This document shows, piece after piece, positions 1 through 64,000 of a DNA stretch of 64,000 nucleotides. Made by a program: the position numbers and the translations under genes. Source of the stretch: Bacteroidales bacterium (GTDB lineage Bacteria; Bacteroidota; Bacteroidia; Bacteroidales; UBA932). Below the pieces are notes generated by a model. The model was given only the letters and a program-made list of their open reading frames with translations. It made no database searches and was not told where the DNA came from. The DNA lies in assembly GCA_017616655.1 (NCBI GenBank), contig JAFZXU010000058.1, positions 9,088-73,087 of the forward strand, written 5' to 3'. Each line of letters starts with the position of its first letter. Within the stretch, counting starts at the first letter, position 1.

Positions 1-145
1 TTCGTGGGCCCCTCCCTCTTATGTTGCCGAGGGTGGCACAGGTTTCCATAGGTACATCGACTCGCCTCACCGCTCCGAAGATAACTCTTAATTCATCGCT
101 ATCGAGACGGGCCTGATTGGCGATGGTGCGCAAGCTATTGGCCAT
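1..145 (-). CDS. partial hypothetical ORF running off the left window edge
   Basis: ATG at 145..143 opens a frame (MANSLRTIANQARLDSDELRVIFGAVRRVDVPMETCATLGNIRGRGPR...) with no stop before position 1. It is too short in-window to appear in the ORF track. It lies on the 3' side of tRNA-Lys. No family recognised. Confidence 0.25.
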   Translation of the reverse strand, partial: MANSLRTIANQARLDSDELRVIFGAVRRVDVPMETCATLGNIRGRGPR

Positions 146-232
146 CAATGATTTACTTACATTTGGGTGCTGAAAATTCGACACCCAAATATAACGAACT
201 AGCTGATTATTAAGCACTTGCGCTCCACCCAT

Positions 233-260
233 AAAAAAGGGTCGCACGAGAGTGCGACCC
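233..260 (-). terminator. intrinsic terminator downstream of tRNA-Lys
   Basis: Perfect 9-bp stem gggtcgcac (239..247) / gtgcgaccc (252..260) with loop gaga. On the minus strand it is followed by TTTTTT (233..238). Confidence 0.7.
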
Positions 261-262
261 TG

Positions 263-335
263 TGACCCGCTTGGGGCTCGAACCCAAGACCCCAGCATTA
301 AAAGTGCTGTGCTCTACCTACTGAGCTAGCGAGTC
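263..335 (-). tRNA. tRNA-Lys (anticodon UUU)
   Basis: The reverse complement folds as a cloverleaf. Acceptor GACTCGC/GCGGGTC (one G.U), D arm GCTC..GAGC, anticodon stem CAGCA/TGCTG with loop CTTTTAA, T arm TTGGG-TTCGAGC-CCCAA. CCA is not encoded. Confidence 0.9.
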
Positions 336-353
336 TCCGTTAAAAATGGAGTG

Positions 354-361
354 CAAAAGTA
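354..361 (-). promoter_or_regulatory. candidate Bacteroidota -7 box (TACTTTTG) for tRNA-Lys
   Basis: Plus-strand caaaagta is TAnnTTTG on the minus strand, 18 nt upstream of the mature tRNA 5' end. Confidence 0.35.
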
Positions 362-412
362 TGCATTATAGCCGAATAATCCAACTTTTTTTGTTTCAGC
401 GGCTCTCCGCCC

Positions 413-1672
413 CTATTCCACCTCTTCGATATCGTCGCAGAAGATGCTCTCCTCCGATACGCCGGACGAATGGAGCATCTCCTTCGTCGCCTTCACCATC
501 GCGGGCGGACCGCAGAGGAAATAGAGACAGGAGGCGGGAGCCTCGTGCTGCGATATAAACTCCTCCTGAAGCGCCTGGTGGACATACCCCTGTGCGAAAT
601 CCACCCCGTTCATAATCGCCGCCATATCAGGAACATCCAGGACGAGACGGAAGGTAAAATTGGGGAACTTCCGGGCAAGCGCAGCGAAATCGTCGGCATA
701 AAGCGCCTCCCCATAGCTGCGGGCGCCATAGTAGAAGGTAATCTTCCGGGCAGATCCCTGGCTTTTCAACAGAGTGAAGATATGGCTGCGCATCAGCGAG
801 ATGCCCGCTCCGCCGCCCACATAAACGAACTCCTGCGACTCCGGCGCATTCTCCGGAAGCAGCACCTCTCCGTAAGGACCGGCAATCTTGACCTTGTCGC
901 CGGTGCGCAGCGAGAAGAGATAGGAAGAACATATACCGGGATGGCTCCATCCCTTGGGAGGAAGGGCTATCTTGACCAGCAGCTTGAGGGTATTTGCGCC
1001 GGGGACCACCTGCTCTCCGGGATAGGAGAATACCGTATATGCCCTCGAGGTCTCCTCGCGGCAGACCATCTGCAGGGAATAGAGATTCTCCTCCTTCCAG
1101 TCCCACTTATACTGCTTGTCTATGTCGATGTCGGCGAAATTTACCGTCCCCACGGGGGCGTAAACCAGCACATATTCACCAGAATGATAATTGAAATACT
1201 CCCCTTCCGGAATCTTGATGCAGATCTCCTTGAAATACTTGGAGACGCTCTTGTTGTAAACCACCTCGCAGGTGAGCATCTTGGCGCTGAGCACTGCCTC
1301 GGGCACAATTATGCTCATATCTCCGGTCACCTTCACCTGGCAGGCCAACCTCCACTTGTCGGCAATCTGCCTGGGAGTGAAGAATCCCCTTTCAGTGGGA
1401 AGGATATCCCCTCCTCCCTCGACTATGCGGCAGCTGCACTGACCGCAGTTGCCCTTGCCACCGCAGGCAGAAGGAAGGAAGACCTGCTCCTGCACGAGGG
1501 TCGCGGAAAGGGTGTCGCCCTGCTCCACCTCGACGGTCCGGTAGCCACCGTTTATCCTGATGGAAACCTTTCCCGAAGGGGTCACCGAAGTCTTGACGAA
1601 GAGCAGCATCACAACCAGGAGCAGCATCAGCGTCAGGAAGACGGCGAGGGCGAGTATGACGGTCAGGTTCAT
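413..1672 (-). CDS. nqrF: Na+-translocating NADH:quinone reductase subunit F
   Basis: N-terminal TM helix, 2Fe-2S motif CGGKGNCGQCSC, FAD motif RAYTVFS, NAD motif GGGAGISLMRSH. Last gene of the nqrABCDEF order. Confidence 0.95.
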   Translation of the reverse strand: MNLTVILALAVFLTLMLLLVVMLLFVKTSVTPSGKVSIRINGGYRTVEVEQGDTLSATLVQEQVFLPSACGGKGNCGQCSCRIVEGGGDILPTERGFFTPRQIADKWRLACQVKVTGDMSIIVPEAVLSAKMLTCEVVYNKSVSKYFKEICIKIPEGEYFNYHSGEYVLVYAPVGTVNFADIDIDKQYKWDWKEENLYSLQMVCREETSRAYTVFSYPGEQVVPGANTLKLLVKIALPPKGWSHPGICSSYLFSLRTGDKVKIAGPYGEVLLPENAPESQEFVYVGGGAGISLMRSHIFTLLKSQGSARKITFYYGARSYGEALYADDFAALARKFPNFTFRLVLDVPDMAAIMNGVDFAQGYVHQALQEEFISQHEAPASCLYFLCGPPAMVKATKEMLHSSGVSEESIFCDDIEEVE

Positions 1673-1677
1673 TCCAA

Positions 1678-2292
1678 TCAGAATCTAATGCCCATAAAAC
1701 CCATGAATGCGAGTCCCATCAGGCCCACCACGAGGAAGGTGATACCCATCCCCTGCAGTCCGCGCGGAATGTCGCTGTAACGCAGCCTTTCGCGGATAGC
1801 GGCAAGGGAAACAATCGCCAGGAACCAGCCGAGGCCGCTTCCGGCGGCATAGGCAAGCACCTGTCCGAGACCGGTATAGGCCCTCTCCTGCATGAATAGC
1901 GAGGCACCGAGGATGGCGCAGTTCACCGCAATCAGGGGCAGGAAGATGCCGAGTGACAGATGCAGGGAGGGCATATACTTTTCCACTACCATCTCCACCA
2001 CCTGGGTCATCGCGGCGATGACTGCGATAAAGACTATGAAGGTGAGGAAACTCAGGTCCACCTCCGCGAAGGCGGGACTTATCCACTTGAGCGCGCCCGG
2101 GGCAAGCAGGTAGCGGCCGATCGCCCAGTTGAGGGGGATTGTGACCAGCAGCATTATGATTACCGCGAAGCCGAGCCCGCGCGCCGTCTGCATATTCTTG
2201 GAAACGGCTATGAACGAGCACATTCCAAGGAAAAAGGCAAGCGCCAGGTTCTCCACGAAAAGGGACTTGAAGAATATATTCAACAATTCCAT
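1678..2292 (-). CDS. nqrE: Na+-translocating NADH:quinone reductase subunit E
   Basis: Polytopic 204-aa protein. N-terminus MELLNIFFKSLFVENLALAFFLGMCSF is typical of NqrE/RnfA. Position between nqrD and nqrF. Confidence 0.93.
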   Translation of the reverse strand: MELLNIFFKSLFVENLALAFFLGMCSFIAVSKNMQTARGLGFAVIIMLLVTIPLNWAIGRYLLAPGALKWISPAFAEVDLSFLTFIVFIAVIAAMTQVVEMVVEKYMPSLHLSLGIFLPLIAVNCAILGASLFMQERAYTGLGQVLAYAAGSGLGWFLAIVSLAAIRERLRYSDIPRGLQGMGITFLVVGLMGLAFMGFMGIRF

Positions 2293-2295
2293 AGC

Positions 2296-2919
2296 CTACT
2301 CCTGTATATCTTTGTCGAGAGTCCTCTGCAGCCAGACGATGTATCCAATGATGATAAGCGCCATCGGAGGCAGGATGAAGAGGCCGTTGTTCTCATAAAA
2401 TCCGCCGGCGGCATAATACCACCCCTGCGGGACAATCTGCAACCCGAAAATCGAGCCGAATCCGAAGAATTCGCGGAAGAATGCCACAACCAGTAGCACC
2501 AGTGCGTAGCCCAGTCCGTTGAGGAAGCCGTCGGCAAGCGCCTCCACCGGCTTGTGCGAAAGGGCGCAGGACTCAAGGCGGCCCATGATGATGCAGTTGG
2601 TGATGATGAGGCCCACATAGACCGAAAGGTTTCTGCTTTCGGGATAGGCATAAGCCTTCATCAGCTGGTCGGCCAGGATCACGAAGAAGGAGACCACCAG
2701 CAGCTCCACGATTATCCTGATACGGGCCGGTATTGTCTTGCGTATCGAAGAGACGACAAGGTTGGAAAGGGCCGAAACCAGCGTCACGGCAATGCCCATA
2801 ACCAGCGCCTCCTTCATATGCACGGTGACGGCCAGCACGGAGCAGATGCCCAGCACCAGGACGGTCACCGGATTGGAGCCCAGAAGGGATTTGCGTATGG
2901 TATCCTTATAATTGGCCAT
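2296..2919 (-). CDS. nqrD: Na+-translocating NADH:quinone reductase subunit D
   Basis: NqrD/RnfE-like membrane protein (NPVTVLVLGICSVLAV...). I chose the ATG at 2919 (MANYKD...) over the track start 2970 to limit overlap with nqrC. Confidence 0.9.
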   Translation of the reverse strand: MANYKDTIRKSLLGSNPVTVLVLGICSVLAVTVHMKEALVMGIAVTLVSALSNLVVSSIRKTIPARIRIIVELLVVSFFVILADQLMKAYAYPESRNLSVYVGLIITNCIIMGRLESCALSHKPVEALADGFLNGLGYALVLLVVAFFREFFGFGSIFGLQIVPQGWYYAAGGFYENNGLFILPPMALIIIGYIVWLQRTLDKDIQE

Positions 2920-3481
2920 CTTTCTCAAAATCAAAGACAAAGCGCCCCGTGGAATCGAAGCAGGGGACATATTTTTCCACGCACTGAAGTATCATCTTTT
3001 CTACTCCACGAGCGGTCATAGTGGCTCCGCTGAGGGCGTCGATGCCGGATCCGGCCAGCGAAGAGTCGAAGGCCCTTCCGCCGAACAGAGAGCCGAATGC
3101 CTTGTCACCGATACGGCCGCCGAGGCCGGGAGTCTCCGACTTGTGGGAGAAACTTGCGCCCCGTACCAGGCAGGTGTCGGGTTCAAGCGCGACATAGCCC
3201 CAAATCAGTCCCCAGAGGCCGTCTCCGGCACAGGGAAGCACATAAACAGTATCTTCTCCCTCGACCGTACGGAAGACCTTGAGTCCATCCCGTTCCAGAC
3301 TGTCCACGGAGGCTTCGGCCATTCCCGCCGCGCTCCGGATGGAGGCGATCTTGTCAGCCTCTTCGTTGGCCTTACGGCGCGGAGCTAGCGAGGTGGAGAC
3401 CCACGCCAGCACTCCCGCCACGAAAGCGGCGAGAATCAGCGCATATAGCAGCGTATAGAGGTTTCCGTTTTTGTTCATCAT
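2906..3481 (-). CDS. nqrC: Na+-translocating NADH:quinone reductase subunit C
   Basis: Only the C-terminal 191 aa of the 331-aa track ORF looks real (MMNKNGNLYTLLYALILAAF... TM anchor). Covalent-FMN motif LSGATMTARG. The ATG at 3481 overlaps the nqrB stop (ATGATGA). Confidence 0.88.
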   Translation of the reverse strand: MMNKNGNLYTLLYALILAAFVAGVLAWVSTSLAPRRKANEEADKIASIRSAAGMAEASVDSLERDGLKVFRTVEGEDTVYVLPCAGDGLWGLIWGYVALEPDTCLVRGASFSHKSETPGLGGRIGDKAFGSLFGGRAFDSSLAGSGIDALSGATMTARGVEKMILQCVEKYVPCFDSTGRFVFDFEKDGQL

Positions 3482-4566
3482 ACGGTCTTGCTGCGCGCCA
3501 GGCGGCGGTTTATGTTCGACGCCACGACACAGTGGTCGATGAGCGGCGCGAAGGTGTTCATAAGCAGTATGGCTATCATCATTCCCTCGGGATAGGCGGG
3601 GCTGAATAGCCTGATCATTATCGCTATGGCTCCTACGAGGAACCCGCATATCCATTTTCCGGTATTGGTCTGCGCTCCGGTCACAGGGTCGGTAACCATG
3701 AAGACGGCGCCGAATGCGAATCCGCCCATCAGAAGATGATACCAGGCGGGAACAGCAAGGGCCGATTCGGGCGAAGGAGCGGCGAGATTGGCTATCAGTC
3801 CGACCGTCAGGGCGCCAAGCACGCAGGAGAACATGGCGCGGTAGTTTGCAGCTCCCGTGACAAGCAGGATAAAGGCGCCGAGGAGTATCGCAAATGTGCA
3901 CCCCTCACCCACCGAGCCGGGAATGTTGCCCCAGAAGAGGTCGGAAACGGAGTAGCGCAGCGTCTCGAGGCCGCCGTCCAGCTGCATCAGCGGAGTGGCG
4001 CCGGAGACGGCGTCGGCCGCACCCGGAACCCATACGTTTCCGGTCATATGCGAGGGATAGCCGAAGAAGAGGAAGGCCCGCGCCAGAAGGGCGGGATTCC
4101 AGATATTCATTCCGGTGCCGCCGAAGGCCTCCTTGCCGATAATTACGGCAAAGGCGACGGCCAGGGCCAGCATCCAAAGGGGTGTAGTTATGGGGATGAT
4201 CAGCGGGATTATCATTCCGGTAACAAGGAAGCCCTCGCTTACCTCCTTTCCGCGGATCTGGGCGAATGCGAACTCTAATCCAAGCCCCACTATGAAGGTG
4301 ACGAGGTAGAGCGACAGCACCTTGAAGAAGCCGTAATGTATGCAGGCCGCCACGAAACAGGGCAGCAGCGCAAACACCACGGTGATCATCAGCCTCTTGA
4401 GATCGAGGCAGTCACGGATGTGGGAGCCCTTGCAGGTGAGGGTTCCGGGCACCGAGAAGAAGGTGTCGAAGGCCTCGTAGGTGGAGTGGAGCCACTGATA
4501 TTTGCCGCCCTTCTCGAAGTGTGGACGGATATTGTCCATAAACCTTCTGATGCCGCCTCCTTTCAT
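3478..4566 (-). CDS. nqrB: Na+-translocating NADH:quinone reductase subunit B
   Basis: MKGGGIRRFMDNIRPHFEKGGKYQWLHSTYEAFDTFF N-terminus, polytopic, FMN-attachment motif SGATPL. Confidence 0.95.
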   Translation of the reverse strand: MKGGGIRRFMDNIRPHFEKGGKYQWLHSTYEAFDTFFSVPGTLTCKGSHIRDCLDLKRLMITVVFALLPCFVAACIHYGFFKVLSLYLVTFIVGLGLEFAFAQIRGKEVSEGFLVTGMIIPLIIPITTPLWMLALAVAFAVIIGKEAFGGTGMNIWNPALLARAFLFFGYPSHMTGNVWVPGAADAVSGATPLMQLDGGLETLRYSVSDLFWGNIPGSVGEGCTFAILLGAFILLVTGAANYRAMFSCVLGALTVGLIANLAAPSPESALAVPAWYHLLMGGFAFGAVFMVTDPVTGAQTNTGKWICGFLVGAIAIMIRLFSPAYPEGMMIAILLMNTFAPLIDHCVVASNINRRLARSKTV

Positions 4567-4567
4567 A

Positions 4568-5923
4568 TCACTCCTCCTCCATCATAAGGTCTATGCCCTT
4601 TGAAACTATCTCCTGTATCTCTATCTTGGAGGGGCAGACATATTCGCACAGGGCGACATCCTCCTCCACCACCTCGTAGATTCCGAGCTGCTCCATCTTC
4701 TCCCTGTCTCCGGCCAGGATGGCTTTGAAAAGCTCCACCGGATAGATGTCCATCGGGAAGACCTTTCCGTAGATATCGTTCATCACGAAGGCGCGGACAC
4801 TGCCGTTGACAAGGGTGTCCATCTCGAACTTGTGGGGCCCGAGGAGATGCGCCGGATAGAGATGTGAGAAACTGAACTTATTGAAACGCAGAGGCTTGAT
4901 CCATCCGAACGACTCCCTGCCCTCGCCTTCCTGAAGGATTGTGATCATATCGTCGTAGAAGCGCAGGAAGCCTTCTCGTCCGACGTTCGAACCGGTGAGG
5001 ACATCCCCGCTGATGATGCGCAGGGTTCCCTGCCAGTGGTCGAAGTGGTCCTCGATGTCGGAGAGGCACATGCCGGGTGCGCACTCCACATAGGAGGGGT
5101 TGAGGGCCGCCGGACCGGTCATTGCCACCAGGCGGCGCATGTCGTAGTATCCGTTGGTAAAGAATCGGCCGATGGCGGCAACATGCTGGAGGTTCACGGT
5201 CCAGATAACCTCCCCCTTGTTGATGGGACTGATTCGGTTTATCTGCACCCCGACGTTTCCGGCGGGATGAGGGCCGTAAACGGAGTGCTGAATCACTCCC
5301 TTCAGCTTGTGGAAATCGGTCCCCGCGAAGTTGCGCACCGGCAGGCAGAGGTGGATTCCGCCGCGGGTGAGCCTGCCCAGCACGTCGATTCCGGTCTGCA
5401 GGTCGTCCAGCTGCCCTGCAAGCGCGAAATCATAGTCCGGTGCCAGGGGGACGGATGAGAAGGCCGAAACGAAGATGGAATTGGGCATCCTCTCGGGATC
5501 GGCGATGATGCCGAAGGGGCGCTGCCGGATGCATGGCCAGAGGCCGCCCTTAAGCAGCAGGTCCACTATCGCGGAGCGGTCCATCGCGGAGGGCTTGCGG
5601 ACCTCGAAAGATACGTGCTCCTTCGAGGCGTCGGAAACTATGCGGACCTCCTCCACGGAGCCGTCCTCCTTTCGGGTGACGGATGTCACCTCTCCGCAGG
5701 CGGGAGAGCAGAAGATCACGCGAGGCCGGCGGATGTCGGAAAAGAGGGGCTGTCCGGTGATGACCCTGTCCCCTTCCGCCACCTCCGCCTTTGCCTTCAG
5801 GCCGCGGAAATCAGAAGTCCGGAAGGCCATTGTCCCCGTGGTGACGCGCTTGGCTACATAGAGCTGCGCCTCGCCCGTCAGGGGGATGTCAAGTCCCTTC
5901 TTTATCCTTATGTGTTCCGACAT
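4568..5923 (-). CDS. nqrA: Na+-translocating NADH:quinone reductase subunit A
   Basis: The real start is the ATG at 5923 (MSEHIRIKKGLDIPLTGEAQ...), giving 451 aa. The upstream 130 aa of the track ORF is antisense to the helicase gene start and its upstream region. Confidence 0.92.
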   Translation of the reverse strand: MSEHIRIKKGLDIPLTGEAQLYVAKRVTTGTMAFRTSDFRGLKAKAEVAEGDRVITGQPLFSDIRRPRVIFCSPACGEVTSVTRKEDGSVEEVRIVSDASKEHVSFEVRKPSAMDRSAIVDLLLKGGLWPCIRQRPFGIIADPERMPNSIFVSAFSSVPLAPDYDFALAGQLDDLQTGIDVLGRLTRGGIHLCLPVRNFAGTDFHKLKGVIQHSVYGPHPAGNVGVQINRISPINKGEVIWTVNLQHVAAIGRFFTNGYYDMRRLVAMTGPAALNPSYVECAPGMCLSDIEDHFDHWQGTLRIISGDVLTGSNVGREGFLRFYDDMITILQEGEGRESFGWIKPLRFNKFSFSHLYPAHLLGPHKFEMDTLVNGSVRAFVMNDIYGKVFPMDIYPVELFKAILAGDREKMEQLGIYEVVEEDVALCEYVCPSKIEIQEIVSKGIDLMMEEE

Positions 5924-5930
5924 TTTACTC

Positions 5931-5961
5931 TTTGAAAGTAGATGCAAATATACTACTTTTG
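5931..5961 (+). promoter_or_regulatory. candidate sigma-ABfr-type promoter of the helicase gene (-33 TTTG / -7 TACTTTTG)
   Basis: TTTG at 5931..5934, a 19-nt spacer, then TACTTTTG at 5954..5961. The ATG follows only 8 nt later. A minus-strand TATATTTG (5945..5952) for nqrA lies 1 nt away. Confidence 0.45.
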
Positions 5962-5969
5962 TACTATAT

Positions 5970-8345
5970 ATGGAGACGAAGAAGAGAGATATTTTGGAGG
6001 GATTGAATTCCGCCCAGGACGAAGCGGTCCGCAACATCGACGGCCCTTCCCTCATAGTGGCCGGGGCAGGCTCCGGCAAGACCAGGGTCCTCACCTGCAA
6101 GATAGCATATATGATTGAGAAGGGGGTGCGCCCCTCGCAGATTCTCGCGCTGACCTTCACAAAGAAGGCGGCGGGCGAGATGAAGGAGCGTATCGCGGCC
6201 CTGGTGGGCGACGGCCTCGCCAGATGGATCTGGATGGGAACTTTCCACTCCATTTTCATCCGGTTCCTGCGCGAGTATGCCGACAGGCTGGGATACCCCG
6301 CCCAGTTCACCATCTACGACCAGTCCGATTCCCGGGCGATGGTCAAAAAATGCATAGCCGAACTGCAGCTCGACGACAAGATATACAAGCCCAACGACAT
6401 CCAGAACCGCATCTCGCTGGCAAAGAACAACCTGCGCACTCCGGTCGGGTACCGCAACGACCCCGTCATAGCCGAGGAGGACCGCGCCTGCCGCAAACCC
6501 CGCACCGCCGACATCTACGATCTCTACCAGAGACGCTGCAAGGAGGCCGGGGCGATGGATTTCGACGACCTGCTCCTCAACACGAATATCCTCTTCAGGG
6601 ACCATCCGGACGCGCTTGAGAAGATCTCCGAAAGATTCACCCACATCCTCGTGGACGAGTATCAGGACACCAACTACGCGCAGTACCTGATTCTCTCGAA
6701 ACTGGCTAAGAAGCACCGCAACATCAGCGTGGTGGGTGACGACTCGCAGAGCATCTACAGCTTCCGCGGGGCGCGCATCGAGAACATACTCCGTTTCCAG
6801 AAGGATTATCCCGAGGCGAAGGTCTTCCGCCTGGAGCAGAACTACCGCTCCACCCAGAACATAGTCAACGCCGCCAACAGCCTGATTTCCAAGAATGAAC
6901 ACCGTCTCAAGAAGGAGTGTTTCTCAAAGGGTCCCGTCGGCGAGAAAGTCAAGGTCATAAAGGCCTTCACCGACCAGGAGGAGGCCTACCTTACGGCATC
7001 CTCCATCATCGAGCGCATCTACTCCGACAAAGCCGACTACAGCAGCTTCGCCATACTCTACCGCACCAACGCCCAGTCGAGGAGTTTCGAGGAGAGCCTG
7101 CGGCGCAAGAATCTCCCCTACCGCATCTACGGCGGCCACTCCTTTTTCGACCGCGAGGAGATCAAGGATATGCTGGCCTACTTCAAACTGGTGGTAAACC
7201 CTCAGGACGACATCTCCTTCAACCGCATCGTAAACCGCCCCGCAAGGGGATTGGGTGACACTTCGCTCGGCCATCTTGCAGAAGCGGCAAGGGCGGCGCA
7301 AGTACCTATGTTCGAAGCCATCAACCTGCCCGTGGCGAATCTGCTTGCCGCCGGACTCAAGGAGGGCGCAATCCGAAAACTCCGGGAGTTCTCCGCACTC
7401 CTCTCCCCCCTTATGGAGAAGAGCGGCACCACCGAGGCATTCACCCTGGCGGCCAACATCTCCAACGTATCGGGATATGTCGCCGCCCTCCGCGGAGACA
7501 CCTCCCCGGAGGGAATGAGCAGGCTTGAGAATGTGGAGGAGCTCTTCAACGGCATCAAGGAGTACGCCGAAGAGGAGGCCGAGATGCGCCGCGAGCTGGG
7601 CGACGACGCCGAAGGTGAGGGAATGGAGATCGTCACCCTCGGAGACTACCTGGAAAACATCTACCTTCTGTCGGAGGCTGAAAAAGACGACCTTACAGAC
7701 GAATCGGATTCCACTAACCGCATCACCCTCATGACCGTGCACGCTGCCAAGGGACTCGAGTTCCCTTATGTCTATGTCACCGGAATGGAGGAAAACCTCT
7801 TCCCCACTCTCGGACTCGCTTCATCTGCGACCGAAATCGAGGAGGAACGGCGCCTCTTCTATGTGGCCCTGACCCGCGCGCAGAAGGTGGTCACCGTCTC
7901 CTTCGCCCGCTCCCGCAAGAAGTGGGGCAGGGATGAAAGCAACCCGGTAAGCCGTTTCGTGAGGGAGATCGATCCCAGATATCTCGACAAGCCCATCGAC
8001 GACGAATCGCCCGTCGGAGGCCGCAGCAGCGCCTACAGCGAAAGGGACTTCCGGACGGACCGCAATACAGGAGGCTACTTCGAAAGAGCCAAGGCCGCCG
8101 TCAGGCCGCAACCTGCCAAACCGACCTTTTCAAAACCCCTCAACAACGCCCCCAGGGCCGATTTCAAGCCCGATCCGATTTCCGAACTGGAGGCGGGCCA
8201 GAGGGTGGAGCACGACCGCTTCGGATTCGGTACCATCCTGCACTTCGAGGACGACGGGCCGAACAAAAAGGCCGTGGTCCAGTTCGATGAAGGAGGAAAG
8301 AAGACTTTACTGCTTAAATTCGCAAAACTCCGTATCGACAGATAG
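5970..8345 (+). CDS. UvrD/Rep/PcrA-family ATP-dependent DNA helicase
   Basis: Walker A AGAGSGKTRVL, motif II DEYQDTN, motif III VGDDSQSIYSFRGA, QNYRST, TVHAAKGLEF, VALTRA. C-terminal Tudor-like tail (GQRVEHDRFGFGTI...). Start moved to the ATG at 5970 (METKKRD...). Confidence 0.92.
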   Translation: METKKRDILEGLNSAQDEAVRNIDGPSLIVAGAGSGKTRVLTCKIAYMIEKGVRPSQILALTFTKKAAGEMKERIAALVGDGLARWIWMGTFHSIFIRFLREYADRLGYPAQFTIYDQSDSRAMVKKCIAELQLDDKIYKPNDIQNRISLAKNNLRTPVGYRNDPVIAEEDRACRKPRTADIYDLYQRRCKEAGAMDFDDLLLNTNILFRDHPDALEKISERFTHILVDEYQDTNYAQYLILSKLAKKHRNISVVGDDSQSIYSFRGARIENILRFQKDYPEAKVFRLEQNYRSTQNIVNAANSLISKNEHRLKKECFSKGPVGEKVKVIKAFTDQEEAYLTASSIIERIYSDKADYSSFAILYRTNAQSRSFEESLRRKNLPYRIYGGHSFFDREEIKDMLAYFKLVVNPQDDISFNRIVNRPARGLGDTSLGHLAEAARAAQVPMFEAINLPVANLLAAGLKEGAIRKLREFSALLSPLMEKSGTTEAFTLAANISNVSGYVAALRGDTSPEGMSRLENVEELFNGIKEYAEEEAEMRRELGDDAEGEGMEIVTLGDYLENIYLLSEAEKDDLTDESDSTNRITLMTVHAAKGLEFPYVYVTGMEENLFPTLGLASSATEIEEERRLFYVALTRAQKVVTVSFARSRKKWGRDESNPVSRFVREIDPRYLDKPIDDESPVGGRSSAYSERDFRTDRNTGGYFERAKAAVRPQPAKPTFSKPLNNAPRADFKPDPISELEAGQRVEHDRFGFGTILHFEDDGPNKKAVVQFDEGGKKTLLLKFAKLRIDR

Positions 8346-8426
8346 CGTCGCCTCAGACTTGGCACGCATCTTGCATAAACTCAACCGAAGTTTTTCATAG
8401 TTTAAGTTTAAGTTTAGGTTAGAAGC

Positions 8427-8470
8427 GGGGGACTTGAGATGCCGACAGCGCTCAGGTCCCCCTTTCTATT
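8427..8470 (+). terminator. hairpin terminator candidate after the helicase gene
   Basis: 12-bp stem gggggacttgag (8427..8438) / ctcaggtccccc (8451..8462) with one G.U, followed by tttctatt. The T tract is weak. Confidence 0.45.
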
Positions 8471-8473
8471 GCT

Positions 8474-8779
8474 CTAATCTCCGAAAAGGAGACGGGCCTT
8501 GGCAACCACGCCGTCGGCCTCCTCGAGCAGGCTGTAGAGGCCGTCCTCGGAGAGGACTCCGCGTTTCAGGCTCTCCGGGAATGCTCCCGCCTCGTCGGCT
8601 TCGAAATCCTTTTTCCATTGACCGGATTCCATGTAAGCCTTGAGTACTTCTATATCCTCCCTGTACTCCTCATATCCGTTTACGGCGGTTCCGAGCAGCG
8701 CGATGCCGCTATAAACGATGTCGAAGCGCTGCTCCATGTCCTTGACGCGCAGGACCGCTTCCGGAAGCTTCTTTCTCAT
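8474..8779 (-). CDS. DUF4298-like small protein
   Basis: 101 aa. The core ...YMESGQWKKDFEADEAGAFPESLKRGVLSEDGLYSLL... matches my memory of DUF4298. Function unknown. Confidence 0.55.
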   Translation of the reverse strand: MRKKLPEAVLRVKDMEQRFDIVYSGIALLGTAVNGYEEYREDIEVLKAYMESGQWKKDFEADEAGAFPESLKRGVLSEDGLYSLLEEADGVVAKARLLFGD

Positions 8780-8780
8780 C

Positions 8781-9095
8781 TCAGTTGCCCTCCAGATACC
8801 TTATTTCCTTTCCGTGACGCGAGGCATACTCGATTTCGGAGCGGGTGCTCTCGCCGATATAGCCGCCCACATTTATCACATAGATTGCGTCGGCCATATC
8901 TATCTTGCGCTTGTGCATGTCATCCAGCATCGCCTTTGTGCCCTCGGTCCAGACCTCGTCGTCGCCGCTGTGGCCGAACAGGCCCACGCTTATCACGATA
9001 TTGCCCTCCAGGGTCAGGCGCTTCTGCGCCTCGAAGAAAGCCTCCTTGAAGCGCGTGCTGCCGCAGAGTGTTATTACAGGGTATTTTCCTACCAT
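8781..9095 (-). CDS. small Rossmann-like protein, possibly of the nucleoside 2-deoxyribosyltransferase-like superfamily
   Basis: MVGKYPVITLCGSTRF...DMADAIYVINVGGYIGESTRSEIEYA pattern. The track start 9101 is TTG, so I use the ATG at 9095. It ends 1 nt before the DUF4298 gene start. Confidence 0.45.
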   Translation of the reverse strand: MVGKYPVITLCGSTRFKEAFFEAQKRLTLEGNIVISVGLFGHSGDDEVWTEGTKAMLDDMHKRKIDMADAIYVINVGGYIGESTRSEIEYASRHGKEIRYLEGN

Positions 9096-9168
9096 ATACA
9101 ATCTGTTTTAATCATTGTAAAGTTACACAAAAACTAGTAAATTTGTGTTTTGTGAAAAAGGATCCGTT

Positions 9169-9606
9169 ATGCTTGAAGAGGTAAAAGGCAAGACAATAAT
9201 CATCAACAAGCCCTCTTACGCCATCTACACGGCGCTTTCGGACTTGAACAACATAGCGGCGGCTCTGCCTGAGCAGTACCGCGACAAGGTCACCATAGAC
9301 AATGACACAATTATCGGCCAAGTGCAGGGATTTTCCATCGGAGTCAAGGTCAACAACCGCACCCCCTTCTCACGCATAGATTTCGAGCAGGCGGGGCAGA
9401 TGCCATTCCCCTTCCTCCTCTCCTTCTTCACGGAGCCTTCCGACGACAACACAACCTATTTCCACATAGAGCTCAGGGCCGAACTCAACACATTGATGAA
9501 GATGATGTTCGGCAAGCGGCTGCAGGAGATAGTGGACAAACTGACGGACGGCATTTCGGCTGCGGCTGCAGGCCAGATGCCCGAAGGATGGGAGCAGTTC
9601 AAATGA
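9169..9606 (+). CDS. hypothetical protein, SRPBCC/START-like by composition
   Basis: The track start 9145 is GTG and overlaps a TAAATTTG -7 box (9138..9145), so the ATG at 9169 (MLEEVKGK...) is preferred. Beta-rich core with a C-terminal helix. Family assignment is weak. Confidence 0.4.
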   Translation: MLEEVKGKTIIINKPSYAIYTALSDLNNIAAALPEQYRDKVTIDNDTIIGQVQGFSIGVKVNNRTPFSRIDFEQAGQMPFPFLLSFFTEPSDDNTTYFHIELRAELNTLMKMMFGKRLQEIVDKLTDGISAAAAGQMPEGWEQFK

Positions 9607-10922
9607 TTCCGGAGGGATTCAGGGAGTTTATAGCCAAATCGCTGGGTGAAGAGGAGGCCGGAAGGCTGATCGAGGCCCTCGGCGGTGAGCCCCCTGTATC
9701 CGTGCGCGTCAATCCCTCAAAAATAGCCGCAGATGCGCTCAGGGAACACTTCGGAAAGCTTGCCGCAGAGCCGGTGGAGTGGTCTCCGGAGGCTTTTTAC
9801 CTCAACGAACGCCCCTCTTTTACGCTCGATCCCCTGTTCCACGCCGGAGGCTACTATGTCCAGGAAGCCTCCTCGATGTATGTGGGCAAGATCCTGCGCG
9901 GAATAATCTGCGAAACCAGTGGGCCGTTCCGCCTCCTGGACCTCTGTGCAGCCCCCGGCGGCAAATCCACCGATGCGGCGTCAGCGCTCCGCGACGGAGA
10001 CCTTCTGGTGGCGAACGAAGTGATTGGCAGCCGAGCATCCGTCCTGGCCGCGAATATGGCCCGCTGGGGCTTCCCGGGCACAATAGTGACCAACAGCGAC
10101 CCTGTCGAATTCGGAAAACTCAAAGGCTTTTTCGATATACTGATCGTGGACGCGCCATGCTCCGGCGAGGGTATGTTCCGGAAGGATTCCGAGGCGGCTC
10201 AGGAGTGGTCGGAGGACAACGTTGCCCTCTGCGCTGCACGGCAGAAACGCATACTTGCAGACGCGTGGCCCTGCTTGAGAGCAGGAGGCCATATTATCTA
10301 CTCCACCTGCACCTTCAACCGCTTCGAAGATGAGGAGAATGCCGGATGGATCGCCTCCGGACTCGGCGGCGAACTGCTGGAACAGAGGCACTTCCTGCCC
10401 GGACGCGACAAGGGAGAAGGATTCTACTGTGCCCTGCTCCGCAAAGAGGGGGATGAACCTCACACAGCCATTCCCAGGGCCGCCGTCAAGCCCCTCTCCT
10501 CCCCGGCTGCGGAATTTGTCGCCGGGGGTTGCCTCCTGATGCAGAAAGGCGACATCATAAAGGCCCTTCCGGAAGCTCTTGCAGGAGCCGCGGCATACCT
10601 GGAATCAAGGCTGCACGTAATCCGCTCCGGGGTTGCCGTGGCACAGGTCAAGGGACGAGACCTGATTCCGGAAGCCGACCTGGCCCTCAGCACCCTGCTG
10701 CGGCGCGGAGCCTTTCCCGAGGCCGCGCTCGACCGCGATACGGCGCTCAGGTTCCTGGCCAGGGAGCCTTTCGCACTGCCAGGGATGCCGAAAGGATTTA
10801 TTCTCGTGACTTATAAAGGATTGCCTCTTGGCTTCGTCAAGAACCTCGGCAACCGCTGCAACAACCTCCTTCCCGCTTCGAGGCGCATAAGAATGGATAT
10901 AAAAAACGCAGACAAGCTATGA
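9603..10922 (+). CDS. NOL1/NOP2/Sun-family RNA cytosine-C5 methyltransferase (RsmB/RsmF-like)
   Basis: SAM motif LDLCAAPGGKST, catalytic DAPCSGEGMFRK and YSTCTF. The ATG at 9603 overlaps the upstream stop (ATGA). Confidence 0.88.
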   Translation: MIPEGFREFIAKSLGEEEAGRLIEALGGEPPVSVRVNPSKIAADALREHFGKLAAEPVEWSPEAFYLNERPSFTLDPLFHAGGYYVQEASSMYVGKILRGIICETSGPFRLLDLCAAPGGKSTDAASALRDGDLLVANEVIGSRASVLAANMARWGFPGTIVTNSDPVEFGKLKGFFDILIVDAPCSGEGMFRKDSEAAQEWSEDNVALCAARQKRILADAWPCLRAGGHIIYSTCTFNRFEDEENAGWIASGLGGELLEQRHFLPGRDKGEGFYCALLRKEGDEPHTAIPRAAVKPLSSPAAEFVAGGCLLMQKGDIIKALPEALAGAAAYLESRLHVIRSGVAVAQVKGRDLIPEADLALSTLLRRGAFPEAALDRDTALRFLAREPFALPGMPKGFILVTYKGLPLGFVKNLGNRCNNLLPASRRIRMDIKNADKL

Positions 10923-11422
10923 AAACATACAGGATCTACACCTCCAAGGGAATTCTCGAGACCGATTCCGAGTCGAATTTCCGGCTGATTTGCTCAATGT
11001 TCATGCAGGTCAATGCGGGCGGCGGACTGGTCCGCAACCGAGACGGGAAGTATCTGATGATATTCCGCAAGGGTTTCTGGGACCTTCCCAAGGGAAAACA
11101 GGAGGAGGGCGAAACTATAGAGGAGTGCGCCCTGCGCGAAGTCGGCGAGGAGACCGGACTGAAGGGCCTCAAACTAGGCGGGCTGATCTGCGAAACCCAC
11201 CATACCTTCAACATCTACGGCCCTCCGACCATAAAGCACACCAGCTGGTTCGAGATGGAGTATGAGGGCGACGGTATGCCCGAGCCCGAGGCTGACGAAG
11301 GCATCACGGAGGTGGCCTGGCTAACAAAAGAAGAAGCCCTCGACCGTGCGGCCGGGAGCTTCGCATCTATCAGGGAAGTTATCCTAACGCATATCGGTCA
11401 CGACGACATCGTCGCCGAGTGA
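10919..11422 (+). CDS. NUDIX hydrolase
   Basis: Nudix box GKQEEGETIEECALREVGEETGL. ATGA overlap with the methyltransferase gene. Confidence 0.88.
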   Translation: MKTYRIYTSKGILETDSESNFRLICSMFMQVNAGGGLVRNRDGKYLMIFRKGFWDLPKGKQEEGETIEECALREVGEETGLKGLKLGGLICETHHTFNIYGPPTIKHTSWFEMEYEGDGMPEPEADEGITEVAWLTKEEALDRAAGSFASIREVILTHIGHDDIVAE

Positions 11423-11875
11423 CTTGACATCGAAGACGAAATGGTCTGACGGCCACTCGTCGCAGGGAGTCACCTTCTCGAGGGTGAAGGTCATCGAAGT
11501 ACCGTTCTTGTTCTTGAATTTCAGAATCGGCTTGCCTGAATCGCTCAGGTTGAGCGACGCGTCGGAAATCATCGACTCGAGCATCGAACCGGTAATCACG
11601 ACCTCCTGGGTAGCAGGATTGCAGATCCATGTGGCGTTTCCGTCACTTATAATCTCCTGTCCCCCGCTCTCGATCTTGAAGCAGGGATACTGAACCTGTA
11701 TCACCCCCTTCTGCGAGGTTATGGTACTTCCGTCAAGTCCGGTACCGGACATCGTGAAATTCACGGTGGAGGAGCCCATCGACTTGAGATAGGCTTTGAT
11801 CACTTCGGGATCCTGCGCCGCCGCGGAGCAGAAGACCGCCGCCAGAAGGCTGATTGAAAGTATAATCCGTTTCAT
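11384..11875 (-). CDS. lolA: LolA-like outer-membrane lipoprotein carrier protein
   Basis: Signal peptide MKRIILSISLLAAVFCSAAAQ, beta-rich LolA-like body (...IISDGNATWICNPATQEVVI...). Sits immediately downstream of ftsK, the classical ftsK-lolA synteny. Start moved to the ATG at 11875. Confidence 0.6.
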   Translation of the reverse strand: MKRIILSISLLAAVFCSAAAQDPEVIKAYLKSMGSSTVNFTMSGTGLDGSTITSQKGVIQVQYPCFKIESGGQEIISDGNATWICNPATQEVVITGSMLESMISDASLNLSDSGKPILKFKNKNGTSMTFTLEKVTPCDEWPSDHFVFDVKSLGDDVVVTDMR

Positions 11876-11915
11876 GCCTAAATGAAAAGCAAATCCCGTG
11901 CCCTTTATTCGACGG

Positions 11916-14369
11916 CTAGACAATTGTCTGGTGATCAAGGGATTCCAGCTTGCGGTCGAGGGTGTCGAAATCGGTGATCAGCACCGCGCGCGCCTTGCTG
12001 CCCTCGAACGGGCCCACGATTCCGGCGGCCTCGAGCTGGTCGATGATTCGGCCCGCACGGTTGTAACCCAGATTGAGTTTGCGCTGCAGCAGCGAGGTAG
12101 AACCCTGCTGATACTGCACCACGATCTTGGCCGCTTCGTCGAAAAGCTTGTCCCTCTTGAGGAGATCCACATCGCCTGCGCCGTCTCCTTCATCGTTTTC
12201 ATCCACATACTCGGGAAGCAGGAACGGGCCGCTGTAGCCGCGCTGGTCGCTTATGAACTTGTTGATCCTAATGATTTCGGGAGTATCCACAAGGGCGCAC
12301 TGAACACGGACGAGGTCTTCTCCGGGAGCCATCACCAGCATGTCGCCTCGGCCTATCAGGCGGTTTGCCCCGGGGGCGTCGATAATGGTGCGTGAATCAA
12401 TCATCGTATTGACCCTGAAGGCGATACGGGCGTTGAAGTTGGCCTTGATAGTACCGGTTATGATATCGGTGGTAGGACGCTGGGTAGCAATAACCAGATG
12501 GATACCGACCGCGCGGGCCTTCTGTGCAAGGCGGGCTATAGGCTCCTCTATCTCGCGTCCCGCCGTCACCAGCAGGTCGGCGAACTCGTCGATGACCACC
12601 ACGATATAGGGCATGAACTTGTGTCCCTTGAGCGGATTGAGTTTGCGGCTGAGGAACTTCTCGTTGTAATCCTTTATCTGACGCACGTCGGCCTCCTTGA
12701 GAAGCTCGTAGCGGTCGTCCATCTCGATGCAGAGCGATTTGAGGGTATAGATCACCTTCTTGGTCTCGGTGATGATGGCTTCGTCCCCGTCGGGAAGCTT
12801 GGCCAGGAAGTGATGGTCGATCTTGTTGTAGAGCGAGAGCTCCACCTTCTTGGGGTCCACCAGCACCAGCTTGAGTTCAGCCGGGTGCTTGGTGAAGAGC
12901 ATCGATGTCAGGATACAGTTGAGTCCCACCGACTTACCCATACCGGTAGCACCGGCCACGAGGAGGTGAGGCATCTTGGCCAGGTCGATGAAATAGGGTT
13001 CGCTGGTGACCGTGATTCCGAGCGCCAGCGGAATGCTCATCTTCTTCTCCGCCTCTTTGAACTGGGGGGAGTTGAGCACAGCCTTGAGCGCCACGGTGCT
13101 GGCTTTCTCGTTAGGGACCTCGATGCCCACGGAGTCGAGCAGGGTGACGACACGCACCCCCTTGGCTCCCAGGGAGATGGCGATATCCTCCTCCAGCCTG
13201 CGGACCTGCGCAATCTTGACGCCCTCGGCAAGACGGATCTTGTAAAGAGTGACCGTAGGGCCCACCTTCGCGGTGATGCCGGTGACGCCTATCTTGTAGT
13301 TGGCCAACGCGTTGACGATGCGCTGCTTGTTCATCTCCAGCTCGTCGCGGGAGACCTCGTACCACCTGTCGCGATAATCCTCCAGCAGGGAGGTCGAAGG
13401 GAGTTCGTATTTGGGCAGGTCGAGCCTGGGATCATAGATGCGCGCCCTTTCATCCTCGCTAAGATTACTCAGGAAGTCGTTTTCGCTCTCATCCACAATG
13501 AGTTCCACCTTCTCTGCCGGAATGATTCCATTGCTGCCCTCGTCGGGTTCTTCCGGAACCACTATAACCTGAGGCCCGGGTTCCGGTTCTACGGCTTCTA
13601 CAGGTTCCACCTTCTCTTCGGAGACATCCCCCGTAAGGCCGGAGATCTCCTCCAAGCCGTCTGCGCCGGCAAACTCATTGACGGTATCATCTTCAAAATC
13701 GTCCCCGTCGGAGGGTGATCCGTCTTCAACCGGCTCACGCTCAGGACGATGCGAAGTCAAATAGATGACATCGTCGAACCAGAAAGCCACCTTCCGGCTC
13801 AGCAGCACGCTCCAGAGCAGGAGCGCCACCAGGATGACGGCACCGGTACCGAGAGGACCGAGCATGTTGCACATCCAGTCGGAGATATAATGGCCGTAGG
13901 AGCCTCCGGGGCCGTTTCCGAGGAAGTCCTGCATATCGAGGAGGCGGAATACGAAGGCAAAGAAGACTGAAAAAAGTATCGCTCCGAATAAGCAGAGTAT
14001 GAATACCCTGAGCAGATTGAGCCTGCGGATGCGCAGGAAGAAGGCCGAAACCGCCCCGAGGAAAATCGGCACCGCAAAGGCACCGAAGCCGAAAAGCCTG
14101 GAAAAGAGCAGGTTGGACCAGAGGAATCCGAGTTTGCCGCCGATGTTCTTCACCCCCTGGGAGGCATCCAGCATCTGGGGATTGGAGACCAGGCTCGCAT
14201 CCTTGCTCCAGGTGAAGATATAGGATATCAGCACCGCGAGGGTATAGAGCGCCAGAATGGCGAAAACGATGCCCGTGACCACCCGGAACACCCGGATGTT
14301 CTGCAAAAGCGCCTCGTTGTTTTTGCGTGTTCCGCGCCCTTTCTTCTTCGGTTTAGCCTTGGTTGCCAT
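11916..14369 (-). CDS. ftsK: DNA translocase FtsK/SpoIIIE
   Basis: N-terminal TM helices, acidic linker, Walker A AGATGMGKSV, Walker B VVVIDEFADL, C-terminal gamma winged helix (GSTSLLQRKLNLGYNRAGRIIDQLEAAGIVG). Confidence 0.95.
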   Translation of the reverse strand: MATKAKPKKKGRGTRKNNEALLQNIRVFRVVTGIVFAILALYTLAVLISYIFTWSKDASLVSNPQMLDASQGVKNIGGKLGFLWSNLLFSRLFGFGAFAVPIFLGAVSAFFLRIRRLNLLRVFILCLFGAILFSVFFAFVFRLLDMQDFLGNGPGGSYGHYISDWMCNMLGPLGTGAVILVALLLWSVLLSRKVAFWFDDVIYLTSHRPEREPVEDGSPSDGDDFEDDTVNEFAGADGLEEISGLTGDVSEEKVEPVEAVEPEPGPQVIVVPEEPDEGSNGIIPAEKVELIVDESENDFLSNLSEDERARIYDPRLDLPKYELPSTSLLEDYRDRWYEVSRDELEMNKQRIVNALANYKIGVTGITAKVGPTVTLYKIRLAEGVKIAQVRRLEEDIAISLGAKGVRVVTLLDSVGIEVPNEKASTVALKAVLNSPQFKEAEKKMSIPLALGITVTSEPYFIDLAKMPHLLVAGATGMGKSVGLNCILTSMLFTKHPAELKLVLVDPKKVELSLYNKIDHHFLAKLPDGDEAIITETKKVIYTLKSLCIEMDDRYELLKEADVRQIKDYNEKFLSRKLNPLKGHKFMPYIVVVIDEFADLLVTAGREIEEPIARLAQKARAVGIHLVIATQRPTTDIITGTIKANFNARIAFRVNTMIDSRTIIDAPGANRLIGRGDMLVMAPGEDLVRVQCALVDTPEIIRINKFISDQRGYSGPFLLPEYVDENDEGDGAGDVDLLKRDKLFDEAAKIVVQYQQGSTSLLQRKLNLGYNRAGRIIDQLEAAGIVGPFEGSKARAVLITDFDTLDRKLESLDHQTIV

Positions 14370-15018
14370 TTCCGTTGGAGTTTCTCTTCTTTTTGCGGTT
14401 CTTGTTCTTCTTGCCGAATCCGTTGCCGTTCTGGCGGTTCTGGGCCTGGACTCCGGGCCTGGAGAAGTATGCGTCGCTTGCGATTGCCTTAAGCTGCATT
14501 CCCTCGGGCACCTTGAGTTTGCCGCCGGAGAGACGTTCCATATCGGCGAAGATGGTCTCGTCGGCCACGGAATCCTTGTTCCAGATAAGATATTGCTGCC
14601 TCATATAGAGGGCCAGCATCCTGATCATTTCGGTCTTCGCATCGTCATCCTCGCGGGAGGCGATGAGATCGATCATATTCTCTATGTTGCGTCCGTAGCA
14701 GGCTGCCTTGACAGGCTGCTTCTGGATGGGAATCGGATCGGGTTTGGAGGTCAGGTCGGCCGGTTCGGGTACCGGATAAGGGGCATCGACGTCGATGTCG
14801 AAACCCGCTATCATCTGCATGTGGTCCCACAGCTTCTGCTTGTAATCGGCCGTCTCCCGCATCTGGGGATTGAGGATTCCCATAACCTGGATCACGGCGC
14901 GGATCTGCTCGTTGCGCTTCTCGCGGTCGGGAATCGCCTTGACCTGCTCTATCATCTTCTGCACGTGCCTGCCGTATTCGGGCAGCACCAGTTTCTCTCT
15001 TTGGGTATTGTAATCCAT
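14353..15018 (-). CDS. DUF4290 domain protein with basic N/G/K-rich tail
   Basis: MDYNTQREKLVLPEYGRHVQKMIEQV... is the DUF4290 signature as I remember it. The track start 15027 is TTG, so the ATG at 15018 is used. The 3' end overlaps the ftsK start by 17 nt. Confidence 0.7.
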   Translation of the reverse strand: MDYNTQREKLVLPEYGRHVQKMIEQVKAIPDREKRNEQIRAVIQVMGILNPQMRETADYKQKLWDHMQMIAGFDIDVDAPYPVPEPADLTSKPDPIPIQKQPVKAACYGRNIENMIDLIASREDDDAKTEMIRMLALYMRQQYLIWNKDSVADETIFADMERLSGGKLKVPEGMQLKAIASDAYFSRPGVQAQNRQNGNGFGKKNKNRKKKRNSNGNGNQG

Positions 15019-15051
15019 TTCAGTCAAATTTCAACAAAGATACAAAAAAAG

Positions 15052-15930
15052 TTACAGCCTCCGCAGGCAATCCTGCAGCGAAACCGACCACCAGGGAGTA
15101 TCGACTCCGAAGGTGTCGCGGATTTTCGACTTGTCGAGGAGGGAATAAGCGGGGCGTTTGGCCGGGGTAGGGTATTCCGAAGTGGAGACAGGCTTCACCT
15201 TGCAGCCCAGGCCGGCGAAGACCATCGTCGCAGCGGCGAAATCGAACCAACTGCAGGCCCCCTCGTCGGTATAGTGGAATAACTCGCCCTTGAATCCGCC
15301 GGCCTTTGGAAGCGCCTTCAGAATGGCCTTCGCAAGATCTTTGGCATAAGTCGGCGTGCCGATCTGGTCAGCCACCACCCGGACCTCGGGACGCTCCGCA
15401 CCCAGGCGCAGCATGGTCTTCACGAAATTCTTGCCGAAGGGGGAATAGAGCCATGCGGTGCGGATAATGATACCGCGCACTTTGCTGCGGCGGATCAGGA
15501 GTTCCGCCTCGCGCTTGGTCCTGCCGTAAACCGACTCCGGATGGCAGGGAGAATCCTCGCGGTAGGCCCCTCTGCGCCGTTTTCCGTCGAAGACATAATC
15601 GGTGGAGATATGGATAAGAACGGCATTGCTGTGCTTTGCGGCTGATGCGAGATTGCGGACTCCACCGACATTGACCGCGCGGCATCGCTCCACGTCGGAT
15701 TCGGCGCCGTCCACATTGGTATAGGCGGCGCAGTTAATCACAGCCGAAACGGAATGGGCTGCGAAGAAGCGGTCGACCGCTGCGGGATCGCATATATCGA
15801 GCACTTCCGCCCCTTCGACGGGCACGGCATCCGTGAAGAGGAAACCCTTCCTCCTTTTCGTGAGATGCCTCAACTCGGTTCCGAGCTGGCCGCCGGCACC
15901 CGTGACAAGGATAATTCCGCCGTTCCGCAT
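15052..15930 (-). CDS. rfbD: dTDP-4-dehydrorhamnose reductase
   Basis: Rossmann ILVTGAGGQLG, STDYVFDG, typical RmlD length. Start moved to the ATG at 15930. Confidence 0.9.
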   Translation of the reverse strand: MRNGGIILVTGAGGQLGTELRHLTKRRKGFLFTDAVPVEGAEVLDICDPAAVDRFFAAHSVSAVINCAAYTNVDGAESDVERCRAVNVGGVRNLASAAKHSNAVLIHISTDYVFDGKRRRGAYREDSPCHPESVYGRTKREAELLIRRSKVRGIIIRTAWLYSPFGKNFVKTMLRLGAERPEVRVVADQIGTPTYAKDLAKAILKALPKAGGFKGELFHYTDEGACSWFDFAAATMVFAGLGCKVKPVSTSEYPTPAKRPAYSLLDKSKIRDTFGVDTPWWSVSLQDCLRRL

Positions 15931-15931
15931 A

Positions 15932-16486
15932 TTACTCTTCCATGTTTCGAAGCTCGCTGAAAGCGGGAGCCTTGGCATCCTTCGCGGAGAGGATCACCTC
16001 CGAAGGGTCCACGCCCCAGTCGATGCCGACTTCGGGGTCGTCCCAGCGGAAAGAACCCTCGCTCTGCGGAGCATAGTAATTGTCGCACTTGTACTGGAAT
16101 ACGGTATTCTCCTCCAGCACCAGGAATCCGTGAGCGAAACCCCTGGGGATGAAGAACATACGCTTATTCTCCACACTCAGTTCCACCATCTCCCATCTGC
16201 CGCAGGTGGGAGAATCCGGACGGATGTCCACAGCCACGTCAAGCACCCTGCCGCGCACCACGCGCACCAGTTTCGCCTGGGCGTCGTCTCCCTTCTGGAA
16301 ATGCATTCCGCGGAGCACACCCTTGCGGACGGAGCAGGATTCGTTGTCCTGCACGAAGTGCACAGGCCCCACCGCAGCTTCGAAATCGCGCTGCGAGAAA
16401 GATTCGAAGAAATAACCCCTTTCATCCTCAAAGACCCTCGGTTCTATGATCACGGGGCCCTCGGTTTCGGTCTTTATATAGTTCAT
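15932..16486 (-). CDS. rfbC: dTDP-4-dehydrorhamnose 3,5-epimerase
   Basis: EPRVFEDERGYFFESF, RGMHFQ, KLVRVVRGRVLDVAVDIR, FIPRGFAHGF. The real start is the ATG at 16486 (MNYIKTE...), giving 184 aa. Confidence 0.93.
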   Translation of the reverse strand: MNYIKTETEGPVIIEPRVFEDERGYFFESFSQRDFEAAVGPVHFVQDNESCSVRKGVLRGMHFQKGDDAQAKLVRVVRGRVLDVAVDIRPDSPTCGRWEMVELSVENKRMFFIPRGFAHGFLVLEENTVFQYKCDNYYAPQSEGSFRWDDPEVGIDWGVDPSEVILSAKDAKAPAFSELRNMEE

Positions 16487-17415
16487 TTCTGAAGATTTGT
16501 TATCACGTTGATCGCCGCGGGTATGACCTCGGCGGTGACGGGGCTGCCGCCTATGAGTTCTCCGTCCACCTCCATGAAGGAGATCGGGGAGGAATAAATC
16601 TGGACTTTGCGGCATCGGGTTGCAGAAGCCGCCTTGAGTTCCTTGATGGAACCGTCGTAGAGGTGCTTGATGCTGGTGACGAACTGGACCTTGGGAATCT
16701 TGCTGATGACGGTAAGGTCGATCAGGCCGTCGGAGGGGTCGGCATCCGGGGTCTGGCGCATTCCGCCGCCGCAATACTTTCCGTTGCCGAGGGCTACGGA
16801 AAGGGCATATCCCTCAAAGAATAGAGCGTCATCGGTATAGACCTTGAACATCGGGCACTTGTACTTCACGAAACCCTTGGTGAGGCACTTGAGATACTGC
16901 AGGTCGCCATTCTTGCCCTTGAGTTTCTCCTGTTCGAAGAGCCAGCAGACGTGGGCGTCGATTCCGAGCCCTCCGATATTCATCATATAGCGGCGGCTTG
17001 GTTTTCCGTCCAGTACGGCATCCACCCTCACCACATCCTGAAGGATGCTCTTTCCGTCGAGCAGCAGATTCACCGCTTCTACGCTCGTCTTGGGGATGTC
17101 GTAGAGCCGTGCCCAGTCATTCCCGGAGCCGACCGGTACGATTGCCAGGGTAATGTCCGAAGACGGCACCTCCTCCTGCGACATCACGCCGTTGAGAATC
17201 TCGTGGATTGCGCCGTCGCCGCCTACTGCCAGAATCTTTCGAAAACCGCCCCTGATGGCCTCCACGGCCAGTTCCGAGGCATGTCCTACATATTCGGTGA
17301 AGGATTCTGAGAATTGGAGACCGGCATCCACAAGGGCCGCCTTGACTTCGGGCCACTGGGTATAGGCCTTGCCGTTTCCGGACTTTTTACTTACGATAAC
17401 TTTCCAAGTGTCCAT
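16483..17415 (-). CDS. diacylglycerol-kinase-family lipid kinase (YegS-like)
   Basis: DAGK catalytic-domain motifs AVGGDGAIHEILNG and GSGNDWAR. ATGA overlap with rfbC. Confidence 0.85.
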   Translation of the reverse strand: MDTWKVIVSKKSGNGKAYTQWPEVKAALVDAGLQFSESFTEYVGHASELAVEAIRGGFRKILAVGGDGAIHEILNGVMSQEEVPSSDITLAIVPVGSGNDWARLYDIPKTSVEAVNLLLDGKSILQDVVRVDAVLDGKPSRRYMMNIGGLGIDAHVCWLFEQEKLKGKNGDLQYLKCLTKGFVKYKCPMFKVYTDDALFFEGYALSVALGNGKYCGGGMRQTPDADPSDGLIDLTVISKIPKVQFVTSIKHLYDGSIKELKAASATRCRKVQIYSSPISFMEVDGELIGGSPVTAEVIPAAINVITNLQK

Positions 17416-17546
17416 TTGCTACTTTGAAATATCGTACAAAAATAAACAAATAGTTCGACAGAAAAGGCAACTAACCGAAATTATTGCTACTTTTGTAGGT
17501 TATTATATTAGCCTTATTGTGGGCAGAAAGAATGTGAGAGAAATAA

Positions 17547-18314
17547 ATGGGAAAGACAATAGCGATAGCGAACCAGAAAGGCGGAGTTGGAAAGACGACG
17601 ACAGCCATCAATCTGGCCTCCTCCCTGGCGGTACTTGAGAAGAAAACTCTGGTGATCGATGCAGACCCGCAGGCCAACACCACCTCCGGTTTGAACTTCA
17701 ACCCCGACGAAAAAGACAGGAACAACCTGTATCAGATACTTATCGGCGAACGCAACATCAAGGAGGTAATCCGCAAGACAGAGCTGGAATACCTCGATGT
17801 CATAACTTCGCACATCGACCTTGTGGGAGCGGAGATTGAGATAATCAACCTCCCCGAACGCGAATCCATACTTCGCAACGCCCTTTCGTCAGTCAAGAAG
17901 AATTACGATTACATTATTCTGGACTGCGCCCCCTCCCTCGGGCTCATCACGGTCAACGCCCTCACCGCCGCCGACTCCGTGATAATTCCCGTCCAGCCCG
18001 AGTTCTTCGCCCTCGAAGGGCTTGGCAAGCTGTTGAATACCATCAAGATAGTCCAGAACAAACTGAACCGCGGACTCAGCGTGGAAGGATTCCTGTTCAC
18101 CATGTTCGACGGACGCCTCCGCCTGCACAACCAGGTGGTCGAGGAGGTCAAGAAGCACTTCCCCGGAATGGTCTTCGATACCGTCATAGCCAGAAACATC
18201 AAGCTCAGCGAAGCTCCCTCTTTCGGGAAACCCGCCATCCTCTACGACGCAGGTTCGACCGGCGCAGGCAACTACCTCGCTCTCGCCAAGGAAATAATTA
18301 AAAAGAATTCATAA
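17547..18314 (+). CDS. parA: chromosome partitioning ATPase ParA/Soj
   Basis: Deviant Walker A KGGVGKTTTAINLA. TACTTTTG -7 box at 17488..17495. Confidence 0.95.
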   Translation: MGKTIAIANQKGGVGKTTTAINLASSLAVLEKKTLVIDADPQANTTSGLNFNPDEKDRNNLYQILIGERNIKEVIRKTELEYLDVITSHIDLVGAEIEIINLPERESILRNALSSVKKNYDYIILDCAPSLGLITVNALTAADSVIIPVQPEFFALEGLGKLLNTIKIVQNKLNRGLSVEGFLFTMFDGRLRLHNQVVEEVKKHFPGMVFDTVIARNIKLSEAPSFGKPAILYDAGSTGAGNYLALAKEIIKKNS

Positions 18315-19195
18315 TGGCCAAGAAATCCTCAATGGCATTCGGAAAGGGGCTCAGCGCAATCCTCGCTGAAGCAGCTGAAGTCCAGCTTGGACGCTCCAAC
18401 GGCCCGGATTCCCCGGACCTCTCCTCCGTTTCAGAAATCAGCCTCGACAAGATTGTCCCCAATCCCTACCAGCCCCGTTCCACCTTCAACGAAGAGGCTC
18501 TGGAAGAGCTGGCGGCATCCATACGCTCACTGGGCATAATCCAGCCTCTTACGCTGCGCCGCATCGACGACAACAAGTATCAGATAATCAGCGGCGAAAG
18601 GCGGTTCAGGGCGGCCAAGGCAGCGGGGCTTTCATCTGTCCCGGCCTATGTCCGCAAGGCGGATGACGGCGCCATGCTCGAGATGGCGCTGGTGGAGAAC
18701 ATCCAGCGCGAGAATCTCGACCCCATCGAGACCGCGATCGCATACCGCAGGCTGATAGAGGAATGCAAGCTTACCCAGGAGGCGATGGCCGACAGGGTCG
18801 GCAAGAAGAGGACCACTGTCACCAACTATCTCCGTCTCCTCAAGCTTCCGCCCGAGGTACAGAAGGCCCTAAAGGCCGGACTGATAGACGCGGGCCACGC
18901 CAAGGCTCTGCTCGGTGTCGAAGAGCGGGCATCGCAGCTCGAGCTCTGCGAGAAGGCCATCGTCAACGGATGGTCGGTGCGCAGGCTTGAGGACATCATC
19001 CGCGACCTCGGCTACACCCGCCCTTCGATAATCGTAAGGGACTGTTACATAGAGGCTGCCGAAAAGGTTCGGAACTTCTACGACGGAAAGGTTTCCGTCT
19101 CGCAGAACCGTCAGGGAGGCGGCTCGATGACAATAAAATTCAAGGACGAGGCACAGTTGGAACGCTTCTTGAAGGCATTCGAGAGCCAAAAATAA
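18314..19195 (+). CDS. parB: chromosome partitioning protein ParB/Spo0J
   Basis: ParB box GERRFRAAK, LVENIQRENLDPIE, HTH region. 1-nt overlap with parA. Confidence 0.95.
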   Translation: MAKKSSMAFGKGLSAILAEAAEVQLGRSNGPDSPDLSSVSEISLDKIVPNPYQPRSTFNEEALEELAASIRSLGIIQPLTLRRIDDNKYQIISGERRFRAAKAAGLSSVPAYVRKADDGAMLEMALVENIQRENLDPIETAIAYRRLIEECKLTQEAMADRVGKKRTTVTNYLRLLKLPPEVQKALKAGLIDAGHAKALLGVEERASQLELCEKAIVNGWSVRRLEDIIRDLGYTRPSIIVRDCYIEAAEKVRNFYDGKVSVSQNRQGGGSMTIKFKDEAQLERFLKAFESQK

Positions 19196-19208
19196 GGAGT
19201 ATAGAACT

Positions 19209-20171
19209 GTGCGCCGCCTGATTCTGACCATCACGCTTTTGCTGACCGGGTTCTTCGTTTTCGAAGCGCAGGCCCAGTTCCGCAATGCCACCACCACCTC
19301 GTCGAACGTCAGTTCGATAACGGGGCCTCCCGGCGTAGGCGACGGCAACATCAACCACTACAACGACTCCACCTCCGTGGAGGTTGACTCGCTGGCGGGA
19401 TTCTCGCTGAAGCGGATGATACGCGGATATGCCCGCAAGGATACCCTCACCCCCGGATATATGTTCGCCGGAGCGGTGATAGTTCCCGGCGCGGGCCAGA
19501 TCTACAACCGCGACTGGTGGAAACTCCCGATCGTTTACGGCGGCATCGGAGCGGGGGTTTACGGCGGCATCCATTTCAACAGGATGTACCAGGAGAGCGG
19601 CGATCCCAGATACAAGACCTACCGCAACCTGAGCTATATCGGGGCAGGCGTAACCTACTGGGCCGCCCTGCTGGATGCTGTCGCGAGCTACAAGACCGAC
19701 TACCCGCATCCCGTCCCTGCCAAATCCACCCTCTACTCCGCGCTGCTTCCCGGCCTGGGACAGGCCAACAACGGGGACTGGTGGAAGATTCCGATCTGGG
19801 TGGGAGGATTCGCCGTCTGCGGATATACCCTCCACCTCAACGATATGGAATACAAGAGGTTCAAATATCTCTATACCATAGACAACGACTCTTCGAGCGG
19901 CTATTACGGCGCCATTTCGGCCAGCAAGGCGGAGTGGTACAAGGACCTTTACCGCAAGTACCGCGACTACTCGGTGGTCTCCTTCATCGCCGTCTATGCC
20001 CTGAACATAATCGACGCCAACGTCTTCGCCTACATGGCGGACTTCGACGTCAGCGACAACATCGCTTCGCTCGAAGTGGCCCCCGCCCTGATCGAGCCGG
20101 TCCAGCCGCTTTTCGCCTCCGCGCATGTCCAGCCTCCGGCGCTGGGACTCAGATTCAACCTGAATTTTTAA
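19209..20171 (+). CDS. DUF5683 membrane protein
   Basis: GTG start. Duplicated GAGQIYNRDWWKLPIVYGG / LPGLGQANNGDWWKIPIWVGG motifs. Conserved position after parB in Bacteroidota. Confidence 0.8.
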   Translation: MRRLILTITLLLTGFFVFEAQAQFRNATTTSSNVSSITGPPGVGDGNINHYNDSTSVEVDSLAGFSLKRMIRGYARKDTLTPGYMFAGAVIVPGAGQIYNRDWWKLPIVYGGIGAGVYGGIHFNRMYQESGDPRYKTYRNLSYIGAGVTYWAALLDAVASYKTDYPHPVPAKSTLYSALLPGLGQANNGDWWKIPIWVGGFAVCGYTLHLNDMEYKRFKYLYTIDNDSSSGYYGAISASKAEWYKDLYRKYRDYSVVSFIAVYALNIIDANVFAYMADFDVSDNIASLEVAPALIEPVQPLFASAHVQPPALGLRFNLNF

Positions 20172-20190
20172 CACACACACCACAATAGTT

Positions 20191-21789
20191 ATGAACATCA
20201 AAAGATTATTTTCCCTGACTGCCTTTCTGGTCGTGACGATGGTCACCGTACCCGCCCAGGACAACGGCGGGACGAAAGGCCTTTTCAGGGGCGACAAGAA
20301 CAAGCAGCTGATAGAGGCGCTCCAGTTCCGCCTGGACTCGCTGCAGAAGGCGTATGATTCCCTCTATGTTGAATATCAGGCCGTTATCGAGCCTATCAAC
20401 GTGGAAGACACCGAAGACATCATCGAAACCCAGGTAACGGAGTACACCCCGGAGGCGATTGACTCCCTGCTCAATGCTTACTACATGCAGAGCTCGCTGG
20501 ACGTCAATGAGTTCGACTTGATTTCGATCGACCGCGACACCTTGACCTCCAGCATTCCCGACTCGGTTTACATCGCCCGCCTCAACAAAATCAACTCCTT
20601 CATTCCCATACAGTTCAACCGCTACGTCAAGAACAGCATCATCCGTTACACCGACAAGATTCCGGGAGCTACACAGAAGATCATCAGCCTCGCTCCCTAC
20701 TATCTGCCGCAGTTCGAGGAGATATTCGACGAATTCGGAATGCCCACCGAGCTCAAGGCGATGGCGGTCATCGAGTCGGCCCTCAACCCGAGGGCGGTCT
20801 CCCGCGCAAGGGCGAAGGGAATGTGGCAGTTCATCTATACCACGGCGCTGCGTTATGACCTGACAATCAACTCTTTTGTGGACGAGCGTCTGGACCCGAT
20901 AGCAGCCTGCCGCGCAGCAGCGCAGTACCTGAAGGACTCCTATCTGGTCTTCGGCGACTGGTCGCTGGCGATAGCATCCTACAACTGCGGACTGGGCAAC
21001 GTCCGCAAGGCCATTACCCGCAGCGGCGGCAAGACCGATTTCTGGGAGATTTACGACTACCTGCCCCGCGAGACGCGCGGCTACATCCCCGCCTTCATCG
21101 CGGCGCTCTACGTGCTGGAGTACTATCCCGAGCATAACATAGTGCCCACTCCCGTCTCGCTGCCCTCGGCTGTCGATACCTTCCATGTCAACAAGATGCT
21201 CCATTTCCAGCAGATCAGCGACAACATCGACATCCCGATCGACCTCATCCGCGACCTCAACCCGCAGTACTTCCACGACATCATCCCGGGTACCCAGAAG
21301 GAGTATATCCTCCGCCTGCCGATCAACTACAGCAACGCCTTCACCGAAAAGGAGCAGATGATCTATGCCTACAAGGATTCAACCTTCTTCAATGAGGTGG
21401 CCATCAAGAAGATAGCCGACAGTCCCTCCTCCGACCAGGGAGGCCGCATCATCCACAAGGTGCGCAAGGGAGAGACGCTGGCCGGCATCGCGGCGAGATA
21501 TCATACTTCGGTTTCCAACCTGAAGCGCTGGAACGGCCTGAGGGGCAATACCATCAAGGTGGGCCAGAGGCTCAAGATCTACGGCAAGTCTTCCGGCGGC
21601 TCTTCTTCATCCACAGCCAAGTCAGGCAGTTCATCCTCATCCGGGAGTACGACCTACGTGGTGAAGAAGGGAGACACCCTCTCCTCCATCGCCAAGAAGC
21701 ACGGCATTTCGCTCAATGCCCTTCTCAAACTCAACGGAATGAATATGAAGAGTACTATCCGCCCGGGTCAGAAACTCCAGGTAAGATAG
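20191..21789 (+). CDS. lytic transglycosylase (SLT domain) with two C-terminal LysM domains, MltD-like
   Basis: SLT catalytic region AVIESALNPRAVSRARAKGMWQFI. LysM repeats HKVRKGETLAGIAARYHTSVSNLKRWNGL and YVVKKGDTLSSIAKKHGISLNALLKLNGM, separated by an S/G-rich linker. Confidence 0.9.
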   Translation: MNIKRLFSLTAFLVVTMVTVPAQDNGGTKGLFRGDKNKQLIEALQFRLDSLQKAYDSLYVEYQAVIEPINVEDTEDIIETQVTEYTPEAIDSLLNAYYMQSSLDVNEFDLISIDRDTLTSSIPDSVYIARLNKINSFIPIQFNRYVKNSIIRYTDKIPGATQKIISLAPYYLPQFEEIFDEFGMPTELKAMAVIESALNPRAVSRARAKGMWQFIYTTALRYDLTINSFVDERLDPIAACRAAAQYLKDSYLVFGDWSLAIASYNCGLGNVRKAITRSGGKTDFWEIYDYLPRETRGYIPAFIAALYVLEYYPEHNIVPTPVSLPSAVDTFHVNKMLHFQQISDNIDIPIDLIRDLNPQYFHDIIPGTQKEYILRLPINYSNAFTEKEQMIYAYKDSTFFNEVAIKKIADSPSSDQGGRIIHKVRKGETLAGIAARYHTSVSNLKRWNGLRGNTIKVGQRLKIYGKSSGGSSSSTAKSGSSSSSGSTTYVVKKGDTLSSIAKKHGISLNALLKLNGMNMKSTIRPGQKLQVR

Positions 21790-23606
21790 ACTGAAGCCTC
21801 TTTTTCAGATATACGGAGCCATATTTCGGCCCAACGCACGGGGGCGTACTTTACGACAAGGTACGCCCCCGCGCCTTTTCCGTAGAGTGTGGCGACCGAA
21901 AAACTCTGCGGCAATCCGCTGCGGTAGAGATAGATACGTGAATCCCAACCGGAGGTGGAGTGGCACGAGATTCCCGCGGTAAGACGCAGTTTCCTTGAAA
22001 GGGGGAAGATTCCTTCCGCCACCGCCCCGCTTCCGGAGGGGTTGCCGGCGTAGCGGAGTTTAAGGCAGGTGCGTCCCGACTCGCCCCAGGAGAGCGAGGC
22101 GCGCCACGAAGGGGCCGGATTTCCGGAAATTTGGGCGGAGGCCTCCAGGTGCTTACCAAAGGTCCTGGTGATGCCGATTCGATATTTCCAGGCCGCCGAA
22201 GAGCCGTCGATGCCGTATCTCGACCACGGATAGTATGAATACTGGATGTTTGCCGCCGCTTCCCAGTTGCGGCCCGGGAGCCATCGGATCGAAAGTGTGG
22301 CGCCGCGCTGGTTCGAGCAGGAGGAGAGCGACGACCACGCACCTGCATGGGTGGCAATATACGAACGGCTGTAGAAACGCCCCAGCAGGCTCGCCTCGAA
22401 GCTGTAGCCCGGGCTCCAGAGGGCACCTGCAAGCAGGGCCGGCGAGCCTCCGGCATCCACGGCAGCCTCACCGAAGATGCGGGTGTTGCGCCAGAAGAGG
22501 TAGCAGTCAGCCGAAATGTTGCTCCACCATCCGTAGTACTGCTGATACCTGTTGTAGTCCTTCACGGTGCGGCCGTCGGACTTGTCGTAACGGTAGGCGA
22601 GCGCCGTGACGCCGTACCGCAGCCGTCCCTTTTCCCCCGCCAGGGCGGCCCCTGCGGCATATTCGTGCATAGAATGGCGCTTCGCCAGCTCCGCTTCCGT
22701 TCGGTGGTACCCGTCCGTGACGATGGATGTATAAGCCGTGTCACCCGCAATCCGCGCATCCACGGGGTGACGGGATGCGAAGAGGGTGAGCTGCATCTCC
22801 CCTTTCGACATGGTCGCCGCCGCTCCGCGAAAATAGCCGGACTCGGCAGAAGAGCTGTAAGGCATCGCTCCGCGAGGTTGTTTTATTATTGCGGAAGGTG
22901 TGCCGAACGCCTTGAGGCTGAAGGCTTTCCAGCAGGCAAGCCCCTGACCGGCCCTTATTACGTAGTCCCCGATTATCACCTTCTTGACAGCCCCGCCTCC
23001 CCTGACTGCAACATAACCCGACAGGAAGTCCGGAACAGGATGGTCTTTTGCCAGTTCGCCTGCGTCGCTGTCGGCAGTCAGGCCTGCGCTGACGTTTCTG
23101 CCCGCCTCGAGAGTGTATCTGGCAGTAATAGCCGGGGTTGCCGCCCCGAAGGTGTGGCGTCCACGGAGCGTCGTCTTGTGACGCCACATTTCCTGTTCAA
23201 CAGGCTCGGCTATCTCCCTTTCGGATTCGAAGCTGAAAAAGAATGCGCATATACGGGCCTGCTCGCCATTGAATCCGTCCACCAGGGCCAGTTCACCCTC
23301 GGATAGGATTTCGCCGAAGGTCTTGCGATAGTCCAGGAGGCTCTCTATCTGAAAGGCCGAGAGCACTCCTGTTGCCTCCAATCCCTTGCGGGACAGTGCG
23401 TTGATGGAGGGCCTGCGGCGTGCGAGCTCCTCGTAGTGGCGCAGCAGTTCCTCCTCGTCGCCACCCTCGAGGACATGCCGCTCGACCAGAGCCGCTATCC
23501 TTTCGGGCAGTTCCTGTGCGCCTGCCTGAATAATATGAATCAGTAAAAAGAAAGCCGCAGCGAAAGCGGCCTTAAGGCCTCCCGGCCCCACAATCTCTCT
23601 CCTCAT
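21768..23606 (-). CDS. helix-hairpin-helix domain protein with large beta-rich C-terminal region
   Basis: Signal peptide, HhH-like N-terminal repeats (...INALSRKGLEATGVLSAFQIESLLDYRKTFG...ALVDGFNGEQ...). The remainder is rich in alternating aromatic/G residues, like an outer-membrane barrel. Confidence 0.65.
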   Translation of the reverse strand: MRREIVGPGGLKAAFAAAFFLLIHIIQAGAQELPERIAALVERHVLEGGDEEELLRHYEELARRRPSINALSRKGLEATGVLSAFQIESLLDYRKTFGEILSEGELALVDGFNGEQARICAFFFSFESEREIAEPVEQEMWRHKTTLRGRHTFGAATPAITARYTLEAGRNVSAGLTADSDAGELAKDHPVPDFLSGYVAVRGGGAVKKVIIGDYVIRAGQGLACWKAFSLKAFGTPSAIIKQPRGAMPYSSSAESGYFRGAAATMSKGEMQLTLFASRHPVDARIAGDTAYTSIVTDGYHRTEAELAKRHSMHEYAAGAALAGEKGRLRYGVTALAYRYDKSDGRTVKDYNRYQQYYGWWSNISADCYLFWRNTRIFGEAAVDAGGSPALLAGALWSPGYSFEASLLGRFYSRSYIATHAGAWSSLSSCSNQRGATLSIRWLPGRNWEAAANIQYSYYPWSRYGIDGSSAAWKYRIGITRTFGKHLEASAQISGNPAPSWRASLSWGESGRTCLKLRYAGNPSGSGAVAEGIFPLSRKLRLTAGISCHSTSGWDSRIYLYRSGLPQSFSVATLYGKGAGAYLVVKYAPVRWAEIWLRISEKEASVYLTWSF

Positions 23607-23675
23607 GGCCGTAATAGATAAAAGTTTTACAAGGACAAATATAATGATTAACTTTGTTATTCAATCTGAAAAGAC

Positions 23676-24221
23676 ATGAAGGAAAAACTGACAATCAAAG
23701 ACAAGACATTTGTTCCATATATTCGGAACGCCGAGCTTGAAAAGGCCATCGACGCCGTTGCAAAGCGTATCGAGGATGATTATCGCGACAGGAAGGACAT
23801 CCCCATCATGCTCTGTGTCCTCAATGGATCGGTGATGTTCTGTGCCGAACTTATGAAACGCATCGAGATTCCGCTGGAATTCAGCAGCATAAGGCTCTCC
23901 TCATACGAAGGCACCATCTCCACCGGAGTGACCCGCAAGGTGCTGGGACTCACCACCGCCATCAAGAACCGCGACGTCATCGTGGTAGAGGACATCGTGG
24001 ATACCGGCAAGACCATCGTGGACCTGCACAACCTCCTTATCGAGGCCGGCGCCCGCGAGGTGAAGATCTGCACGATGCTGCTCAAGCCCGACGTTTACAA
24101 GCGGGACCTCAAGCTGGACTATGTCGGAATGGAGATCGAAAACAAGTTCATAGTGGGTTTCGGACTCGACTACGACCAGCTGGGGCGCAATTACAAAGAC
24201 ATTTATATCCTCGACGAATAA
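23676..24221 (+). CDS. hpt: hypoxanthine phosphoribosyltransferase
   Basis: PRPP-binding motif VIVVEDIVDTGKT. TAACTTTG -7 box at 23649..23656. Confidence 0.93.
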   Translation: MKEKLTIKDKTFVPYIRNAELEKAIDAVAKRIEDDYRDRKDIPIMLCVLNGSVMFCAELMKRIEIPLEFSSIRLSSYEGTISTGVTRKVLGLTTAIKNRDVIVVEDIVDTGKTIVDLHNLLIEAGAREVKICTMLLKPDVYKRDLKLDYVGMEIENKFIVGFGLDYDQLGRNYKDIYILDE

Positions 24222-24802
24222 TGAAACACTATGTTATGTTCGGCCCTCCGGGGGCCGGAAAGGGCACCCAGGCCGCATTGATGGTAGAAAAATATAATTT
24301 CAGGCATGTCTCGACCGGCGATCTCCTGCGTCACGAGATCCAGGCCCGGACCGAACTCGGCAAACTCGCCGCGGAGCTCATAGAGAAGGGCAATCTCGTT
24401 CCCGATGAGGTGGTGGAAGAGATGATTCTGGGCGAACTCGAAGCCCATCCCGACGTAAAGGGATTCATCTTCGACGGATTCCCCCGCACCGTAGCCCAGG
24501 CAGAGTGTCTCGACAAGATGCTGGAGAAACGGGGCGAGGAGATTACCGGCGTCATATCTATAGTCATCGATGACGCCACCGTGCGCGACCGAATCCATCA
24601 CCGCGCGATGATAGAGGACCGCAAGGACGATATGGACGACGCGACCATCACGACCCGTATCCTCAACTATCACAAGAAAACCGAACCCCTCATCGCCTAC
24701 TACAAGGAACGCGACAAATACAACGAAATCTACGGCGTAGGTTCCATCAAGAACATCTTCACCCGCATCAGCCGCCTGGTCGACAAAACCTTGAAGGGAT
24801 GA
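24221..24802 (+). CDS. adk: adenylate kinase (short-lid form)
   Basis: P-loop GPPGAGKGTQA, STGDLLR, GFPRT. TAATG junction with hpt. Confidence 0.95.
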   Translation: MKHYVMFGPPGAGKGTQAALMVEKYNFRHVSTGDLLRHEIQARTELGKLAAELIEKGNLVPDEVVEEMILGELEAHPDVKGFIFDGFPRTVAQAECLDKMLEKRGEEITGVISIVIDDATVRDRIHHRAMIEDRKDDMDDATITTRILNYHKKTEPLIAYYKERDKYNEIYGVGSIKNIFTRISRLVDKTLKG

Positions 24803-25389
24803 AACGAGTCCTGGCCGTCCTGCTGGCCTGCTTTACGATTATGAGCTGCAACAACCAGAAACAAGTCCCGGTGGCCGCAGACGGCTCCTGGCGCGAGATT
24901 ACGCCCGAAGAAGTCAGCCTGAACCCCGTCAAGATGGTCGGCGACGACTGGCTGGAGCTTTCCGCAGGTAAAGAAGGCGACCTCAATCTGATGACTATTG
25001 GCTGGGGCACCTTCGGTGTCCTCTGGAACAAGCCCGTCTATATCGTCTACGTATCCCCCGCCCGCTATACCTATGAGTTTATGGAGCGGAACGAGTACTT
25101 CACGGTGACTCATTTCCCCGAGGCGATGCAAGAGAAGCTGGGCTATCTGGGAAGCGTATCCGGACGCGATGAGGACAAGGTTGCAGGCGCCGGTCTGACC
25201 GTCGAGTTCACCGAACTGGGCAACCCCATCTACGCCGAGGCAGATCTGGCCATAGAGTGCCGCAAGATCTATTCAGTCCCCTTCGACCCCGCCCTTCTTC
25301 CCGAAGAGCAGCGTGACTGGTACGCCAGCCGCGGCCTCCCCATCCACCATATGTACATCGGCGAAATCCTGCACATTTGGGAGAAATAG
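24799..25389 (+). CDS. flavin-reductase-like (FMN-binding split-barrel) protein with lipoprotein signal
   Basis: Lipobox MKRVLAVLLACFTIMSC. Core LNLMTIGWGTFGVLWNKPVYIVYVSPARYTYEFME resembles the flavin reductase-like domain. ATGA overlap with adk. Confidence 0.6.
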   Translation: MKRVLAVLLACFTIMSCNNQKQVPVAADGSWREITPEEVSLNPVKMVGDDWLELSAGKEGDLNLMTIGWGTFGVLWNKPVYIVYVSPARYTYEFMERNEYFTVTHFPEAMQEKLGYLGSVSGRDEDKVAGAGLTVEFTELGNPIYAEADLAIECRKIYSVPFDPALLPEEQRDWYASRGLPIHHMYIGEILHIWEK

Positions 25390-25398
25390 ACACAAATA

Positions 25399-25427
25399 AC
25401 GGGTGGTAAGGTTACCACCCGTTTTTT
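25399..25427. terminator. bidirectional intrinsic terminator between convergent genes
   Basis: acgggtggt (25399..25407) / accacccgt (25414..25422) stem followed by a T-run on plus. An A-rich run precedes it, giving a T-rich run on minus. Confidence 0.7.
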
Positions 25428-26838
25428 ATCGGTCAACCCTTACGACGCGTATACCCACATTGGCGTAGCCTTTGGAACCGTCGCGGGCTGCGTCGGAGTA
25501 TTCGCTCCGGCACTCGTCGCGGCTGCTGTCCCAGGCACCGCCCTTGATGATGTACTGACCGGATGCAGTCTGCGTGCCGGTCCACTCCCAGCAGTTACCC
25601 CAGAAGTCAATACCGCCGCAACCGCCTTTGGAAGAAGCGTAAGCGTCAACGCTGGTAAGTCCAGACTCGATGTGATTGCTGTTCATCCTGATATCCTTGG
25701 GCATATGACCCGCCGCAAGAATCCACTCATATTCGGTGGGAAGGCGATAGGTGTGGACGGCATCTTTCGTCCCCAGCCAATCGCAATAGGCTTGCGCCTG
25801 GGCAATCGAGACATTTACTACAGGGTATCTTTCCTGTCCCGCAGCATAGGTGAATCCTGCATCGAAAGCAGCAAACTCCGCATTAGTGACAGGTGCATAT
25901 CCCACATAGCAGTTTCCCTCGGTAGCGCCTTTGAGCACCAGCCAATTATCATCGGGATTATCATCCTTGCGTGAATCAATCAGGCTCAGGAAACGTTGTT
26001 CCAAACGCTCTTCCCGGTTGTTCACCATTTCGTCAACAATGGCCTGCATCTCCTCTACCAATGACTGATGTTTAGCCTCACGCTCCAGTTCACGGAGTTT
26101 GGCCTTCTTGCGGGCAACCACTTTGTCGTAGCGCACGCCCATCTGCTCATACAGAGCGTTGTAGGTGTCCAGGCAGGGGTTCTTTTTGTATTCGCGAAGC
26201 AGTTCCTTCGTCTTGCTGTCCAGCTCCGGTCGCTCCTCTTCCACGAGGGGCACATCGGGATCGTCGAATTCCAGATCATCCTCTATCAGGTCCAGCGGGG
26301 AGATGAACGCCCCCGCCTCAATTATCTGGTGAACGCCGAAGAAATGGGCCACCTGCCCGTCTTTGAAAATGGATAGCCGATATCCTCCGTACACATCGCA
26401 GGGGAATGTCCTGACGATATAATCCTTTCCGGCCTCCAGTACGCCGCCATCTGCAGGAAGAAAAGTGATGATGGAGTGAGAAGAGCCGATCTCGCCAATG
26501 GCAAGAACCCCGTTGGTTTCAATGATTTGTGCCTCCCCGGCGAGGGCATTTGCGTCAACACTTTCGATTACCAGCTTAGTGATGCCGGACATCTGGAAGT
26601 TAAATTTCAGACCACCCGTAAGAGCATCGAAGATCTGCTGATCAGCTTCGTTCAAAAGAGAAGAAGCGACTGCCTGCTGGGATTCAGAGATTGAGAGCAC
26701 ACTTCCAGCAACCAATACCCGGTCATTCTCATTATCGGGATTGTCGGGATTCTCTCCGTCGGGGCTCGGAATCAGCTCGCAAGCCCCGGCGTAAAGAATC
26801 ATCGATACAATTAATGCACTGAACAACAACTTTTTCAT
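25426..26838 (-). CDS. lipoprotein with C-terminal FGE-sulfatase (SUMF1/formylglycine-generating-enzyme-like) domain
   Basis: Lipobox LYAGAC. Central charged coiled-coil (KKAKLRELEREAKHQSLVEEMQ...). C-terminal YRLPTEYEWILAAG, GNCWEWTG, GGAWDSS, NVGIRVVR. Confidence 0.8.
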   Translation of the reverse strand: MKKLLFSALIVSMILYAGACELIPSPDGENPDNPDNENDRVLVAGSVLSISESQQAVASSLLNEADQQIFDALTGGLKFNFQMSGITKLVIESVDANALAGEAQIIETNGVLAIGEIGSSHSIITFLPADGGVLEAGKDYIVRTFPCDVYGGYRLSIFKDGQVAHFFGVHQIIEAGAFISPLDLIEDDLEFDDPDVPLVEEERPELDSKTKELLREYKKNPCLDTYNALYEQMGVRYDKVVARKKAKLRELEREAKHQSLVEEMQAIVDEMVNNREERLEQRFLSLIDSRKDDNPDDNWLVLKGATEGNCYVGYAPVTNAEFAAFDAGFTYAAGQERYPVVNVSIAQAQAYCDWLGTKDAVHTYRLPTEYEWILAAGHMPKDIRMNSNHIESGLTSVDAYASSKGGCGGIDFWGNCWEWTGTQTASGQYIIKGGAWDSSRDECRSEYSDAARDGSKGYANVGIRVVRVDR

Positions 26839-26847
26839 ATCGTGGAA

Positions 26848-27339
26848 CTACTTCTTATCAGAAGTACGAGGGCCTTTGGGAGCACGCGTCGGGCGATGAC
26901 CGGGACGATGGCCCCCATCCTTTCCGTGAGTACCCTTGCGACTCATCAGCTTGCGCTGGATCTGGTTTTCAACATCATAGAGACGACCGAGCTGATCGGG
27001 ATTCAGCACCTTGGCAAACTCGTCGACATATTTCAGGCGGATGTCCTGTGCTTTCTGCTGACGCTCTATCTTCGCCTTGGCAATGGCAGCAGCCTCCTCG
27101 GCGGTTTCGGGTTTGGTCTTAGGTCTGCGTCGTTCCCCAACATTTGCCCTCATCTCGTTGCTATAACGCTCATAGATGGGAATGAAAAGCGCTTTTTGCT
27201 GGTCGCTAAGGTCAAGCCTATAGACAAACTCTTTGATCTTTGCGTCAAAATAGCGCTGATTAACAGAGTCATCCTTTTCCTGACCGAAAGCAGCCAAAGC
27301 GGAGAGGCTTATAAGAATTGAGAGAAATAAACGTTTCAT
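26848..27339 (-). CDS. periplasmic Spy/CpxP-like (LTXXQ-type) protein
   Basis: Signal peptide. LSDQQ and LNPDQ motifs in helical repeats. Basic tail. Confidence 0.55.
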   Translation of the reverse strand: MKRLFLSILISLSALAAFGQEKDDSVNQRYFDAKIKEFVYRLDLSDQQKALFIPIYERYSNEMRANVGERRRPKTKPETAEEAAAIAKAKIERQQKAQDIRLKYVDEFAKVLNPDQLGRLYDVENQIQRKLMSRKGTHGKDGGHRPGHRPTRAPKGPRTSDKK

Positions 27340-27369
27340 TTTTGTAATTTGTTTTTGAGGGTTTGTATT

Positions 27370-27675
27370 CTAATAATATTCCGGAATTACTTCAATGTGC
27401 CAGTCCGTTATCATCGCCGCCTCATCATCCGAAATTGAAGCGAGGAATGAGTCTATCGGACTGACGGTATCCTTATGGGAAGGAATCACAAGAGCGAGTA
27501 TCAAGGCCGCCGCGGCTGCTACGCCTGCCAGAGAAAGCCAGACGGTACGATGCGTGTTGCGAGTCTTCAGCGCCTGCCATTCCTCCACAGATTTGCTTCT
27601 TTCTACCAAGGCCTCCACATAGCTGTCTTCTTCCCTATATGGAAGATTTGTATTTATATTCTCGAACTCTTTCAT
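27370..27675 (-). CDS. single-pass anti-sigma-factor-like protein
   Basis: 101 aa with one TM helix (VWLSLAGVAAAAALILALVI). ATGA-coupled to the ECF sigma gene. Confidence 0.55.
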   Translation of the reverse strand: MKEFENINTNLPYREEDSYVEALVERSKSVEEWQALKTRNTHRTVWLSLAGVAAAAALILALVIPSHKDTVSPIDSFLASISDDEAAMITDWHIEVIPEYY

Positions 27676-28190
27676 ATCGCGTGTTCTTTTAAATAATCTT
27701 TTATCTTTTCCACTGCATAGTGGTAATTTGTCCGAAGCGAGTTTTCACTTTTCCCGGTTATCTCTGCAATCTGGCTGTAAGGCAACTCGTCGTAATAACG
27801 CAGATTGAAAGCAATGCGCTGCTGGGTACTGAGTTGCATTATGGCCTGCTGGAACAGGATTGACGACTTGTCCGCATCGGGGGCGCTTTCCGTTGCCACC
27901 TGGAGCGCCAGTTCGCTGCCGAGAGAATCAAGACTCTGAAACATATGCGCTCTCCGGCGAAGAAGTTGCAGAGCCTCGTTTGTCGCAATCCTGTAACACC
28001 ACGCCTCCAGGCTCGACTCGTCACCTTTGAATGAATCAGCTTTGGTGAAAACCTTGATGAATGTCTCCTGAAGTGCGTCCTCAGCATCGGCGTGGCTTAC
28101 CACAAGACGACGGATATGCCAATAGAGACGCTTTCCGTAGCTGTCTGCGGCCTTGTGCAATATCGTATTCGCGTCGTGTTTCATTATCAT
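27672..28190 (-). CDS. ECF (sigma-70 family) RNA polymerase sigma factor
   Basis: Only the last 172 aa of the 554-aa track ORF are sigma-like (MIMKHDANT...). Region 2 AEDALQETFIKVF. Region 4 HTH LPYSQIAEITGKSENSLRTNYHYAVEKIK. Confidence 0.88.
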   Translation of the reverse strand: MIMKHDANTILHKAADSYGKRLYWHIRRLVVSHADAEDALQETFIKVFTKADSFKGDESSLEAWCYRIATNEALQLLRRRAHMFQSLDSLGSELALQVATESAPDADKSSILFQQAIMQLSTQQRIAFNLRYYDELPYSQIAEITGKSENSLRTNYHYAVEKIKDYLKEHAI

Positions 28191-28265
28191 TGAGTTACAT
28201 TTATTAGATGTCCCAAAGTGCCTATTGTTAAAAACTGACCGGAAAATAAGTAACTTTGCATCGTT

Positions 28266-29273
28266 ATGGCAGACAGCAATTTCATAGACTACGTCAAGAT
28301 CTATTGCAAGTCCGGAAAGGGCGGCAACGGCTCGATGCACCTGCACAGGGCCAAGTATGTGGCCAAAGGCGGACCCGACGGCGGCGACGGAGGTCGCGGA
28401 GGACATATCATCCTGCGAGGCAACAAGCAGATGTGGACCCTCATTCACCTCAAGTACCGCAAGCACATCAAGGCCGAGGACGGCGGCGACGGCAGCGGAC
28501 AGCTCAAGACAGGCAAGGAAGGGGCCGATATCGTCCTGGAAGTGCCTCTTGGAACCGTGGCCAAGAATGCAGAGACCGGCGAAACCATCTTCGAGATAAT
28601 CAACGACGGAGAGGAGAAGATCCTTGTTCGCGGCGGACGCGGCGGCCTGGGCAACGACCACTTCAAGAGCGCCACGAACCAGACGCCCCGCTACGCCCAG
28701 CCCGGCGAGGAGGGGGTCGAAGGATGGTATATACTTGAGCTCAAGGTGCTTGCAGACGTTGGCCTGGTAGGCTTCCCCAACGCCGGAAAGTCCATCCTGC
28801 TTTCGGTAGTCTCCGCTGCCAAGCCCAAGATAGCCAACTACGCCTTCACCACCCTCGAGCCGAATCTCGGCATAGTCAACTACTACGACAACAAGTCCTT
28901 CGTGATGGCCGACATCCCCGGAATCATAGAGGGCGCTCACGAAGGCAAGGGACTGGGACTCAGGTTCCTGCGCCATATCGAGCGCAATGCGATGCTGCTC
29001 TTCATGATTCCTGCCGACAGCAAGGACATCACCGCGGAATACAAGATTCTGCTGAAGGAGCTGAAACAGTACAATCCCGAGCTTCTCGACAAGAAGCGGG
29101 TGATTGCCGTCACCAAGTCGGATATGCTGGATGAGGAACTCAAGAAGGAGATCCGAAGGCACATGCCCCGCAAAGTACCCTATCTTTTCATTTGCTCTCT
29201 GACTGGAGAGGGCATACCGGAGCTGAAGGACCTGCTCTGGAAAACCCTCAACGACGATGGAGAGGATTCTTGA
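28266..29273 (+). CDS. obg: GTPase Obg/CgtA
   Basis: Glycine-rich Obg fold [15 protein letters not shown] motifs [29 protein letters not shown] box at 28251..28258. Confidence 0.95.
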
Positions 29274-30903
29274 ACTTGACAGGTCGCTTACCCTTGCCCT
29301 GAACGGGTGGAACTGCCCTGCCGCCGATGCGGTCATGGTCTTCGTCTCACGCGTCTGGGTGTGGGTGCCTTTCTACATCTTCGTGATTATCTGGCTTTTC
29401 TGCCGGAAGAACTGGCGCTATGCCGCCATCTGGGTGGCTGTTTTCCTGCTCGGAGTGCTGCTCAGCGACAGGCTGAGTTTTTACCTGAAGGAGGCTATCG
29501 GCCGCCTGCGGCCTTTCGCTGATCCGCTTATCGGCGGATCGATACGGCTTCTCGAAGAGCCCGGAAGCCATCCCCTCGGCTTCCCCTCCGGCCACGCCTG
29601 CAACACTTTCTGCTTCGCCCTGCTCTCATCTGTGGCAGTCAGGCGCAGATGGTGGACGCCCCTCATCTTCTGCTGGGCCGCCCTCCTCTCCTACAGCCGC
29701 ATCTACGTGGGCAAACACTTTCTCGGCGACGTCCTCGCCGGCGCATTGCTCGGCCTCACCATAGCAGGAGTAATATTATTTATTAGAGACATCATAAGGC
29801 GGAGACGCTGTCCGTCCGAAAAAGTGTGCGTCCCCGGCACACGGGGAGGGGCCCATAAGCGAAGCGCAATGGGAGGGCCTTTTTCGGATGGACAGCGCGG
29901 AGCCAATGATGTCGCTCCAGAATCAATGCTCTGCATAATAGATAATACCACCGACCCTTATTGGAACCTGGCGGCAGAAGAGTGGCTGCTGACGCACCAC
30001 GAAGAGCCCGTTTTCCGCCTCTGGCGCAACGACAACGCCGTCATCGTCGGCCGCAACCAGAACGCCCGCGCCGAAATCGACACCGACTTCGTACGGGAGC
30101 ACGACATTGCTGTCGTACGCAGGCTCACCGGCGGCGGCGCCGTCTTCCACGACCTGGGCAACGTAAACTATACCTTCATCGAACGCGCCGTTCCCGGCGA
30201 GGATAGCGGAGCGATGTTCCGCCGCTTCACCGCACCGGTAATCGAGGCGCTTCGGAGTCTCGGCGTCGACGCACGCCTGGAGGGACGCAACGACCTGCTC
30301 ATCGGCGACGCCAAATTCTCCGGCAACGCGATGTGCATCCACAATGGACGCGTCCTGCAGCACGGCACCCTGCTCTTCAGCTCCAAGATGACAGACATCG
30401 CAGGCGCCCTCATCCCGCGTCAGGAAAAATACGAAGGCCGAGGAGTCAAATCGGTCCGCAGCCGTGTCACCAACATCTCCCAGCACCTGAGCGAGCCGAT
30501 GACGGTGGAGCAGTTCATCGCCTTCCTGGCGGAGCGAATCGGCAACGACCTCATCCCCTACTCCTACACCGAAGCCGACCTGGCGGGCATCTCCCGGCTC
30601 GCCGAAGAAAAATACCGCACCGACGCCTGGAACTACGGCGCCTCCCCCGCCAGCACCTTCCACAAGGCTCTCAAATTCCCCGCCGGGCTCATCGAAGCCT
30701 ACATGGAAATCCGCGGCGGCAAGATCGAAAGCCTCGACATCCGCGGCGACTACTTCTTCACCGCCCCCACCGCAGAATTCTGCGAGGCGATGAAGGGCTG
30801 CCCCCACACGGAGCAAAAAATAGCCGGCCGCCTGCAAGAGCTGGCGACCGGTGAATACTTCTGCGGAATAAGCCCCGAAGAGCTTCTGCAGCTATTTTTC
30901 TGA
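29257..30903 (+). CDS. single uninterrupted ORF joining a PAP2 lipid phosphatase (aa 1 to ~180) to lipoate-protein ligase A (aa 224-548)
   Basis: PAP2 motifs [26 protein letters not shown]. The LplA part starts at the in-frame ATG 29926 ([43 protein letters not shown]). There is no in-frame stop between the halves. Confidence 0.7.
29806..29897. repeat. 92-nt palindromic element (19-bp stem, one G.U) inside the PAP2-LplA linker
   Basis: cgctgtccgtccgaaaaag (29806..29824) pairs with ctttttcggatggacagcg (29879..29897). The 54-nt interior contains a further stem, tgtgc/gcaca. Confidence 0.75.
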
Positions 30904-30916
30904 AATCAGCGGAGGA

Positions 30917-31210
30917 TTATCTAAACCTTTTCTCCTTTGCCTGCACAAGCATATCCTTGAGAACGCCTGCGCAATCTGTAATTGCAGCCTCGAAGGTGTC
31001 TGCGTGACGGTCCACTACGATGTCCTCCTGACCGGGAATCACAACACGTACCTTTACGTTCTTGTTCTGGGGGTCGGGAAGAAGATTGAGGTTTACTTCC
31101 ATTCTCTCCATTTCATCGTAGAACTTCTCGAGCTTTGCGAGTTTCTTGTCTACGAATGCGAGGAGCTTCTGATCGGCGTCGAACTTGATCGACTGAACTT
31201 TGATTTCCAT
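30917..31210 (-). CDS. hpf: ribosome hibernation promoting factor / RaiA family (short form)
   Basis: 97 aa. MEIKVQSIKFDADQKLLAFVDKKLAKLEKF... is a typical S30AE-family N-terminus. Conserved position after xerC in Bacteroidota. Confidence 0.85.
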   Translation of the reverse strand: MEIKVQSIKFDADQKLLAFVDKKLAKLEKFYDEMERMEVNLNLLPDPQNKNVKVRVVIPGQEDIVVDRHADTFEAAITDCAGVLKDMLVQAKEKRFR

Positions 31211-31213
31211 AAC

Positions 31214-32173
31214 TTACCTCCTGTTTTTAGCTCTTGGATGAGCGGTTAAATATGTGTCTTTCAACTTTTCAAATGAGTTGTGCGTGTAAATCTGGGTCGC
31301 TGCCAGGGAGGAGTGCCCCAGAATCTCCTTTATGCTGTTGAGATCGGCGCCCCGGTTCAACAGATGGGTCGCGAGGGAGTGACGCAGCGCGTGAGGCGCC
31401 TTTTTCCCGGTGAATCCCCCGACTCCCGAAAGCTCGCTTTTGACTACGATATTGACAAAGGCGGGATAGAGCGGCCGCCCCGCGGGAGTCAGGAAGAAGT
31501 AACCCTCAGGATTGTCGGGATACTGCCTCGCATTTCTCTCCAAATATAACAATAATTCGTCACATATCAAAGCGGGAATCGGGATTTCGCGCAATTTGTC
31601 TCCCTTTCCGGTGACCCGCAATACGCAGCGTTTCGCATCGAAGTTGCTCTCTTTCAGGGAGCAGAGCTCCGCGCGCCGAAGTCCTGCCGAGTAGAGCAGC
31701 AGAAGCATCGTGCGGTTGCGGAGTTTCATGAAATCCTCCGGATCCTGACGACAGACTTCAAGCGACCGGTCAAAGTAGTTGGAGAGCGACTGTTCGGTAT
31801 AGAACTGGGGCAGTTTCTTCTCCTGCTTGGGCCGCGGCACCTTAGAGACCGGATTGGAGGAAATGAGATCCCGCGCCATCAGGAACCTGCAGTAGGTGCT
31901 GAGCGCCGAAAGATGCATATTCATGGTGCGCGCGGATTTGCCGCTATCCAGTCCGTAGGCTATGTAACCCCTGATCAGCTGGGGCGTGAGAGCCTCCAGC
32001 GCCTCCTTGTCCGTGACGGAATCCAATTGGAAGCCTTCATTTCCGTCGGCCTGCGCAAAGCGGTAGAACTCCTCCACGGCGTCGCCGTAATTGGCAAGCG
32101 TCCTGGGCGAAGAACGCTTCTCCACCTTAATGTATCTCAGGAAATCCTCAAGAAGTTCCATAGGAAGCGGCAT
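31214..32173 (-). CDS. xerC: tyrosine site-specific recombinase XerC/XerD
   Basis: SAM-like N-domain (LEDFLRYIKVEKRSSPRTLANY). Catalytic residues in ...LRRAEL..., HALRHSLATHLL, GHSSLAATQIYTH. Confidence 0.85.
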   Translation of the reverse strand: MPLPMELLEDFLRYIKVEKRSSPRTLANYGDAVEEFYRFAQADGNEGFQLDSVTDKEALEALTPQLIRGYIAYGLDSGKSARTMNMHLSALSTYCRFLMARDLISSNPVSKVPRPKQEKKLPQFYTEQSLSNYFDRSLEVCRQDPEDFMKLRNRTMLLLLYSAGLRRAELCSLKESNFDAKRCVLRVTGKGDKLREIPIPALICDELLLYLERNARQYPDNPEGYFFLTPAGRPLYPAFVNIVVKSELSGVGGFTGKKAPHALRHSLATHLLNRGADLNSIKEILGHSSLAATQIYTHNSFEKLKDTYLTAHPRAKNRR

Positions 32174-32937
32174 CAGACGACTATGACCTTGACTCCGAGC
32201 TCCTCGATGCGCCGTTTGTTTTCAAGCGAGATGCCGCTGTCGGTGACAATCACGTCCACTTCGTCAATCTTGCAGATGCGGCTGAAGCCCTTGAATCCTA
32301 TCTTGGAGGAATCGGCAAGCACTATCGCCATATCGGAAACCGCTATCATCTCGCGGGTGAGCTCGGCCTCTTCCATCGCAAGGCAGGTGATGCCAGCCTC
32401 CGGATCGACTCCGTCCGCGCCGAAGAAGATCTTGGAGCAATGCAGCTGACGGAGTTTTGTGATGGCCTCTATTCCCGTGACGCACATCGAGTTGCCGTAG
32501 AGTATACCGCCGAGCTGCATGACGGTTATGCCAGCAACGTCGCCCAGCAGCATCGAGACGTTTACGGCCGGAGTCACTACGTTGAGCCGCCCCTTCGGGC
32601 TGAGATTCTCTGCAAAGACAGCCATCGTGGAACCCGAGGAGATGATGATGGATTCGTTCTCCCCCACCAGCGAGACGGCCTTCTGGGCGATCCTGCGCTT
32701 TTCGGCGAAGTGGTGCAGACGCTTGGTATTGAGGTTGATGTCGAGCACCGGCGCCGAGCTGGTAAGGGCGCTTCCGTATGCGCGGTGAAGGGCGCCGCGG
32801 CTCTCGAGGATATTGAGATCCTTGCGTATGGTCGTGGGAGTCACCCCCAGCGCCTCGGCCAGCTCCGCCACCTTGACAAACCCCTTCTGGCTGATATTGT
32901 CAAGGATATACTTGTGTCTTTCGGCTATGCTTGTCAT
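32173..32937 (-). CDS. DeoR/GlpR-family transcriptional regulator
   Basis: N-terminal HTH VKVAELAEALGVTPTTIRKDLNILESRG and a DeoR C-terminal sugar-phosphate sensor domain. 1-nt overlap with the xerC start (TGATG). Confidence 0.9.
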   Translation of the reverse strand: MTSIAERHKYILDNISQKGFVKVAELAEALGVTPTTIRKDLNILESRGALHRAYGSALTSSAPVLDINLNTKRLHHFAEKRRIAQKAVSLVGENESIIISSGSTMAVFAENLSPKGRLNVVTPAVNVSMLLGDVAGITVMQLGGILYGNSMCVTGIEAITKLRQLHCSKIFFGADGVDPEAGITCLAMEEAELTREMIAVSDMAIVLADSSKIGFKGFSRICKIDEVDVIVTDSGISLENKRRIEELGVKVIVV

Positions 32938-33065
32938 AACGATTACAAATATACAAAAAGAAGGGGATTATTTCAAGAAGATGGCCTTAACGGCCTGCCC
33001 GGCCCAGGAATCAGGAACATATCCTCATCTTTTTTTCCTATCTTTACACAATCAACCAAAAAGAA

Positions 33066-33686
33066 ATGGATATGGCTGAAAGCATCACGGTTCCGTATGT
33101 CTCCGGTTTTGGCGGATTGCAGAGATTCAACAGATTTGCCATCGATTGCGTCCCCTGGCCTGACGCATTTCCCTACAAGCCGGAAGTGGAGGTGGCGATA
33201 GCGCACAGCGATAGGAGCCTGCTCGTCAGGTTCGACGTGGAGGAAGAGGGATGCAGGGCGGTCTGCACCGAGCCCAACGGCCCCGTCTGGGAAGACAGCT
33301 GCGTGGAATTTTTCGTCAAAAAGCCCCATAGCCGCTACTACTTCAACTTCGAAACCAGCTGCATAGGCGTAGGACTGGCCGGCAAGCGCAGGTCCCGCTC
33401 CGACTTCCGCCACTTCACCCCGGAGGAGATGGCACAGATTAAGAGGCGCGCCGCACTCCCCTGCAAGCCCTTCGAAGCCAAGGAATCGACCAAATGGAGC
33501 GTAGAACTCGAGATTCCATTCGCCACCCTCGGCTGCACCGGCAAACCCGCAGAACTGCGTGCCAACTTCTACAAATGCGGCGACAGGACCCTCAGGCCCC
33601 ACTACCTGAGCTGGTCGCCCGTCCTTACCCCCTCACCCGACTTTCACAGACCCGAATATTTCGGCAAACTCAAACTGATATGGTAA
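33066..33686 (+). CDS. carbohydrate-binding family 9-like protein (no signal peptide)
   Basis: ...VWEDSCVEFFV...NFYKCGDRTLRPHYLSWSPV..PDFHRPEYFG..., as in CBM9-like proteins of Bacteroidota. Confidence 0.6.
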   Translation: MDMAESITVPYVSGFGGLQRFNRFAIDCVPWPDAFPYKPEVEVAIAHSDRSLLVRFDVEEEGCRAVCTEPNGPVWEDSCVEFFVKKPHSRYYFNFETSCIGVGLAGKRRSRSDFRHFTPEEMAQIKRRAALPCKPFEAKESTKWSVELEIPFATLGCTGKPAELRANFYKCGDRTLRPHYLSWSPVLTPSPDFHRPEYFGKLKLIW

Positions 33687-34735
33687 CAGACCTCTATTCA
33701 ATAGCCAGCCGCTTCGACCTCGAAGGCAAGGCGACCGACATCCGCCCCCTGGGCGAAGGCTTCATCAACGACACCTACCTCGTATGCGTCGAGGGACGCA
33801 GGGAGCCGGACTACATACTTCAGCGCAAGAACCATCTGGTATTCCCCGACGTCCCCGCAATGATGGACAACATCGAGAGGGTCACCCGCCATATCAAGGC
33901 GAAGGTCGCCGACCCGCTTCGCGAGACACTCACCGTTATCCTCACGAAGGACGGCGCTCTATGCTACAAAGATGAAAACGGAAACTTCTGGGCCGTTTGT
34001 CTCTATATCAAGGGTTCCAAGAGCTACGACAGCGCCGACACCCCGGAGATGGCCTGGCAGGGAGGCGCCGGACTGGGCGAATTCCACCGCCTGGTGAGCG
34101 ACTTCGACGAGCCGCTGGCGGAGGTCATCAAGGGATTCCACAACATCCGCTTCCGCTTCGGCCAGTGGGACGAGGCGCTCAGGCGCGACGCCGCCGGAAG
34201 GGTTGCATCCCTCAGTGAGGAGATCGGCTGGATAGAGTCGCGCCGCGAGAAGATGCTCGACTTCTGGAAGAAGGTCGAAAGCGGCGAAATCCCCACCCGC
34301 GTAACCCATAACGACACCAAGATCAGCAATTTCCTCTTCGACGCCGAAGACGGCCACCTGCTCTGCGCCATCGACCTGGACACCATGATGTCCTCCACCC
34401 TGCTCAACGACATAGGCGACGCACTGCGCTCCTACACCAACACCGGAGCCGAGGACGATCCCGACCTATCGAAGGTTTCGATGAGCCCCGAGATGTACAA
34501 GGCCTACATCGGCGGCTACTTATCGAAAATGGAGCCGTACCTGACCCCCATCGAGAAGGAATACCTGGGATTCAGCGGCATCTACATCACCTACGAGCAG
34601 GTGCTGCGCTTTTTGATGGACTACATCGACGGCGACACCTACTACAAAATAAAGTACCCGGAGCACAACCTGGTGCGCACCCGGGCACAATACAAACTCC
34701 TCACAAGCATGGAGGAGTATCTCAGCAAAGCTTAA
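33680..34735 (+). CDS. APH-fold sugar anomeric kinase (NahK/AmgK-like phosphotransferase)
   Basis: The real start is the ATG at 33680 (MVTDLYSIASRF...). GEGFINDTY nucleotide loop, catalytic HNDTKISNFLFD, and IDLDT. Confidence 0.7.
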   Translation: MVTDLYSIASRFDLEGKATDIRPLGEGFINDTYLVCVEGRREPDYILQRKNHLVFPDVPAMMDNIERVTRHIKAKVADPLRETLTVILTKDGALCYKDENGNFWAVCLYIKGSKSYDSADTPEMAWQGGAGLGEFHRLVSDFDEPLAEVIKGFHNIRFRFGQWDEALRRDAAGRVASLSEEIGWIESRREKMLDFWKKVESGEIPTRVTHNDTKISNFLFDAEDGHLLCAIDLDTMMSSTLLNDIGDALRSYTNTGAEDDPDLSKVSMSPEMYKAYIGGYLSKMEPYLTPIEKEYLGFSGIYITYEQVLRFLMDYIDGDTYYKIKYPEHNLVRTRAQYKLLTSMEEYLSKA

Positions 34736-36656
34736 GGAAGACCTCCATAGCCTGGTACTCGGCCATTCCGAGAGCGTCGTACTGACGGGCCGTATTGGCG
34801 TTGCGCTCCTCGGCGCGCATCCAGAACTCGCGCGGGTCGTCGCCCGGGAAGGGGACGATGTCCTTCTGCGAGAGATGGCGGTAGATGGCGTGACGCTTCT
34901 CCACCACCTCGCCGGGACTCAGGGGAACGGCCATATCCACGCGGCCCAGCTCCCACTCCATCCAGGCGCCTCGGTAGAGCCATATATTGCAGGAATCCAG
35001 CCACTTCTCCCCCTCTTCGCGCAACTGCTCGATAGCCTCGAGGGCCGCTTCGGTGCAGACGCGGTGGGTGCCGTGAGGATCCGCGAGGTCGCCCGCCATA
35101 TAGATCTGGTCGGGCTTGATCTCCTTCATCAGATCCTTTATGATATCCACATCCTTCTGGGTGCGGGGGAACTTTGCCACGCCGCCCGACTCGTAGAAAG
35201 GCAGATTCAGGAAATGGGTGTTCTTCTTGGCGTGGAGGCCGAAACTGCGGACCGCAGCCTTCGCCTCCGAACGGCGGATGGCCGCCTTGAGGGCCAGCAG
35301 TTTGGCAGGTTCGGGCTCGCCCGGAACCTTGGACTCTATCAGGTGGCGGATCTCTGAGAAATTGTCCCCGTAACCCAGCTCCGCGGCGGCGTCGATATGC
35401 TGAAGCACCACGTCGTCGTGGACTGCAAGGTCACCAGAAGTCTGGTAGGCGATATGCACGTTATGCCCCTGGTGGACCAGACGGATGAGGGTGCCTCCCA
35501 TCGAGATGACATCGTCGTCGGGATGGGGCGAGAAGATCAGCACCGTCTTGGGGAAGGGCTCGGAAGCCACCGGACGGGTCGGCTCGTTGGTATTGGGCTT
35601 GCCTCCCGGCCATCCGGTAATGGTATGCTGGAGGTCGTTGAAAATCTCGATATTGATCTTGTCGAAGGGGCCGTAGAGGTCTATCAGCTCGCCGAGGGAG
35701 TTCTGGAGATAATCCTCGTGGGTAAGCTTCAGGATGGGCTTTCGGACCTCGGTGCAGAGCCATACCACGGCCTTGCGGCGGAACTTGCGGGTCCACTCGC
35801 AGGGGCCGATCTTCCAGGGCGCCACCACGCGGGTGAGAAGCGCGCCGGCCGTTTCGTCCACATAGAGCGAAGCGGCAGGATGGTTCTGGAAGCAGGTTGC
35901 GGGGCAGAGGGTGTCCGCAGGGCCTTCGGCGATGTTATAAACCGCCTTCGCCTTCTTCTCGCCCCACGCCATAAGGATCACGCGGCGGGCGCTCATCATG
36001 GTGTCGATGCCCACAGTAAGGGCCGAAGCGGGAGTGTTGGCTATGTCGCCGTTGAAGTTGTGCGCCTGGCGCTTGCGTGAGGCATAAGGCAGAATAACGG
36101 CGCGGGTGCGGCTTCCGAAGGAGGAACCTGCCTCATTGAAGCCCACCTGCCCGTTTTCGCCGATTCCGATCACCAGCAGGTCCACGTTCCGCGCTGCCAG
36201 GTCGAACTCAGCGCAGTACTGCGAGAGGCGTTCCTGCGGCACGGAACCGTCAGGTATGTGGACATTCTCCTTCAGGACGTCGATCTTGTCCACCAGGGAG
36301 TGATGAAGCCGGTAATTGCGGCTCTGCATCTCGTCGCGGCTGCTGGGATAGTACTCGTCGATGGAGAATATCTCCACGTTACGGAAGGAGACCTTTCCCT
36401 GGGAATAGGCCTCGCTCAGGATCCTGTAGAGCAGAAGCGGTGTCGAACCGGTAGTGAGGCCCAGCTTGAAGAGCGGCTTTTCCTCACCGGGAACGAAGGC
36501 GTTGATTTCGGAGATGACCTCATTCGCCACCTCTTCGCTGGCGTGGTAGGGGTCGGGGAAAAGCTCGGTGTAAACCTTGTCGTATCCGTGAAGGATGTCT
36601 TTGGGAAGTCCGGTCTCTATGAGGCCTCCGTCCTTGGGAAGGGAAAAGTGTTTCAT
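34722..36656 (-). CDS. nagB: glucosamine-6-phosphate deaminase fused to a PIG-L/LmbE-type deacetylase domain (long NagB)
   Basis: N-terminal NagB motifs GLTTGSTPLLLY and FSIDEYY. C-terminal PIG-L motif FSPHPDDDVISMGGTL, plus ADPHGTHRVC. Confidence 0.85.
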   Translation of the reverse strand: MKHFSLPKDGGLIETGLPKDILHGYDKVYTELFPDPYHASEEVANEVISEINAFVPGEEKPLFKLGLTTGSTPLLLYRILSEAYSQGKVSFRNVEIFSIDEYYPSSRDEMQSRNYRLHHSLVDKIDVLKENVHIPDGSVPQERLSQYCAEFDLAARNVDLLVIGIGENGQVGFNEAGSSFGSRTRAVILPYASRKRQAHNFNGDIANTPASALTVGIDTMMSARRVILMAWGEKKAKAVYNIAEGPADTLCPATCFQNHPAASLYVDETAGALLTRVVAPWKIGPCEWTRKFRRKAVVWLCTEVRKPILKLTHEDYLQNSLGELIDLYGPFDKINIEIFNDLQHTITGWPGGKPNTNEPTRPVASEPFPKTVLIFSPHPDDDVISMGGTLIRLVHQGHNVHIAYQTSGDLAVHDDVVLQHIDAAAELGYGDNFSEIRHLIESKVPGEPEPAKLLALKAAIRRSEAKAAVRSFGLHAKKNTHFLNLPFYESGGVAKFPRTQKDVDIIKDLMKEIKPDQIYMAGDLADPHGTHRVCTEAALEAIEQLREEGEKWLDSCNIWLYRGAWMEWELGRVDMAVPLSPGEVVEKRHAIYRHLSQKDIVPFPGDDPREFWMRAEERNANTARQYDALGMAEYQAMEVFLKLC

Positions 36657-37846
36657 TTGCGAATCTTATAGCCGTAGTAAGCGTAGTACATTATCAGGAG
36701 ATAGAAGGGCAGGCAGATCCAGTATGCGTTCTGGCTGCCGAGCCAGTCCTTCATGAAGCCGAAGAGTACGGGAATCAGGGCGCCGCCGCCGATGGAGGCC
36801 ACCAGCAGCGAGGATCCCTTCTTGGTGAACTTGCCGAGATCCACGATGGCGAGGGGCCAGATCGCGGGGTACATCAGCGAGCAGGCGAAGCTCAGCAGCG
36901 CCACGAACCATACCGAAACGGGGCCCGGAGTGAGCACTATTGCCAGCGACATTATCACAGCCAGCCAGGTGCAGATTCGCAGAGCCTTGACCTGCGATAT
37001 GTATTTGGGAATGAAGATGATACCGAGTATGTAGCCGGCCGCCATTCCTATTCCGGGCCAGATGGTGTAGTTCTCGGGGTTGGGCAGGCCGAGATCCTTG
37101 GCATAGTCGAGCACCGTGAGCAGCGCAAGGTTCTCCACTCCCACATAGACGAAGAGCGCAAGGGCGCCCAGTATCAGGTGCGGGAACTGCCAGATGCTCT
37201 TCTTGCCGGCGGCGTAGGGGCAGTCCTCCTCGTTCTCCTCTCCCTCCGCCTTGATCTCCTCGAGCGGAGCGAAGAAGGTAAGGATGCCGAGCAGCACCAC
37301 CACGCCGATTATGATGAAAAGGGGCGCATCCAGGTCGTTGAGTCCAACCTGCTCGATGGGTTTGCGGGTGACTGCGGCGATGAATACCGAAGGGAGCGAG
37401 AGGGCCAGCGAATTGCAGATGCCCATTATGCTGATGCGGCGCGCGGCACTGTCGATAGGGCCGAGAATGGTGACATAGGGGTTGATCGCAGCCTGCAGGA
37501 TGGTATTTGCCGTACCGCTGATGAAGCAGGCGAGCAGATAGAGGGCGAAACTCTCCATCCTTGCCGCTGGGATGAACATCGCGAAGGCCACCGCAAAGAG
37601 GAAGAACGAGAGCGACATGGTCCTCTTGTACCCTATCTTGTTGATTATCGAAGAGGCAGGGAAACTGAAGACCAGGAATGCCACGAAGGTGGCCGCCACC
37701 ACGAGGTAGCTCTGGGCGGAGGTCAGGTTCAGGTTGTTCTCCAGGAAGGGTACGAAATAGCCGTTGATGCCCACCGCGAAGCCCACGGTGAAGAACATCA
37801 TCCCTATGAAGGCGAGGGGAACTATGTATTTCTTATTATCTCCCAT
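36653..37846 (-). CDS. MFS sugar permease of the GluP/FucP/NagP type
   Basis: About 12 TM helices. N-terminus MGDNKKYIVPLAFIGMMFFTVGFAVGINGYFVPFL is typical of glucose/galactose-type MFS transporters. ATGA overlap with nagB. Confidence 0.8.
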   Translation of the reverse strand: MGDNKKYIVPLAFIGMMFFTVGFAVGINGYFVPFLENNLNLTSAQSYLVVAATFVAFLVFSFPASSIINKIGYKRTMSLSFFLFAVAFAMFIPAARMESFALYLLACFISGTANTILQAAINPYVTILGPIDSAARRISIMGICNSLALSLPSVFIAAVTRKPIEQVGLNDLDAPLFIIIGVVVLLGILTFFAPLEEIKAEGEENEEDCPYAAGKKSIWQFPHLILGALALFVYVGVENLALLTVLDYAKDLGLPNPENYTIWPGIGMAAGYILGIIFIPKYISQVKALRICTWLAVIMSLAIVLTPGPVSVWFVALLSFACSLMYPAIWPLAIVDLGKFTKKGSSLLVASIGGGALIPVLFGFMKDWLGSQNAYWICLPFYLLIMYYAYYGYKIRK

Positions 37847-37852
37847 AACTGT

Positions 37853-38701
37853 TTAGCTTTCAAGGTGATACTTGATGAGGCCCTCCATCGGGGCCTTGAG
37901 GATGACGCCCATCTTCATTCCGAATTCCTCGACCACGGGCTGCAGCAGCGGCTTGAAGTAGTAGGCCACGCTTCCAACCGCGTTGAAGGTGTATTTCTGA
38001 TAGTTGGGATAGTGGGTGACGATCAGTTTGAAGAACTGGCGGAATGCGTCGGTGACGAGTTCGGGGAAGTAGGGGTCGAAGTCCAGGTTCTGATGGATGA
38101 ACTTGGCGTACTGTGCGCAGAAGCGGTTGGGGAAGGGCTTGGTATAGATGACATCCAGCAGTTCGTCGTTGTTGCGTCCCAGCTCCTTCCCTACGAGGTC
38201 ATAGACCTTCGGCGGCATGTTGCGGCGGATGTAGTCGGTGATGAGCCTCTTGCCGAGATTGCCGCCGCTGCCCTCGTCGCCGAGGATGAAGCCGCAGGAA
38301 TCCACATTGAGTCCCTCGTTGCAGCCGTCGTAGAGGCAGGAGTTGGCTCCAGTGCCCAGGATGGCGGCGAAACCGGATTCCCGCTGGAGCAGCGCCCGGC
38401 ATGAAGCCAGCGTATCCATCGCGATGAATACGGTCGTCACCTTCGTGAAGACCTTGCGGAGGGTCTCCTCCATGAAGGGATACTGCAGGGGCGTAACGCC
38501 AGCTCCGTAGAAATAGATTTCCCTTACATCGTCTACGGGAAAGCCGCCGGGAAGGTTGGCAAGGATGTCCTCAACTATCTGGGGACCTGTGATATAGTTG
38601 GGGTTGTAACCCTGGCTCTGGAAGGTGATGCGGCGGTCGCCGCCCCTTTCCACGCAAGCCCAGTCGGTCTTCGAAGCCCCGCTGTCAGCTATCAGTATCA
38701 T
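37853..38701 (-). CDS. BadF/BadG/BcrA/BcrD-type N-acetyl-sugar kinase (GlcNAc/MurNAc kinase-like)
   Basis: ATPase motifs LIADSGASKTDW, ILGTGANS, GFILGDEGSG. Confidence 0.8.
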   Translation of the reverse strand: MILIADSGASKTDWACVERGGDRRITFQSQGYNPNYITGPQIVEDILANLPGGFPVDDVREIYFYGAGVTPLQYPFMEETLRKVFTKVTTVFIAMDTLASCRALLQRESGFAAILGTGANSCLYDGCNEGLNVDSCGFILGDEGSGGNLGKRLITDYIRRNMPPKVYDLVGKELGRNNDELLDVIYTKPFPNRFCAQYAKFIHQNLDFDPYFPELVTDAFRQFFKLIVTHYPNYQKYTFNAVGSVAYYFKPLLQPVVEEFGMKMGVILKAPMEGLIKYHLES

Positions 38702-38702
38702 C

Positions 38703-39614
38703 TTATTTCTCCTTATTGTCCCAAAGTCCGTGGAGGTCGGGGAAGTCGCCGAGGCCGTAGCGGAAGAGAACCACTCCGACAGCCTCCGATTCGTTGGCGA
38801 ACTCCTGGCAGTCGGCGAGCATCTGCTCGGGGGTCATAGGTATGGGCGTATCGTCATCCGCATCGCCTGCATCCGGACGGTCGCGGTAGGTAGTAGTACC
38901 TGCCCAGACCACTGCGGGCTTGCCCTTCTCTGCGAAATGGTTGGCCACGCGGACTGCCCAGCCGGCGTCATTGTGCTTGTAACCGCCGCTGTAGCGGTAG
39001 ATCATAGGCATAAGGATGTCGAGATACTGACCCATCTGCGCGGGATCCTGGCCGTAGTAGTACTCGCTGTCAGGCTCCGGCATGAGGGCGGCGGAGAGGA
39101 CGACCTTGGGATTGACCTCGCGGACCGCCTCGCTTATCTGGCGGCAGAACTCGGTCACGCAGCCGGTGGCGGTAATCTCCTCCGAAGGATTGTGCTTGTA
39201 AGCAGTGCCGCCGAAGCGTATATAGTCGAGGTGGATGCCGTCAACTCCCCACTTCACATACTGCACGGCGCGGGCGATGACCTCATCGAAAAAATCCTGC
39301 TTGTAGCAGTTGTTCTCGTCGTCAATGGGGTATGCCCACTTTCCGTCCTTTTGGAAAGCCTGGAACCAGATATGGACCTTGCAGCCCTTCTTCTGGGCCT
39401 CCTTGACGAAGGCGAGCGTGGAGTCCACTCCGTGGGCCGTGAAGGCCTTCTCGTGGAGGATTATGTTCTTGATGTCCTTGGAAACCATCTCGTCGATGTT
39501 GACCTCGGTCATATACTTCGACCAGAGCCAGAAGGCGTTGGTGTTGGGCTCTTCTGCCTTCTTGCAGGAGACCAGGGCGAAAAGCGCCAGAGCGGCGATG
39601 AGAAGTCTTTTCAT
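38703..39614 (-). CDS. GHL10/DUF187-like TIM-barrel lipoprotein (putative glycoside hydrolase)
   Basis: Lipobox LFALVSC. GVDGIHLDYIRFGG motif. Paralogue of 45244..46587. Confidence 0.6.
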   Translation of the reverse strand: MKRLLIAALALFALVSCKKAEEPNTNAFWLWSKYMTEVNIDEMVSKDIKNIILHEKAFTAHGVDSTLAFVKEAQKKGCKVHIWFQAFQKDGKWAYPIDDENNCYKQDFFDEVIARAVQYVKWGVDGIHLDYIRFGGTAYKHNPSEEITATGCVTEFCRQISEAVREVNPKVVLSAALMPEPDSEYYYGQDPAQMGQYLDILMPMIYRYSGGYKHNDAGWAVRVANHFAEKGKPAVVWAGTTTYRDRPDAGDADDDTPIPMTPEQMLADCQEFANESEAVGVVLFRYGLGDFPDLHGLWDNKEK

Positions 39615-39625
39615 ATTGTAAATTA

Positions 39626-40687
39626 TTAGAATTCAAGTTCGTAGTAGCGCCCGTTGAAGGTTTCCATTCCCTTCCAGGTAGGAGTTCCGAAGGTTGCGCT
39701 GTTGTTCGAAGGATCGCAGATCCACCACTTTCCGTCGACATAGATTTCGGGAATGACGTGGCCAATGACGCCCGAAGTGAAGTAGCACTGGCCGTGCAGG
39801 TAACGGGCGGGGATGCCGGCTGCGCGGCACATGGCGAGAGTCGCGTGGGTCAGGTCGCAGCAGTTGCCGCCCTTAGCCCTGATGGTTCCGAGAGCACCCT
39901 TCTTAGTATTGGAATAGTTCTCCCACTCCCATTCGTCGCGGGCATATGCGAATATTGCCTCTGCCTTCTGGCGTTCGGTTGCCGAAGCGGAGAGATTCTT
40001 AAGAGCGGCAGCAAGCGTGCTCTTGACCAACTCGTCGTCCTTGGGGCAGTTGCGTGTGGCAGCGAGATAGCTGGAAGGCCATGAAGAGACCTCCTCGGGC
40101 CACTTGCCCTCGTTCTTCACGAAATAGTTCATCGTCCTTGCCAGGACCACCATTGCGGCCCGAAGGTTCATCATGTTGTCGTGCTCGGTAACGACCATCA
40201 GCAGTTTGGGCATATATCCGGGGCTGCTCTGGTCGCTTGAGGGGAATGTGACATAATTGGGCAGGCTGCCGTTGTTCCTGGCATAGTCCGCCATACGGCC
40301 GGCCATATATTTGATATGGGCGAAGTCGATGACGTCGGGGTCGTAGGTATTCCAGCGGTACTCGTCACCGAAGGCGGCGGAGAAGAGGTCGATCTCCTCA
40401 TCCTGCCAGGTGTCGGGCTGGGAGACGATCTTGTCTATCAGCAGGCAGGCCGCTATCGTATAACGTCCCTTGTTGTAGGTGATGCCCTCCACATTGACAC
40501 TCGTGGGAAGCGAGCCGGTCTCCTCGAAAACGTCATAGGCATCTGAGATGGCCTGGGCGAAATGGCCGTTGTAACTGTCGAGGGTAAACTTCTCCTCAGG
40601 CTTCATGGGTTTCAGATTCTCACCGCAGCCTACGGCCGTCAACATGAGCGCACAGAGCGCTGAAACTATTAGCATAGTCCTTTTCAT
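39626..40687 (-). CDS. lipoprotein with PMBR-like repeats plus C-terminal transglutaminase-like cysteine protease core
   Basis: Lipobox LTAVGC (start moved to the ATG at 40687). Repeats ...VFEETGSLPTSVNVEGITYNKGRYTIAACLLIDKI... and ...MADYARNNGSLPNYVTF... Cys-His-Asp core KGGNCCDLTHATLAMCRAAGIPARY / IGHVIPEIYVDGKWWICDP. Confidence 0.7.
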   Translation of the reverse strand: MKRTMLIVSALCALMLTAVGCGENLKPMKPEEKFTLDSYNGHFAQAISDAYDVFEETGSLPTSVNVEGITYNKGRYTIAACLLIDKIVSQPDTWQDEEIDLFSAAFGDEYRWNTYDPDVIDFAHIKYMAGRMADYARNNGSLPNYVTFPSSDQSSPGYMPKLLMVVTEHDNMMNLRAAMVVLARTMNYFVKNEGKWPEEVSSWPSSYLAATRNCPKDDELVKSTLAAALKNLSASATERQKAEAIFAYARDEWEWENYSNTKKGALGTIRAKGGNCCDLTHATLAMCRAAGIPARYLHGQCYFTSGVIGHVIPEIYVDGKWWICDPSNNSATFGTPTWKGMETFNGRYYELEF

Positions 40688-40697
40688 AATTAATGTT

Positions 40698-40737
40698 CGA
40701 AAAACTGGCAACTGCGGGGGCGGTCAGGCCCCCGCAG
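40698..40737 (-). terminator. GC-rich hairpin plus T-run between the giant lipoprotein gene and the next gene (attenuator/partial terminator candidate)
   Basis: 10-bp stem ctgcgggggc (40712..40721) / gcccccgcag (40728..40737). On the minus strand it is followed by ttgccagttttt. Confidence 0.5.
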
Positions 40738-40747
40738 CTAATAATAA

Positions 40748-42262
40748 CTAGTTTATACCGTAGAGATCGAAGCTGAACTGCTGGTCTTTGATGGCGGTAT
40801 ATACATTTTCGTTGACATTGTTGTCAAGGATGTACTTGTAGATGCGCATCAGCACCATCAGTTCGCGCATCGGGGAGATGAGGCCCTCATAGCCGGTGAG
40901 GTTGAGGGTACCGGAGGTGGTGCCGAACTGCTGGAAGTTGCCGACCATGCCGAGAGGGCTGTTGCTGCCCACGGCGACGAAGCTGCGGACCACGTGCCAT
41001 GCACCGACCTTCACCATGAAGTTGACGTCGACGGTCGAAATCGCCTGGCCGTCCTTCTTCACGAGGTCGTCGAACTCATACCAGGGGTTCTTGCCCCACT
41101 TGTTGGCTGCCGAAGGGGAAGGCATCGCACTCGACATCGCCTTGTTGTCCTTGAGGGTATATGCCTTGTTGCGGTCGGTCATGCCGTTGAGGAACTCCTC
41201 GCCCTCCTCGGTAACCATGTTCAGCAGACCGCGGATTGCGATCTCCCAAGCCTGCGATGAGGTATAAGTAGTACCCTTGATATCGAGGGTCCAGGGGGTC
41301 TTGCCGTCGTCGTACTGGTTGTTGCCGTAATCCTTGAAGTCGGAGTTGTTGGTATTGCCGATAGGAATGTAGTGGACGTTGGTCCAGCCGCCCTTCGCAC
41401 TCTTGGAGTTGCGCTCGCCGTCAGCATCGATGTTGCCTACGGTATTCTGCCATACGTCGAGGCCCTTTACGAATTCCGTTGCGAAATCCTTCAGGGAAGG
41501 AGCGCTGACGTCACCGTTCTCGCCATAGAGGAAGAAGTTGAACTGCTGGTCCTTGATGGCGGTGTAGACATTCTCTTCGATGTTGTTGTCGAGCAGATAC
41601 TTGTAGATACGCATCAGCACCATCAGCTCGCGCATCGGGGAGATGAGGCCCTCATAGCCGGTGAGGTTGAGGGTACCGGAGGTGGTGCCGAACTGCTGGA
41701 AGTTGCCGATCATGCCGAGAGGGCTGTTGCTGCCCACGGCGACGAAGCTGCGGACCACGTGCCATGCGCCGACCTTCACCATGAAGTTGACGTCGACCGT
41801 CGAAATCGCCTGACCGTCCTTCTTCACGAGGTCGTCGAACTCATACCAGGGGTTCTTGCCCCACTTGTTGGCTGCGGATGCGGAAGGCATTGCGCTGCCG
41901 AGGCCCTTGTTGTCCTTGAGGGTGTATGCCTTGTTGCGGTCGGTCATGCCGTTGAGGAACTCCTCGCCCTCCTCGGTAACCATGTTCAGCAGACCGCGGA
42001 TTGCAATCTCCCAAGCCTGCGATGAGGTGTACTGCTTGCCGTCGATGGTAAGGGTCCAGGGGGTCTTGCCGTCGTCGTACTGGTTGTTGCCGTAATCCTT
42101 GAAGTCGGAGTTGTTGGTATTGCCGATAGGAATGTAGTGGACATTGGTCCAGCCGCCCTTCACGCTCTGTGAGTTGCGCTCGCCGTCAGCATCGACGTTG
42201 CCTACGGTATTCTTCCAGACATCGAGGCCCTTGACGAATTCCTTTGCGAAATCCTTCAGGGA
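40748..42262 (-). repeat. near-identical tandem duplication, period 765 bp (255 codons), forming the last two modules of the giant gene
   Basis: gcatcagcac at 40846 recurs at 41611. I see only 5 mismatches between 40851..41110 and 41616..41875. There are 19 amino-acid differences over 247 aligned residues. Confidence 0.9.
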
Positions 42263-45202
42263 AGGACCCGTAGCGGGAAGGTCATAGAGAGCCGTGCTGA
42301 TGTCGACATTGCTCGTTGCGCTCACGACATTGGTGGTGATGTTGTTCCTGACCACATAGTCGAACCAGCGGGACATCATAAGGAAGTCGCGCTCGAGGCA
42401 GACATAGCCGTTGTAGGTGGTCAGCACGGGGTCCGATGTACGGGGATAGCCGCAGACATTGGGCCACTCGCCGTTGCTCTTGATATAGTTGAGGCAGCGG
42501 GTGGCGAAGTTCGAAAGGAGGTCGGTCTTTGCCACGGTCTCCTTGAGTCCGTCGCCATACTCGTGCCAGCGTGCAGAAGCTGCATCATAGCTCTTGGGAG
42601 CGGTGACCTTGTCGCTCATCTTGCCGCCGTTCTCGAGGGCCTTGAAGGCGTTGAGGGCGATTTCGTGCATCTGGTACTTGTCATAGGTATTGCCCTTGAC
42701 GGTGATGGTGAAGGAGTCGGGAACGTAGTGTACATTCTCCTTCTTGTAGCTGGTGCCGTTGAAGGTGTATTCCACGTTGCCGGTAGTGGTCTCCCAGACC
42801 TGAGCCGCCCTTGCGAATTCGGTAGCAAATTCCGCAATAGTCGGAGTGTTGTCGACCGGGGCAGCGCCCTGGTTGTAGAGGTCGAAGCTGAACTTCTGGT
42901 TCTTGATGGCGTCATAGACATTCTCGTTGATGTTGTTGTCGAGGATGTACTTGTAAATACGCATCATGACGAGGAGCTCACGCATAGGGGAAATCAATCC
43001 GTCGTAGCCGTCAAGGTTCAAAGTGCTTGAAGAGGTGCCGAACTGCTGGAAGTTGCCGACATTGCCGAGCGGGCTGTTGCTGCCCACTGCGATGAAGGAA
43101 CGGACCACGTGCCATGCGCCCACCTTGATCATGAAGTTGATGTCGACAGTCTCGATCTTCTGGCCGTTGTAGGTGACAAGGTCGGAGTTTGCTCCCTCAT
43201 ACCAGGGATGGCCGCCCCACTTGTTGTTGGAGGAAGGATTAGGTATGGCCGCGGTGTTGAATGCCTTGTTGTTGCCAAGGGTGTAGGCCTTGTTGCGGTC
43301 GGTCATGCCGTCGAGGAATGCCTCGCCTTCGGTGGTGACCAGATTCATCAGACCGCGGATAGCGATTTCCCATGCCTGGTTCGAGGTGATTTCCTGACCG
43401 TTGACATTGAGTTTCCAGGGAGTGTACTGGGGATCGTACTGGTTGCCTGCATGACCCTGGTAAGCACTGCCGATATCGCCGACAGGGATGAAATGTACAT
43501 TCTGCCATGCGGTGCCCTTCTCGATAAGGTGCTCACCTTCAGACTCGACAGTACCTACTGTTGCCTCCCAGACATCGAGGCCCTTTACGAATTCGGTTGC
43601 GAAATCCTTGAGGGTTCCGTTGAGTGCGACGTATGCGCCCTGGTTGACAGCGATCTCAAGGCCATCGGTGATGTTGCCGCCCTTGAGGACCACCTTGCCG
43701 CTGCGCTCGGCGCCGGTATTGGCGTCGGCGGAGATGGCGATGGAAACATCGCCGGCTGCACCGGAAGCGGGATCGACATGGATCCATGCGTCGGATGCGG
43801 TTGCGGTCCAGTTTTTCTTGGCCGAGAAGGTAGCGTTGACAGCAGTTCCGTCGAACTTGAGGTCGACCTTCTTGGTCTTGAGTTCGATGTCGGGCATCTC
43901 CACGCCGTAGAGGTCGGTGTCGAACTTGACATCCTTGACTGCGTCATAGACGTTCTCGGTGATGTCGTTGTCGAGCAGATACTTGTAGAAGCGGGCTGCA
44001 ATCAGCCACATACGCATCGAGCTGACGAAGCCGGATACGCCCTCCTCGACGAAGCCTTCGTCGGGATTGGTGCTGAAGTACTGGTAGTTACCGATCTTGC
44101 CGAGGGCGACCTGGCGGGTAAGGAACCAGGAAGCGCAGCGTGCGATAAGGTACGGGCTGAATTCCGTGAGGTTGATTGCCGGACCGTCGTTGGTGCTCTC
44201 ATACCAGGGATACTGTCCCCAGATGTCCACATCGGTAACTGCGGGGATGGGCTCCTTGAGGGTCTTGCCGTTACCCATCGTATGCTCGAACGGGTTGCGG
44301 TTCTGCTGCATCTTGGCGGAACCTTCTACGGTGATCAGGTCCATGATACCGCGGAGTGCGATACCCCAGGTCTGTGCAGAAGTGTAGGTGGTGCCGTCGA
44401 TGGTGACGGTGAAGTAAGGCTGGTACTTCGCATCGTACTGGTCAACGCCGTCGGCATAAGCGCCGCCAGACCAGGGAATGGGAACGAAGTGTACATCCTT
44501 CCATGCCGAATTGTTGTCGGTGTAGTGCGAACCGTCGGCGGAGACGGTACCCACGGTGTTCTGCCAGATGTCGAGAATCTGGACGAACTGCTGTGCGAAG
44601 CCCTTGAGGGTTGCGGCTGCGGAGAGATACTCGGTGTCCACCTTTGCAGGGAGGGAACCTGCATCCTTGTAAGCCGCCAGTGCACGCAGCACGGTAACGG
44701 TGAGGCGGTTCGTGGAGAACGCCAGGGCGTCGTCATTGCCCCTGGTTACGAGAGTCTGGTTGGGGACCTGGCCCTTCGCCTTCATGGCGTCGAGGAACTT
44801 CTGTGCGAGGTTTACGAGATCCTCGGTACCCTCCTTGATCGCAGGGCCGCCCTTCATGGCGATTTCAGCTTTGTCGTAGCTGTCACGTTCCGGGTGGTCT
44901 GCAGCCTTGTAGCCGTAGACCTTGATGTCAGACTTGTCGCCGGCAGCAATGCCGGTGAGCAGCTTTGCGATGGCATACTGGTACTGGGGAAGGGTGAGGT
45001 TGTTCGAACCTACCTGAAGGGTTTCAGGGATGGTCGTATTCTCCTCCCAGGCTGCAAATGCCGCAGCTGCCGCATCGAGCAGGTCAGCCTGCTTGACTGT
45101 TGCGACTACTTTTACGTCGCCTTCCTCTTCCGGATCCACGCAGGAGTTGAAGAGGGACAATGCCGCTACTGCGACAGTCATTAACAGAAAGAATTTCTTC
45201 AT
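40748..45202 (-). CDS. 1484-aa modular surface lipoprotein: N-terminal PMBR-like domain, five ~190-255-aa repeat modules, one BACON domain
   Basis: Lipobox LSLFNSC. Modules at about aa 198-435, 530-777, 788-975, 981-1235 and 1236-1484, each starting (T/S)LKDFA.EFV..LDVW..TVG. BACON-like segment at aa ~446-525. No catalytic motif recognised. Confidence 0.8.
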   Translation of the reverse strand: MKKFFLLMTVAVAALSLFNSCVDPEEEGDVKVVATVKQADLLDAAAAAFAAWEENTTIPETLQVGSNNLTLPQYQYAIAKLLTGIAAGDKSDIKVYGYKAADHPERDSYDKAEIAMKGGPAIKEGTEDLVNLAQKFLDAMKAKGQVPNQTLVTRGNDDALAFSTNRLTVTVLRALAAYKDAGSLPAKVDTEYLSAAATLKGFAQQFVQILDIWQNTVGTVSADGSHYTDNNSAWKDVHFVPIPWSGGAYADGVDQYDAKYQPYFTVTIDGTTYTSAQTWGIALRGIMDLITVEGSAKMQQNRNPFEHTMGNGKTLKEPIPAVTDVDIWGQYPWYESTNDGPAINLTEFSPYLIARCASWFLTRQVALGKIGNYQYFSTNPDEGFVEEGVSGFVSSMRMWLIAARFYKYLLDNDITENVYDAVKDVKFDTDLYGVEMPDIELKTKKVDLKFDGTAVNATFSAKKNWTATASDAWIHVDPASGAAGDVSIAISADANTGAERSGKVVLKGGNITDGLEIAVNQGAYVALNGTLKDFATEFVKGLDVWEATVGTVESEGEHLIEKGTAWQNVHFIPVGDIGSAYQGHAGNQYDPQYTPWKLNVNGQEITSNQAWEIAIRGLMNLVTTEGEAFLDGMTDRNKAYTLGNNKAFNTAAIPNPSSNNKWGGHPWYEGANSDLVTYNGQKIETVDINFMIKVGAWHVVRSFIAVGSNSPLGNVGNFQQFGTSSSTLNLDGYDGLISPMRELLVMMRIYKYILDNNINENVYDAIKNQKFSFDLYNQGAAPVDNTPTIAEFATEFARAAQVWETTTGNVEYTFNGTSYKKENVHYVPDSFTITVKGNTYDKYQMHEIALNAFKALENGGKMSDKVTAPKSYDAASARWHEYGDGLKETVAKTDLLSNFATRCLNYIKSNGEWPNVCGYPRTSDPVLTTYNGYVCLERDFLMMSRWFDYVVRNNITTNVVSATSNVDISTALYDLPATGPSLKDFAKEFVKGLDVWKNTVGNVDADGERNSQSVKGGWTNVHYIPIGNTNNSDFKDYGNNQYDDGKTPWTLTIDGKQYTSSQAWEIAIRGLLNMVTEEGEEFLNGMTDRNKAYTLKDNKGLGSAMPSASAANKWGKNPWYEFDDLVKKDGQAISTVDVNFMVKVGAWHVVRSFVAVGSNSPLGMIGNFQQFGTTSGTLNLTGYEGLISPMRELMVLMRIYKYLLDNNIEENVYTAIKDQQFNFFLYGENGDVSAPSLKDFATEFVKGLDVWQNTVGNIDADGERNSKSAKGGWTNVHYIPIGNTNNSDFKDYGNNQYDDGKTPWTLDIKGTTYTSSQAWEIAIRGLLNMVTEEGEEFLNGMTDRNKAYTLKDNKAMSSAMPSPSAANKWGKNPWYEFDDLVKKDGQAISTVDVNFMVKVGAWHVVRSFVAVGSNSPLGMVGNFQQFGTTSGTLNLTGYEGLISPMRELMVLMRIYKYILDNNVNENVYTAIKDQQFSFDLYGIN
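43628..43867 (-). other. BACON-like domain within the giant lipoprotein
   Basis: VDLKFDGTAVNATFSAKKNWTATASDAWIHVDPASGAAGDVSIAISADANTGAERSGKVVLKGGN fits the W..-..WI...P..G.....I.....N....R pattern of BACON domains. Confidence 0.55.
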
Positions 45203-45243
45203 TGCAGTTGTTGTTAAAAATTAAATGGTTGTGTATCTGTGAG

Positions 45244-46587
45244 TTATTTCAAATCGTTCACATCGGGGAATTTTCCGAGGCCGCAGCGGAAAAGCACGAG
45301 GCCGTCGGCCTTTGAGTCCATGAAGACGTCGATGTCCTTCCTGAGCTGCTCGGCCGTCATCCCCTTGACGCCGCCGGAATCGTTGCCCGTATAGGTCGTG
45401 ATGCCGGCCCATACCTGGGCGCCGCCGGAGTTGTCGCAGAACCAGTTGACGATCGACTTGCAGCCGGAATCCGACCAGTTATAGGAGTAACGGTAGCACA
45501 TCGGCATCAGGACGTGGATGTATTTTCCCATCAGGACGGGACTCTGTCCGTAATATTCCGTGGAATTGCGCTCCGGCATCAGGGCGGCGCTTGTCACCAA
45601 CCCTTCGTCGAAACTGTCGGCAATCTCACGGATCTCCTGGCAGCATCGGTTTACGGCGCCGACAGCGTTGACCGTAGCCGAAGGGTTGTGCTTGTAGGCG
45701 GTGCCGCCGAAGCGGATATAATCCAGATGCAGCCCCTTCACGCCGAACTCCTCGAGATAGGTCTTCGCGTGTTTGCGGATATCTGCGAATACCTCCTCCT
45801 TATAGCAGGCCCTGGCATCGTCCACCGGATTGATCCAGTCGCCTTTGTAGAAACACTGCATCCAGCAGTGTACCGCAAGACCCAGTTCCTCGCATTTCTC
45901 GATGAAAGGAACCGTATTCTTTATATTATAGGACTCGAATGCCGCGTAGTTCAGGAGGATATGGTGATATCCGAGACGCTTGAACTCCTTCAGCTGCGCA
46001 GCATCGTTTTCCATCAGTCCAGAAATGTGGGAACTCCAGGTCCAGATGGCGGTATGGGGAGTCGCATCTATATCGAAGACCTCGTTGACTCTGCCCTTGC
46101 TGGGATAGGTCAGCCTGCGCCAGGCTCCGAGGCCGTCGGGAATCCTCTGGTAACTTCCCCTGCGGGTAAGGGTGTCGGGGAAATCCTTCGAGCGGTCGAA
46201 GATGTCCACCGTCGCCGTTCCGATTCCAAGGCGCAGTTCGAACTGCGAGTCGGAGGCGATGCCGGTGGCGAGGGATTCGTCCTCCGTGGAAGCCACTATC
46301 CTTTCACCGGAAGCTAATTTTGCACCCTGTGGCGCGCTCCAGACGCACTTGCCGTCAAAATACTGGTCGGTCAGGTAGAGTCCTACGCCATTCAATGCAA
46401 TCTCGGCGGAGGACGTATTCGTTATCTCCACCCAGCTTACGGCGTCGGACTTCTCATCGTGGGCGGAAATCTCATTGATGACAAGCCCTTTGAGATGGTC
46501 CACGGAAGGTTCCTTCCCGCAGGTGGCAGCCATGAGCATCACGCAGGCGGAAAACAGCGCATAAGCGATATGTCTCCTTATTCTCAT
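45244..46587 (-). CDS. lipoprotein: lamin-tail-domain (LTD)-like N-terminus plus GHL10/DUF187-like TIM barrel
   Basis: Lipobox LMAATC. LVINEISAHDEKSDAVSWVEITNTSSAEIALNGVGLYLTD (LTD-like). VKGLHLDYIRFGGTAYKHNP... is colinear with 38703..39614. Confidence 0.6.
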   Translation of the reverse strand: MRIRRHIAYALFSACVMLMAATCGKEPSVDHLKGLVINEISAHDEKSDAVSWVEITNTSSAEIALNGVGLYLTDQYFDGKCVWSAPQGAKLASGERIVASTEDESLATGIASDSQFELRLGIGTATVDIFDRSKDFPDTLTRRGSYQRIPDGLGAWRRLTYPSKGRVNEVFDIDATPHTAIWTWSSHISGLMENDAAQLKEFKRLGYHHILLNYAAFESYNIKNTVPFIEKCEELGLAVHCWMQCFYKGDWINPVDDARACYKEEVFADIRKHAKTYLEEFGVKGLHLDYIRFGGTAYKHNPSATVNAVGAVNRCCQEIREIADSFDEGLVTSAALMPERNSTEYYGQSPVLMGKYIHVLMPMCYRYSYNWSDSGCKSIVNWFCDNSGGAQVWAGITTYTGNDSGGVKGMTAEQLRKDIDVFMDSKADGLVLFRCGLGKFPDVNDLK

Positions 46588-47429
46588 TTGGACGAATTCT
46601 GGTTAGTGATTCCGTTGTCAAGCAGGTATTGTTCAGCCTTCTTGAGGCCTCCGGTCTTCTTGATGATCTCTTCGCAATACTCGTAGCTCAGGCCGGGATT
46701 GCGCTCGACCATGGTGCGGGTGAGGCGGTCCACAACCTTGTTGTTGATGAGGTTCGCCATCACCATACGGTTGCCCTCCACGCGGCCGAGGCGACACATT
46801 ATCGTTGTGCTGATCATGTCGCAGAGGAGCTTCTGCGAGGTGCCGGATTTCATCCTGGTGCTGCCGGTGATGAATTCGGGGCCGGTGATTATCTCGATGG
46901 GATAATCCACATATTCCGAAATCGGGGAGCCGGGATTGTTGCAGATGCTTCCGCAGGGGATCCCGTTCTCCTTGCAGGCCTTCATGGCAGCCAGGACGTA
47001 AGGGGTGCAGCCGCTGGCGGAGATGCCTACGACTATGTCCTTCGGAGTGATGTAATGCTTGTCGCGGAGGGTTCTCCACCCCTCCTCGATGTCGTCTTCG
47101 GCCTCCTCTAGGTCGAGAACGAGGTTTTCAACCCCTCCTGCAAGCACGGCCTGCCATATCTCGGGATCGACTCCGTAGGTGTTGGGCACCTCGAGGATGT
47201 CGAGGACCGCAAGCTTGCCTCCGGTGCCGCAGCCGAGATAGAACATCCTGCCTCCGGCGCGGATTGTGGCCTCTATGGCCGAAACGAGTTTTTCAATGTC
47301 GGGAAGAACCTTCTCGATTGCAAGGGGCACCTTCTTGTCCTCCTGATTGATGTCGTGCAGGAGCTCGGCCACCGACTTGGTCTCCAGGTGGTCGTAAAGC
47401 GAAGGCTGTTCTGTTAATCTAAGTGACAT
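46584..47429 (-). CDS. murQ: N-acetylmuramic acid 6-phosphate etherase
   Basis: SIS-domain protein colinear with E. coli MurQ as I remember it (DINQEDKKVPLAIEKVLPDI, YLGCGTGGKL, GISASGCTPYV, GSTRMKSGTSQKL). ATGA overlap with the downstream gene. Confidence 0.88.
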   Translation of the reverse strand: MSLRLTEQPSLYDHLETKSVAELLHDINQEDKKVPLAIEKVLPDIEKLVSAIEATIRAGGRMFYLGCGTGGKLAVLDILEVPNTYGVDPEIWQAVLAGGVENLVLDLEEAEDDIEEGWRTLRDKHYITPKDIVVGISASGCTPYVLAAMKACKENGIPCGSICNNPGSPISEYVDYPIEIITGPEFITGSTRMKSGTSQKLLCDMISTTIMCRLGRVEGNRMVMANLINNKVVDRLTRTMVERNPGLSYEYCEEIIKKTGGLKKAEQYLLDNGITNQNSSK

Positions 47430-47434
47430 TTGGG

Positions 47435-49273
47435 TTAGAATTCTTTATATTTTGTCTGCCCTATCTGCTTCCCGTCACGGAAGGCGGCTGCGGTGACCCT
47501 CTGCTGGCGGTTGATGACGAACGGCATCTCGTAGAGCTGCGAGGAGGCCGTAGGCCGGCTGCCGTCGAGGGTGTAGCGGATCTCGGCGTCGGGAGCGTCG
47601 ACCGAGATGGTCACCACCATATCGTGGGGCGTATCTTTATGGAATTCGATGAAAGGGTTGTGGAAGGCGTCGCAATAGCCTACGCCGAGGTTGGAGAGCC
47701 TGCCGAGGTGATGCTCGAGCCTGCGGGTGAAGTTGTCCCAGTCCTTTTCGGGAGCGCTCCAGCCGGCTTCAGCGATGGCGCACATCCTGGGCCATGCCAT
47801 ATATTCCACGCGTGCGGGGGTGGGCATATATTCGGTCCAGACGCATCCCTCCACTCCTATTATATATCGCGCCTCCTCCGGGGTGAGAACCGCCGGAACG
47901 GGCTCGTATTCATACATCGTGCGAAGCGTGGTGGGGCCGTCCATGGCCAGCGGCTCGCTGTCGGGATCGGCCTGCCAGTAATCCAGATAATACTTCGGAT
48001 AGGGGGCCATCACCGCCTCGTGGTGCTGCTGGGCGGCCTTGATGCCTCCCTCTTCCCCGAGCCAGCTCATCACCTTCGCATTCGGTGCGAGACCGCCCTG
48101 GAGGATTTCGTCCCATCCGATAATCTCGTGTCCCTTGGAGTTGATGTACTTCTCCATGCGGGTTATGAACCAGCTCTGGAGCTCGAATTCATCCTTGAGG
48201 CCAAGCTGGCGGATAAGTTTCTGGCAGTGTTCGCACTGCTTCCAGCTCGTCTTGGGGCACTCGTCGCCGCCGATGTGCACCAGCTTGCTCGGGAAGAGTT
48301 CGAAGACCTCGTCCATCACGTCCTCGAGGAACTTGAAGGTCTCCTCCTTGGGGCAGAATACCTGCTTGAATACGCCCCATTTGGTAGCGGTCTCGTAGTG
48401 GTCCTCCAGACCGCAGGAGAGTTCGGGGTAGCATGAGATGGCCGCCAGCGCGTGGCCGGGCATCTCTATCTCCGGAATGATGGTCACATAGCGCTCCGCG
48501 GCATACTTCACGAGGTCGCGCACCTCATCCTGGCTGTAATAGCCGCCGTGAGGGGTGCCGTCATAGACGCCGCTCTTGAGCGAGCCGATGACCGTCTCCT
48601 TGCGCCACTGGCCCTTCTCGGTCAGAAGCGGGTATTTCTTGATTTCGAGGCGCCAGCCCTGGTCTTCGGTGAGATGCCAGTGGAAGCGGTTCACCTTGTG
48701 GAGGGCCATCACGTCGATATATTTCTTCAGGAATTCGATCTCAAAGAAGTGGAGGCAGCAGTCCAGATGCATTCCGCGGTAAGGGAAGCGGGGCGCATCC
48801 TCGATGCTGCAGCAGGGCACCTGCCACTTCACTCCGGATGCCTTTTTGGCAGAGAAGATCTCGGTCGGCAGCAGCTGCAGCAGGGTTTGGAGGCCATAGA
48901 AGGCTCCCGCCCCGTCGCCGTAGTCGATCACTATCCTGCCAGGCTCCACGCGGAGTTCGTAACTCTCCGCGGACAGGCCGGCATCGAGGAAATAGATGCC
49001 TTTTTCGTGGGACGAAAGGTCTGCCTCGCGCACCTCGAGCTCGAATCCTGCGGCGGTGCGCAGCTTCTCATTGAGGAAGCCGGCGATACGCTCAAGTTCT
49101 TCCGAGCCGGCTTCGATGAAGACCGGCGTGGACCTGGTGATGGTGAACGTCCCATCCGCCATCTCGAGATGGTGCGGTTTGGGAATGACGCTCACGGTGC
49201 CCTTCTGCCCGGCCGGAGCCGTACAGGAGAGCACGAATGCCATAGCGGCGATGATGGAAACTATCTTTTTCAT
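47435..49273 (-). CDS. GH20 beta-N-acetylhexosaminidase (lipoprotein) with C-terminal CHB_HEX_C-like domain
   Basis: HWHLTEDQGWRLEIKKYP, IPEIEMPGH, HIGGDECPK. C-terminal IRYTLDGSRP. Confidence 0.9.
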   Translation of the reverse strand: MKKIVSIIAAMAFVLSCTAPAGQKGTVSVIPKPHHLEMADGTFTITRSTPVFIEAGSEELERIAGFLNEKLRTAAGFELEVREADLSSHEKGIYFLDAGLSAESYELRVEPGRIVIDYGDGAGAFYGLQTLLQLLPTEIFSAKKASGVKWQVPCCSIEDAPRFPYRGMHLDCCLHFFEIEFLKKYIDVMALHKVNRFHWHLTEDQGWRLEIKKYPLLTEKGQWRKETVIGSLKSGVYDGTPHGGYYSQDEVRDLVKYAAERYVTIIPEIEMPGHALAAISCYPELSCGLEDHYETATKWGVFKQVFCPKEETFKFLEDVMDEVFELFPSKLVHIGGDECPKTSWKQCEHCQKLIRQLGLKDEFELQSWFITRMEKYINSKGHEIIGWDEILQGGLAPNAKVMSWLGEEGGIKAAQQHHEAVMAPYPKYYLDYWQADPDSEPLAMDGPTTLRTMYEYEPVPAVLTPEEARYIIGVEGCVWTEYMPTPARVEYMAWPRMCAIAEAGWSAPEKDWDNFTRRLEHHLGRLSNLGVGYCDAFHNPFIEFHKDTPHDMVVTISVDAPDAEIRYTLDGSRPTASSQLYEMPFVINRQQRVTAAAFRDGKQIGQTKYKEF

Positions 49274-51060
49274 TTTCCAAACTCCCTTGTCATAAGCACG
49301 CCCAGGGGCTCTCCGTCGGCCGTGAAGCCGCGGGCCTTTATGACATCGCCTTTATCTACTCTCAACAAAGTCGGTGCCACGGGCGAAGAGGCGTCAGGCT
49401 CCGTGCCGTCCGTGGTATAGCGCACGACCGCGCCTGGAACGTCGATCTCGAGTTCCACGTCGCGCGGATACTCCTCTTCGAGGTTCATATTCACGATGAC
49501 ATTGTAGAATGCCCTGCTGTAGTTGATGCCTCGGGCGTCAAGCCGCTCGAACTCCTTAGGAATGCGGGTGCAGAAGTCGGCGAAATCGCGCCTTTCGTCC
49601 CGGCTCCAGCAGAACTCGGCAATTGCGGCAGCGCGCGGGAAGGCCTGATGCTCAAGCTGTTTCGTATCGGGGATAAACTCTCCCCAGACGCAGGATTCCC
49701 AGCCGAGGATCAGATTTCCCTTGGCATTCATCAGCGAGTCGCCTATCTGAGCCACGGGGTCGTAGTTGTAGGCCTTGCGCAGCGTGATGAAGAGGTGGTG
49801 GTTCCTCGGGATATCCTCGATTTCGTTCTGGTGATAGTCGTAGTAGCACCAGCGGTTGGGGCAGAGAATCACCTTCATGTCGCGCTCCATAGCCCTGATT
49901 GCGGGCTTGTGGCCGCGGTACGACATAACTATCGTGCTCTGCACGGCGCTGCCGTCGAGGATTTCATCCCATCCGATAACGGTCCTGCCCCTCTCGCGAA
50001 GGTAGGTGTCGAAATGCTTGACGAAATAGTACTGGAGGTCGTCCACTCCGGAAAGGCCGAGTTCCCCGGCCAGTTTTTTGCAATAGTCGCTGTTCCGCCA
50101 GGCGGTCTTGGGGCATTCGTCCCCGCCGATGTGGATGTAGGGACCGGGGAAGAGTTCCAGCACCTCGTCGAAGACATCCTCGAGGAACGAGATCGTCTCG
50201 GGCGAGGGGCAGAAGACATCCTCCTTGATTCCCCAGGTCGTAGCCACCTTCTTGGGCTCGTCAGGCTTGCACGAAAGGAAGGGATATGCCGCGATGGCGG
50301 CGCTGGCATGGCCGGGGAGTTCGATTTCGGGGATAACGGTGATGAAGCGGCGGCGTGCATACTCCACTATGTCGCGGATTTCGTCCTGGGTGTAGAAACC
50401 GCCGTGGCGGGTTCCGTCGCCCTCGTCGTCATATCCGGCGGTCTCGTCTCGCCAGGCTCCGACTTCGGTCAGGAGGGGATATTTCTTTATCTCTATGCGC
50501 CACCCCTGGTCCTCGGTGAGGTGCCAGTGGAAGCGGTTCTGCTTGTGCATCGCCATCATGTCGAGGAACTCCTTTACGGTCTCGACCGGATAGAAGTAGC
50601 GGCAACAGTCGAGCTGCATACCGCGCCAGGCTACCCTGGGAGCATCTTCGATGAGACAGCTCTGCGCCTCCCACTTCACGCCCTCCACCTTCGTGGCGGA
50701 ATAGGCGGCTCCGGGAAGCAGCTGGCGGAAACTCTGGAGGCCGTAGAAGGCCCCCGCAGGGGTCGAGGCGAAGATTCTCACCCGCCTGTGGCCCACCTCG
50801 AGCCGGTAGCCCTCCTCCGCTATGCTTTCATCCTTCTCGAGGATGACGGCGCGGCAGAAGGGATATCTCCTTGCGGGGATGTCGTACCCGGTGGGAACCG
50901 AGAACTCCTCCCTGAAATCGGCCGCCACCTCGTCGAACCCGGCGCAGTGCGAGACTACAGCCGCGTGAGGGCCGAAGATGAACGAGCCGTCGCGCTCCAC
51001 TACGGAAGCGGGCTGCGGAATGATGGAGACGGAGAGGAGTATGGCAAGCAGAAACTTCAT
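49270..51060 (-). CDS. GH20 beta-N-acetylhexosaminidase (second, diverged copy)
   Basis: HWHLTEDQGWRIEIKKYP, IPEIELPGH, HIGGDECPK. C-terminal VRYTTDGTEP. ATGA overlap with the downstream GH20. Confidence 0.9.
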   Translation of the reverse strand: MKFLLAILLSVSIIPQPASVVERDGSFIFGPHAAVVSHCAGFDEVAADFREEFSVPTGYDIPARRYPFCRAVILEKDESIAEEGYRLEVGHRRVRIFASTPAGAFYGLQSFRQLLPGAAYSATKVEGVKWEAQSCLIEDAPRVAWRGMQLDCCRYFYPVETVKEFLDMMAMHKQNRFHWHLTEDQGWRIEIKKYPLLTEVGAWRDETAGYDDEGDGTRHGGFYTQDEIRDIVEYARRRFITVIPEIELPGHASAAIAAYPFLSCKPDEPKKVATTWGIKEDVFCPSPETISFLEDVFDEVLELFPGPYIHIGGDECPKTAWRNSDYCKKLAGELGLSGVDDLQYYFVKHFDTYLRERGRTVIGWDEILDGSAVQSTIVMSYRGHKPAIRAMERDMKVILCPNRWCYYDYHQNEIEDIPRNHHLFITLRKAYNYDPVAQIGDSLMNAKGNLILGWESCVWGEFIPDTKQLEHQAFPRAAAIAEFCWSRDERRDFADFCTRIPKEFERLDARGINYSRAFYNVIVNMNLEEEYPRDVELEIDVPGAVVRYTTDGTEPDASSPVAPTLLRVDKGDVIKARGFTADGEPLGVLMTREFGK

Positions 51061-51061
51061 C

Positions 51062-52408
51062 CTACAGTACCTTTTCTATAGTTTCCTTTACAGCTGCGGA
51101 ATAAGCGGCCGGCATCTCGGGCGAGAGCGGATAGGGCGCCTTGATATAGACGTGCATCTGCTCTATCTCATATTCGTAGCCCTTGCGATACTCGTATGCG
51201 TGAGCCGAAGGGAGATAGGAATTCTGACCGTTGGTATAGCCCGCAAAGAAGACCGTCCTGTCGGGGAAGGCAGCGCGAGCCTCCTCCTGATACTCGCAGA
51301 AAGGCTCGCCCTGCGTGAAGAAGAAGATCACTCCGTCGATGTTCAAGGCCTCCATGTTGAAGTCCAGTTTGTTGGCCACGGGACCCTTGTCGAAGCGGGA
51401 GAGGATCTCCGCCTCCCAGCCGCGCACATCCTCCGCGAAGCGGGGGAATTCGGTCTTGTAGGCCACCGCGATGGAATCGGCGTGGGCACGCACTGCTTCG
51501 GGTGTCACCTCGTCGATGAGGTAGGGAAGCTGGGCGAGTCCGGTATCGAACTTCAGCAAACCCTTGGACTTGACCTTCTTGAATTCCAGCGCCTTGAGGC
51601 AGTCGGCCAGTTCGGTGCCGATCTCCTCGGCATGACCCACCAGCTGGCATCCGCCCTTGGGATCCATATTGCCGGCAGCGCCTGTGAACTGGAATACCTC
51701 GCATCCCCACTCAGGCTCAATCAGGCCGCGTGCAACTCCCGAATAGTCGGACGAGAGCAACAGGCTCTTATGGCCCATAGCTACGGGATGGCAGGCGATG
51801 TTGAAGAAAGCGCAGACGGGTTTGCCGCGGGAAATGAGCTTTGCAGCATAGAGATCCGGGTCCACGGGACCGGTTTCGCTCTCGCAACGGTTGTAGTTGA
51901 TGGGAGCGGTACCCTTTGCCACCTCGAGGGTGAAGGGAACGAATTCATCGTCGGCGGTTATGTTGGCAACCGCATTGTCGATGATGGCAGCCATCGCGCG
52001 GCGCTTGTATTCGCGGTTGGGGCCACCCGGTTCGACCGAGTAGCCGCCCATGCGGGGAGCGCTGTGGGTATGGATGTTATGCATCAGGATGCGCTCCTTT
52101 GCAAGGCCGCTGCGGATGCTGATGCTGTCGCGGATCTCGCTTGCCAGGTCGGGAGATATCTCCATCAGGTCGTTGGAGATGATACAGACCTTCTGCTTCC
52201 CGTCGGTGACGGTCAGACAGCTGGTTTTCAAAGGAATATGTATGCCGTCAGAGAGGCCCTGGCGCGCCGCGAAACCGGCCAGCACCAAATGCTCGTTCTC
52301 CAGCGCCGAGATGTCGGCGCTGGAGAAGTTGCACTTGAGTTTCGGTCCGCCGCACGAGCAGAGGCATATGGCCAGTGCCGTGCAGGCTATGATATAGAGC
52401 CGTTTCAT
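51062..52408 (-). CDS. neutral/alkaline ceramidase N-terminal-domain-like amidohydrolase lipoprotein
   Basis: Lipobox ICLCSC. ...LAGFAARQG...ISNDLMEI...ILMHNIHTHSAP... matches the metal-binding HxHS region of that fold as I remember it. Confidence 0.6.
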   Translation of the reverse strand: MKRLYIIACTALAICLCSCGGPKLKCNFSSADISALENEHLVLAGFAARQGLSDGIHIPLKTSCLTVTDGKQKVCIISNDLMEISPDLASEIRDSISIRSGLAKERILMHNIHTHSAPRMGGYSVEPGGPNREYKRRAMAAIIDNAVANITADDEFVPFTLEVAKGTAPINYNRCESETGPVDPDLYAAKLISRGKPVCAFFNIACHPVAMGHKSLLLSSDYSGVARGLIEPEWGCEVFQFTGAAGNMDPKGGCQLVGHAEEIGTELADCLKALEFKKVKSKGLLKFDTGLAQLPYLIDEVTPEAVRAHADSIAVAYKTEFPRFAEDVRGWEAEILSRFDKGPVANKLDFNMEALNIDGVIFFFTQGEPFCEYQEEARAAFPDRTVFFAGYTNGQNSYLPSAHAYEYRKGYEYEIEQMHVYIKAPYPLSPEMPAAYSAAVKETIEKVL

Positions 52409-52411
52409 ATA

Positions 52412-54394
52412 TTAATAACCCGGGTTCTGCATAAGCTTGCCCTCGCTCTTGGTAATCTCGTTGCGGGGAATCGGCATCAGGTAGTTGCGGCCGTCCGCAG
52501 GGAAGCACCTCGGGGTAGGATTCTGGTTGAGGATGCAGTCGCCATAGTCGATGGTGTACTCCTTACCCTGCCAGGAATATGTGAAGATATACTGGATAGG
52601 AGTGCCGTAGCGGTCGGTACCCTTACCGTCATGCGCGGCATAGGTATAGGTTTTGCTTGCCGGATTGTTTGCCCAGTAGTAGTTGGTGTTGTTCTTTTCG
52701 GGGTCGTACAGGCGGGCGACACGATAGACGGTATCCATCTTGTTGCCCTTCTTGAGGACCATCGTCTTGGCGCTTGCGAGGCAGACGTTCTCATAGATGT
52801 CGGCGAGCTTCCAGCGACGGAGGTCGAAGTAGCGGAAGGTCTCGGCATAGAGCTCGACCCTGCGCTCGTTGACCAGGCGCTCGAAGAGGAAGTCACCCGA
52901 TTCGGTAACGTCGGGCATCATCACGTCGGGACGATGGCGGATCTTGTTGATGTACTCGCGGCAGATATCCTCGCGGCCGGTGCGGAATGCCGCTTCCGCA
53001 TAGTTGAGGTACATCTCGCCAAGGCGGAACCAGGGATAGAGAAGGGTTCCGGTCTGGGATTCGGAGATGTACGAAGTGGGAATGTACCACTTGTAGAGTT
53101 CAAGTCCGCCGTGGTTGCCGGAAGTGGTATGCTTTGCCTTTGAGGTATAAGCGGGCTCGGTGGCATTGTTGCTCACGAGGAAGTCCTCCCTGGTCATATC
53201 GTCATACTGATAGTAGAGCAGCAGGGGATCCTCGCTGTATGAACCGTTCTTGTCGGTGCTTCCATAAGGATAGAAAGGAGCCGCGATACAGTAGTAGAAA
53301 CGAGGATCGCGGTTAGCGTAAGGATGGTTCTCGTCATAGCCGGAACCCTCTTCGAACCACTTCTTACCGTTTTTCATCTCAAAGTCTATCTGGGCCGCCT
53401 GGGTAGGATGGAATGCCTCCCAGCCGTTGAAATATTCCACCGTGTAGAGCAGCTGGGCCTTCTTGGTGTAGTTGTCGTTCGCGTCCGAAGTGGGGACGAA
53501 GTACTTGGCCCAGATGATTTCGGGAGAATCGATATCCTTCCAGAAGCCGTCGTAGGTATCGTCGAGGCTGTATGCCCCGTCGACTTCAGCGCGGTCGACT
53601 ATAGCCTTGGCTGCATCGTAAGCCCTCTGCCACTTCTCCTGGCTGTAGGCGCCGTGGAAGACATCTCCGGCAGGATGCTCGGGATCGTTGAACAGTTTGG
53701 ATGCGGCGATGAGGGTGAGTCGGCATCTGAGAGCGAGGACGACATCCTTGTTGATACGTCCCTTGACGCAGTCCTTGGCATCGGGAAGCAGGTTGTAAGC
53801 CTTGTCGAGATCATCCAGGATGAAGTCGACGCAGTCGTCGAAGTTGGCACGGTCTACGGTGAAGTCGCCGTCAAGCGCAAAGGGTTTCTTGATGATGGGA
53901 ACGCCGGAATAGCGCTGTATCAGGAGGAAATACGACCATGCCCTGAGGAAATACACCTCGCCGGTAAGACGGTTCTTTCCGGATTCGGTCATCTTGGTTC
54001 CCTTCTCTTCGATGTAAGTGAGGAAGTAGTTCATCCTGTAAATCCACTCATAGGTGCGGTTCCAGATATTGAGGATGGTGGTACGGGTGTTGTGCGCCTG
54101 GCCGCCTTCCTTGATATACATCACGTTGTCGGGATCCATATATCCGGAAGCGATGTAGCGGGTGGACGTACCGCCGTAGCGGAAATAGCCTTCATCAGTG
54201 ATACAACTGACATTTCCCTCCTGATAGGGATCGGGCAGGACTGTATAAAGCGCGTTCACATAGGCTTCTGCAAGGGCGTCGCTGTTGAAGACGGCATCTT
54301 CGCTTAGTTTGTCAAGAGGGGTCTTGTCCAGGAAACCGTCGTTGCAGGATACCAGTGCCAGAACCGAGGCCAGAAGTATATATATCTTTTTCAT
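52412..54394 (-). CDS. susD: SusD/RagB-family outer-membrane nutrient-binding lipoprotein
   Basis: Lipobox LALVSC, TPR-like helical N-half (AYVNALYTVL..., RAWSYFLLIQRY). Directly downstream of susC. Confidence 0.92.
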   Translation of the reverse strand: MKKIYILLASVLALVSCNDGFLDKTPLDKLSEDAVFNSDALAEAYVNALYTVLPDPYQEGNVSCITDEGYFRYGGTSTRYIASGYMDPDNVMYIKEGGQAHNTRTTILNIWNRTYEWIYRMNYFLTYIEEKGTKMTESGKNRLTGEVYFLRAWSYFLLIQRYSGVPIIKKPFALDGDFTVDRANFDDCVDFILDDLDKAYNLLPDAKDCVKGRINKDVVLALRCRLTLIAASKLFNDPEHPAGDVFHGAYSQEKWQRAYDAAKAIVDRAEVDGAYSLDDTYDGFWKDIDSPEIIWAKYFVPTSDANDNYTKKAQLLYTVEYFNGWEAFHPTQAAQIDFEMKNGKKWFEEGSGYDENHPYANRDPRFYYCIAAPFYPYGSTDKNGSYSEDPLLLYYQYDDMTREDFLVSNNATEPAYTSKAKHTTSGNHGGLELYKWYIPTSYISESQTGTLLYPWFRLGEMYLNYAEAAFRTGREDICREYINKIRHRPDVMMPDVTESGDFLFERLVNERRVELYAETFRYFDLRRWKLADIYENVCLASAKTMVLKKGNKMDTVYRVARLYDPEKNNTNYYWANNPASKTYTYAAHDGKGTDRYGTPIQYIFTYSWQGKEYTIDYGDCILNQNPTPRCFPADGRNYLMPIPRNEITKSEGKLMQNPGY

Positions 54395-54400
54395 AATCGC

Positions 54401-57400
54401 TTAGAATGAGAGTTTTAAACCGGTATTGACGATACGCATCTGCGGATAGGTCTGGTAGCCTTCGTCAGAAGTCTCGGGGTCGACATACTTGAGTTCCGAG
54501 AAGGTGAGCAGGTTGTAACCCGCGACATAGAAGCGAAGGCTCTGGATTCCAAGTTTCGGAGCCCATTTCCTGACAGGCAGTGTATAACCGAGCTCAACGT
54601 TCTTGAGCCTGAGGAACGCCGCGTTGCGGGAGTAGTAGTCGGCACGGTTGACGCCGCCGTTGCTGACGGTGGAACCGATCCTCGGATAGTCCGAATCGGT
54701 ATTCTCCCTGTTCCATCCGTAGGTGGCCGCAAACCAGTCGAGGTTACCGGAGACGGGGTCCATCGCGGGAGAGTAGTAGTAACGTGCGAGCGCCTGTCCC
54801 TGGAGCAGGATCGAGAAGTCGAAGTTCTTCCAGGTGAGGTCTCCGTTGATACCGAACACTATCTGGGGAACCACGGTGCGATCCATGCGGTAGCGGTCGA
54901 GGTTGGTGATCGCATTGTCACCGTCAAGGTCTTCGAACCAGAAGTCACCGAGGGTCGCGCCGTTCATCTGCAGGTGATTGGTGAGATCGGCCTCGGTCTT
55001 GTTGATGCCGCCGACCTTGTAGTAGAGGGCCGACCCCATAGGCATACCCTCGAGTTTCATATAGTCGTGTCCTTCCGGCCATGGCGCCTCGTCCATATAC
55101 TCGATACGGTTGCGGGCATACATGAAGTTACCGGTCACGTGGTAAAGCAGTTCGCCGCCGAGGAGCTTGTTTTCGTGCGAAACCTGCAGCTCGACACCAC
55201 GGTTGGTGACGATACCGATATTCTCGTCGGGAAGGTTGTTGGTAAGACCCGTGTAGTAAGGGACGGAAGCGTTGCGGGTGCAGAGGATGTTGTTGCGGCG
55301 GGTGGAGAAGACCTCAAGTTCCCATCCGAACAGGCCGTTGCGGATATTGCCGTCCAAACCGACGTTCCAGGTGCGGGCGACCTCCCAGGTGACGTTAGGG
55401 TTGGGAATGACGCCGGGGATGATGTAGTTGACCTCCTTGCCGTCGAACATGGTCTTGTAGGAGTAGGCGGTGGTGTATCCGTAGGTGGTCATATACTGGA
55501 ACGGGTCGATCTGGTCGTTACCCTGCTCACCGTATGAAGCGCGGATCTTGAGGTTGGTCAGCCAGTCCACGTTGTCCTTGACGAAAGGCTCCTCGGAGAT
55601 ACGCCAACCGATTGATGCTCCCGGGAAGATACCCCAGCGCTTGCCTGCGGGGAAGTTTTCGGAACCGTCGTAACGGATGATGAACTGTGCCAGATACTTG
55701 CTGTTGTAGTCATAACCGAGACGGCTGAAGAAGGAACGGCGGGCCCTCTCACGGGCATAACCGTTGATAGCGAACCAGCTCTTGTCGGCAGTACCTGCGA
55801 AGAACTCGTCGAGGATGTCGGAATCGAACTTGTTGATGCCGGCGGTGAAGTAGTCGAGCCTGTAGGAATTCTGCTCGAAACCGAGGAGAGCGGTGAAGTG
55901 GTGTCCGCCGAAGTCACGGTCGTAGTTGACGTTGACGTTGACTGCAGTATTGGTCGTATGGCGCTGATACTCGTGGAGGGTAGGAGTCGGCCAATAGGAG
56001 TTGGAACGTTCCTCGAAGAGTTCGGTGATCTCGTCGTAGCTGTAATAGCTCCAGTTCTGCTGCCAGTTCTTGTTGAATGTGCTCACCACGTCATAGGAGA
56101 GATGCCCGTTTACGGAAAGGCCCTTGGTAATGGCGCCGAGGTCCCACTCGGCGTTGAAGGTGGTGTTGACCGTATTGATGGTAGTCCGGTCATAACCGGT
56201 GAGGTCCTGGACGAGGACTGCGGGGTTGGTGCCGCCGCGGAGCAGTTTTCCTTCAAGGCCCTGGCTGGCACCGGCACCGTCGGGATAGTAAGCCGCTCCG
56301 GTAGGCCTCATGCGCATCGCGATGTAGAAGATACCATAGGAGTCCGACGGGAACGCCGAGTAGTTCTTGTGCTGCTGGCGGGCATTGATGTCCACGCCGA
56401 GTTTCAGGTTCTCGGTAACCTTGATATCGATGTTCGAGCGGAGGTTGAACTGGTTGTAGTTGGTCGCGCTCTTGTAGTAGATACCGTCCTGGTACTGGCC
56501 GTTGAACTGTACGAAGTAAGCGGCCCTGTCGGAACCTCCATTGATGCTCACGCCATATTTGTGCTGGGCGGAAACGGGCTTGATGATCTCAGCGAACCAG
56601 TCGGTGTTGGGATAGGTGATAGGGTCGTCCTGGTCGATGTAATGCTGGATCTGCGCATCGCTGTAGTTATGAGCCGCACCGGTGATGTCGAGGCTCTTGT
56701 TCCACGCGGTCGTGAAGAGGACAGCGTCGGCCAGCTTGACCAGGCGGGTAGGGCTCTGGAGACCGAGGTCGTAAGTGAAGTTGATCTTGGGGGCTTCCTT
56801 ATACTTGCCTCGTTTGGTGGTCACCAGGATGACACCGTTTGCGGAACGCGCTCCGTAGATGGCCGCAGATGCATCCTTAAGGACGTTAATGGTCTCGATC
56901 TCATCTCCGGTGAGGCGGCTGAATTCCTCGTCACGGCCTTCCACGCCGTCGATGATAATCAGAGGACTGTTGTTTCCCAGGGTGCTTCGGCCGCGGATGA
57001 ACATCACGGCGTCGTCCCTACCGGGCTCTCCCGAACGGTTGTTGACGATGACTCCGGAGAGTCGGCCTGCGAGGCCCTGCGAGAGGTTGACGGAGGAATT
57101 CTTGACCAATTCCGTACCGGAAGTGCTGGTGACGGATCCCGTCAGGGTCAGTTTGCTCTGCGTACCGTAACCGACGACCACAACCTCGTCGATGAGGTCG
57201 ATGTCGTCTTCGAGAATGATGTCCAGCGACGCCTTGTTCCCCGCTGCGACCTCAAGGGTCTTGTATCCTATGCAGGAGATGACCAGAGTGCCGTTGGCCG
57301 GCACCGAGAGAGAATAACGGCCGTCGTTGTTGGTGACGGTTCCCGTAGTGGTGCCCTTGATGACGACACCTGCTCCGATTAGGGGTTCACCCTTTGCAGA

Positions 57401-57499
57401 GGTGATCGTTCCGGACACTTTGCGGCTCTGCGCAGCTGCCGCGAAAGTAACGGCAAGCAGAACCACAAAGGTTGCAAATCGTTTGATAATTAATTTCAT
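54401..57499 (-). CDS. susC: SusC/RagA-family TonB-dependent outer-membrane transporter
   Basis: Carboxypeptidase-regulatory-like N-domain (VSGTITSAKGEPLIGAGVVIKGTTTGTVTNNDGRYSL). Plug motifs VVVGYGTQSK and NVLKDASAAIYGARSANGVILVTTKRG. C-terminal ...GLKLSF. Confidence 0.95.
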   Translation of the reverse strand: MKLIIKRFATFVVLLAVTFAAAAQSRKVSGTITSAKGEPLIGAGVVIKGTTTGTVTNNDGRYSLSVPANGTLVISCIGYKTLEVAAGNKASLDIILEDDIDLIDEVVVVGYGTQSKLTLTGSVTSTSGTELVKNSSVNLSQGLAGRLSGVIVNNRSGEPGRDDAVMFIRGRSTLGNNSPLIIIDGVEGRDEEFSRLTGDEIETINVLKDASAAIYGARSANGVILVTTKRGKYKEAPKINFTYDLGLQSPTRLVKLADAVLFTTAWNKSLDITGAAHNYSDAQIQHYIDQDDPITYPNTDWFAEIIKPVSAQHKYGVSINGGSDRAAYFVQFNGQYQDGIYYKSATNYNQFNLRSNIDIKVTENLKLGVDINARQQHKNYSAFPSDSYGIFYIAMRMRPTGAAYYPDGAGASQGLEGKLLRGGTNPAVLVQDLTGYDRTTINTVNTTFNAEWDLGAITKGLSVNGHLSYDVVSTFNKNWQQNWSYYSYDEITELFEERSNSYWPTPTLHEYQRHTTNTAVNVNVNYDRDFGGHHFTALLGFEQNSYRLDYFTAGINKFDSDILDEFFAGTADKSWFAINGYARERARRSFFSRLGYDYNSKYLAQFIIRYDGSENFPAGKRWGIFPGASIGWRISEEPFVKDNVDWLTNLKIRASYGEQGNDQIDPFQYMTTYGYTTAYSYKTMFDGKEVNYIIPGVIPNPNVTWEVARTWNVGLDGNIRNGLFGWELEVFSTRRNNILCTRNASVPYYTGLTNNLPDENIGIVTNRGVELQVSHENKLLGGELLYHVTGNFMYARNRIEYMDEAPWPEGHDYMKLEGMPMGSALYYKVGGINKTEADLTNHLQMNGATLGDFWFEDLDGDNAITNLDRYRMDRTVVPQIVFGINGDLTWKNFDFSILLQGQALARYYYSPAMDPVSGNLDWFAATYGWNRENTDSDYPRIGSTVSNGGVNRADYYSRNAAFLRLKNVELGYTLPVRKWAPKLGIQSLRFYVAGYNLLTFSELKYVDPETSDEGYQTYPQMRIVNTGLKLSF

Positions 57500-57578
57500 A
57501 GGCTTTTATAGGTTATACTTTCAATTCCATATTTTTCACCGCCCCGGAGCCACCGGAATGCAGTGCACCATTATGCTA

Positions 57579-57665
57579 CAAATATAATATAATAATATTA
57601 TATATGCAATTTCGGAAACAAAAATTTTGAGTTTCGTTCCGTACGCATTTGTTTCGTTTCCGAAA
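57579..57665 (-). promoter_or_regulatory. candidate susC-operon promoter (-7 TATATTTG) with flanking operator-like repeats
   Basis: caaatata at 57579..57586 is TATATTTG on minus. An ATTG sits 20 nt upstream. Odd palindromes TTTCGGAAA (57610..57618) and TTTCCGAAA (57657..57665). Direct repeats GTTTCGTTCCG (57631..57641) and GTTTCGTTTCCG (57651..57662). Confidence 0.4.
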
Positions 57666-57680
57666 CTGCCACAAAAAATA

Positions 57681-57735
57681 TTTGGCGGGTAGGAAAAGTA
57701 TTTCTACCTTTGCAGCCCCAAGAAAAAAGGAGGTG
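57681..57735 (+). promoter_or_regulatory. rpsU promoter (-33 TTTG / -7 TACCTTTG) and strong Shine-Dalgarno AAGGAGGTG
   Basis: TTTG at 57681..57684, a 20-nt spacer, TACCTTTG at 57705..57712. AAGGAGGTG at 57727..57735, 8 nt before the ATG. Confidence 0.6.
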
Positions 57736-57743
57736 TCTGCATA

Positions 57744-57935
57744 ATGATCATAGTACCTGTCAAGGAAGGCGAGAACATAGAGAGAGCTCTCAAGAAGTTC
57801 AAGAGGAAATTCGAGAAGACCGGAACGGTCCGCGAACTCCGCAGCCGCAAGACTTTCGAGAAGCCTTCAGTGAAGAAGCGCGCACAGATGATGAAAGCCA
57901 TCTATGTACAGCACATGCAGCTCAACGAGGAATAG
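57744..57935 (+). CDS. rpsU: 30S ribosomal protein S21 (bS21)
   Basis: MIIVPVKEGENIERALKKFKRKFEKTGTVRELRSRKTFEKPS... is canonical S21. Confidence 0.95.
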   Translation: MIIVPVKEGENIERALKKFKRKFEKTGTVRELRSRKTFEKPSVKKRAQMMKAIYVQHMQLNEE

Positions 57936-57954
57936 TTTTCTTGAAGCGAAAAAG

Positions 57955-57989
57955 AAGAAGCGCCGGCCAGATGGTCGGCGCTTTTTTTT
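57955..57989. terminator. bidirectional intrinsic terminator between rpsU and the RRM protein gene
   Basis: Stem gaagcgccg / cggcgctt around loop gccagatggt, followed by eight T on plus. A/G-rich before it, giving T/C-rich on minus. Confidence 0.75.
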
Positions 57990-57997
57990 CAACAGAG

Positions 57998-58273
57998 CTA
58001 CTCGGCTGGCTGTTCAGCGGGCGCTTCACGTACAGGGCGCTCGTTGCCCACTGCACAATGGATGACACGTCCCATCAGTTCGGTACCATCCAGGGCCTCG
58101 ATAGCGGCATGGCCTTCAGCCTCTTCCATCTCCACGAAACCGTAGCCCTTGGAGCGGCGGGTTTCCTTGTCGATGATGATCCTCGCATTCTGGACCTCGC
58201 CGTACGGTGCGAATACGGAAGCAAGAACCTCCCTCTTCACCCTGTAGCTCAAGCCGTATACGAAAATGTTCAT
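57998..58273 (-). CDS. RRM-domain RNA-binding protein
   Basis: RNP2 IFVYGL and RNP1 KGYGFVEM. The real start is the ATG at 58273 (MNIFVYGLSY...), giving 91 aa. TATATTTG box at 58315..58322 (minus). Confidence 0.88.
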   Translation of the reverse strand: MNIFVYGLSYRVKREVLASVFAPYGEVQNARIIIDKETRRSKGYGFVEMEEAEGHAAIEALDGTELMGRVIHCAVGNERPVREAPAEQPAE

Positions 58274-58388
58274 AATAAAAAGTAGGTAATATAGGATAGT
58301 TGAAAAAAGTACAACAAATATAAGGCTGGTCTTTAAAAAAACAAAATCAATTTTCCCCAAAATATAAAATATCCTAATTATTAGCGCG

Positions 58389-59426
58389 TTACAACCCCGC
58401 AACGATTCTTGTGACTCCGTTCAGCAAAGAGAGCGAGACGGTAAGCAGGTTCACCGTCAGGTCCGACAGCAGCGGCACACGCGCGAAAAGCAGCGAGGCT
58501 GCCAGCAGATAGAGGACTGCGGCGGCCACCGGGACAGCCAGCAGATTAGTTACCAGAAAGTAGCGTGGGAAGGTACCGAAATAGAGATAGGAGAGCGGAG
58601 CCGTCGCCGCCTGGCAGGAGATGGCAACACACACGCACTCCCATACGTAACGCAAAAGCAACGACCTGGTACTTAACAATTTGCGAAGGAACGGAAAGAG
58701 CGTGAAAAGTGACAGGCAGGCGCAGAACGAGAGCTGGAATCCCACTCCGCGGGGAGCCTCCGGATCGGCCAGGCATATCAGGAGCGCAGAGACTGCAAGG
58801 GCGTTGACGCCGTCCCTTCCGGCACGCAGGAGTGAAGAGAGTTCATAGATCGTTATCATCAGCGAAGCCCTCGCTATCGAGGGGCTCAGCCCCGTAATGA
58901 GAGCGAATCCCCAGAGGGCCGCAAGCACCGCAGCGCTCCGGAGGCGGCGCATCGGCAGGCTCCATCCCAGGAAGAAAAGCACGCCGCAGAGAACCTTGTA
59001 TATGATGCCCACGTGGAGTCCGGATAGGGCAAGCAGATGCATCGCCCCGCTGCGACGGTAATCCGCACGCAACTCCCTGGAAATGTCAGACTTATCCCCT
59101 ACCGACAGAGCTCTCAGGACCGCCAGTTCATCCCCTTCCGGCACCATCGTGCCTAGGTAGGTGGAAGCCCTCTCCCGAAGCCTTTTACAACTCAGTGAAA
59201 GTGCCGACTCTGCGGCAGGAGGAGGCATCCTGCCCACCTGCACCGAAGCGGCCCCGAGAAGGAAGAATGCCAGCAGAACCGGCATCATCCGGCGGAAAGC
59301 GGCGGCGGCCGGAGCGGCAATTGCGGCAAGCAGCAGGAAGAGCAGCGGAGGCAGGGTCAGCCACCCGCCGAAAAAATCGCCCGCCAGAAAGGCGAGCGCG
59401 CAGAAGGATATCTCCCTACCTTTCAT
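58389..59426 (-). CDS. comEC: ComEC/Rec2-family membrane protein (short form, no metallo-beta-lactamase domain)
   Basis: Polytopic. Competence-domain signature GDKSDISRELRADYRRSGAMHLLALSGLHVG. Confidence 0.75.
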   Translation of the reverse strand: MKGREISFCALAFLAGDFFGGWLTLPPLLFLLLAAIAAPAAAAFRRMMPVLLAFFLLGAASVQVGRMPPPAAESALSLSCKRLRERASTYLGTMVPEGDELAVLRALSVGDKSDISRELRADYRRSGAMHLLALSGLHVGIIYKVLCGVLFFLGWSLPMRRLRSAAVLAALWGFALITGLSPSIARASLMITIYELSSLLRAGRDGVNALAVSALLICLADPEAPRGVGFQLSFCACLSLFTLFPFLRKLLSTRSLLLRYVWECVCVAISCQAATAPLSYLYFGTFPRYFLVTNLLAVPVAAAVLYLLAASLLFARVPLLSDLTVNLLTVSLSLLNGVTRIVAGL

Positions 59427-59444
59427 CTTTCCTACCTTTCTTCA

Positions 59445-59476
59445 CTTGCGAAGATAGACAATTATTTCTACTTTTG
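59445..59476 (+). promoter_or_regulatory. candidate ackA promoter (-33 CTTG / -7 TACTTTTG)
   Basis: CTTG at 59445..59448, a 20-nt spacer, TACTTTTG at 59469..59476. The box context TATTTCTAC(T/C)TTTGCAG is shared with the rpsU promoter. Confidence 0.45.
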
Positions 59477-59525
59477 CAGGATACATCTGAAATCTTTAAT
59501 TATCTATAAACAACAACTTTCAAAA

Positions 59526-60743
59526 ATGATCGTACTTGTATTGAATTGCGGCAGCTCTTCCCTTAAGTATCAGGTTCTTGACATGAAGAGCGAAAAAGAA
59601 TTCGACCTTCTCGCAAAAGGTCTTGTCGAGCGCATCGGCGAAAAGATGGGCGCACTCACCCACCGCGTCCCCGGCCAGGACAAACACGTCGTCGAGATGC
59701 CCATCCCCGACCACACCGTCGGCATCAAGGCAGTCCTCGAACTCCTTGTTTCCAAGGAGCATGGCGTGCTCGAATCCCTCAGCCAGATAGATGCTGTCGG
59801 CCATCGCGTGGCTCACGGCGGCGAATACTTCAAGGGCAGCGCCTTCGTGGATGCAAAGGCATACGAAGAAATCGAGAAACTCTGCGTCCTCGCACCGCTC
59901 CACAATCCCGCCAACCTGCTCGGCGTCAAGGCCGTGAACGAGCTTATGCCCGGCACCCCCAACGTCACCGTATTCGACACCGCTTTCCATCAGACCGTGC
60001 CCGACTACGCTTACACCTACGCAATTCCCTACGAATATTATAAGAAGTATGCAGTCCGCCGCTACGGCTTCCACGGCACCAGCCACAAGTTCGTGGCGGC
60101 ACGCGGCGCCGAGTTCGCAGGCATCGACCTGGAGAACTCCAGGATCATCACCTGCCACCTCGGAAACGGCAGTTCCATCTCCGCGGTGAAGGACGGAAGG
60201 TGCATCGACACCTCCATGGGCTTCACCCCGCAGGAGGGCGTCCCCATGGGTACCCGCAGCGGCAGCATCGACACCACCATCATCCCCTTCCTCGCAGCTA
60301 AGGAGAACATGACCCCCGCGCAGATGGAGAAGATGCTCAACAAGCAGAGCGGACTTCTCGGAATCTCCGGAGTTTCGTCCGACTGCCGTGACATCGAAGA
60401 GGCTGCGAAAGCCGGCAATCCCCGCGCTTCCCTCGCCCTCAACATCCTCTGCTACAGCATCAAGAAGTACATCGGCGCATACAGCGCAGCCCTCGGCGGA
60501 GTCGACCTGATCGTCTTCACCGGCGGCATCGGCGAGAACTCCGCGCCCACCCGCCGCGACTCCTGCGACGGCCTCGAGTATCTCGGCATCAAGATCGACA
60601 ACGAGATCAACGACGCCACCCACGGAAAGGACACCATCATCTCCACCCCCGACTCCAAGGTCAAGGTCTGCGTCATCGCTACCAACGAGGAGCTGATGAT
60701 CGCCCGCGACACAATGAACATAGTAAAGAACCTCAAAAAATAA
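59526..60743 (+). CDS. ackA: acetate kinase
   Basis: MIVLVLNCGSSSLKYQVLDM, AVGHRVAHGG, FDTAFHQT, YGFHGTSH. Confidence 0.95.
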   Translation: MIVLVLNCGSSSLKYQVLDMKSEKEFDLLAKGLVERIGEKMGALTHRVPGQDKHVVEMPIPDHTVGIKAVLELLVSKEHGVLESLSQIDAVGHRVAHGGEYFKGSAFVDAKAYEEIEKLCVLAPLHNPANLLGVKAVNELMPGTPNVTVFDTAFHQTVPDYAYTYAIPYEYYKKYAVRRYGFHGTSHKFVAARGAEFAGIDLENSRIITCHLGNGSSISAVKDGRCIDTSMGFTPQEGVPMGTRSGSIDTTIIPFLAAKENMTPAQMEKMLNKQSGLLGISGVSSDCRDIEEAAKAGNPRASLALNILCYSIKKYIGAYSAALGGVDLIVFTGGIGENSAPTRRDSCDGLEYLGIKIDNEINDATHGKDTIISTPDSKVKVCVIATNEELMIARDTMNIVKNLKK

Positions 60744-60751
60744 ACAGACAA

Positions 60752-61654
60752 ATGATTACCAATTTCGAAGAAGTTTTTGAAGTGCTCCGTTCGAAGAGCA
60801 AGAAGCGCCTCGTAGCAGCGTGGGCAGTAGATGACCACACAGTAACCGCAGCCGGCAAGGCAGTACAGCTCGGCATCGTCGAGGCCACCCTCGTAGGTGA
60901 CAAGGACAAGATCCTCGCAGTATGCGAGGCTGAGAAACTCGATCCGGCCCTCTTCACCATCATCGACAACAAGGACGAACTCAAGTCCATCGCACAGGCA
61001 GTGGCGATGGTAAAGAACGGCGAAGGCGACATCCTGATGAAGGGCCTTTGCAGCACCGACAAATATATGCGCGGCATCCTCAACAAGGAGAACGGCCTGC
61101 TTCCTCCCAAGGCAGTCCTGAGCCACGTCTCCGTGATTCAGAACCCCAACTACCACAAGCTCCTGATCATCGCCGACATGGCAGTGATCCCCGCTCCCGA
61201 CTTCAAGCAGAAGCAGGCTGAGGTCAAGTACCTGGTCAAGACCGCGAAGGCACTCGGAATCGAGAAGCCGAAGGTAGCCGCAGTCGCAGCTACCGAGCAG
61301 ATGCTCGACGGTATGCCCGCCTGCGTGGAGGCCGCCCTCCTGGCCAAGATGTCCGACCGCGGACAGATCGCAGGATGCGTCCTCGACGGCCCTCTCGCCC
61401 TCGACGTAGCCCTCTCCAAGGAGGCCGTTGCAATCAAGAAGCTCAAGAGCGAAGTGGCCGGCGACGCCGACTGCCTCCTCTTCCCCAACATCGAATCGGC
61501 AAACGTCTTCTACAAGACCAACACCCAGTTGTGCCCCGGTGTCCGCACTGCAGCCATCGTAGCCGGAGCAACCGCGCCCTGCGTCCTCTCCAGCCGCGCC
61601 GACAGCATCGACACCAAGCTCAACTCCATCGCCCTCGCCGCCCTCACGGCATAA
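60752..61654 (+). CDS. phosphate acyltransferase of the phosphate butyryltransferase (Ptb) type
   Basis: 300 aa. Colinear with clostridial Ptb as I remember it (KMSDRGQI.GCV.DGPLALD.ALS.EAA, FPNIE..NV.YKT, SRADS...K.NSIALAAL). Confidence 0.75.
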   Translation: MITNFEEVFEVLRSKSKKRLVAAWAVDDHTVTAAGKAVQLGIVEATLVGDKDKILAVCEAEKLDPALFTIIDNKDELKSIAQAVAMVKNGEGDILMKGLCSTDKYMRGILNKENGLLPPKAVLSHVSVIQNPNYHKLLIIADMAVIPAPDFKQKQAEVKYLVKTAKALGIEKPKVAAVAATEQMLDGMPACVEAALLAKMSDRGQIAGCVLDGPLALDVALSKEAVAIKKLKSEVAGDADCLLFPNIESANVFYKTNTQLCPGVRTAAIVAGATAPCVLSSRADSIDTKLNSIALAALTA

Positions 61655-61658
61655 GCGG

Positions 61659-63032
61659 ATGGCAGAGCAGATACCCCTCGAGCTCGGAACGGAGCCGGTA
61701 GGAAAGCTCCTGAAGAAATACGCCTTTCCGGCCATCATAGCGATGACGGCGTCGTCGCTGTACAACATGGTGGACAGTATCTTCATCGGGCAGGGATGCG
61801 GCCCCATGGCCATTTCCGGCCTGGCGCTCACCTTCCCGCTGATGAATCTCTCCGCCGCCTTCGGCACCCTTGTCGGAGTCGGCGGAGCCACCTTGATTTC
61901 GGTGCTCCTGGGGCAGAAGAACTACGACACGGCGAAGAAGGTGCTGGGCAACGTATTCCTGCTCAACATCCTCATCGGACTGGTGTTCGCCACCGTTTCC
62001 CTCACCTTCCTCAACCCGATCCTGACCTTCTTCGGAGCCAGCGAGGCTACCCTCCCCTACGCCCGCTCCTATATGATTCCCATCCTGCTGGGAAACATCA
62101 TAACGCACCTCTACTTCGGCCTCAACTCCATTGTGAGGGTGGAGGGATATCCCCAGAAGGCGATGCTCGCCACCATTCTTACGGTGACCCTCAACACCGC
62201 CCTCGACCCCATTTTCATCTTCGTCCTGAAGATGGGAATCCAGGGTGCAGCAATCGCCACGGTCATATCGCAGTGCGTGGCGCTGATATGGATAATGCGC
62301 ATTATCTGCGACAAGAACGAGTTCCTGCACCTCGACTGGAGCAAACTGAAGATTGACTGGGCGATAGCAGGACGCTCCATCTCCATCGGTCTCGCCCCCT
62401 TCCTGATGAACGCGGCCTCCTGCTTCATAGTCATTTTCGTCAACAACCAGCTGAAGCGTTACGGCGGCGACCTCGCCATCGGGGCCTTCGGAATAGTCAA
62501 CCGCATCGTCTTCCTCTTCCTGATGATTGTAATGGGATTCAATCAGGGAATGCAGCCGATTGCGGGATACAACTACGGCGCGAAGCTCTACGACAGGTCC
62601 ATTTCGGTGCTTCACCTGACCATGAAATGTGCCTGCGCCGTCACCACGGCCTGCTTCCTGGTGGGAATGCTCTTCCCCCAGGCGGCGGTCTCCCTCTTCA
62701 CCCGCGACAGCGAACTGATAGGAATCGCATCCCACGGTTTCAGGCTCAACGTCCTGCTGTTCCCCATCGTGGGAAGGCAGATGGTCATCTCGAACTTCTT
62801 CCAGAGCCTCGGCATGGCCAGGAAGGCCATCTTCCTCTCCCTCACCCGACAGCTGCTCTTCCTGTTGCCGGCGCTGATACTGTTTCCGCTCTTTCTCGGA
62901 ACGGACGGCGTCTGGTACAGTTTCCCCTTCTCAGACCTCCTTTCAATAATAGTTGCGGAGATAATGCTCGTCCGGCTCAGGAAGCAGTTCCGCAACAACG
63001 CCATCGAACCCGAAACCGTAGAACAGCCCTGA
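61659..63032 (+). CDS. MATE-family efflux transporter
   Basis: 12-TM protein. N-terminus KLLKKYAFPAIIAMTASSLYNMVDSIFIGQG is typical of MATE. Confidence 0.88.
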   Translation: MAEQIPLELGTEPVGKLLKKYAFPAIIAMTASSLYNMVDSIFIGQGCGPMAISGLALTFPLMNLSAAFGTLVGVGGATLISVLLGQKNYDTAKKVLGNVFLLNILIGLVFATVSLTFLNPILTFFGASEATLPYARSYMIPILLGNIITHLYFGLNSIVRVEGYPQKAMLATILTVTLNTALDPIFIFVLKMGIQGAAIATVISQCVALIWIMRIICDKNEFLHLDWSKLKIDWAIAGRSISIGLAPFLMNAASCFIVIFVNNQLKRYGGDLAIGAFGIVNRIVFLFLMIVMGFNQGMQPIAGYNYGAKLYDRSISVLHLTMKCACAVTTACFLVGMLFPQAAVSLFTRDSELIGIASHGFRLNVLLFPIVGRQMVISNFFQSLGMARKAIFLSLTRQLLFLLPALILFPLFLGTDGVWYSFPFSDLLSIIVAEIMLVRLRKQFRNNAIEPETVEQP

Positions 63033-63033
63033 T

Positions 63034-63660
63034 ATGGAACAGAATTACGTCATCACCATCGGCCGCAGCATAGGCGCAGGCGGTCTTGGCACGGCAAAAG
63101 CCCTTGCCGCCGAGCTCGGCATCAGGATGTACGACAAGAACCTGCTGCTGGAGGTGGCGCGCCAGAGCGGCCTCAGCCCTGAAATCTTCGAAAAGAAAGA
63201 CGAAAAGGCCTCGCGCAGCAAGCTCACCTCCCTCTTCGGATTCCGCTCCCTGCTGCAGGGCAACGGCTCCATCACCACCGACACCATAATGAACGAAGAG
63301 AGTCTCTTCAAGATCCAGAGCCAGGTGATCCGCGACCTCGCTGAGAAGGAGTCCTGCATCATTGTCGGCCGCTGCGCGGACTATATCCTGAGAGACAATC
63401 CCCGCTGCGTCAGCATCTTCATCAACGCATCGCCGGAGCTGCGCGTGAAGCGCCTCGTGAAAGACGGAATGGAGCCAGACGAGGCCCGCAAAAGGATCGA
63501 GACCGGCGACCGCAAGAGGGCCGAATACTACAACTACTACACCTTCAAGAAGTGGGGAGACTCCGCCAGCTACGACCTCTGCATCGACGCGGGCAAACTG
63601 GGTGATGAAGGCACCCTGAAAGTCATACTCGACTATTTGAAAATCAGAAAGATAATCTAG
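63034..63660 (+). CDS. cytidylate-kinase-like family protein
   Basis: ITIGRSIGAGG P-loop variant, about 200 aa, typical Bacteroidota cytidylate-kinase-like protein. Confidence 0.7.
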   Translation: MEQNYVITIGRSIGAGGLGTAKALAAELGIRMYDKNLLLEVARQSGLSPEIFEKKDEKASRSKLTSLFGFRSLLQGNGSITTDTIMNEESLFKIQSQVIRDLAEKESCIIVGRCADYILRDNPRCVSIFINASPELRVKRLVKDGMEPDEARKRIETGDRKRAEYYNYYTFKKWGDSASYDLCIDAGKLGDEGTLKVILDYLKIRKII

Positions 63661-63662
63661 CT

Positions 63663-64000
63663 ATGGCCGACGAAAAAATCATCTTCTCGATGAACGGAGT
63701 GAGCAAGATCCTGCCTCACAACAACAAAGTCATCCTCAAGGACATCTACCTCTCTTTCTTTTACGGCGCCAAGATCGGCATCATAGGCCTCAACGGCGCG
63801 GGAAAGTCCACCCTGATGAAGATTATCGCCGGGCTTGAGACCCCGACACACGGCGAGGTTGTCTTCGCCCCCGGCTACAGCGTGGGCTACCTCGAGCAGG
63901 AGCCGCATCTCGATGATTCCAAGACAGTTATCGAGGTGGTCCGCGAAGGCGTGCAGGAGATAATGGACATGCTCAAGGAGTATGAGGAGATCAGCCTCAA
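63663..64000 (+). CDS. ettA: ABC-F translational throttle protein EttA (5' part, runs off the right edge)
   Basis: MADEKIIFSMNGVSKILPHNNKVILKDIYLSFFYGAKIGIIGLNGAGKSTLMKIIAG... The open frame continues to the window end. Confidence 0.85.
   Translation, partial: MADEKIIFSMNGVSKILPHNNKVILKDIYLSFFYGAKIGIIGLNGAGKSTLMKIIAGLETPTHGEVVFAPGYSVGYLEQEPHLDDSKTVIEVVREGVQEIMDMLKEYEEISL

What the first reader, a model, noticed from the sequence alone, without database searches (positions are those of the whole stretch)
39626..40687. Pseudomurein-endoisopeptidase-like architecture (PMBR-like repeats plus a transglutaminase Cys-His-Asp core) in a Bacteroidota PUL
Seen: a lipoprotein whose N-half has two LP-containing repeats (VFEETGSLPTSVNVEGITYNKGRYTIAACLLIDKI; MADYARNNGSLPNYVTF). 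Its C-half has a transglutaminase-like core with a candidate triad: GGNCCDLTHATLAMCRAAGIPARY, IGHVIPEIYV and WWICDP.
Established: the archaeal/prophage PeiW and PeiP pseudomurein endoisopeptidases combine PMBR wall-binding repeats with a transglutaminase-fold cysteine protease.
Inference: in an operon with murQ, this protein is a candidate peptidoglycan stem-peptide or cross-link endopeptidase. It would free glycan strands or muropeptides at the cell surface or in the periplasm.
Basis: partly seen in the sequence, partly recalled or inferred. Interest (0 to 1): 0.65.

Follow-up and report, generated by a model that had tools for sequence, protein, structure and literature searches.

The report
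Methanogen-type wall peptidase in Bacteroidales PUL
A rumen/gut Bacteroidales sugar-harvesting gene cluster contains a lipoprotein built like the enzymes that methanogen viruses use to cut archaeal cell walls, which suggests, but does not prove, that these bacteria digest methanogen (pseudomurein) walls rather than only bacterial peptidoglycan.

Summary
Window 39626-40687 (minus strand) encodes a 353-aa lipoprotein. Its C-terminal half is a transglutaminase-fold domain (Pfam 67.7 bits) whose Cys276-His310-Asp325 triad is invariant in 79 homologues. Its N-terminal half holds three PMBR-type repeats: one clear, two degenerate. The AF2 model (pLDDT 92) has full-length PeiP as its best match in both PDB and BFVD.

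The catalytic half is 43% identical to a PMBR protein of Methanobacterium virus Drs3. In an unbiased 1.8-billion-protein search, the nearest relatives outside the bacterial groups are mostly PMBR proteins, named as Methanobacteriales where a name exists. In Methanobacterium this protein and its downstream neighbour, a DUF4015/Cwp19-like glycan hydrolase, occur fused in one polypeptide.

The gene sits in a fixed block found in ~69 gut or rumen Bacteroidales species: SusC/D, ceramidase-like, 2x GH20, MurQ-like, LTD-DUF4015, a giant BACON lipoprotein with the same PMBR-like module, this gene, DUF4015, kinase, MFS. No classical murein hydrolase is in the block.

Best reading: it is the peptide-cutting enzyme of a cell-wall-degrading PUL. 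I put pseudomurein at about 0.5 and murein at about 0.3. The MurQ-like gene is the main evidence for murein. No function has been tested.

The parts
39626..40687 (-). Target gene: 353-aa lipoprotein made of a PMBR-like triple repeat plus a transglutaminase-fold cysteine peptidase domain
   Evidence: ORF; Pfam; AF2 pLDDT 92.4; 183 homologues
40625..40687 (-). Signal peptide with lipobox AVG-C (Cys21)
   Evidence: Translation MKRTMLIVSALCALMLTAVGC; a Cys-containing N-terminus is conserved in the family
40421..40573 (-). PMBR-like repeat 1 with its following helix (residues 39-89); degenerate
   Evidence: Helix 39-57, strand 63-66, helix 73-89; hhalign probability 32%, E 4.8e-4; not significant with the repeat HMM
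40226..40333 (-). PMBR repeat 2 (residues 119-154); the only repeat clear from sequence alone
   Evidence: PF09373 24.3 bits against a gathering score of 24.9; 28 bits with my own HMM; hhalign 96.8%
40085..40177 (-). PMBR-like repeat 3 (residues 171-201)
   Evidence: Strand-helix-strand in the model; hhalign 78%, E 1.8e-5
39629..40069 (-). Catalytic domain (residues 207-353), homologous to the C-terminus of Drs3 ORF35 and of Methanobacterium PMBR proteins
   Evidence: 43% identity, E 2e-33 to Drs3; Transglut_core covers residues 234-326; family HMM against archaeal proteins scores 130-175 bits
39860..39862 (-). Codon of the catalytic Cys276
   Evidence: Invariant; aligns with the Cys of GVCRD in 3isr; codon checked
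39758..39760 (-). Codon of His310
   Evidence: Invariant; codon checked
39713..39715 (-). Codon of Asp325
   Evidence: Invariant; codon checked
38703..39614 (-). Downstream partner: 303-aa lipoprotein, a DUF4015/GH18-like TIM barrel and putative wall-glycan hydrolase
   Evidence: Pfam; AF2 pLDDT 93.8; top Foldseek hits are the C. difficile wall protein Cwp19 and the spore cortex-lytic enzyme SleL; fused to PMBR and TGase domains in Methanobacterium; 27-44% identity to those archaeal domains
45244..46587 (-). LTD domain plus a second DUF4015-like TIM barrel (447 aa), a paralogue of the 303-aa enzyme
   Evidence: 41% identity, E 2e-68 to the 303-aa protein; LTD hit
40748..45202 (-). Upstream neighbour: 1484-aa BACON lipoprotein whose N-terminus (residues 40-190) carries the same PMBR-like triple-repeat module; candidate surface binding protein
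   Evidence: BACON; hhalign against the target's N-terminal module gives 98.3%, E 1.3e-14 over 139 columns; internal 765-nt duplications
46584..47429 (-). MurQ-like SIS-domain etherase (281 aa)
   Evidence: NCBIfam PRK05441 284 bits (cutoff 168) but TIGR00274 232 bits, below its 302 cutoff; 195 bits to Yersinia MurQ 4s12 with both acidic motifs present
47435..51060 (-). Two GH20 beta-N-acetylhexosaminidases (612 and 596 aa)
   Evidence: Pfam
51062..52408 (-). 448-aa neutral-ceramidase-like protein, a candidate amidase
   Evidence: PF04734 34 bits; conserved in the block
52412..57499 (-). SusD-like (660 aa) and SusC-like (1032 aa) outer-membrane import pair
   Evidence: Pfam
36653..38701 (-). 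MurK/K1058-family sugar kinase (282 aa) and NagP-like MFS transporter (397 aa)
   Evidence: PDB hits 1zxo, 1zbs, 8oqk, 8oqw; NCBIfam NagP and gluP hits
34722..36656 (-). NagB-like deaminase / PIG-L deacetylase fusion (644 aa)
40709..40740 (-). 13-bp GC-rich hairpin followed by a T run, lying between the BACON gene and the target gene
   Evidence: sequence

Best explanation
The gene encodes an exported lipoprotein cysteine (iso)peptidase of the 'PMBR repeats plus transglutaminase fold' type. It is the peptide-cutting component of a conserved Bacteroidales PUL that dismantles peptide-cross-linked amino-sugar cell-wall sacculi.

Proposed mechanism (inferred):
1. The three PMBR-type repeats dock the enzyme onto wall glycan strands. 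The same module sits at the N-terminus of the neighbouring 1484-aa BACON lipoprotein, which probably captures wall fragments at the cell surface.
2. Cys276, activated by His310 and Asp325, attacks an amide or isopeptide bond in the peptide bridges and opens the mesh.
3. Two DUF4015/Cwp19-like TIM-barrel enzymes cut the glycan. These are fused to the PMBR-TGase unit in methanogens.
4. SusC/D import the fragments, and two GH20 enzymes remove terminal HexNAc.
5. An MFS transporter, a MurK-family kinase, a MurQ-like lyase and NagB/PIG-L feed the sugars into glycolysis.

I think the wall attacked is most likely the pseudomurein of gut and rumen methanogens (about 0.5), and less likely bacterial murein (about 0.3). 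If it is pseudomurein, the MurQ-like enzyme could release GlcNAc-6-P from a 3-O-substituted GlcNAc-6-P. The pseudomurein backbone is 1->3 linked, so a reducing-end GlcNAc carrying N-acetyltalosaminuronic acid on O3 is chemically analogous to MurNAc, which is 3-O-lactyl-GlcNAc.

Shown here: the architecture, the triad, the fold, the synteny, the relatives and the fusion. Inferred: hydrolysis, the bond cut, the substrate, the cellular location and the MurQ idea.
For: Architecture and triad.

Fold. PeiP is the top hit in PDB (8z4f_A, E 3.9e-10, 336 columns) and in BFVD (Q77WJ4, E 1e-9). The PeiW catalytic domain 8jx4_A aligns with TMt 0.66 and rmsd 3.5.

Relatives:
- Drs3 ORF35 is 43% identical, E 2e-33. 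It carries PMBR x2, Transglut_core and a near-threshold Peptidase_C71 hit.
- A GTDB scan found 69 Bacteroidales loci and 11 Methanobacteriales loci, and no other groups.
- An unbiased HMMER search gave 1582 hits. Of 64 representatives ranked below the closest lipoprotein-type hits, 64 have Transglut_core, 49 PMBR, 17 C71 and 11 DUF4015. The few source names available are mostly Methanobacterium 'pseudomurein-binding repeat-containing protein'.

Rosetta-stone fusion. Methanobacterium proteins of 871, 735 and 609 aa have the order DUF4015, then PMBR repeats in two of the three, then TGase. The Bacteroidales DUF4015 proteins are 27-44% identical to those domains, E down to 1e-37.

The partner is a wall-glycan enzyme by fold: its best matches are the C. 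difficile wall protein Cwp19 and the spore cortex-lytic enzyme SleL.

Synteny is fixed across loci down to 35% identity. The PMBR-like module is shared with the BACON lipoprotein.

About half of the loci also carry a glutamate symporter, an M20+C1 peptidase fusion and an AAT/C45-like amidase, which is consistent with use of the wall peptides.

Pointers towards pseudomurein:
- PMB domains bind pseudomurein but not intact murein, and need at least three repeats (PMC3466432, PMC2989375).
- No GH23/25/73, amidase_2/3 or NlpC/P60 was found among the gene products of the block that were scanned.
- All 62 linked kinases have D-S-[C/L] and M-D where MurK has S133-P134-L135 and T94-D95 (PMC10465942).
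- Every host is a gut or rumen Bacteroidales.
Against: - The block contains a MurQ-like gene whose nearest solved relatives are genuine MurNAc-6-P etherases. It scores 195 bits to 4s12 and above the cutoff of NCBIfam PRK05441. A MurK-family kinase and an MFS transporter lie nearby. This is the known murTKQ route for MurNAc, a sugar absent from pseudomurein.
- The idea that MurQ acts on a 3-O-glycosylated GlcNAc-6-P has no precedent.
- Only one of the three repeats is a clear PMBR. The window protein falls 0.6 bits short of the Pfam threshold.
- The function of the archaeal relatives is itself unknown. The literature proposes cross-linking transglutaminases or adhesins (PMC10117817, PMC11915815).
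- The direction of gene transfer was not established. GHL-type TIM barrels are mainly bacterial (own knowledge), so the archaeal and Bacteroidales sequences could share bacterial murein-hydrolase ancestry.
- The GTDB scan used motif patterns and is biased towards close relatives.
- No biochemical data exist for any member of the family.
Confidence: 0.5

Rival explanations
1. The protein is a murein (bacterial peptidoglycan) endopeptidase or MurNAc-peptide amidase in a peptidoglycan-scavenging PUL. It cuts stem peptides or cross-links so that glycan strands can be degraded to GlcNAc and MurNAc. These sugars then enter through the MFS transporter, are phosphorylated, and are cleaved by MurQ.
For: - A MurQ-like gene with both catalytic acidic motifs, a MurK/K1058-family kinase, a NagP-like MFS transporter and NagB/PIG-L lie in the same operon.
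- The partner enzyme's best structural matches are described as bacterial cell-wall enzymes: the C. difficile wall protein Cwp19 and the spore cortex-lytic enzyme SleL.
- One homologue is named YddW-like. E. coli YddW/DigH cleaves denuded murein glycans (own knowledge).
- PMB domains were reported to bind lysozyme-treated bacterial cells, possibly through GlcNAc (PMC3466432).
- Murein is abundant in the gut. An APH-family kinase lies next to the operon; whether it is related to the anomeric MurNAc kinase AmgK was not shown, and it has no NCBIfam hit.
Against: - The nearest non-bacterial relatives of this protein, and the matches of both GH-like neighbours, are PMBR proteins of pseudomurein archaea.
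- No classical murein hydrolase, and no enzyme specific for D-amino-acid peptides, was found among the gene products of the block that were scanned.
- The kinase lacks the SPL and T94 features that make room for the lactyl group in MurK.
- The block is confined to gut and rumen Bacteroidales, although murein is everywhere.
- PMB domains do not bind intact murein (PMC3466432).
Confidence: 0.3
2. The protein acts on some other amide linkage in a HexNAc-rich glycoconjugate. One example is a PNGase-like glycan-Asn amidase acting on host or microbial glycoproteins. Another is an amidase that detaches the peptide from the uronic-acid or lactyl carboxyl group rather than cutting a cross-link.
For: - PNGases share the transglutaminase fold and appear among the Foldseek hits (2f4m and 3esw, E ~2e-3).
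- The block holds two GH20 enzymes and GH18-like barrels.
- No dedicated sugar-peptide amidase has been identified in the block apart from the ceramidase-like and AAT-like candidates.
Against: - The PNGase matches are far weaker than those to PeiP and 3isr.
- The MurQ-like gene and the archaeal wall-protein relatives are not explained by a glycoprotein substrate.
- PeiW and PeiP, the only characterised enzymes with this architecture, cut the epsilon-Ala-Lys bond (PMC4592898).
Confidence: 0.1
3. The protein is not a hydrolase in vivo. It would be either a binding or adhesin-type lipoprotein that tethers the bacterium to methanogens or wall debris, or a true transglutaminase that forms cross-links, as has been proposed for its archaeal relatives.
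For: - Methanogen TGase-domain proteins are annotated as adhesins or as candidate cross-linking enzymes (PMC10117817, PMC11915815).
- The N-terminal module is also present on the apparently non-catalytic BACON lipoprotein.
Against: - The triad and surrounding motifs are invariant over about 35-100% identity, which argues for catalysis.
- The gene is embedded in a catabolic operon next to glycosidases.
- A lytic virus carries a homologue in a PMBR-plus-peptidase layout like that of the lysins PeiW and PeiP, next to its tail genes.
Confidence: 0.07

Closest known systems
PeiP / PeiW pseudomurein endoisopeptidases of Methanothermobacter phages psiM2 / psiM100 (MEROPS C71, Pfam PF12386 plus PF09373)
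   Same: - Same order of parts: N-terminal PMBR wall-binding repeats, then a C-terminal Cys-His-Asp peptidase of the transglutaminase/papain-like fold.
- PeiP is the best structural match over the full length in both PDB and BFVD.
- About 300-350 aa in length.
   Different: - No PF12386 hit, and BLASTP against PeiP is not significant. The catalytic domain belongs to PF01841.
- Three repeats, two of them degenerate, instead of four clear ones.
- Bacterial lipoprotein signal.
- Encoded in a SusC/D PUL, not in a virus lysis module.
Methanobacterium virus Drs3 ORF35, annotated 'pseudomurein-binding repeat protein' (AXN53416.1)
   Same: - Closest named relative: 43% identity over residues 207-353, including GNCCDL, IGHV, DPSNN and the C-terminal LPF.
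- Three PMBR repeats followed by Transglut_core.
- Similar size (300 aa).
   Different: - Viral, with no signal peptide or lipobox.
- Its repeats are clear PMBRs (62 bits).
- It has a near-threshold C71 hit (20.7 bits).
- Uncharacterised experimentally, as far as I could find.
Methanobacterium chromosomal DUF4015-PMBR-Transglut_core multidomain surface proteins (for example L090:8051-10666, 871 aa)
   Same: - The C-terminal ~300 aa align with the whole mature Bacteroidales protein (family HMM 155 bits).
- The N-terminal GH-like domain is homologous to the Bacteroidales gene immediately downstream.
   Different: - One fused polypeptide, against two adjacent genes in Bacteroidales.
- Archaeal signal peptide and low-complexity linkers; 3-6 clear PMBRs.
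- Function unknown. Cross-linking, recycling and adhesin roles have been proposed (PMC10117817, PMC11915815).
3ISR, Cytophaga hutchinsonii transglutaminase-like putative cysteine protease
   Same: Only significant PDB sequence match (E 8.8e-9, residues 257-327). The catalytic core is shared.
   Different: No PMBR module, different N-terminal domain, function unknown, not in this PUL context.
Tannerella forsythia MurT-MurK-MurQ MurNAc utilisation genes
   Same: The block has an MFS transporter, a kinase of the same Bacteroidetes BadF-type family (170-189 bits to MurK and K1058) and a MurQ-like etherase.
   Different: - The genes are dispersed within a SusC/D PUL.
- The kinase is closer to K1058, 1zxo and 1zbs than to MurK. 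It replaces the MurK specificity residues SPL/T94 by DS[C/L]/M.
- The MurQ-like protein scores below the TIGR00274 equivalog cutoff.
Bacterial modular autolysins that pair a peptidase with a glycosidase (for example CHAP or NlpC/P60 plus glucosaminidase or lysozyme); also Cwp19 and DigH/YddW as GHL-type murein glycan cleavers
   Same: Same logic: a wall-binding repeat module, a Cys peptidase and a glycan-cleaving TIM barrel working on one sacculus. The partner enzyme's best structural match is Cwp19.
   Different: Different peptidase fold family, a different binding module (PMBR rather than LysM, SH3b or CWB2), and a nutrient-acquisition context rather than autolysis.

Membership tests
Transglutaminase-like cysteine peptidase superfamily (Pfam PF01841 Transglut_core) | HMM match above the gathering score | tested here: met
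   67.7 bits against 23, residues 234-326
Transglutaminase-like cysteine peptidase superfamily (Pfam PF01841 Transglut_core) | Cys-His-Asp catalytic triad in the canonical order and motifs | tested here: met
   C276, H310 and D325 are invariant in 79 + 1 + 64 sequences. The Cys aligns with the GVC of 3isr.
Transglutaminase-like cysteine peptidase superfamily (Pfam PF01841 Transglut_core) | Papain/transglutaminase alpha+beta fold | tested here: met
   AF2 pLDDT 92.4. Foldseek hits include PeiP, 3isr, LapG, TgpA and PNGase.
PMBR pseudomurein-binding repeat (Pfam PF09373) | HMM match above the gathering score | tested here: inconclusive
   The window protein scores 24.3 bits against a gathering score of 24.9, one repeat. 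Many orthologues have a precomputed PF09373 hit. My own repeat HMM gives 28 bits.
PMBR pseudomurein-binding repeat (Pfam PF09373) | At least three tandem repeats (needed for binding according to PMC2989375) | tested here: inconclusive
   Profile-profile comparison finds three non-overlapping matches at 96.8%, 78% and 32% probability. The model shows three helix-strand units. Two of the repeats are not significant from sequence alone.
PMBR pseudomurein-binding repeat (Pfam PF09373) | Binds pseudomurein sacculi | not testable with these tools
   Needs a binding assay with the purified module.
Peptidase family C71, pseudomurein endoisopeptidase Pei (Pfam PF12386) | HMM match to Peptidase_C71 | tested here: not met
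   No PF12386 hit at E <= 0.01. BLASTP against PeiP is not significant. Relatives reach the threshold only marginally: Drs3 20.7 bits, Mb871 22.0 bits, and 17 of 64 representatives.
Peptidase family C71, pseudomurein endoisopeptidase Pei (Pfam PF12386) | N-terminal PMBR domain plus C-terminal C-H-D peptidase architecture and overall fold | tested here: met
   Full-length PeiP is the top Foldseek hit in PDB and BFVD.
Peptidase family C71, pseudomurein endoisopeptidase Pei (Pfam PF12386) | Cleaves the epsilon-Ala-Lys isopeptide bond of pseudomurein | not testable with these tools
   Needs an enzyme assay (sacculi, or synthetic peptides as in PMC4592898).
Bacteroidota polysaccharide utilisation locus (PUL) | Adjacent, co-oriented SusC-like TonB-dependent transporter and SusD-like lipoprotein with linked glycan-active enzymes | tested here: met
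   SusC at 54401-57499, SusD at 52412-54394, 2x GH20 and 2x DUF4015-like, all on the minus strand. The block is conserved in ~69 species.
MurNAc catabolic module (MurT/MurK/MurQ) | MurQ etherase: family HMM above cutoff and catalytic acidic residues | tested here: inconclusive
   PRK05441 subfamily 284 bits (cutoff 168), but the TIGR00274 equivalog scores 232 bits, below its 302 cutoff. The LEVP and EAEDD motifs align with SECP and GAEDD of 4s12. The identification of these motifs as the catalytic ones is from my own knowledge.
MurNAc catabolic module (MurT/MurK/MurQ) | MurK kinase specificity residues T94 and S133-P134-L135 that make room for the lactyl ether (PMC10465942) | tested here: not met
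   The window kinase and all 62 PUL-linked orthologues have M-D and D-S-[C/L]. MurK, 1zxo and 1zbs have SPL.

The most novel reading that the evidence does not exclude
This is the peptidase of a 'pseudomurein utilisation locus'. Gut and rumen Bacteroidales would have acquired a wall-binding module, a cysteine isopeptidase and a glycan hydrolase from pseudomurein-containing methanogens or their viruses. They would have wired these into a SusC/D PUL to break down and feed on methanogen cell walls. The MurK-like kinase and MurQ-like lyase would be repurposed to cleave the 1->3-linked GlcNAc-talosaminuronic acid unit by phosphorylation and beta-elimination. This would be the first bacterial pseudomurein-degrading system.
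Probability: 0.45. Interest if true: 0.92.

Novelty: new variant of a known kind. Interest (0 to 1): 0.75.

Why it matters
The only pseudomurein hydrolases I found described are methanogen (pro)virus enzymes (PeiW, PeiP, PeiR). [quoted passage not shown] My searches found no paper describing a bacterial route for its turnover.

A conserved, widespread Bacteroidales PUL built around methanogen-type wall enzymes would mean that gut bacteria recycle, and possibly attack, methanogen walls. That bears on carbon flow and on bacteria-archaea interactions in the rumen and human gut. It would also offer a new source of enzymes that weaken methanogens, an aim already pursued with PeiR for methane mitigation (PMC6189367).

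If the substrate turns out to be murein instead, the locus would still define a peptidoglycan PUL that lacks all the classical murein hydrolases I looked for, and a new bacterial use of the PMBR-transglutaminase architecture. In either case the family has several hundred members, all annotated as hypothetical, and gives a defined, testable enzyme.

Tried and rejected
- Direct BLASTP of the target against PeiP was not significant. Homology to C71 shows only through Drs3 as an intermediate, through profiles, and through structure.
- An HMM built only from the 7-8 PeiP/PeiW repeats was too narrow and gave a score of 1.3 bits on the target. It had to be iterated on archaeal proteins.
- NCBIfam gave no name for the target, the BACON protein, the DUF4015 proteins, the LTD protein or the APH kinase.
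- PDB sequence searches for the DUF4015 and ceramidase-like proteins gave only marginal hits.
- The homologue search with the DUF4015 protein was saturated by orthologues, so it could not show the outgroup.
- The IMG/VR scan found only one further viral relative, so 'common viral lysin' is not supported.
- Literature searches for a peptidoglycan or pseudomurein PUL containing such a protein found nothing.
- The NJ tree could not be rooted because PeiP and PeiW fell out of the catalytic-domain cut, and the bootstrap step failed. It shows only that the Bacteroidales family is monophyletic, with other bacterial lipoproteins (P0249, P0260) as its sisters. The direction of transfer is therefore not established.
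- Tandem Repeats Finder found nothing in the BACON gene. The 765-nt duplications showed up with the repeat finder.
- Ideas rejected: a recent horizontally acquired island (GC content is uniform at ~0.57); a PNGase-like role (weak structural matches, and it does not explain the MurQ-like gene); a prophage lysin (the flanks are housekeeping genes and the gene sits inside a PUL).
Full report
**1. What is at the coordinates**

Window 39626-40687 on the minus strand is an ATG-initiated ORF of 353 codons. Its product begins MKRTMLIVSALCALMLTAVGC, a signal peptide ending in a lipobox with Cys21. Eleven nucleotides downstream lies the next gene. Sixty nucleotides upstream lies the stop codon of a 1484-codon gene. 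All of these genes are on the same strand.

Pfam gives Transglut_core (PF01841) at 67.7 bits for residues 234-326. It gives one PMBR (PF09373) at 24.3 bits for residues 120-148, which is 0.6 bits below the gathering score.

**2. The catalytic half**

The codons were verified.

The triad is invariant in an alignment of 79 homologues spanning 45-100% identity. It is also invariant in the Drs3 virus protein and in 64 more distant relatives.

The only PDB sequence match is the Cytophaga hutchinsonii transglutaminase-like putative protease 3isr (E 8.8e-9). There the query's GNCCD aligns with GVCRD.

**3. The repeat half**

I built an HMM by iteration from 237 PMBR repeats of 54 archaeal and viral proteins. 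It finds repeat 2 (residues 119-154) at 28 bits. It places repeats 1 and 3 at the expected positions, but with negative scores.

Profile-profile comparison of that repeat family with the N-terminal part of the 79-sequence alignment gives three non-overlapping matches:
- residues ~114-160: 96.8% probability, E 2.7e-10;
- residues ~171-207: 78%, E 1.8e-5;
- residues ~43-81: 32%, E 4.8e-4.

The AF2 model (79-sequence alignment, pLDDT 92.4, pTM 0.87) shows helix-strand units at all three positions.

The protein therefore has one clear and two degenerate PMBR-type repeats. Published work on MTH719 reports that at least three repeats are needed for binding to pseudomurein (PMC2989375).

**4. Fold comparison**

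Foldseek against PDB puts full-length PeiP first (8z4f_A, E 3.9e-10, 336 aligned columns). The TM-score is low (0.31-0.35) with a large rmsd of 16 Å. Next comes 3isr. The isolated PeiW catalytic domain 8jx4_A aligns with TMt 0.66 and rmsd 3.5. Against BFVD the top hit is again PeiP, Q77WJ4. The architectural claim is confirmed.

**5. Family membership**

The protein is not a member of C71, the PeiW/PeiP family. There is no PF12386 hit, and BLASTP against PeiP is not significant.

It belongs to a different lineage within the same fold. Its closest named member is ORF35 of the lytic Methanobacterium virus Drs3, annotated 'pseudomurein-binding repeat protein'. The two are 43% identical over residues 207-353 (E 2e-33). 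The shared features include GNCCDL, IGHV, DPSNN and the C-terminal LPF. Drs3 ORF35 has clear PMBRs (62 bits), Transglut_core and a near-threshold C71 hit. It links the two lineages, since it matches PeiP at E 1e-7.

**6. Who else has it**

A word-indexed search returned 183 unnamed homologues of 330-370 aa from Bacteroidales metagenomes.

A motif-seeded scan of one genome per GTDB species gave 80 loci:
- 69 are in rumen, gut or faecal Bacteroidales MAGs. The hosts include goat, yak, buffalo, deer, reindeer, horse, chicken and Hadza humans. The taxa include Cryptobacteroides, Muribaculaceae and Alistipes-type genomes. A few of the bins carry Firmicutes-type names in their record titles.
- 11 are in Methanobacteriales (Methanobacterium, Methanosphaera).
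- No other groups appeared.

That scan is biased by its seed motifs, so I also ran HMMER against 1.84 billion representatives. It gave 1582 hits at E < 1e-3. After about two dozen mostly short, lipoprotein-type hits, the list consists of long multidomain proteins that match at their extreme C-terminus.

I scanned 64 of these representatives with Pfam:
- 64 have Transglut_core;
- 49 have clear PMBRs (best E 1.3e-109);
- 17 match Peptidase_C71;
- 11 have DUF4015.

Where a source gives a name, it is usually a Methanobacterium 'pseudomurein-binding repeat-containing' or 'transglutaminase domain-containing' protein.

A few further bacterial relatives exist. These are other Bacteroidota lipoproteins and one dockerin-bearing protein from a Clostridia MAG.

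**7. Context**

In the window, the minus-strand block reads in this order:

| Position | Product |
|---|---|
| 54401-57499 | SusC |
| 52412-54394 | SusD |
| 51062-52408 | 448-aa neutral-ceramidase-like protein |
| 49270-51060 | GH20 |
| 47435-49273 | GH20 |
| 46584-47429 | MurQ-like SIS protein |
| 45244-46587 | 447-aa LTD protein |
| 40748-45202 | 1484-aa BACON lipoprotein |
| 39626-40687 | target |
| 38703-39614 | 303-aa DUF4015/GH18-like lipoprotein |
| 37853-38701 | 282-aa kinase |
| 36653-37846 | MFS transporter |
| 34722-36656 | NagB/PIG-L fusion |

A tblastn of these proteins against the 80 loci shows the same block around the target in nearly every Bacteroidales locus long enough to judge. 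This holds even where the target is only 35-50% identical.

About half of the loci add three genes after the MFS transporter: an AAT/C45-like protein, a Na+/glutamate symporter, and an M20+C1 peptidase fusion.

The rest of the window is ordinary chromosome (UvrD, RsmF, FtsK, an SLT-LysM transglycosylase, AckA, MatE). GC content is uniform at about 0.57.

**8. The partners**

*Two paralogous glycan enzymes.* The C-terminal 270 residues of the LTD protein are 41% identical to the 303-aa DUF4015 protein (E 2e-68). The block therefore holds two paralogous TIM-barrel enzymes. An AF2 model of the 303-aa protein (pLDDT 93.8) matches two wall-associated bacterial proteins best: the C. difficile wall protein Cwp19 (5oq3, E 4e-11, TMq 0.61-0.64) and the spore cortex-lytic enzyme SleL. 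GH18 enzymes follow. From my own knowledge, Cwp19 is a murein lytic transglycosylase and SleL acts on cortex peptidoglycan.

*Fusion in methanogens.* In the Methanobacteriales loci, the hit to the target is adjacent to, or in the same ORF as, a hit to these DUF4015 proteins. Pfam shows single Methanobacterium polypeptides of 871 and 735 aa with the order DUF4015/GH18-like, then 3-5 PMBR repeats, then Transglut_core. A third polypeptide of 609 aa has DUF4015 and Transglut_core. The Bacteroidales DUF4015 proteins are 27-44% identical to those archaeal domains, with E down to 1e-37. The two adjacent Bacteroidales genes are thus a split version of one archaeal wall protein. This Rosetta-stone relationship argues that they act on the same substrate.

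*Shared binding module.* The N-terminal module of the target, with the signal peptide removed, is homologous to residues 40-190 of the 1484-aa BACON lipoprotein family (hhalign 98.3%, E 1.3e-14, 139 columns). The same module is therefore used on the enzyme and on a probable surface binding protein.

**9. Which wall?**

*For murein.*
- The SIS protein's closest solved relatives are true MurNAc-6-P etherases. It scores 195 bits to Yersinia MurQ, and its LEVP and EAEDD motifs align with SECP and GAEDD.
- It passes the NCBIfam MurQ subfamily cutoff, although not the equivalog cutoff.
- The kinase belongs to the Bacteroidetes family that contains T. forsythia MurK.
- An MFS transporter is adjacent.

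*For pseudomurein.*
- This protein's nearest relatives outside the bacterial groups are mostly PMBR proteins, named as Methanobacteriales where a name exists. Both GH-like enzymes match domains of those same proteins. The distant relatives of the BACON lipoprotein were not examined.
- PMB domains bind pseudomurein and not intact murein or chitin (PMC3466432).
- The block lacks every classical murein enzyme I looked for.
- The kinase is closer to K1058, 1zxo and 1zbs than to MurK. The natural substrate of K1058 is stated to be unknown. In all 62 PUL-linked copies the kinase has D-S-[C/L] and M-D, where MurK has the lactyl-accommodating S133-P134-L135 and T94-D95 (PMC10465942).
- The block is confined to gut and rumen Bacteroidales, habitats where pseudomurein methanogens live.

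*A chemical argument that could reconcile the two sets of evidence.* MurNAc is 3-O-lactyl-GlcNAc, and the pseudomurein backbone is 1->3 linked. A reducing-end GlcNAc substituted on O3 by N-acetyltalosaminuronic acid could therefore, after 6-phosphorylation, be a substrate for MurQ-type beta-elimination. This is my inference and has no precedent.

*My weights.* Pseudomurein about 0.5, murein about 0.3, another amide substrate or a non-hydrolytic role about 0.2.

**10. Mechanism proposed**

1. The lipoprotein is exported. Which face of the outer membrane it occupies cannot be decided from the sequence.
2. It docks on wall fragments through its three repeats.
3. It uses Cys276/His310/Asp325 to cut an isopeptide or peptide bond of the bridges. 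By analogy with PeiW and PeiP this would be the epsilon-Ala-Lys bond (PMC4592898).
4. The mesh then opens for the DUF4015 enzymes, the GH20s and SusC/D uptake.

What is shown here: architecture, triad, fold, synteny, relatives and fusion. What is inferred: hydrolysis, the bond cut, the substrate and the location.

The archaeal relatives themselves are uncharacterised. They have been proposed as pseudomurein cross-linking or recycling transglutaminases, or as adhesins (PMC10117817, PMC11915815). In a catabolic operon next to glycosidases, and with a homologue in a lytic virus, hydrolysis is the more likely direction.

**11. Novelty**

The fold, the repeats and their combination are known from PeiW and PeiP. 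New here are three things:
- a large bacterial family with this architecture, every member annotated as hypothetical;
- its fixed place in a SusC/D PUL;
- its link to methanogen wall proteins.

I found no paper describing such a locus. A 2012 paper notes that there were then no experimental reports of PMB domains in bacteria (PMC3466432).

I rate the finding a new variant of a known kind. If the substrate is pseudomurein, the system as a whole would be categorically new.

Noticed in passing
window 40709-40740 (minus strand): A strong terminator-like hairpin (13-bp stem, 9 GC pairs, followed by a T run) lies in the 60-nt gap between the BACON lipoprotein gene and the target gene. It could be an internal attenuator or an mRNA-stabilising element that sets different expression levels within the PUL.
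   Followed up: partly
window 40748-45202 (minus strand): The 1484-aa BACON lipoprotein gene contains a 765-nt (255-aa) tandem duplication at 88-92% nucleotide identity and a third copy at 73-79%. This points to recent repeat expansion. Orthologues range from about 1200 to 1480 aa.
   Followed up: partly
window 37853-38701 (minus strand); loci L011-L079: The PUL kinase belongs to the MurK/K1058 family. In all 62 orthologues it has D-S-[C/L] and M-D in place of MurK's lactyl-pocket residues S133-P134-L135 and T94-D95. This defines a distinct subtype whose substrate is unknown.
   Followed up: partly
L090:3389-5596, 6354-7364, 8051-10666 (Methanobacterium sp. ACI-7 chromosome): Three tandem paralogues carry a C-terminal Transglut_core domain. 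Two have DUF4015 plus PMBR domains. The third has a Lys/Tyr-rich low-complexity linker instead. They lie next to a 7TM histidine kinase. Similar KYKW-rich linkers occur in L089:8612-10441.
   Followed up: partly
P0261 (643 aa, MBQ2661479.1, Clostridia bacterium MAG): A homologue of the whole mature protein (33% identity) carries an N-terminal sequence that looks like a type I dockerin. One member of the scanned set of 64 has a Dockerin_1 Pfam hit. The enzyme type may therefore also be displayed on a cellulosome in rumen Firmicutes.
   Followed up: no
L006:13987-19670 and about 30 other Bacteroidales loci: About half of the PULs carry, after the MFS gene, an AAT/C45-like 528-aa protein, a Na+/glutamate symporter, and a 913-aa fusion of an M20 peptidase with a C1_2 (PepC-like) aminopeptidase. 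This is consistent with catabolism of Glu-containing wall peptides. These genes are absent from the window's version of the PUL.
   Followed up: partly
window 51062-52408 (minus strand): A 448-aa protein shows only a weak neutral-ceramidase N-terminal match (34 bits) and is conserved next to SusD in the block. It is a candidate for the amidase that detaches peptide from the sugar acid. Its function is unknown.
   Followed up: no
window 33494-34735 (plus strand): An APH-family phosphotransferase (413 aa) is divergently oriented at the end of the PUL and is conserved in several loci at 40-85% identity. It has no NCBIfam name. It might be an AmgK-like anomeric amino-sugar kinase, but that was not verified.
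   Followed up: no
window 27672-29336 (minus strand): A 554-aa protein has sigma-70 regions 2 and 4 only at its C-terminus (residues 398-546). The unassigned N-terminal ~400 aa is unusually long for an ECF-type sigma factor.
   Followed up: no
window 31214-32937 (minus strand): A tyrosine recombinase (XerC/D-like, 319 aa) and a DeoR-family regulator (254 aa) lie just beyond the PUL. The DeoR gene recurs next to the block in some loci (L044, L049, L053, L054) and may be its regulator.
   Followed up: no
window 21768-23606 (minus strand): A 612-aa ORF has no Pfam match at E <= 1e-4.
   Followed up: no

Follow-up and report, generated by a model that had tools for sequence, protein, structure and literature searches.

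The closest described relatives of the protein analysed here are the archaeal pseudomurein-binding domains (PMB or PMBR, PF09373), which occur in PeiW, PeiP, PeiR and the S-layer protein MTH719 and form a string of repeats of 30-35 aa. Pseudomurein, to which binding was demonstrated experimentally, is the only experimentally defined ligand of the PMB motif, and the PMB domain of MTH719, a basic domain with a pI of 10.6, did not bind to intact murein or chitin (PMC3466432). In the Pei enzymes the binding repeats precede a transglutaminase-fold cysteine peptidase. The lipoprotein described here, which is carried by an uncultured rumen Bacteroidales bacterium, shares with this group three helix plus proline motifs in its N-terminal domain, and in the neighbouring gene as well as in the relatives P0234 and P0269 the same domain type likewise stands N-terminal to a cysteine peptidase of the transglutaminase fold. 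Unlike PF09373 proteins, it is not matched by the Pfam model, its enlarged modules carry insertions of ~45 and ~25 aa and lack a Foldseek match, and its motifs are packed into discrete globular domains of 170-255 aa instead of a string of short repeats. It also differs from the PMB domains in that its domains are acidic, its host is a bacterium and the MurQ context suggests murein as the target.

With SusE and SusF the lipoprotein has in common its location in a SusC/SusD operon, several tandem non-catalytic domains and an acidic motif behind the lipidated Cys, and its relative P0195 pairs a SusE N-terminal domain with one module. In contrast to SusE and SusF, it contains no SusE/SusF domain (no Pfam match to PF14292), is not adjacent to susD, has modules of the alpha/beta class instead of beta-sandwich CBM-like folds and, with six domains and 161 kDa, is much larger. 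The proposed non-covalent binding of cell-wall glycans resembles that of LysM, SH3b, SPOR and PG_binding_1, which are often found in tandem and attached to cell-wall hydrolases. None of these four was among the Pfam matches of the protein, which is related to them neither in sequence nor in structure. Like MurT-MurK-MurQ, with which Tannerella forsythia scavenges MurNAc, the locus joins an MFS sugar transporter with a small sugar kinase and MurQ, a likeness in gene combination, but its genes sit in a full SusCD polysaccharide utilization locus (PUL) with surface lipoproteins and a giant binding protein.

Architecture of the lipoprotein and its modules

The gene occupies positions 40748..45202 of the window, i.e. 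the whole 64,000-nt stretch of DNA that was analysed, and lies on the minus strand, as do all features named below. It starts with ATG and encodes 1484 aa, whereas the plus strand at these coordinates is interrupted by stops throughout. Behind a signal peptide with lipobox come an N-terminal domain and five modules homologous to one another, with a BACON segment between the first two. The first-pass annotation had described the lipobox LSLFNSC, an N-terminal domain of ~175 aa and the five modules, all of which are present in the minus-strand translation. In this translation the signal peptide (45140..45202, aa 1-21) ends with the lipidated Cys21, directly followed by the acidic stretch VDPEEEGD (CVDPEEEGD). 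Acidic residues behind the lipidated Cys are a surface-export signal of Bacteroidota lipoproteins, which this stretch appears to resemble; at least two D/E residues at positions +2 to +7 after the Cys are found in 95 of 115 homologues, often as C-K-D/E.

The BACON segment (43616..43867, aa 446-529) lies between modules 1 and 2, where it had been placed before, and is matched by PF13004 at aa 464-521 (E 3.7e-9; 36.9 bits against a cut-off of 25). No other Pfam family exceeded its cut-off in the whole protein, the NCBIfam scan yielded zero matches, and so did PDB sequence searches with the protein, the module profiles and the profile of the N-terminal domain. In agreement with the previous description, Pfam, NCBIfam and PDB sequences yielded BACON only, and no catalytic family was detected, although a protein lacking such matches may still be active. 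The likewise postulated absence of a T9SS C-terminal sorting domain is borne out by the empty NCBIfam scan, in which no model of this domain matches; Pfam gave no match either, and the C-terminus lies within the fifth module.

The modules open with (T/S)(L/I)(K/A)(D/G/E)FA at aa 198, 530, 788, 981 and 1236, and four of the five end with ...YKY(I/L)LDN(N/D)...NVY...DLY. M1 (43868..44611, aa 198-445) is of the long type A1 and is kept as a stable orthologue across the homologues. M2 (42842..43615, aa 530-787) is of the long type A, to which M4 (41498..42262, aa 981-1235) and M5 (40751..41497, aa 1236-1484), the end of the protein, also belong. M3 (42263..42841, aa 788-980) represents the short, diverged type B and is the module nearest to the minimal domain discussed below. 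The identity in BLASTP is 92% between M4 and M5 (E 1.7e-176), 65-67% between M2 and these two (E 1e-118 to 1e-124), 37-39% between M1 and the three type-A modules (E 1e-52 to 1e-57) and 24-25% between M3 and the others (E 1e-11 to 1e-14). This similarity among the five modules is far beyond chance, and hhalign of all module types against one another resulted in probabilities of at least 99.8%, with 99.8% for type B against type A. A five-module repeat with a shared opening motif, read from the sequence at first pass, is thus borne out by the five opening positions and by pairwise E values of at most 1e-11, as is the shorter and diverged nature of the third module by its 193 aa and its low identity to the others.

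Direct DNA repeats with a period of 765 nt and 88-93% identity are present in the gene. M4 and M5, 91% identical to each other in the comparison across homologues, share only 65-72% identity with the orthologous modules elsewhere, and in other lineages it is M2 and M4 that are homogenised. Duplication or homogenisation of the C-terminal type-A modules is ongoing within lineages, a pattern compatible with selection acting on the avidity or the reach of a surface repeat protein.

The AF2 model of M2 is of high confidence (pLDDT 94.6, pTM 0.92), and a Foldseek search with it against PDB and BFVD gave no match (best E = 2). As only BACON is recognised by sequence and the confident M2 model has no counterpart, the earlier suggestion that the modules are undescribed holds, and their fold is without a solved relative. 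The missing structural match of the long module speaks against a cell-wall-binding function, and so does the conservation of H41, E140, N188 and R212 (M2 numbering), which are kept in all long and short modules and could also mark an active site. N227 is likewise among the invariant or near-invariant polar positions. With such residues in confidently folded globular units of ~250 aa, the modules might be cell-wall hydrolases or lyases of a new family and provide the muramidase that is apparently missing from the locus; no recognised muramidase family was found in the locus by Pfam or NCBIfam, a gap that also weakens the cell-wall-binding reading. We regard an enzymatic function as very improbable, since H41 and E140 are absent from the minimal domains according to the alignment and hhalign, five to six tandem copies would be unusual in an enzyme, and the module shares homology with an established binding domain. 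Furthermore, it is found as an addition to genuine enzyme domains and to scaffolds of the SusE, fimbrillin and LRR type, and the missing glycosidase is better sought among the two DUF4015 TIM-barrel proteins of the locus.

The module family is rare, with 158 representatives among 1.84 billion proteins, in which the module is joined to a DUF4015 hydrolase-like domain (P0168), a calcineurin-like phosphoesterase (P0164), the SusE N-terminal domain (P0195, a distant relative), Mfa-type fimbrillin (P0172), BspA LRR (P0175), transglutaminase cores (P0234 and P0269) and dockerin (P0271). Binding modules without catalytic function typically show such attachment to many unrelated partners. The combinations of single modules with fimbrillin and BspA LRRs, together with the very large repeat protein and the turnover or homogenisation of its C-terminal modules, would also be expected of an adhesin that uses cell-wall glycans to fasten the bacterium to particles or to living cells, Gram-positive or other, and does not serve SusCD-based feeding. 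We consider it unlikely that this is the main role, because every locus with sufficient flanks shows the gene as part of a catabolic SusCD operon and modules are also joined to the SusE domain and to enzymes, although adhesin and substrate-binding roles can coexist. The BACON domain could be taken as a sign of a passive spacer or scaffold, which would arrange the enzymes of a surface complex without binding any ligand itself. Such a function is scarcely credible in view of the strong positional conservation across highly diverged modules, the repeated recruitment of the module to different enzymes and adhesin scaffolds and its relationship to PMB binding domains.

The N-terminal domain and its relation to PMBR

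The N-terminal domain (44612..45139, aa 22-197) carries three helices, each with a G-x-[LIVW]-P-x-x-V motif (...NTTIPETLQV, ...KGQVPNQTLV and ...AGSLPAKVDT), and all three motifs are conserved across 36 aligned sequences. Its AF2 model (pLDDT 93.2) shows the corresponding elements at H17-34/E40-43, H108-122/E128-131 and H143-160/E166-168, the tandem arrangement of helix, Pro-turn and strand, with three or four such motifs per domain, that characterises PMBR-type domains. The order of secondary-structure elements is the same in the models of the N-terminal domain and M2; the counterparts of the Pro motifs are degenerate in the long modules (HFIP, GNFQQF and NNINENV).

In Foldseek, the pseudomurein endoisopeptidases PeiP and PeiR provided the top four PDB matches to the model of the N-terminal domain. 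The best match, PeiP 8z4f_A, is borderline (E 1.3e-3, probability 0.98, TM 0.33), and the following matches to PeiR (8z4n and 8z4h) and to PeiP chain B are weak (E 0.19-0.86). At the level of predicted models, these matches suggest that this domain type is similar in structure to the pseudomurein-binding region of PeiP and PeiR from archaeal viruses. The Pfam PMBR model (PF09373, cut-off 24.9 bits) did not match the whole protein at E<=1 or, when the six domains were scanned one by one, any of these at E<=10, and the precomputed annotation shows PF09373 in none of the 120 homologues listed. Both the lack of a direct Pfam match and the borderline PeiP match count against binding of cell walls.

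A closer connection to PMBR was found in the neighbouring transglutaminase lipoprotein. Its N-terminal half scored 24.2 bits with the Pfam PMBR model (E 3.2e-5), narrowly below the cut-off, and PF09373 is precomputed in 7 of its 13 homologues. In hhalign this N-terminal half matched the N-terminal domain of the target with 98.2% (E 2.8e-14; reversed control 0.2%) after removal of the signal peptides of both proteins (99.4% with both included), the M3-type modules with 92.7% (E 4e-7; reversed control 0.9%) and the M1-type modules with 89.6% (E 1.9e-6; reversed control 0.2%). Comparisons of the N-terminal domain with types A, A1 and C and of the neighbouring N-terminal half with types A and C gave E values of 0.007-0.04 and were discarded, because reversed controls reach E 0.01-0.1.

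Since the neighbouring N-terminal half matches the N-terminal domain, M3 and M1, the lipoprotein holds six related domains, and the N-terminal domain is, as judged from the profiles, the sixth and minimal copy of the module domain type. The comparisons show that the six domains share descent with the PMBR-bearing N-terminal half of the neighbouring peptidase. In line with this descent, the module profile retrieves PMBR-annotated proteins, e.g. P0271 (Pfam PMBR 1.3e-11). Pfam PMBR was found at a lax E<=10 in 6 of the 36 aligned N-terminal domain sequences, four of them being N-terminal halves of the neighbouring protein, which lends weak support to the PMBR relation of the N-terminal domain. 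The PMBR-like character assumed in the first-pass annotation is therefore reached via a chain of profiles with reversed controls and via the PeiP and PeiR matches, not by a direct Pfam match, and the claimed colinearity of M3 with the neighbouring N-terminal half agrees with the hhalign result. Two properties of the MTH719 domain (PMC3466432) argue against cell-wall binding by the target, namely the basic nature of that domain compared to the acidic modules (pI 4.6-5.4) and its failure to bind intact murein or chitin.

A conserved SusCD locus with MurQ

The gene forms one same-strand operon with those for a SusC-like TonB-dependent transporter (54401-57499) and a SusD-like lipoprotein (52412-54394), and this pair, assigned by Pfam, defines a PUL. 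The position of the target, which is not immediately 3' of susD as is usual for SusE/F-type proteins, is a point against the proposed binding role. Between susD and the target, Pfam identified a ceramidase-like lipoprotein, two GH20 beta-N-acetylhexosaminidases and the MurNAc-6-phosphate etherase MurQ (46584..52408), the latter also matched in NCBIfam (284.5 bits, cut-off 168), followed by a lipoprotein with a lamin-tail domain (Pfam LTD) and a DUF4015-like TIM barrel (45244..46587). For the GH20 proteins, PDB comparison returned generic hexosaminidases only and did not discriminate substrates. The LTD-DUF4015 lipoprotein is a putative glycoside hydrolase; a search for a PDB sequence relative found none, and the DUF4015 protein of the locus cross-matches this gene at 40-44% in related loci.

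On the other side of the target, the neighbouring lipoprotein (39626..40687, Pfam) combines the minimal PMBR-type N-terminal half with a transglutaminase-like cysteine-peptidase core (GNCCD...GHV...CDP; Transglut_core E 1.4e-18; PDB 3isr E 8.8e-9) and always adjoins the target in related loci. It was rejected as a Pei orthologue, as its only matches are Transglut_core and 3isr and none to C71 or Pei sequences. The genes at 34722..39614 encode a DUF4015 lipoprotein, a 282-aa sugar-kinase-like protein, an MFS transporter of the NagP/GluP type and a fusion of NagB and PIG-L (Pfam and NCBIfam), and constitute the cytoplasmic end of amino-sugar catabolism.

Of the related loci, 3 from metagenomes and 17 from GTDB, those with sufficient flanks share the order of SusC/SusD, the two GH20, MurQ, the target, the kinase and the MFS transporter in a strictly conserved operon, which also encodes the two DUF4015 hydrolase-like proteins, and MurQ is kept inside the operon with 77-90% identity in the loci retaining that flank. 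This conserved order including MurQ points to peptidoglycan. A PUL for chitin or N-glycans was ranked low because of the conservation of MurQ within the operon.

The genomic relatives of the target are almost all MAGs of ruminant Bacteroidales, 14 of the 17 explicitly from the ruminant forestomach, where methanogens are abundant. This origin would suit a locus aimed at the pseudomurein of rumen Methanobrevibacter and not at murein, by which the bacterium scavenges or attacks methanogens with a Pei-like neighbouring peptidase. In agreement with such a substrate, pseudomurein is the sole defined ligand of the PMB motif, PeiP and PeiR are the best structural matches of the N-terminal domain, the neighbour has a Pei-like layout of binding repeats and Cys-peptidase core, and the GH20 enzymes could remove beta-linked GlcNAc or GalNAc. 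However, MurNAc-6-phosphate, the substrate of the conserved MurQ, is absent from pseudomurein, no gene for catabolism of talosaminuronic acid is evident, and the core of the neighbour matches Transglut_core and 3isr, but neither Pei structures nor peptidase C71. PMBR-type domains are also found in proteins with dockerin or lipobox, which points to bacterial contexts. We therefore consider pseudomurein as the substrate quite unlikely, and the full scenario, in which the modules latch onto Methanobrevibacter, the Pei-like peptidase cuts isopeptide cross-links and rumen Bacteroidales thereby bind and dismantle methanogen pseudomurein, distinctly unlikely. We know of no bacterial system that feeds on or lyses methanogens; if the reading were true, this would be the first one and a natural lever on ruminant methane output, and pseudomurein as ligand would be of direct relevance to methane mitigation.

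Predicted capture of cell-wall glycans

We propose that the protein is probably a non-catalytic, multivalent lipoprotein binding cell-wall glycans, which fulfils the surface glycan-binding role in a peptidoglycan-harvesting PUL of rumen Bacteroidales. This predicted role fits the lipobox, the acidic residues behind the Cys, the conserved PUL context and the partners of the module. After lipidation, the acidic residues behind Cys21 would act as the signal that places the protein on the outside of the outer membrane, where its six modules, with BACON as spacer, may bind GlcNAc-containing cell-wall glycan with high avidity. The bound substrate could be murein strands or sacculus fragments of lysed rumen bacteria, which would be kept beside the surface enzymes. 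There, the neighbouring peptidase with its own copy of the binding domain might cleave the peptide cross-links, while the LTD-DUF4015 protein is the presumed glycan cutter. The fragments would be imported via SusCD and trimmed in the periplasm by the GH20 enzymes and the ceramidase-like amidohydrolase. Uptake of GlcNAc and MurNAc by the MFS transporter and their phosphorylation would follow, and MurQ and NagB/PIG-L could then route the amino sugars into glycolysis.

If the modules bind peptidoglycan, they would represent a new CBM-like family, which branched off from the archaeal PMB domain and grew in size in bacteria, and a marker of a conserved SusCD-based locus that harvests the walls of bacterial cells. 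Such walls make up a large rumen pool rich in nitrogen and carbon, and we found no description of a dedicated peptidoglycan PUL in the searchable literature. In that case the two DUF4015 TIM-barrel proteins, the ceramidase-like lipoprotein and the PMBR-transglutaminase peptidase would be candidates for new cell-wall-degrading activities, and the modules could become cell-wall probes or anchoring tags like LysM and PMB domains. An APH-family kinase, which we take to be AmgK-like, adjoins the locus.

Architecture of the repeat lipoprotein

The 1484-aa lipoprotein is encoded at 40748..45202 on the minus strand and starts with ATG; the plus-strand translation of this interval contains stops throughout and no ORF. 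Its N-terminus, MKKFFLLMTVAVAALSLFNSC, is a lipoprotein signal with Cys21, followed by an N-terminal domain (N-domain, aa 22-197). A pattern search and BLASTP between the excised segments confirmed five modules: M1 (aa 198-445), M2 (aa 530-787), the short M3 (aa 788-980), M4 (aa 981-1235) and M5 (aa 1236-1484). In the pairwise BLASTP M4 and M5 share 92% identity (E 1.7e-176), M2 is 65-67% identical to both, M1 37-39% identical to M2, M4 and M5, and M3 24-25% identical to all other modules (E 1e-11 to 1e-14). Direct repeats of 765 nt with 88-93% identity match this array in the DNA. A BACON domain is present at aa 464-521 (36.9 bits, Pfam cut-off 25). Apart from this, Pfam gave nothing significant for the whole protein or for each domain alone at E<=10, which leaves it below membership of the pseudomurein-binding repeat family (PMBR, PF09373). 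NCBIfam returned zero matches, hence no hit to a T9SS sorting domain, and no PDB sequence matched. Lipobox, five modules, BACON domain and the lack of a T9SS domain were all described in the first-pass annotation and stand as described, with the strand as the sole correction.

The same annotation regarded the modules as PMBR-like and M3 as colinear with the N-terminal half of the adjacent transglutaminase-core lipoprotein (39626-40687, minus strand). Both ideas were addressed by hhalign on mature sequences with reversed-sequence controls, and both were supported. The N-terminal half of this neighbour matched the N-domain (98.2%, E 2.8e-14, reversed control 0.2%), M3-type modules (92.7%, E 4e-7, control 0.9%) and M1-type modules (89.6%, E 1.9e-6, control 0.2%), while the N-domain matched M3-type modules with 71% (E 3.7e-5, control 0.2%). 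The lipoprotein is therefore built of six related domains, one minimal (N-domain) and five enlarged (M1-M5), and the neighbouring peptidase has a seventh copy. In a multiple alignment of N-domains and neighbour N-terminal halves, a unit made of a helix and a following G-x-[LIVW]-P-x-x-V occurs three times. In the neighbour Pfam PMBR falls on one of these units (aa 128-156, 24.2 bits, under the cut-off of 24.9), and PF09373 is precomputed in 7 of its 13 homologues.

Predicted structures agree with this homology. For the N-domain model (pLDDT 93.2, pTM 0.89), pseudomurein endoisopeptidases of archaeal viruses took all four best places among 350,542 PDB chains in Foldseek: PeiP 8z4f_A (E 1.3e-3, probability 0.98, 164 aligned columns, TM 0.33), PeiP chain B, and PeiR 8z4n and 8z4h (probability 0.66-0.69). 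Because only these enzymes occupy the top four, the modelled likeness is probably specific despite modest scores. The AlphaFold2 model of M2, built on a 44-sequence module alignment, is very confident (pLDDT 94.6, pTM 0.92) and gave no Foldseek match (best E = 2 in PDB, 2.2 in BFVD). Helices and strands follow the identical order in both models, and M2 is longer by segments inserted behind helix 1 and between helices 2 and 3. Judged from the models, the long module is thus probably a PMBR-type domain that has grown larger, and its fold as a whole is without solved counterpart.

Distribution, partners and turnover of the modules

A database search identified 212 relatives, all from uncultured Bacteroidales and either unnamed or labelled "BACON domain-containing protein". 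They combine a constant head (N-domain, M1, BACON, M2) with a variable tail, giving 3-6 modules in total. Four module types, A, A1, B (M3-like) and C, are mutually homologous (profile-profile probability >= 99.8%); type C is absent from the protein studied here. Such modules are rare: when 1.84 billion representative proteins were scanned in full with an HMM, no more than 158 reached E<=1e-3. Scanning one genome per GTDB species yielded 17 related loci, all in gut Bacteroidales-type MAGs, including Candidatus Cryptobacteroides; 14 of them are explicitly assigned to the forestomach of goat, yak, buffalo or cattle.

In distant relatives the module is joined to a calcineurin-like phosphoesterase (P0164), a SusE N-terminal domain (P0195), Mfa-type fimbrillin (P0172), BspA leucine-rich repeats (P0175), BACON domains (P0165, P0166, P0198), a beta-propeller (P0193) or a DUF4015 hydrolase-like domain (P0168). 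Tandem copies of the minimal ~170-aa domain precede transglutaminase cores (P0234, P0269); the domain also precedes a dockerin (P0271, Pfam PMBR E 1.3e-11), and stands without partners in the tandem-repeat proteins P0252 and P0256. Attachment to such a range of unrelated enzymes and of surface glycan-binding and adhesin scaffolds is the behaviour expected of non-catalytic binding modules. A catalytic role is less likely: H, E, N and R residues are conserved, but the modules stand in tandem, their partners are diverse, and the minimal domains have lost the H and the E.

Type-A modules (40751-43615, minus strand) are more similar within a protein than between orthologues, in a pattern that varies by lineage. 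Here M4 and M5 are 91% identical to each other, yet share only 65-72% identity with their orthologues in P0002, a homologue of 78% identity; in P0002 and another homologue, P0012, M2/M4 is the closest pair (84-86%). This pattern indicates ongoing duplication or gene conversion (concerted evolution). M1 and M3 behave as stable orthologues.

Operon and proposed substrate

The lipoprotein belongs to a same-strand operon in the order SusC, SusD, ceramidase-like lipoprotein, two GH20 enzymes, MurQ (284.5 bits, cut-off 168), a lipoprotein with LTD and DUF4015-like domains, the repeat lipoprotein, the PMBR and transglutaminase-core lipoprotein, a DUF4015 lipoprotein, a 282-aa kinase-like protein, a NagP/GluP-type MFS transporter and a NagB and PIG-L fusion. 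Housekeeping genes lie upstream of SusC. Related loci whose flanks are long enough keep this order, even where the repeat lipoprotein is only 41% identical, and the neighbour always adjoins this giant protein. In three related metagenome loci (L001-L003), where the repeat lipoprotein is 57% identical, the operon extends into a C45-type acyltransferase/hydrolase (AAT), a glutamate:sodium symporter and an 877-aa fusion of M20 and C1-like peptidases (L001 18548-23560, same in L002, counterparts in L003). These genes are absent from the corresponding position in the window; they suggest that use of stem peptides and glutamate is tied to the locus. MurQ acts on MurNAc-6-phosphate, and together with the hexosaminidases, GlcNAc catabolism and peptide/glutamate handling it points to bacterial peptidoglycan as substrate.

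Among known entities, the PMB/PMBR domain of Pei enzymes and MTH719 comes closest. The lipoprotein would work in a similar way but falls short of the Pfam family, and its long modules are structurally unmatched. Binding of PMB domains to pseudomurein is known from experiment; the MTH719 domain did not bind intact murein or chitin, while lysozyme-treated cells were bound (PMC3466432), which weakens the peptidoglycan reading. Pseudomurein as target is an appealing idea for a rumen bacterium, but it is at odds with the conserved MurQ and with the generic, not Pei-like catalytic core of the neighbour. This transglutaminase-like Cys-peptidase core (motifs GNCCD, GHV and CDP) has no sequence similarity to Pei or C71 and 3isr as its sole PDB sequence match; the domain order resembles that of the viral enzymes, whereas the host is a bacterium. 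Charge, too, weakens the peptidoglycan reading: all six domains of the lipoprotein (40751-45139, minus strand) are acidic (pI 4.6-5.4) and the MTH719 domain is strongly basic (pI 10.6; PMC3466432), so that binding by MTH719-like electrostatics is unlikely.

We regard the lipoprotein as a bacterial, enlarged, multi-copy PMB derivative and as the putative binding protein of a conserved rumen-Bacteroidales locus which most likely harvests peptidoglycan. Acidic residues follow Cys21 (CVDPEEEGD) and, with the lipobox, resemble the surface-export signal of Bacteroidota; in 95 of 115 homologues two or more D/E occupy +2 to +7, C-K-D/E being common. Displayed on the cell surface, the protein may bind cell-wall glycan multivalently and present it to the surface peptidase and the putative glycosidase encoded next to it; their products would enter via SusCD. 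It would resemble SusE/F-type surface glycan-binding proteins in function, but lies outside that family. The full-text literature searched, whose coverage is incomplete and hence gives no proof of novelty, describes neither a locus nor a protein of this kind.

Further genes of the locus

Two uncharacterised DUF4015-type TIM-barrel lipoproteins (45244-46587 and 38703-39614, both minus strand), one with a preceding lamin-tail domain, have no meaningful relative among PDB sequences and are candidates for the muramidase or endo-glycosidase otherwise missing from the locus. In P0168 the same DUF4015 domain comes fused to a module. The 448-aa lipoprotein at 51062-52408 (minus strand), which nearly all related loci conserve immediately behind SusD, has only a weak Pfam match, to the N-terminal part of neutral/alkaline ceramidase (E 1.7e-8), and may act on muropeptides as an amidase or deacetylase.

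Beside the operon, an APH-family phosphotransferase (33494-34735, plus strand), which we take to resemble AmgK-type anomeric MurNAc/GlcNAc kinases, overlaps on the opposite strand the end of the gene fusing glucosamine-6-phosphate deaminase-like and PIG-L deacetylase domains (34722-36656, minus strand). The distal edge carries a DeoR-family regulator (32173-32937, minus strand), a tyrosine recombinase (31214-32173, minus strand) and an unusual fusion of PAP2 phosphatase and lipoate-protein ligase (29257-30903, plus strand).
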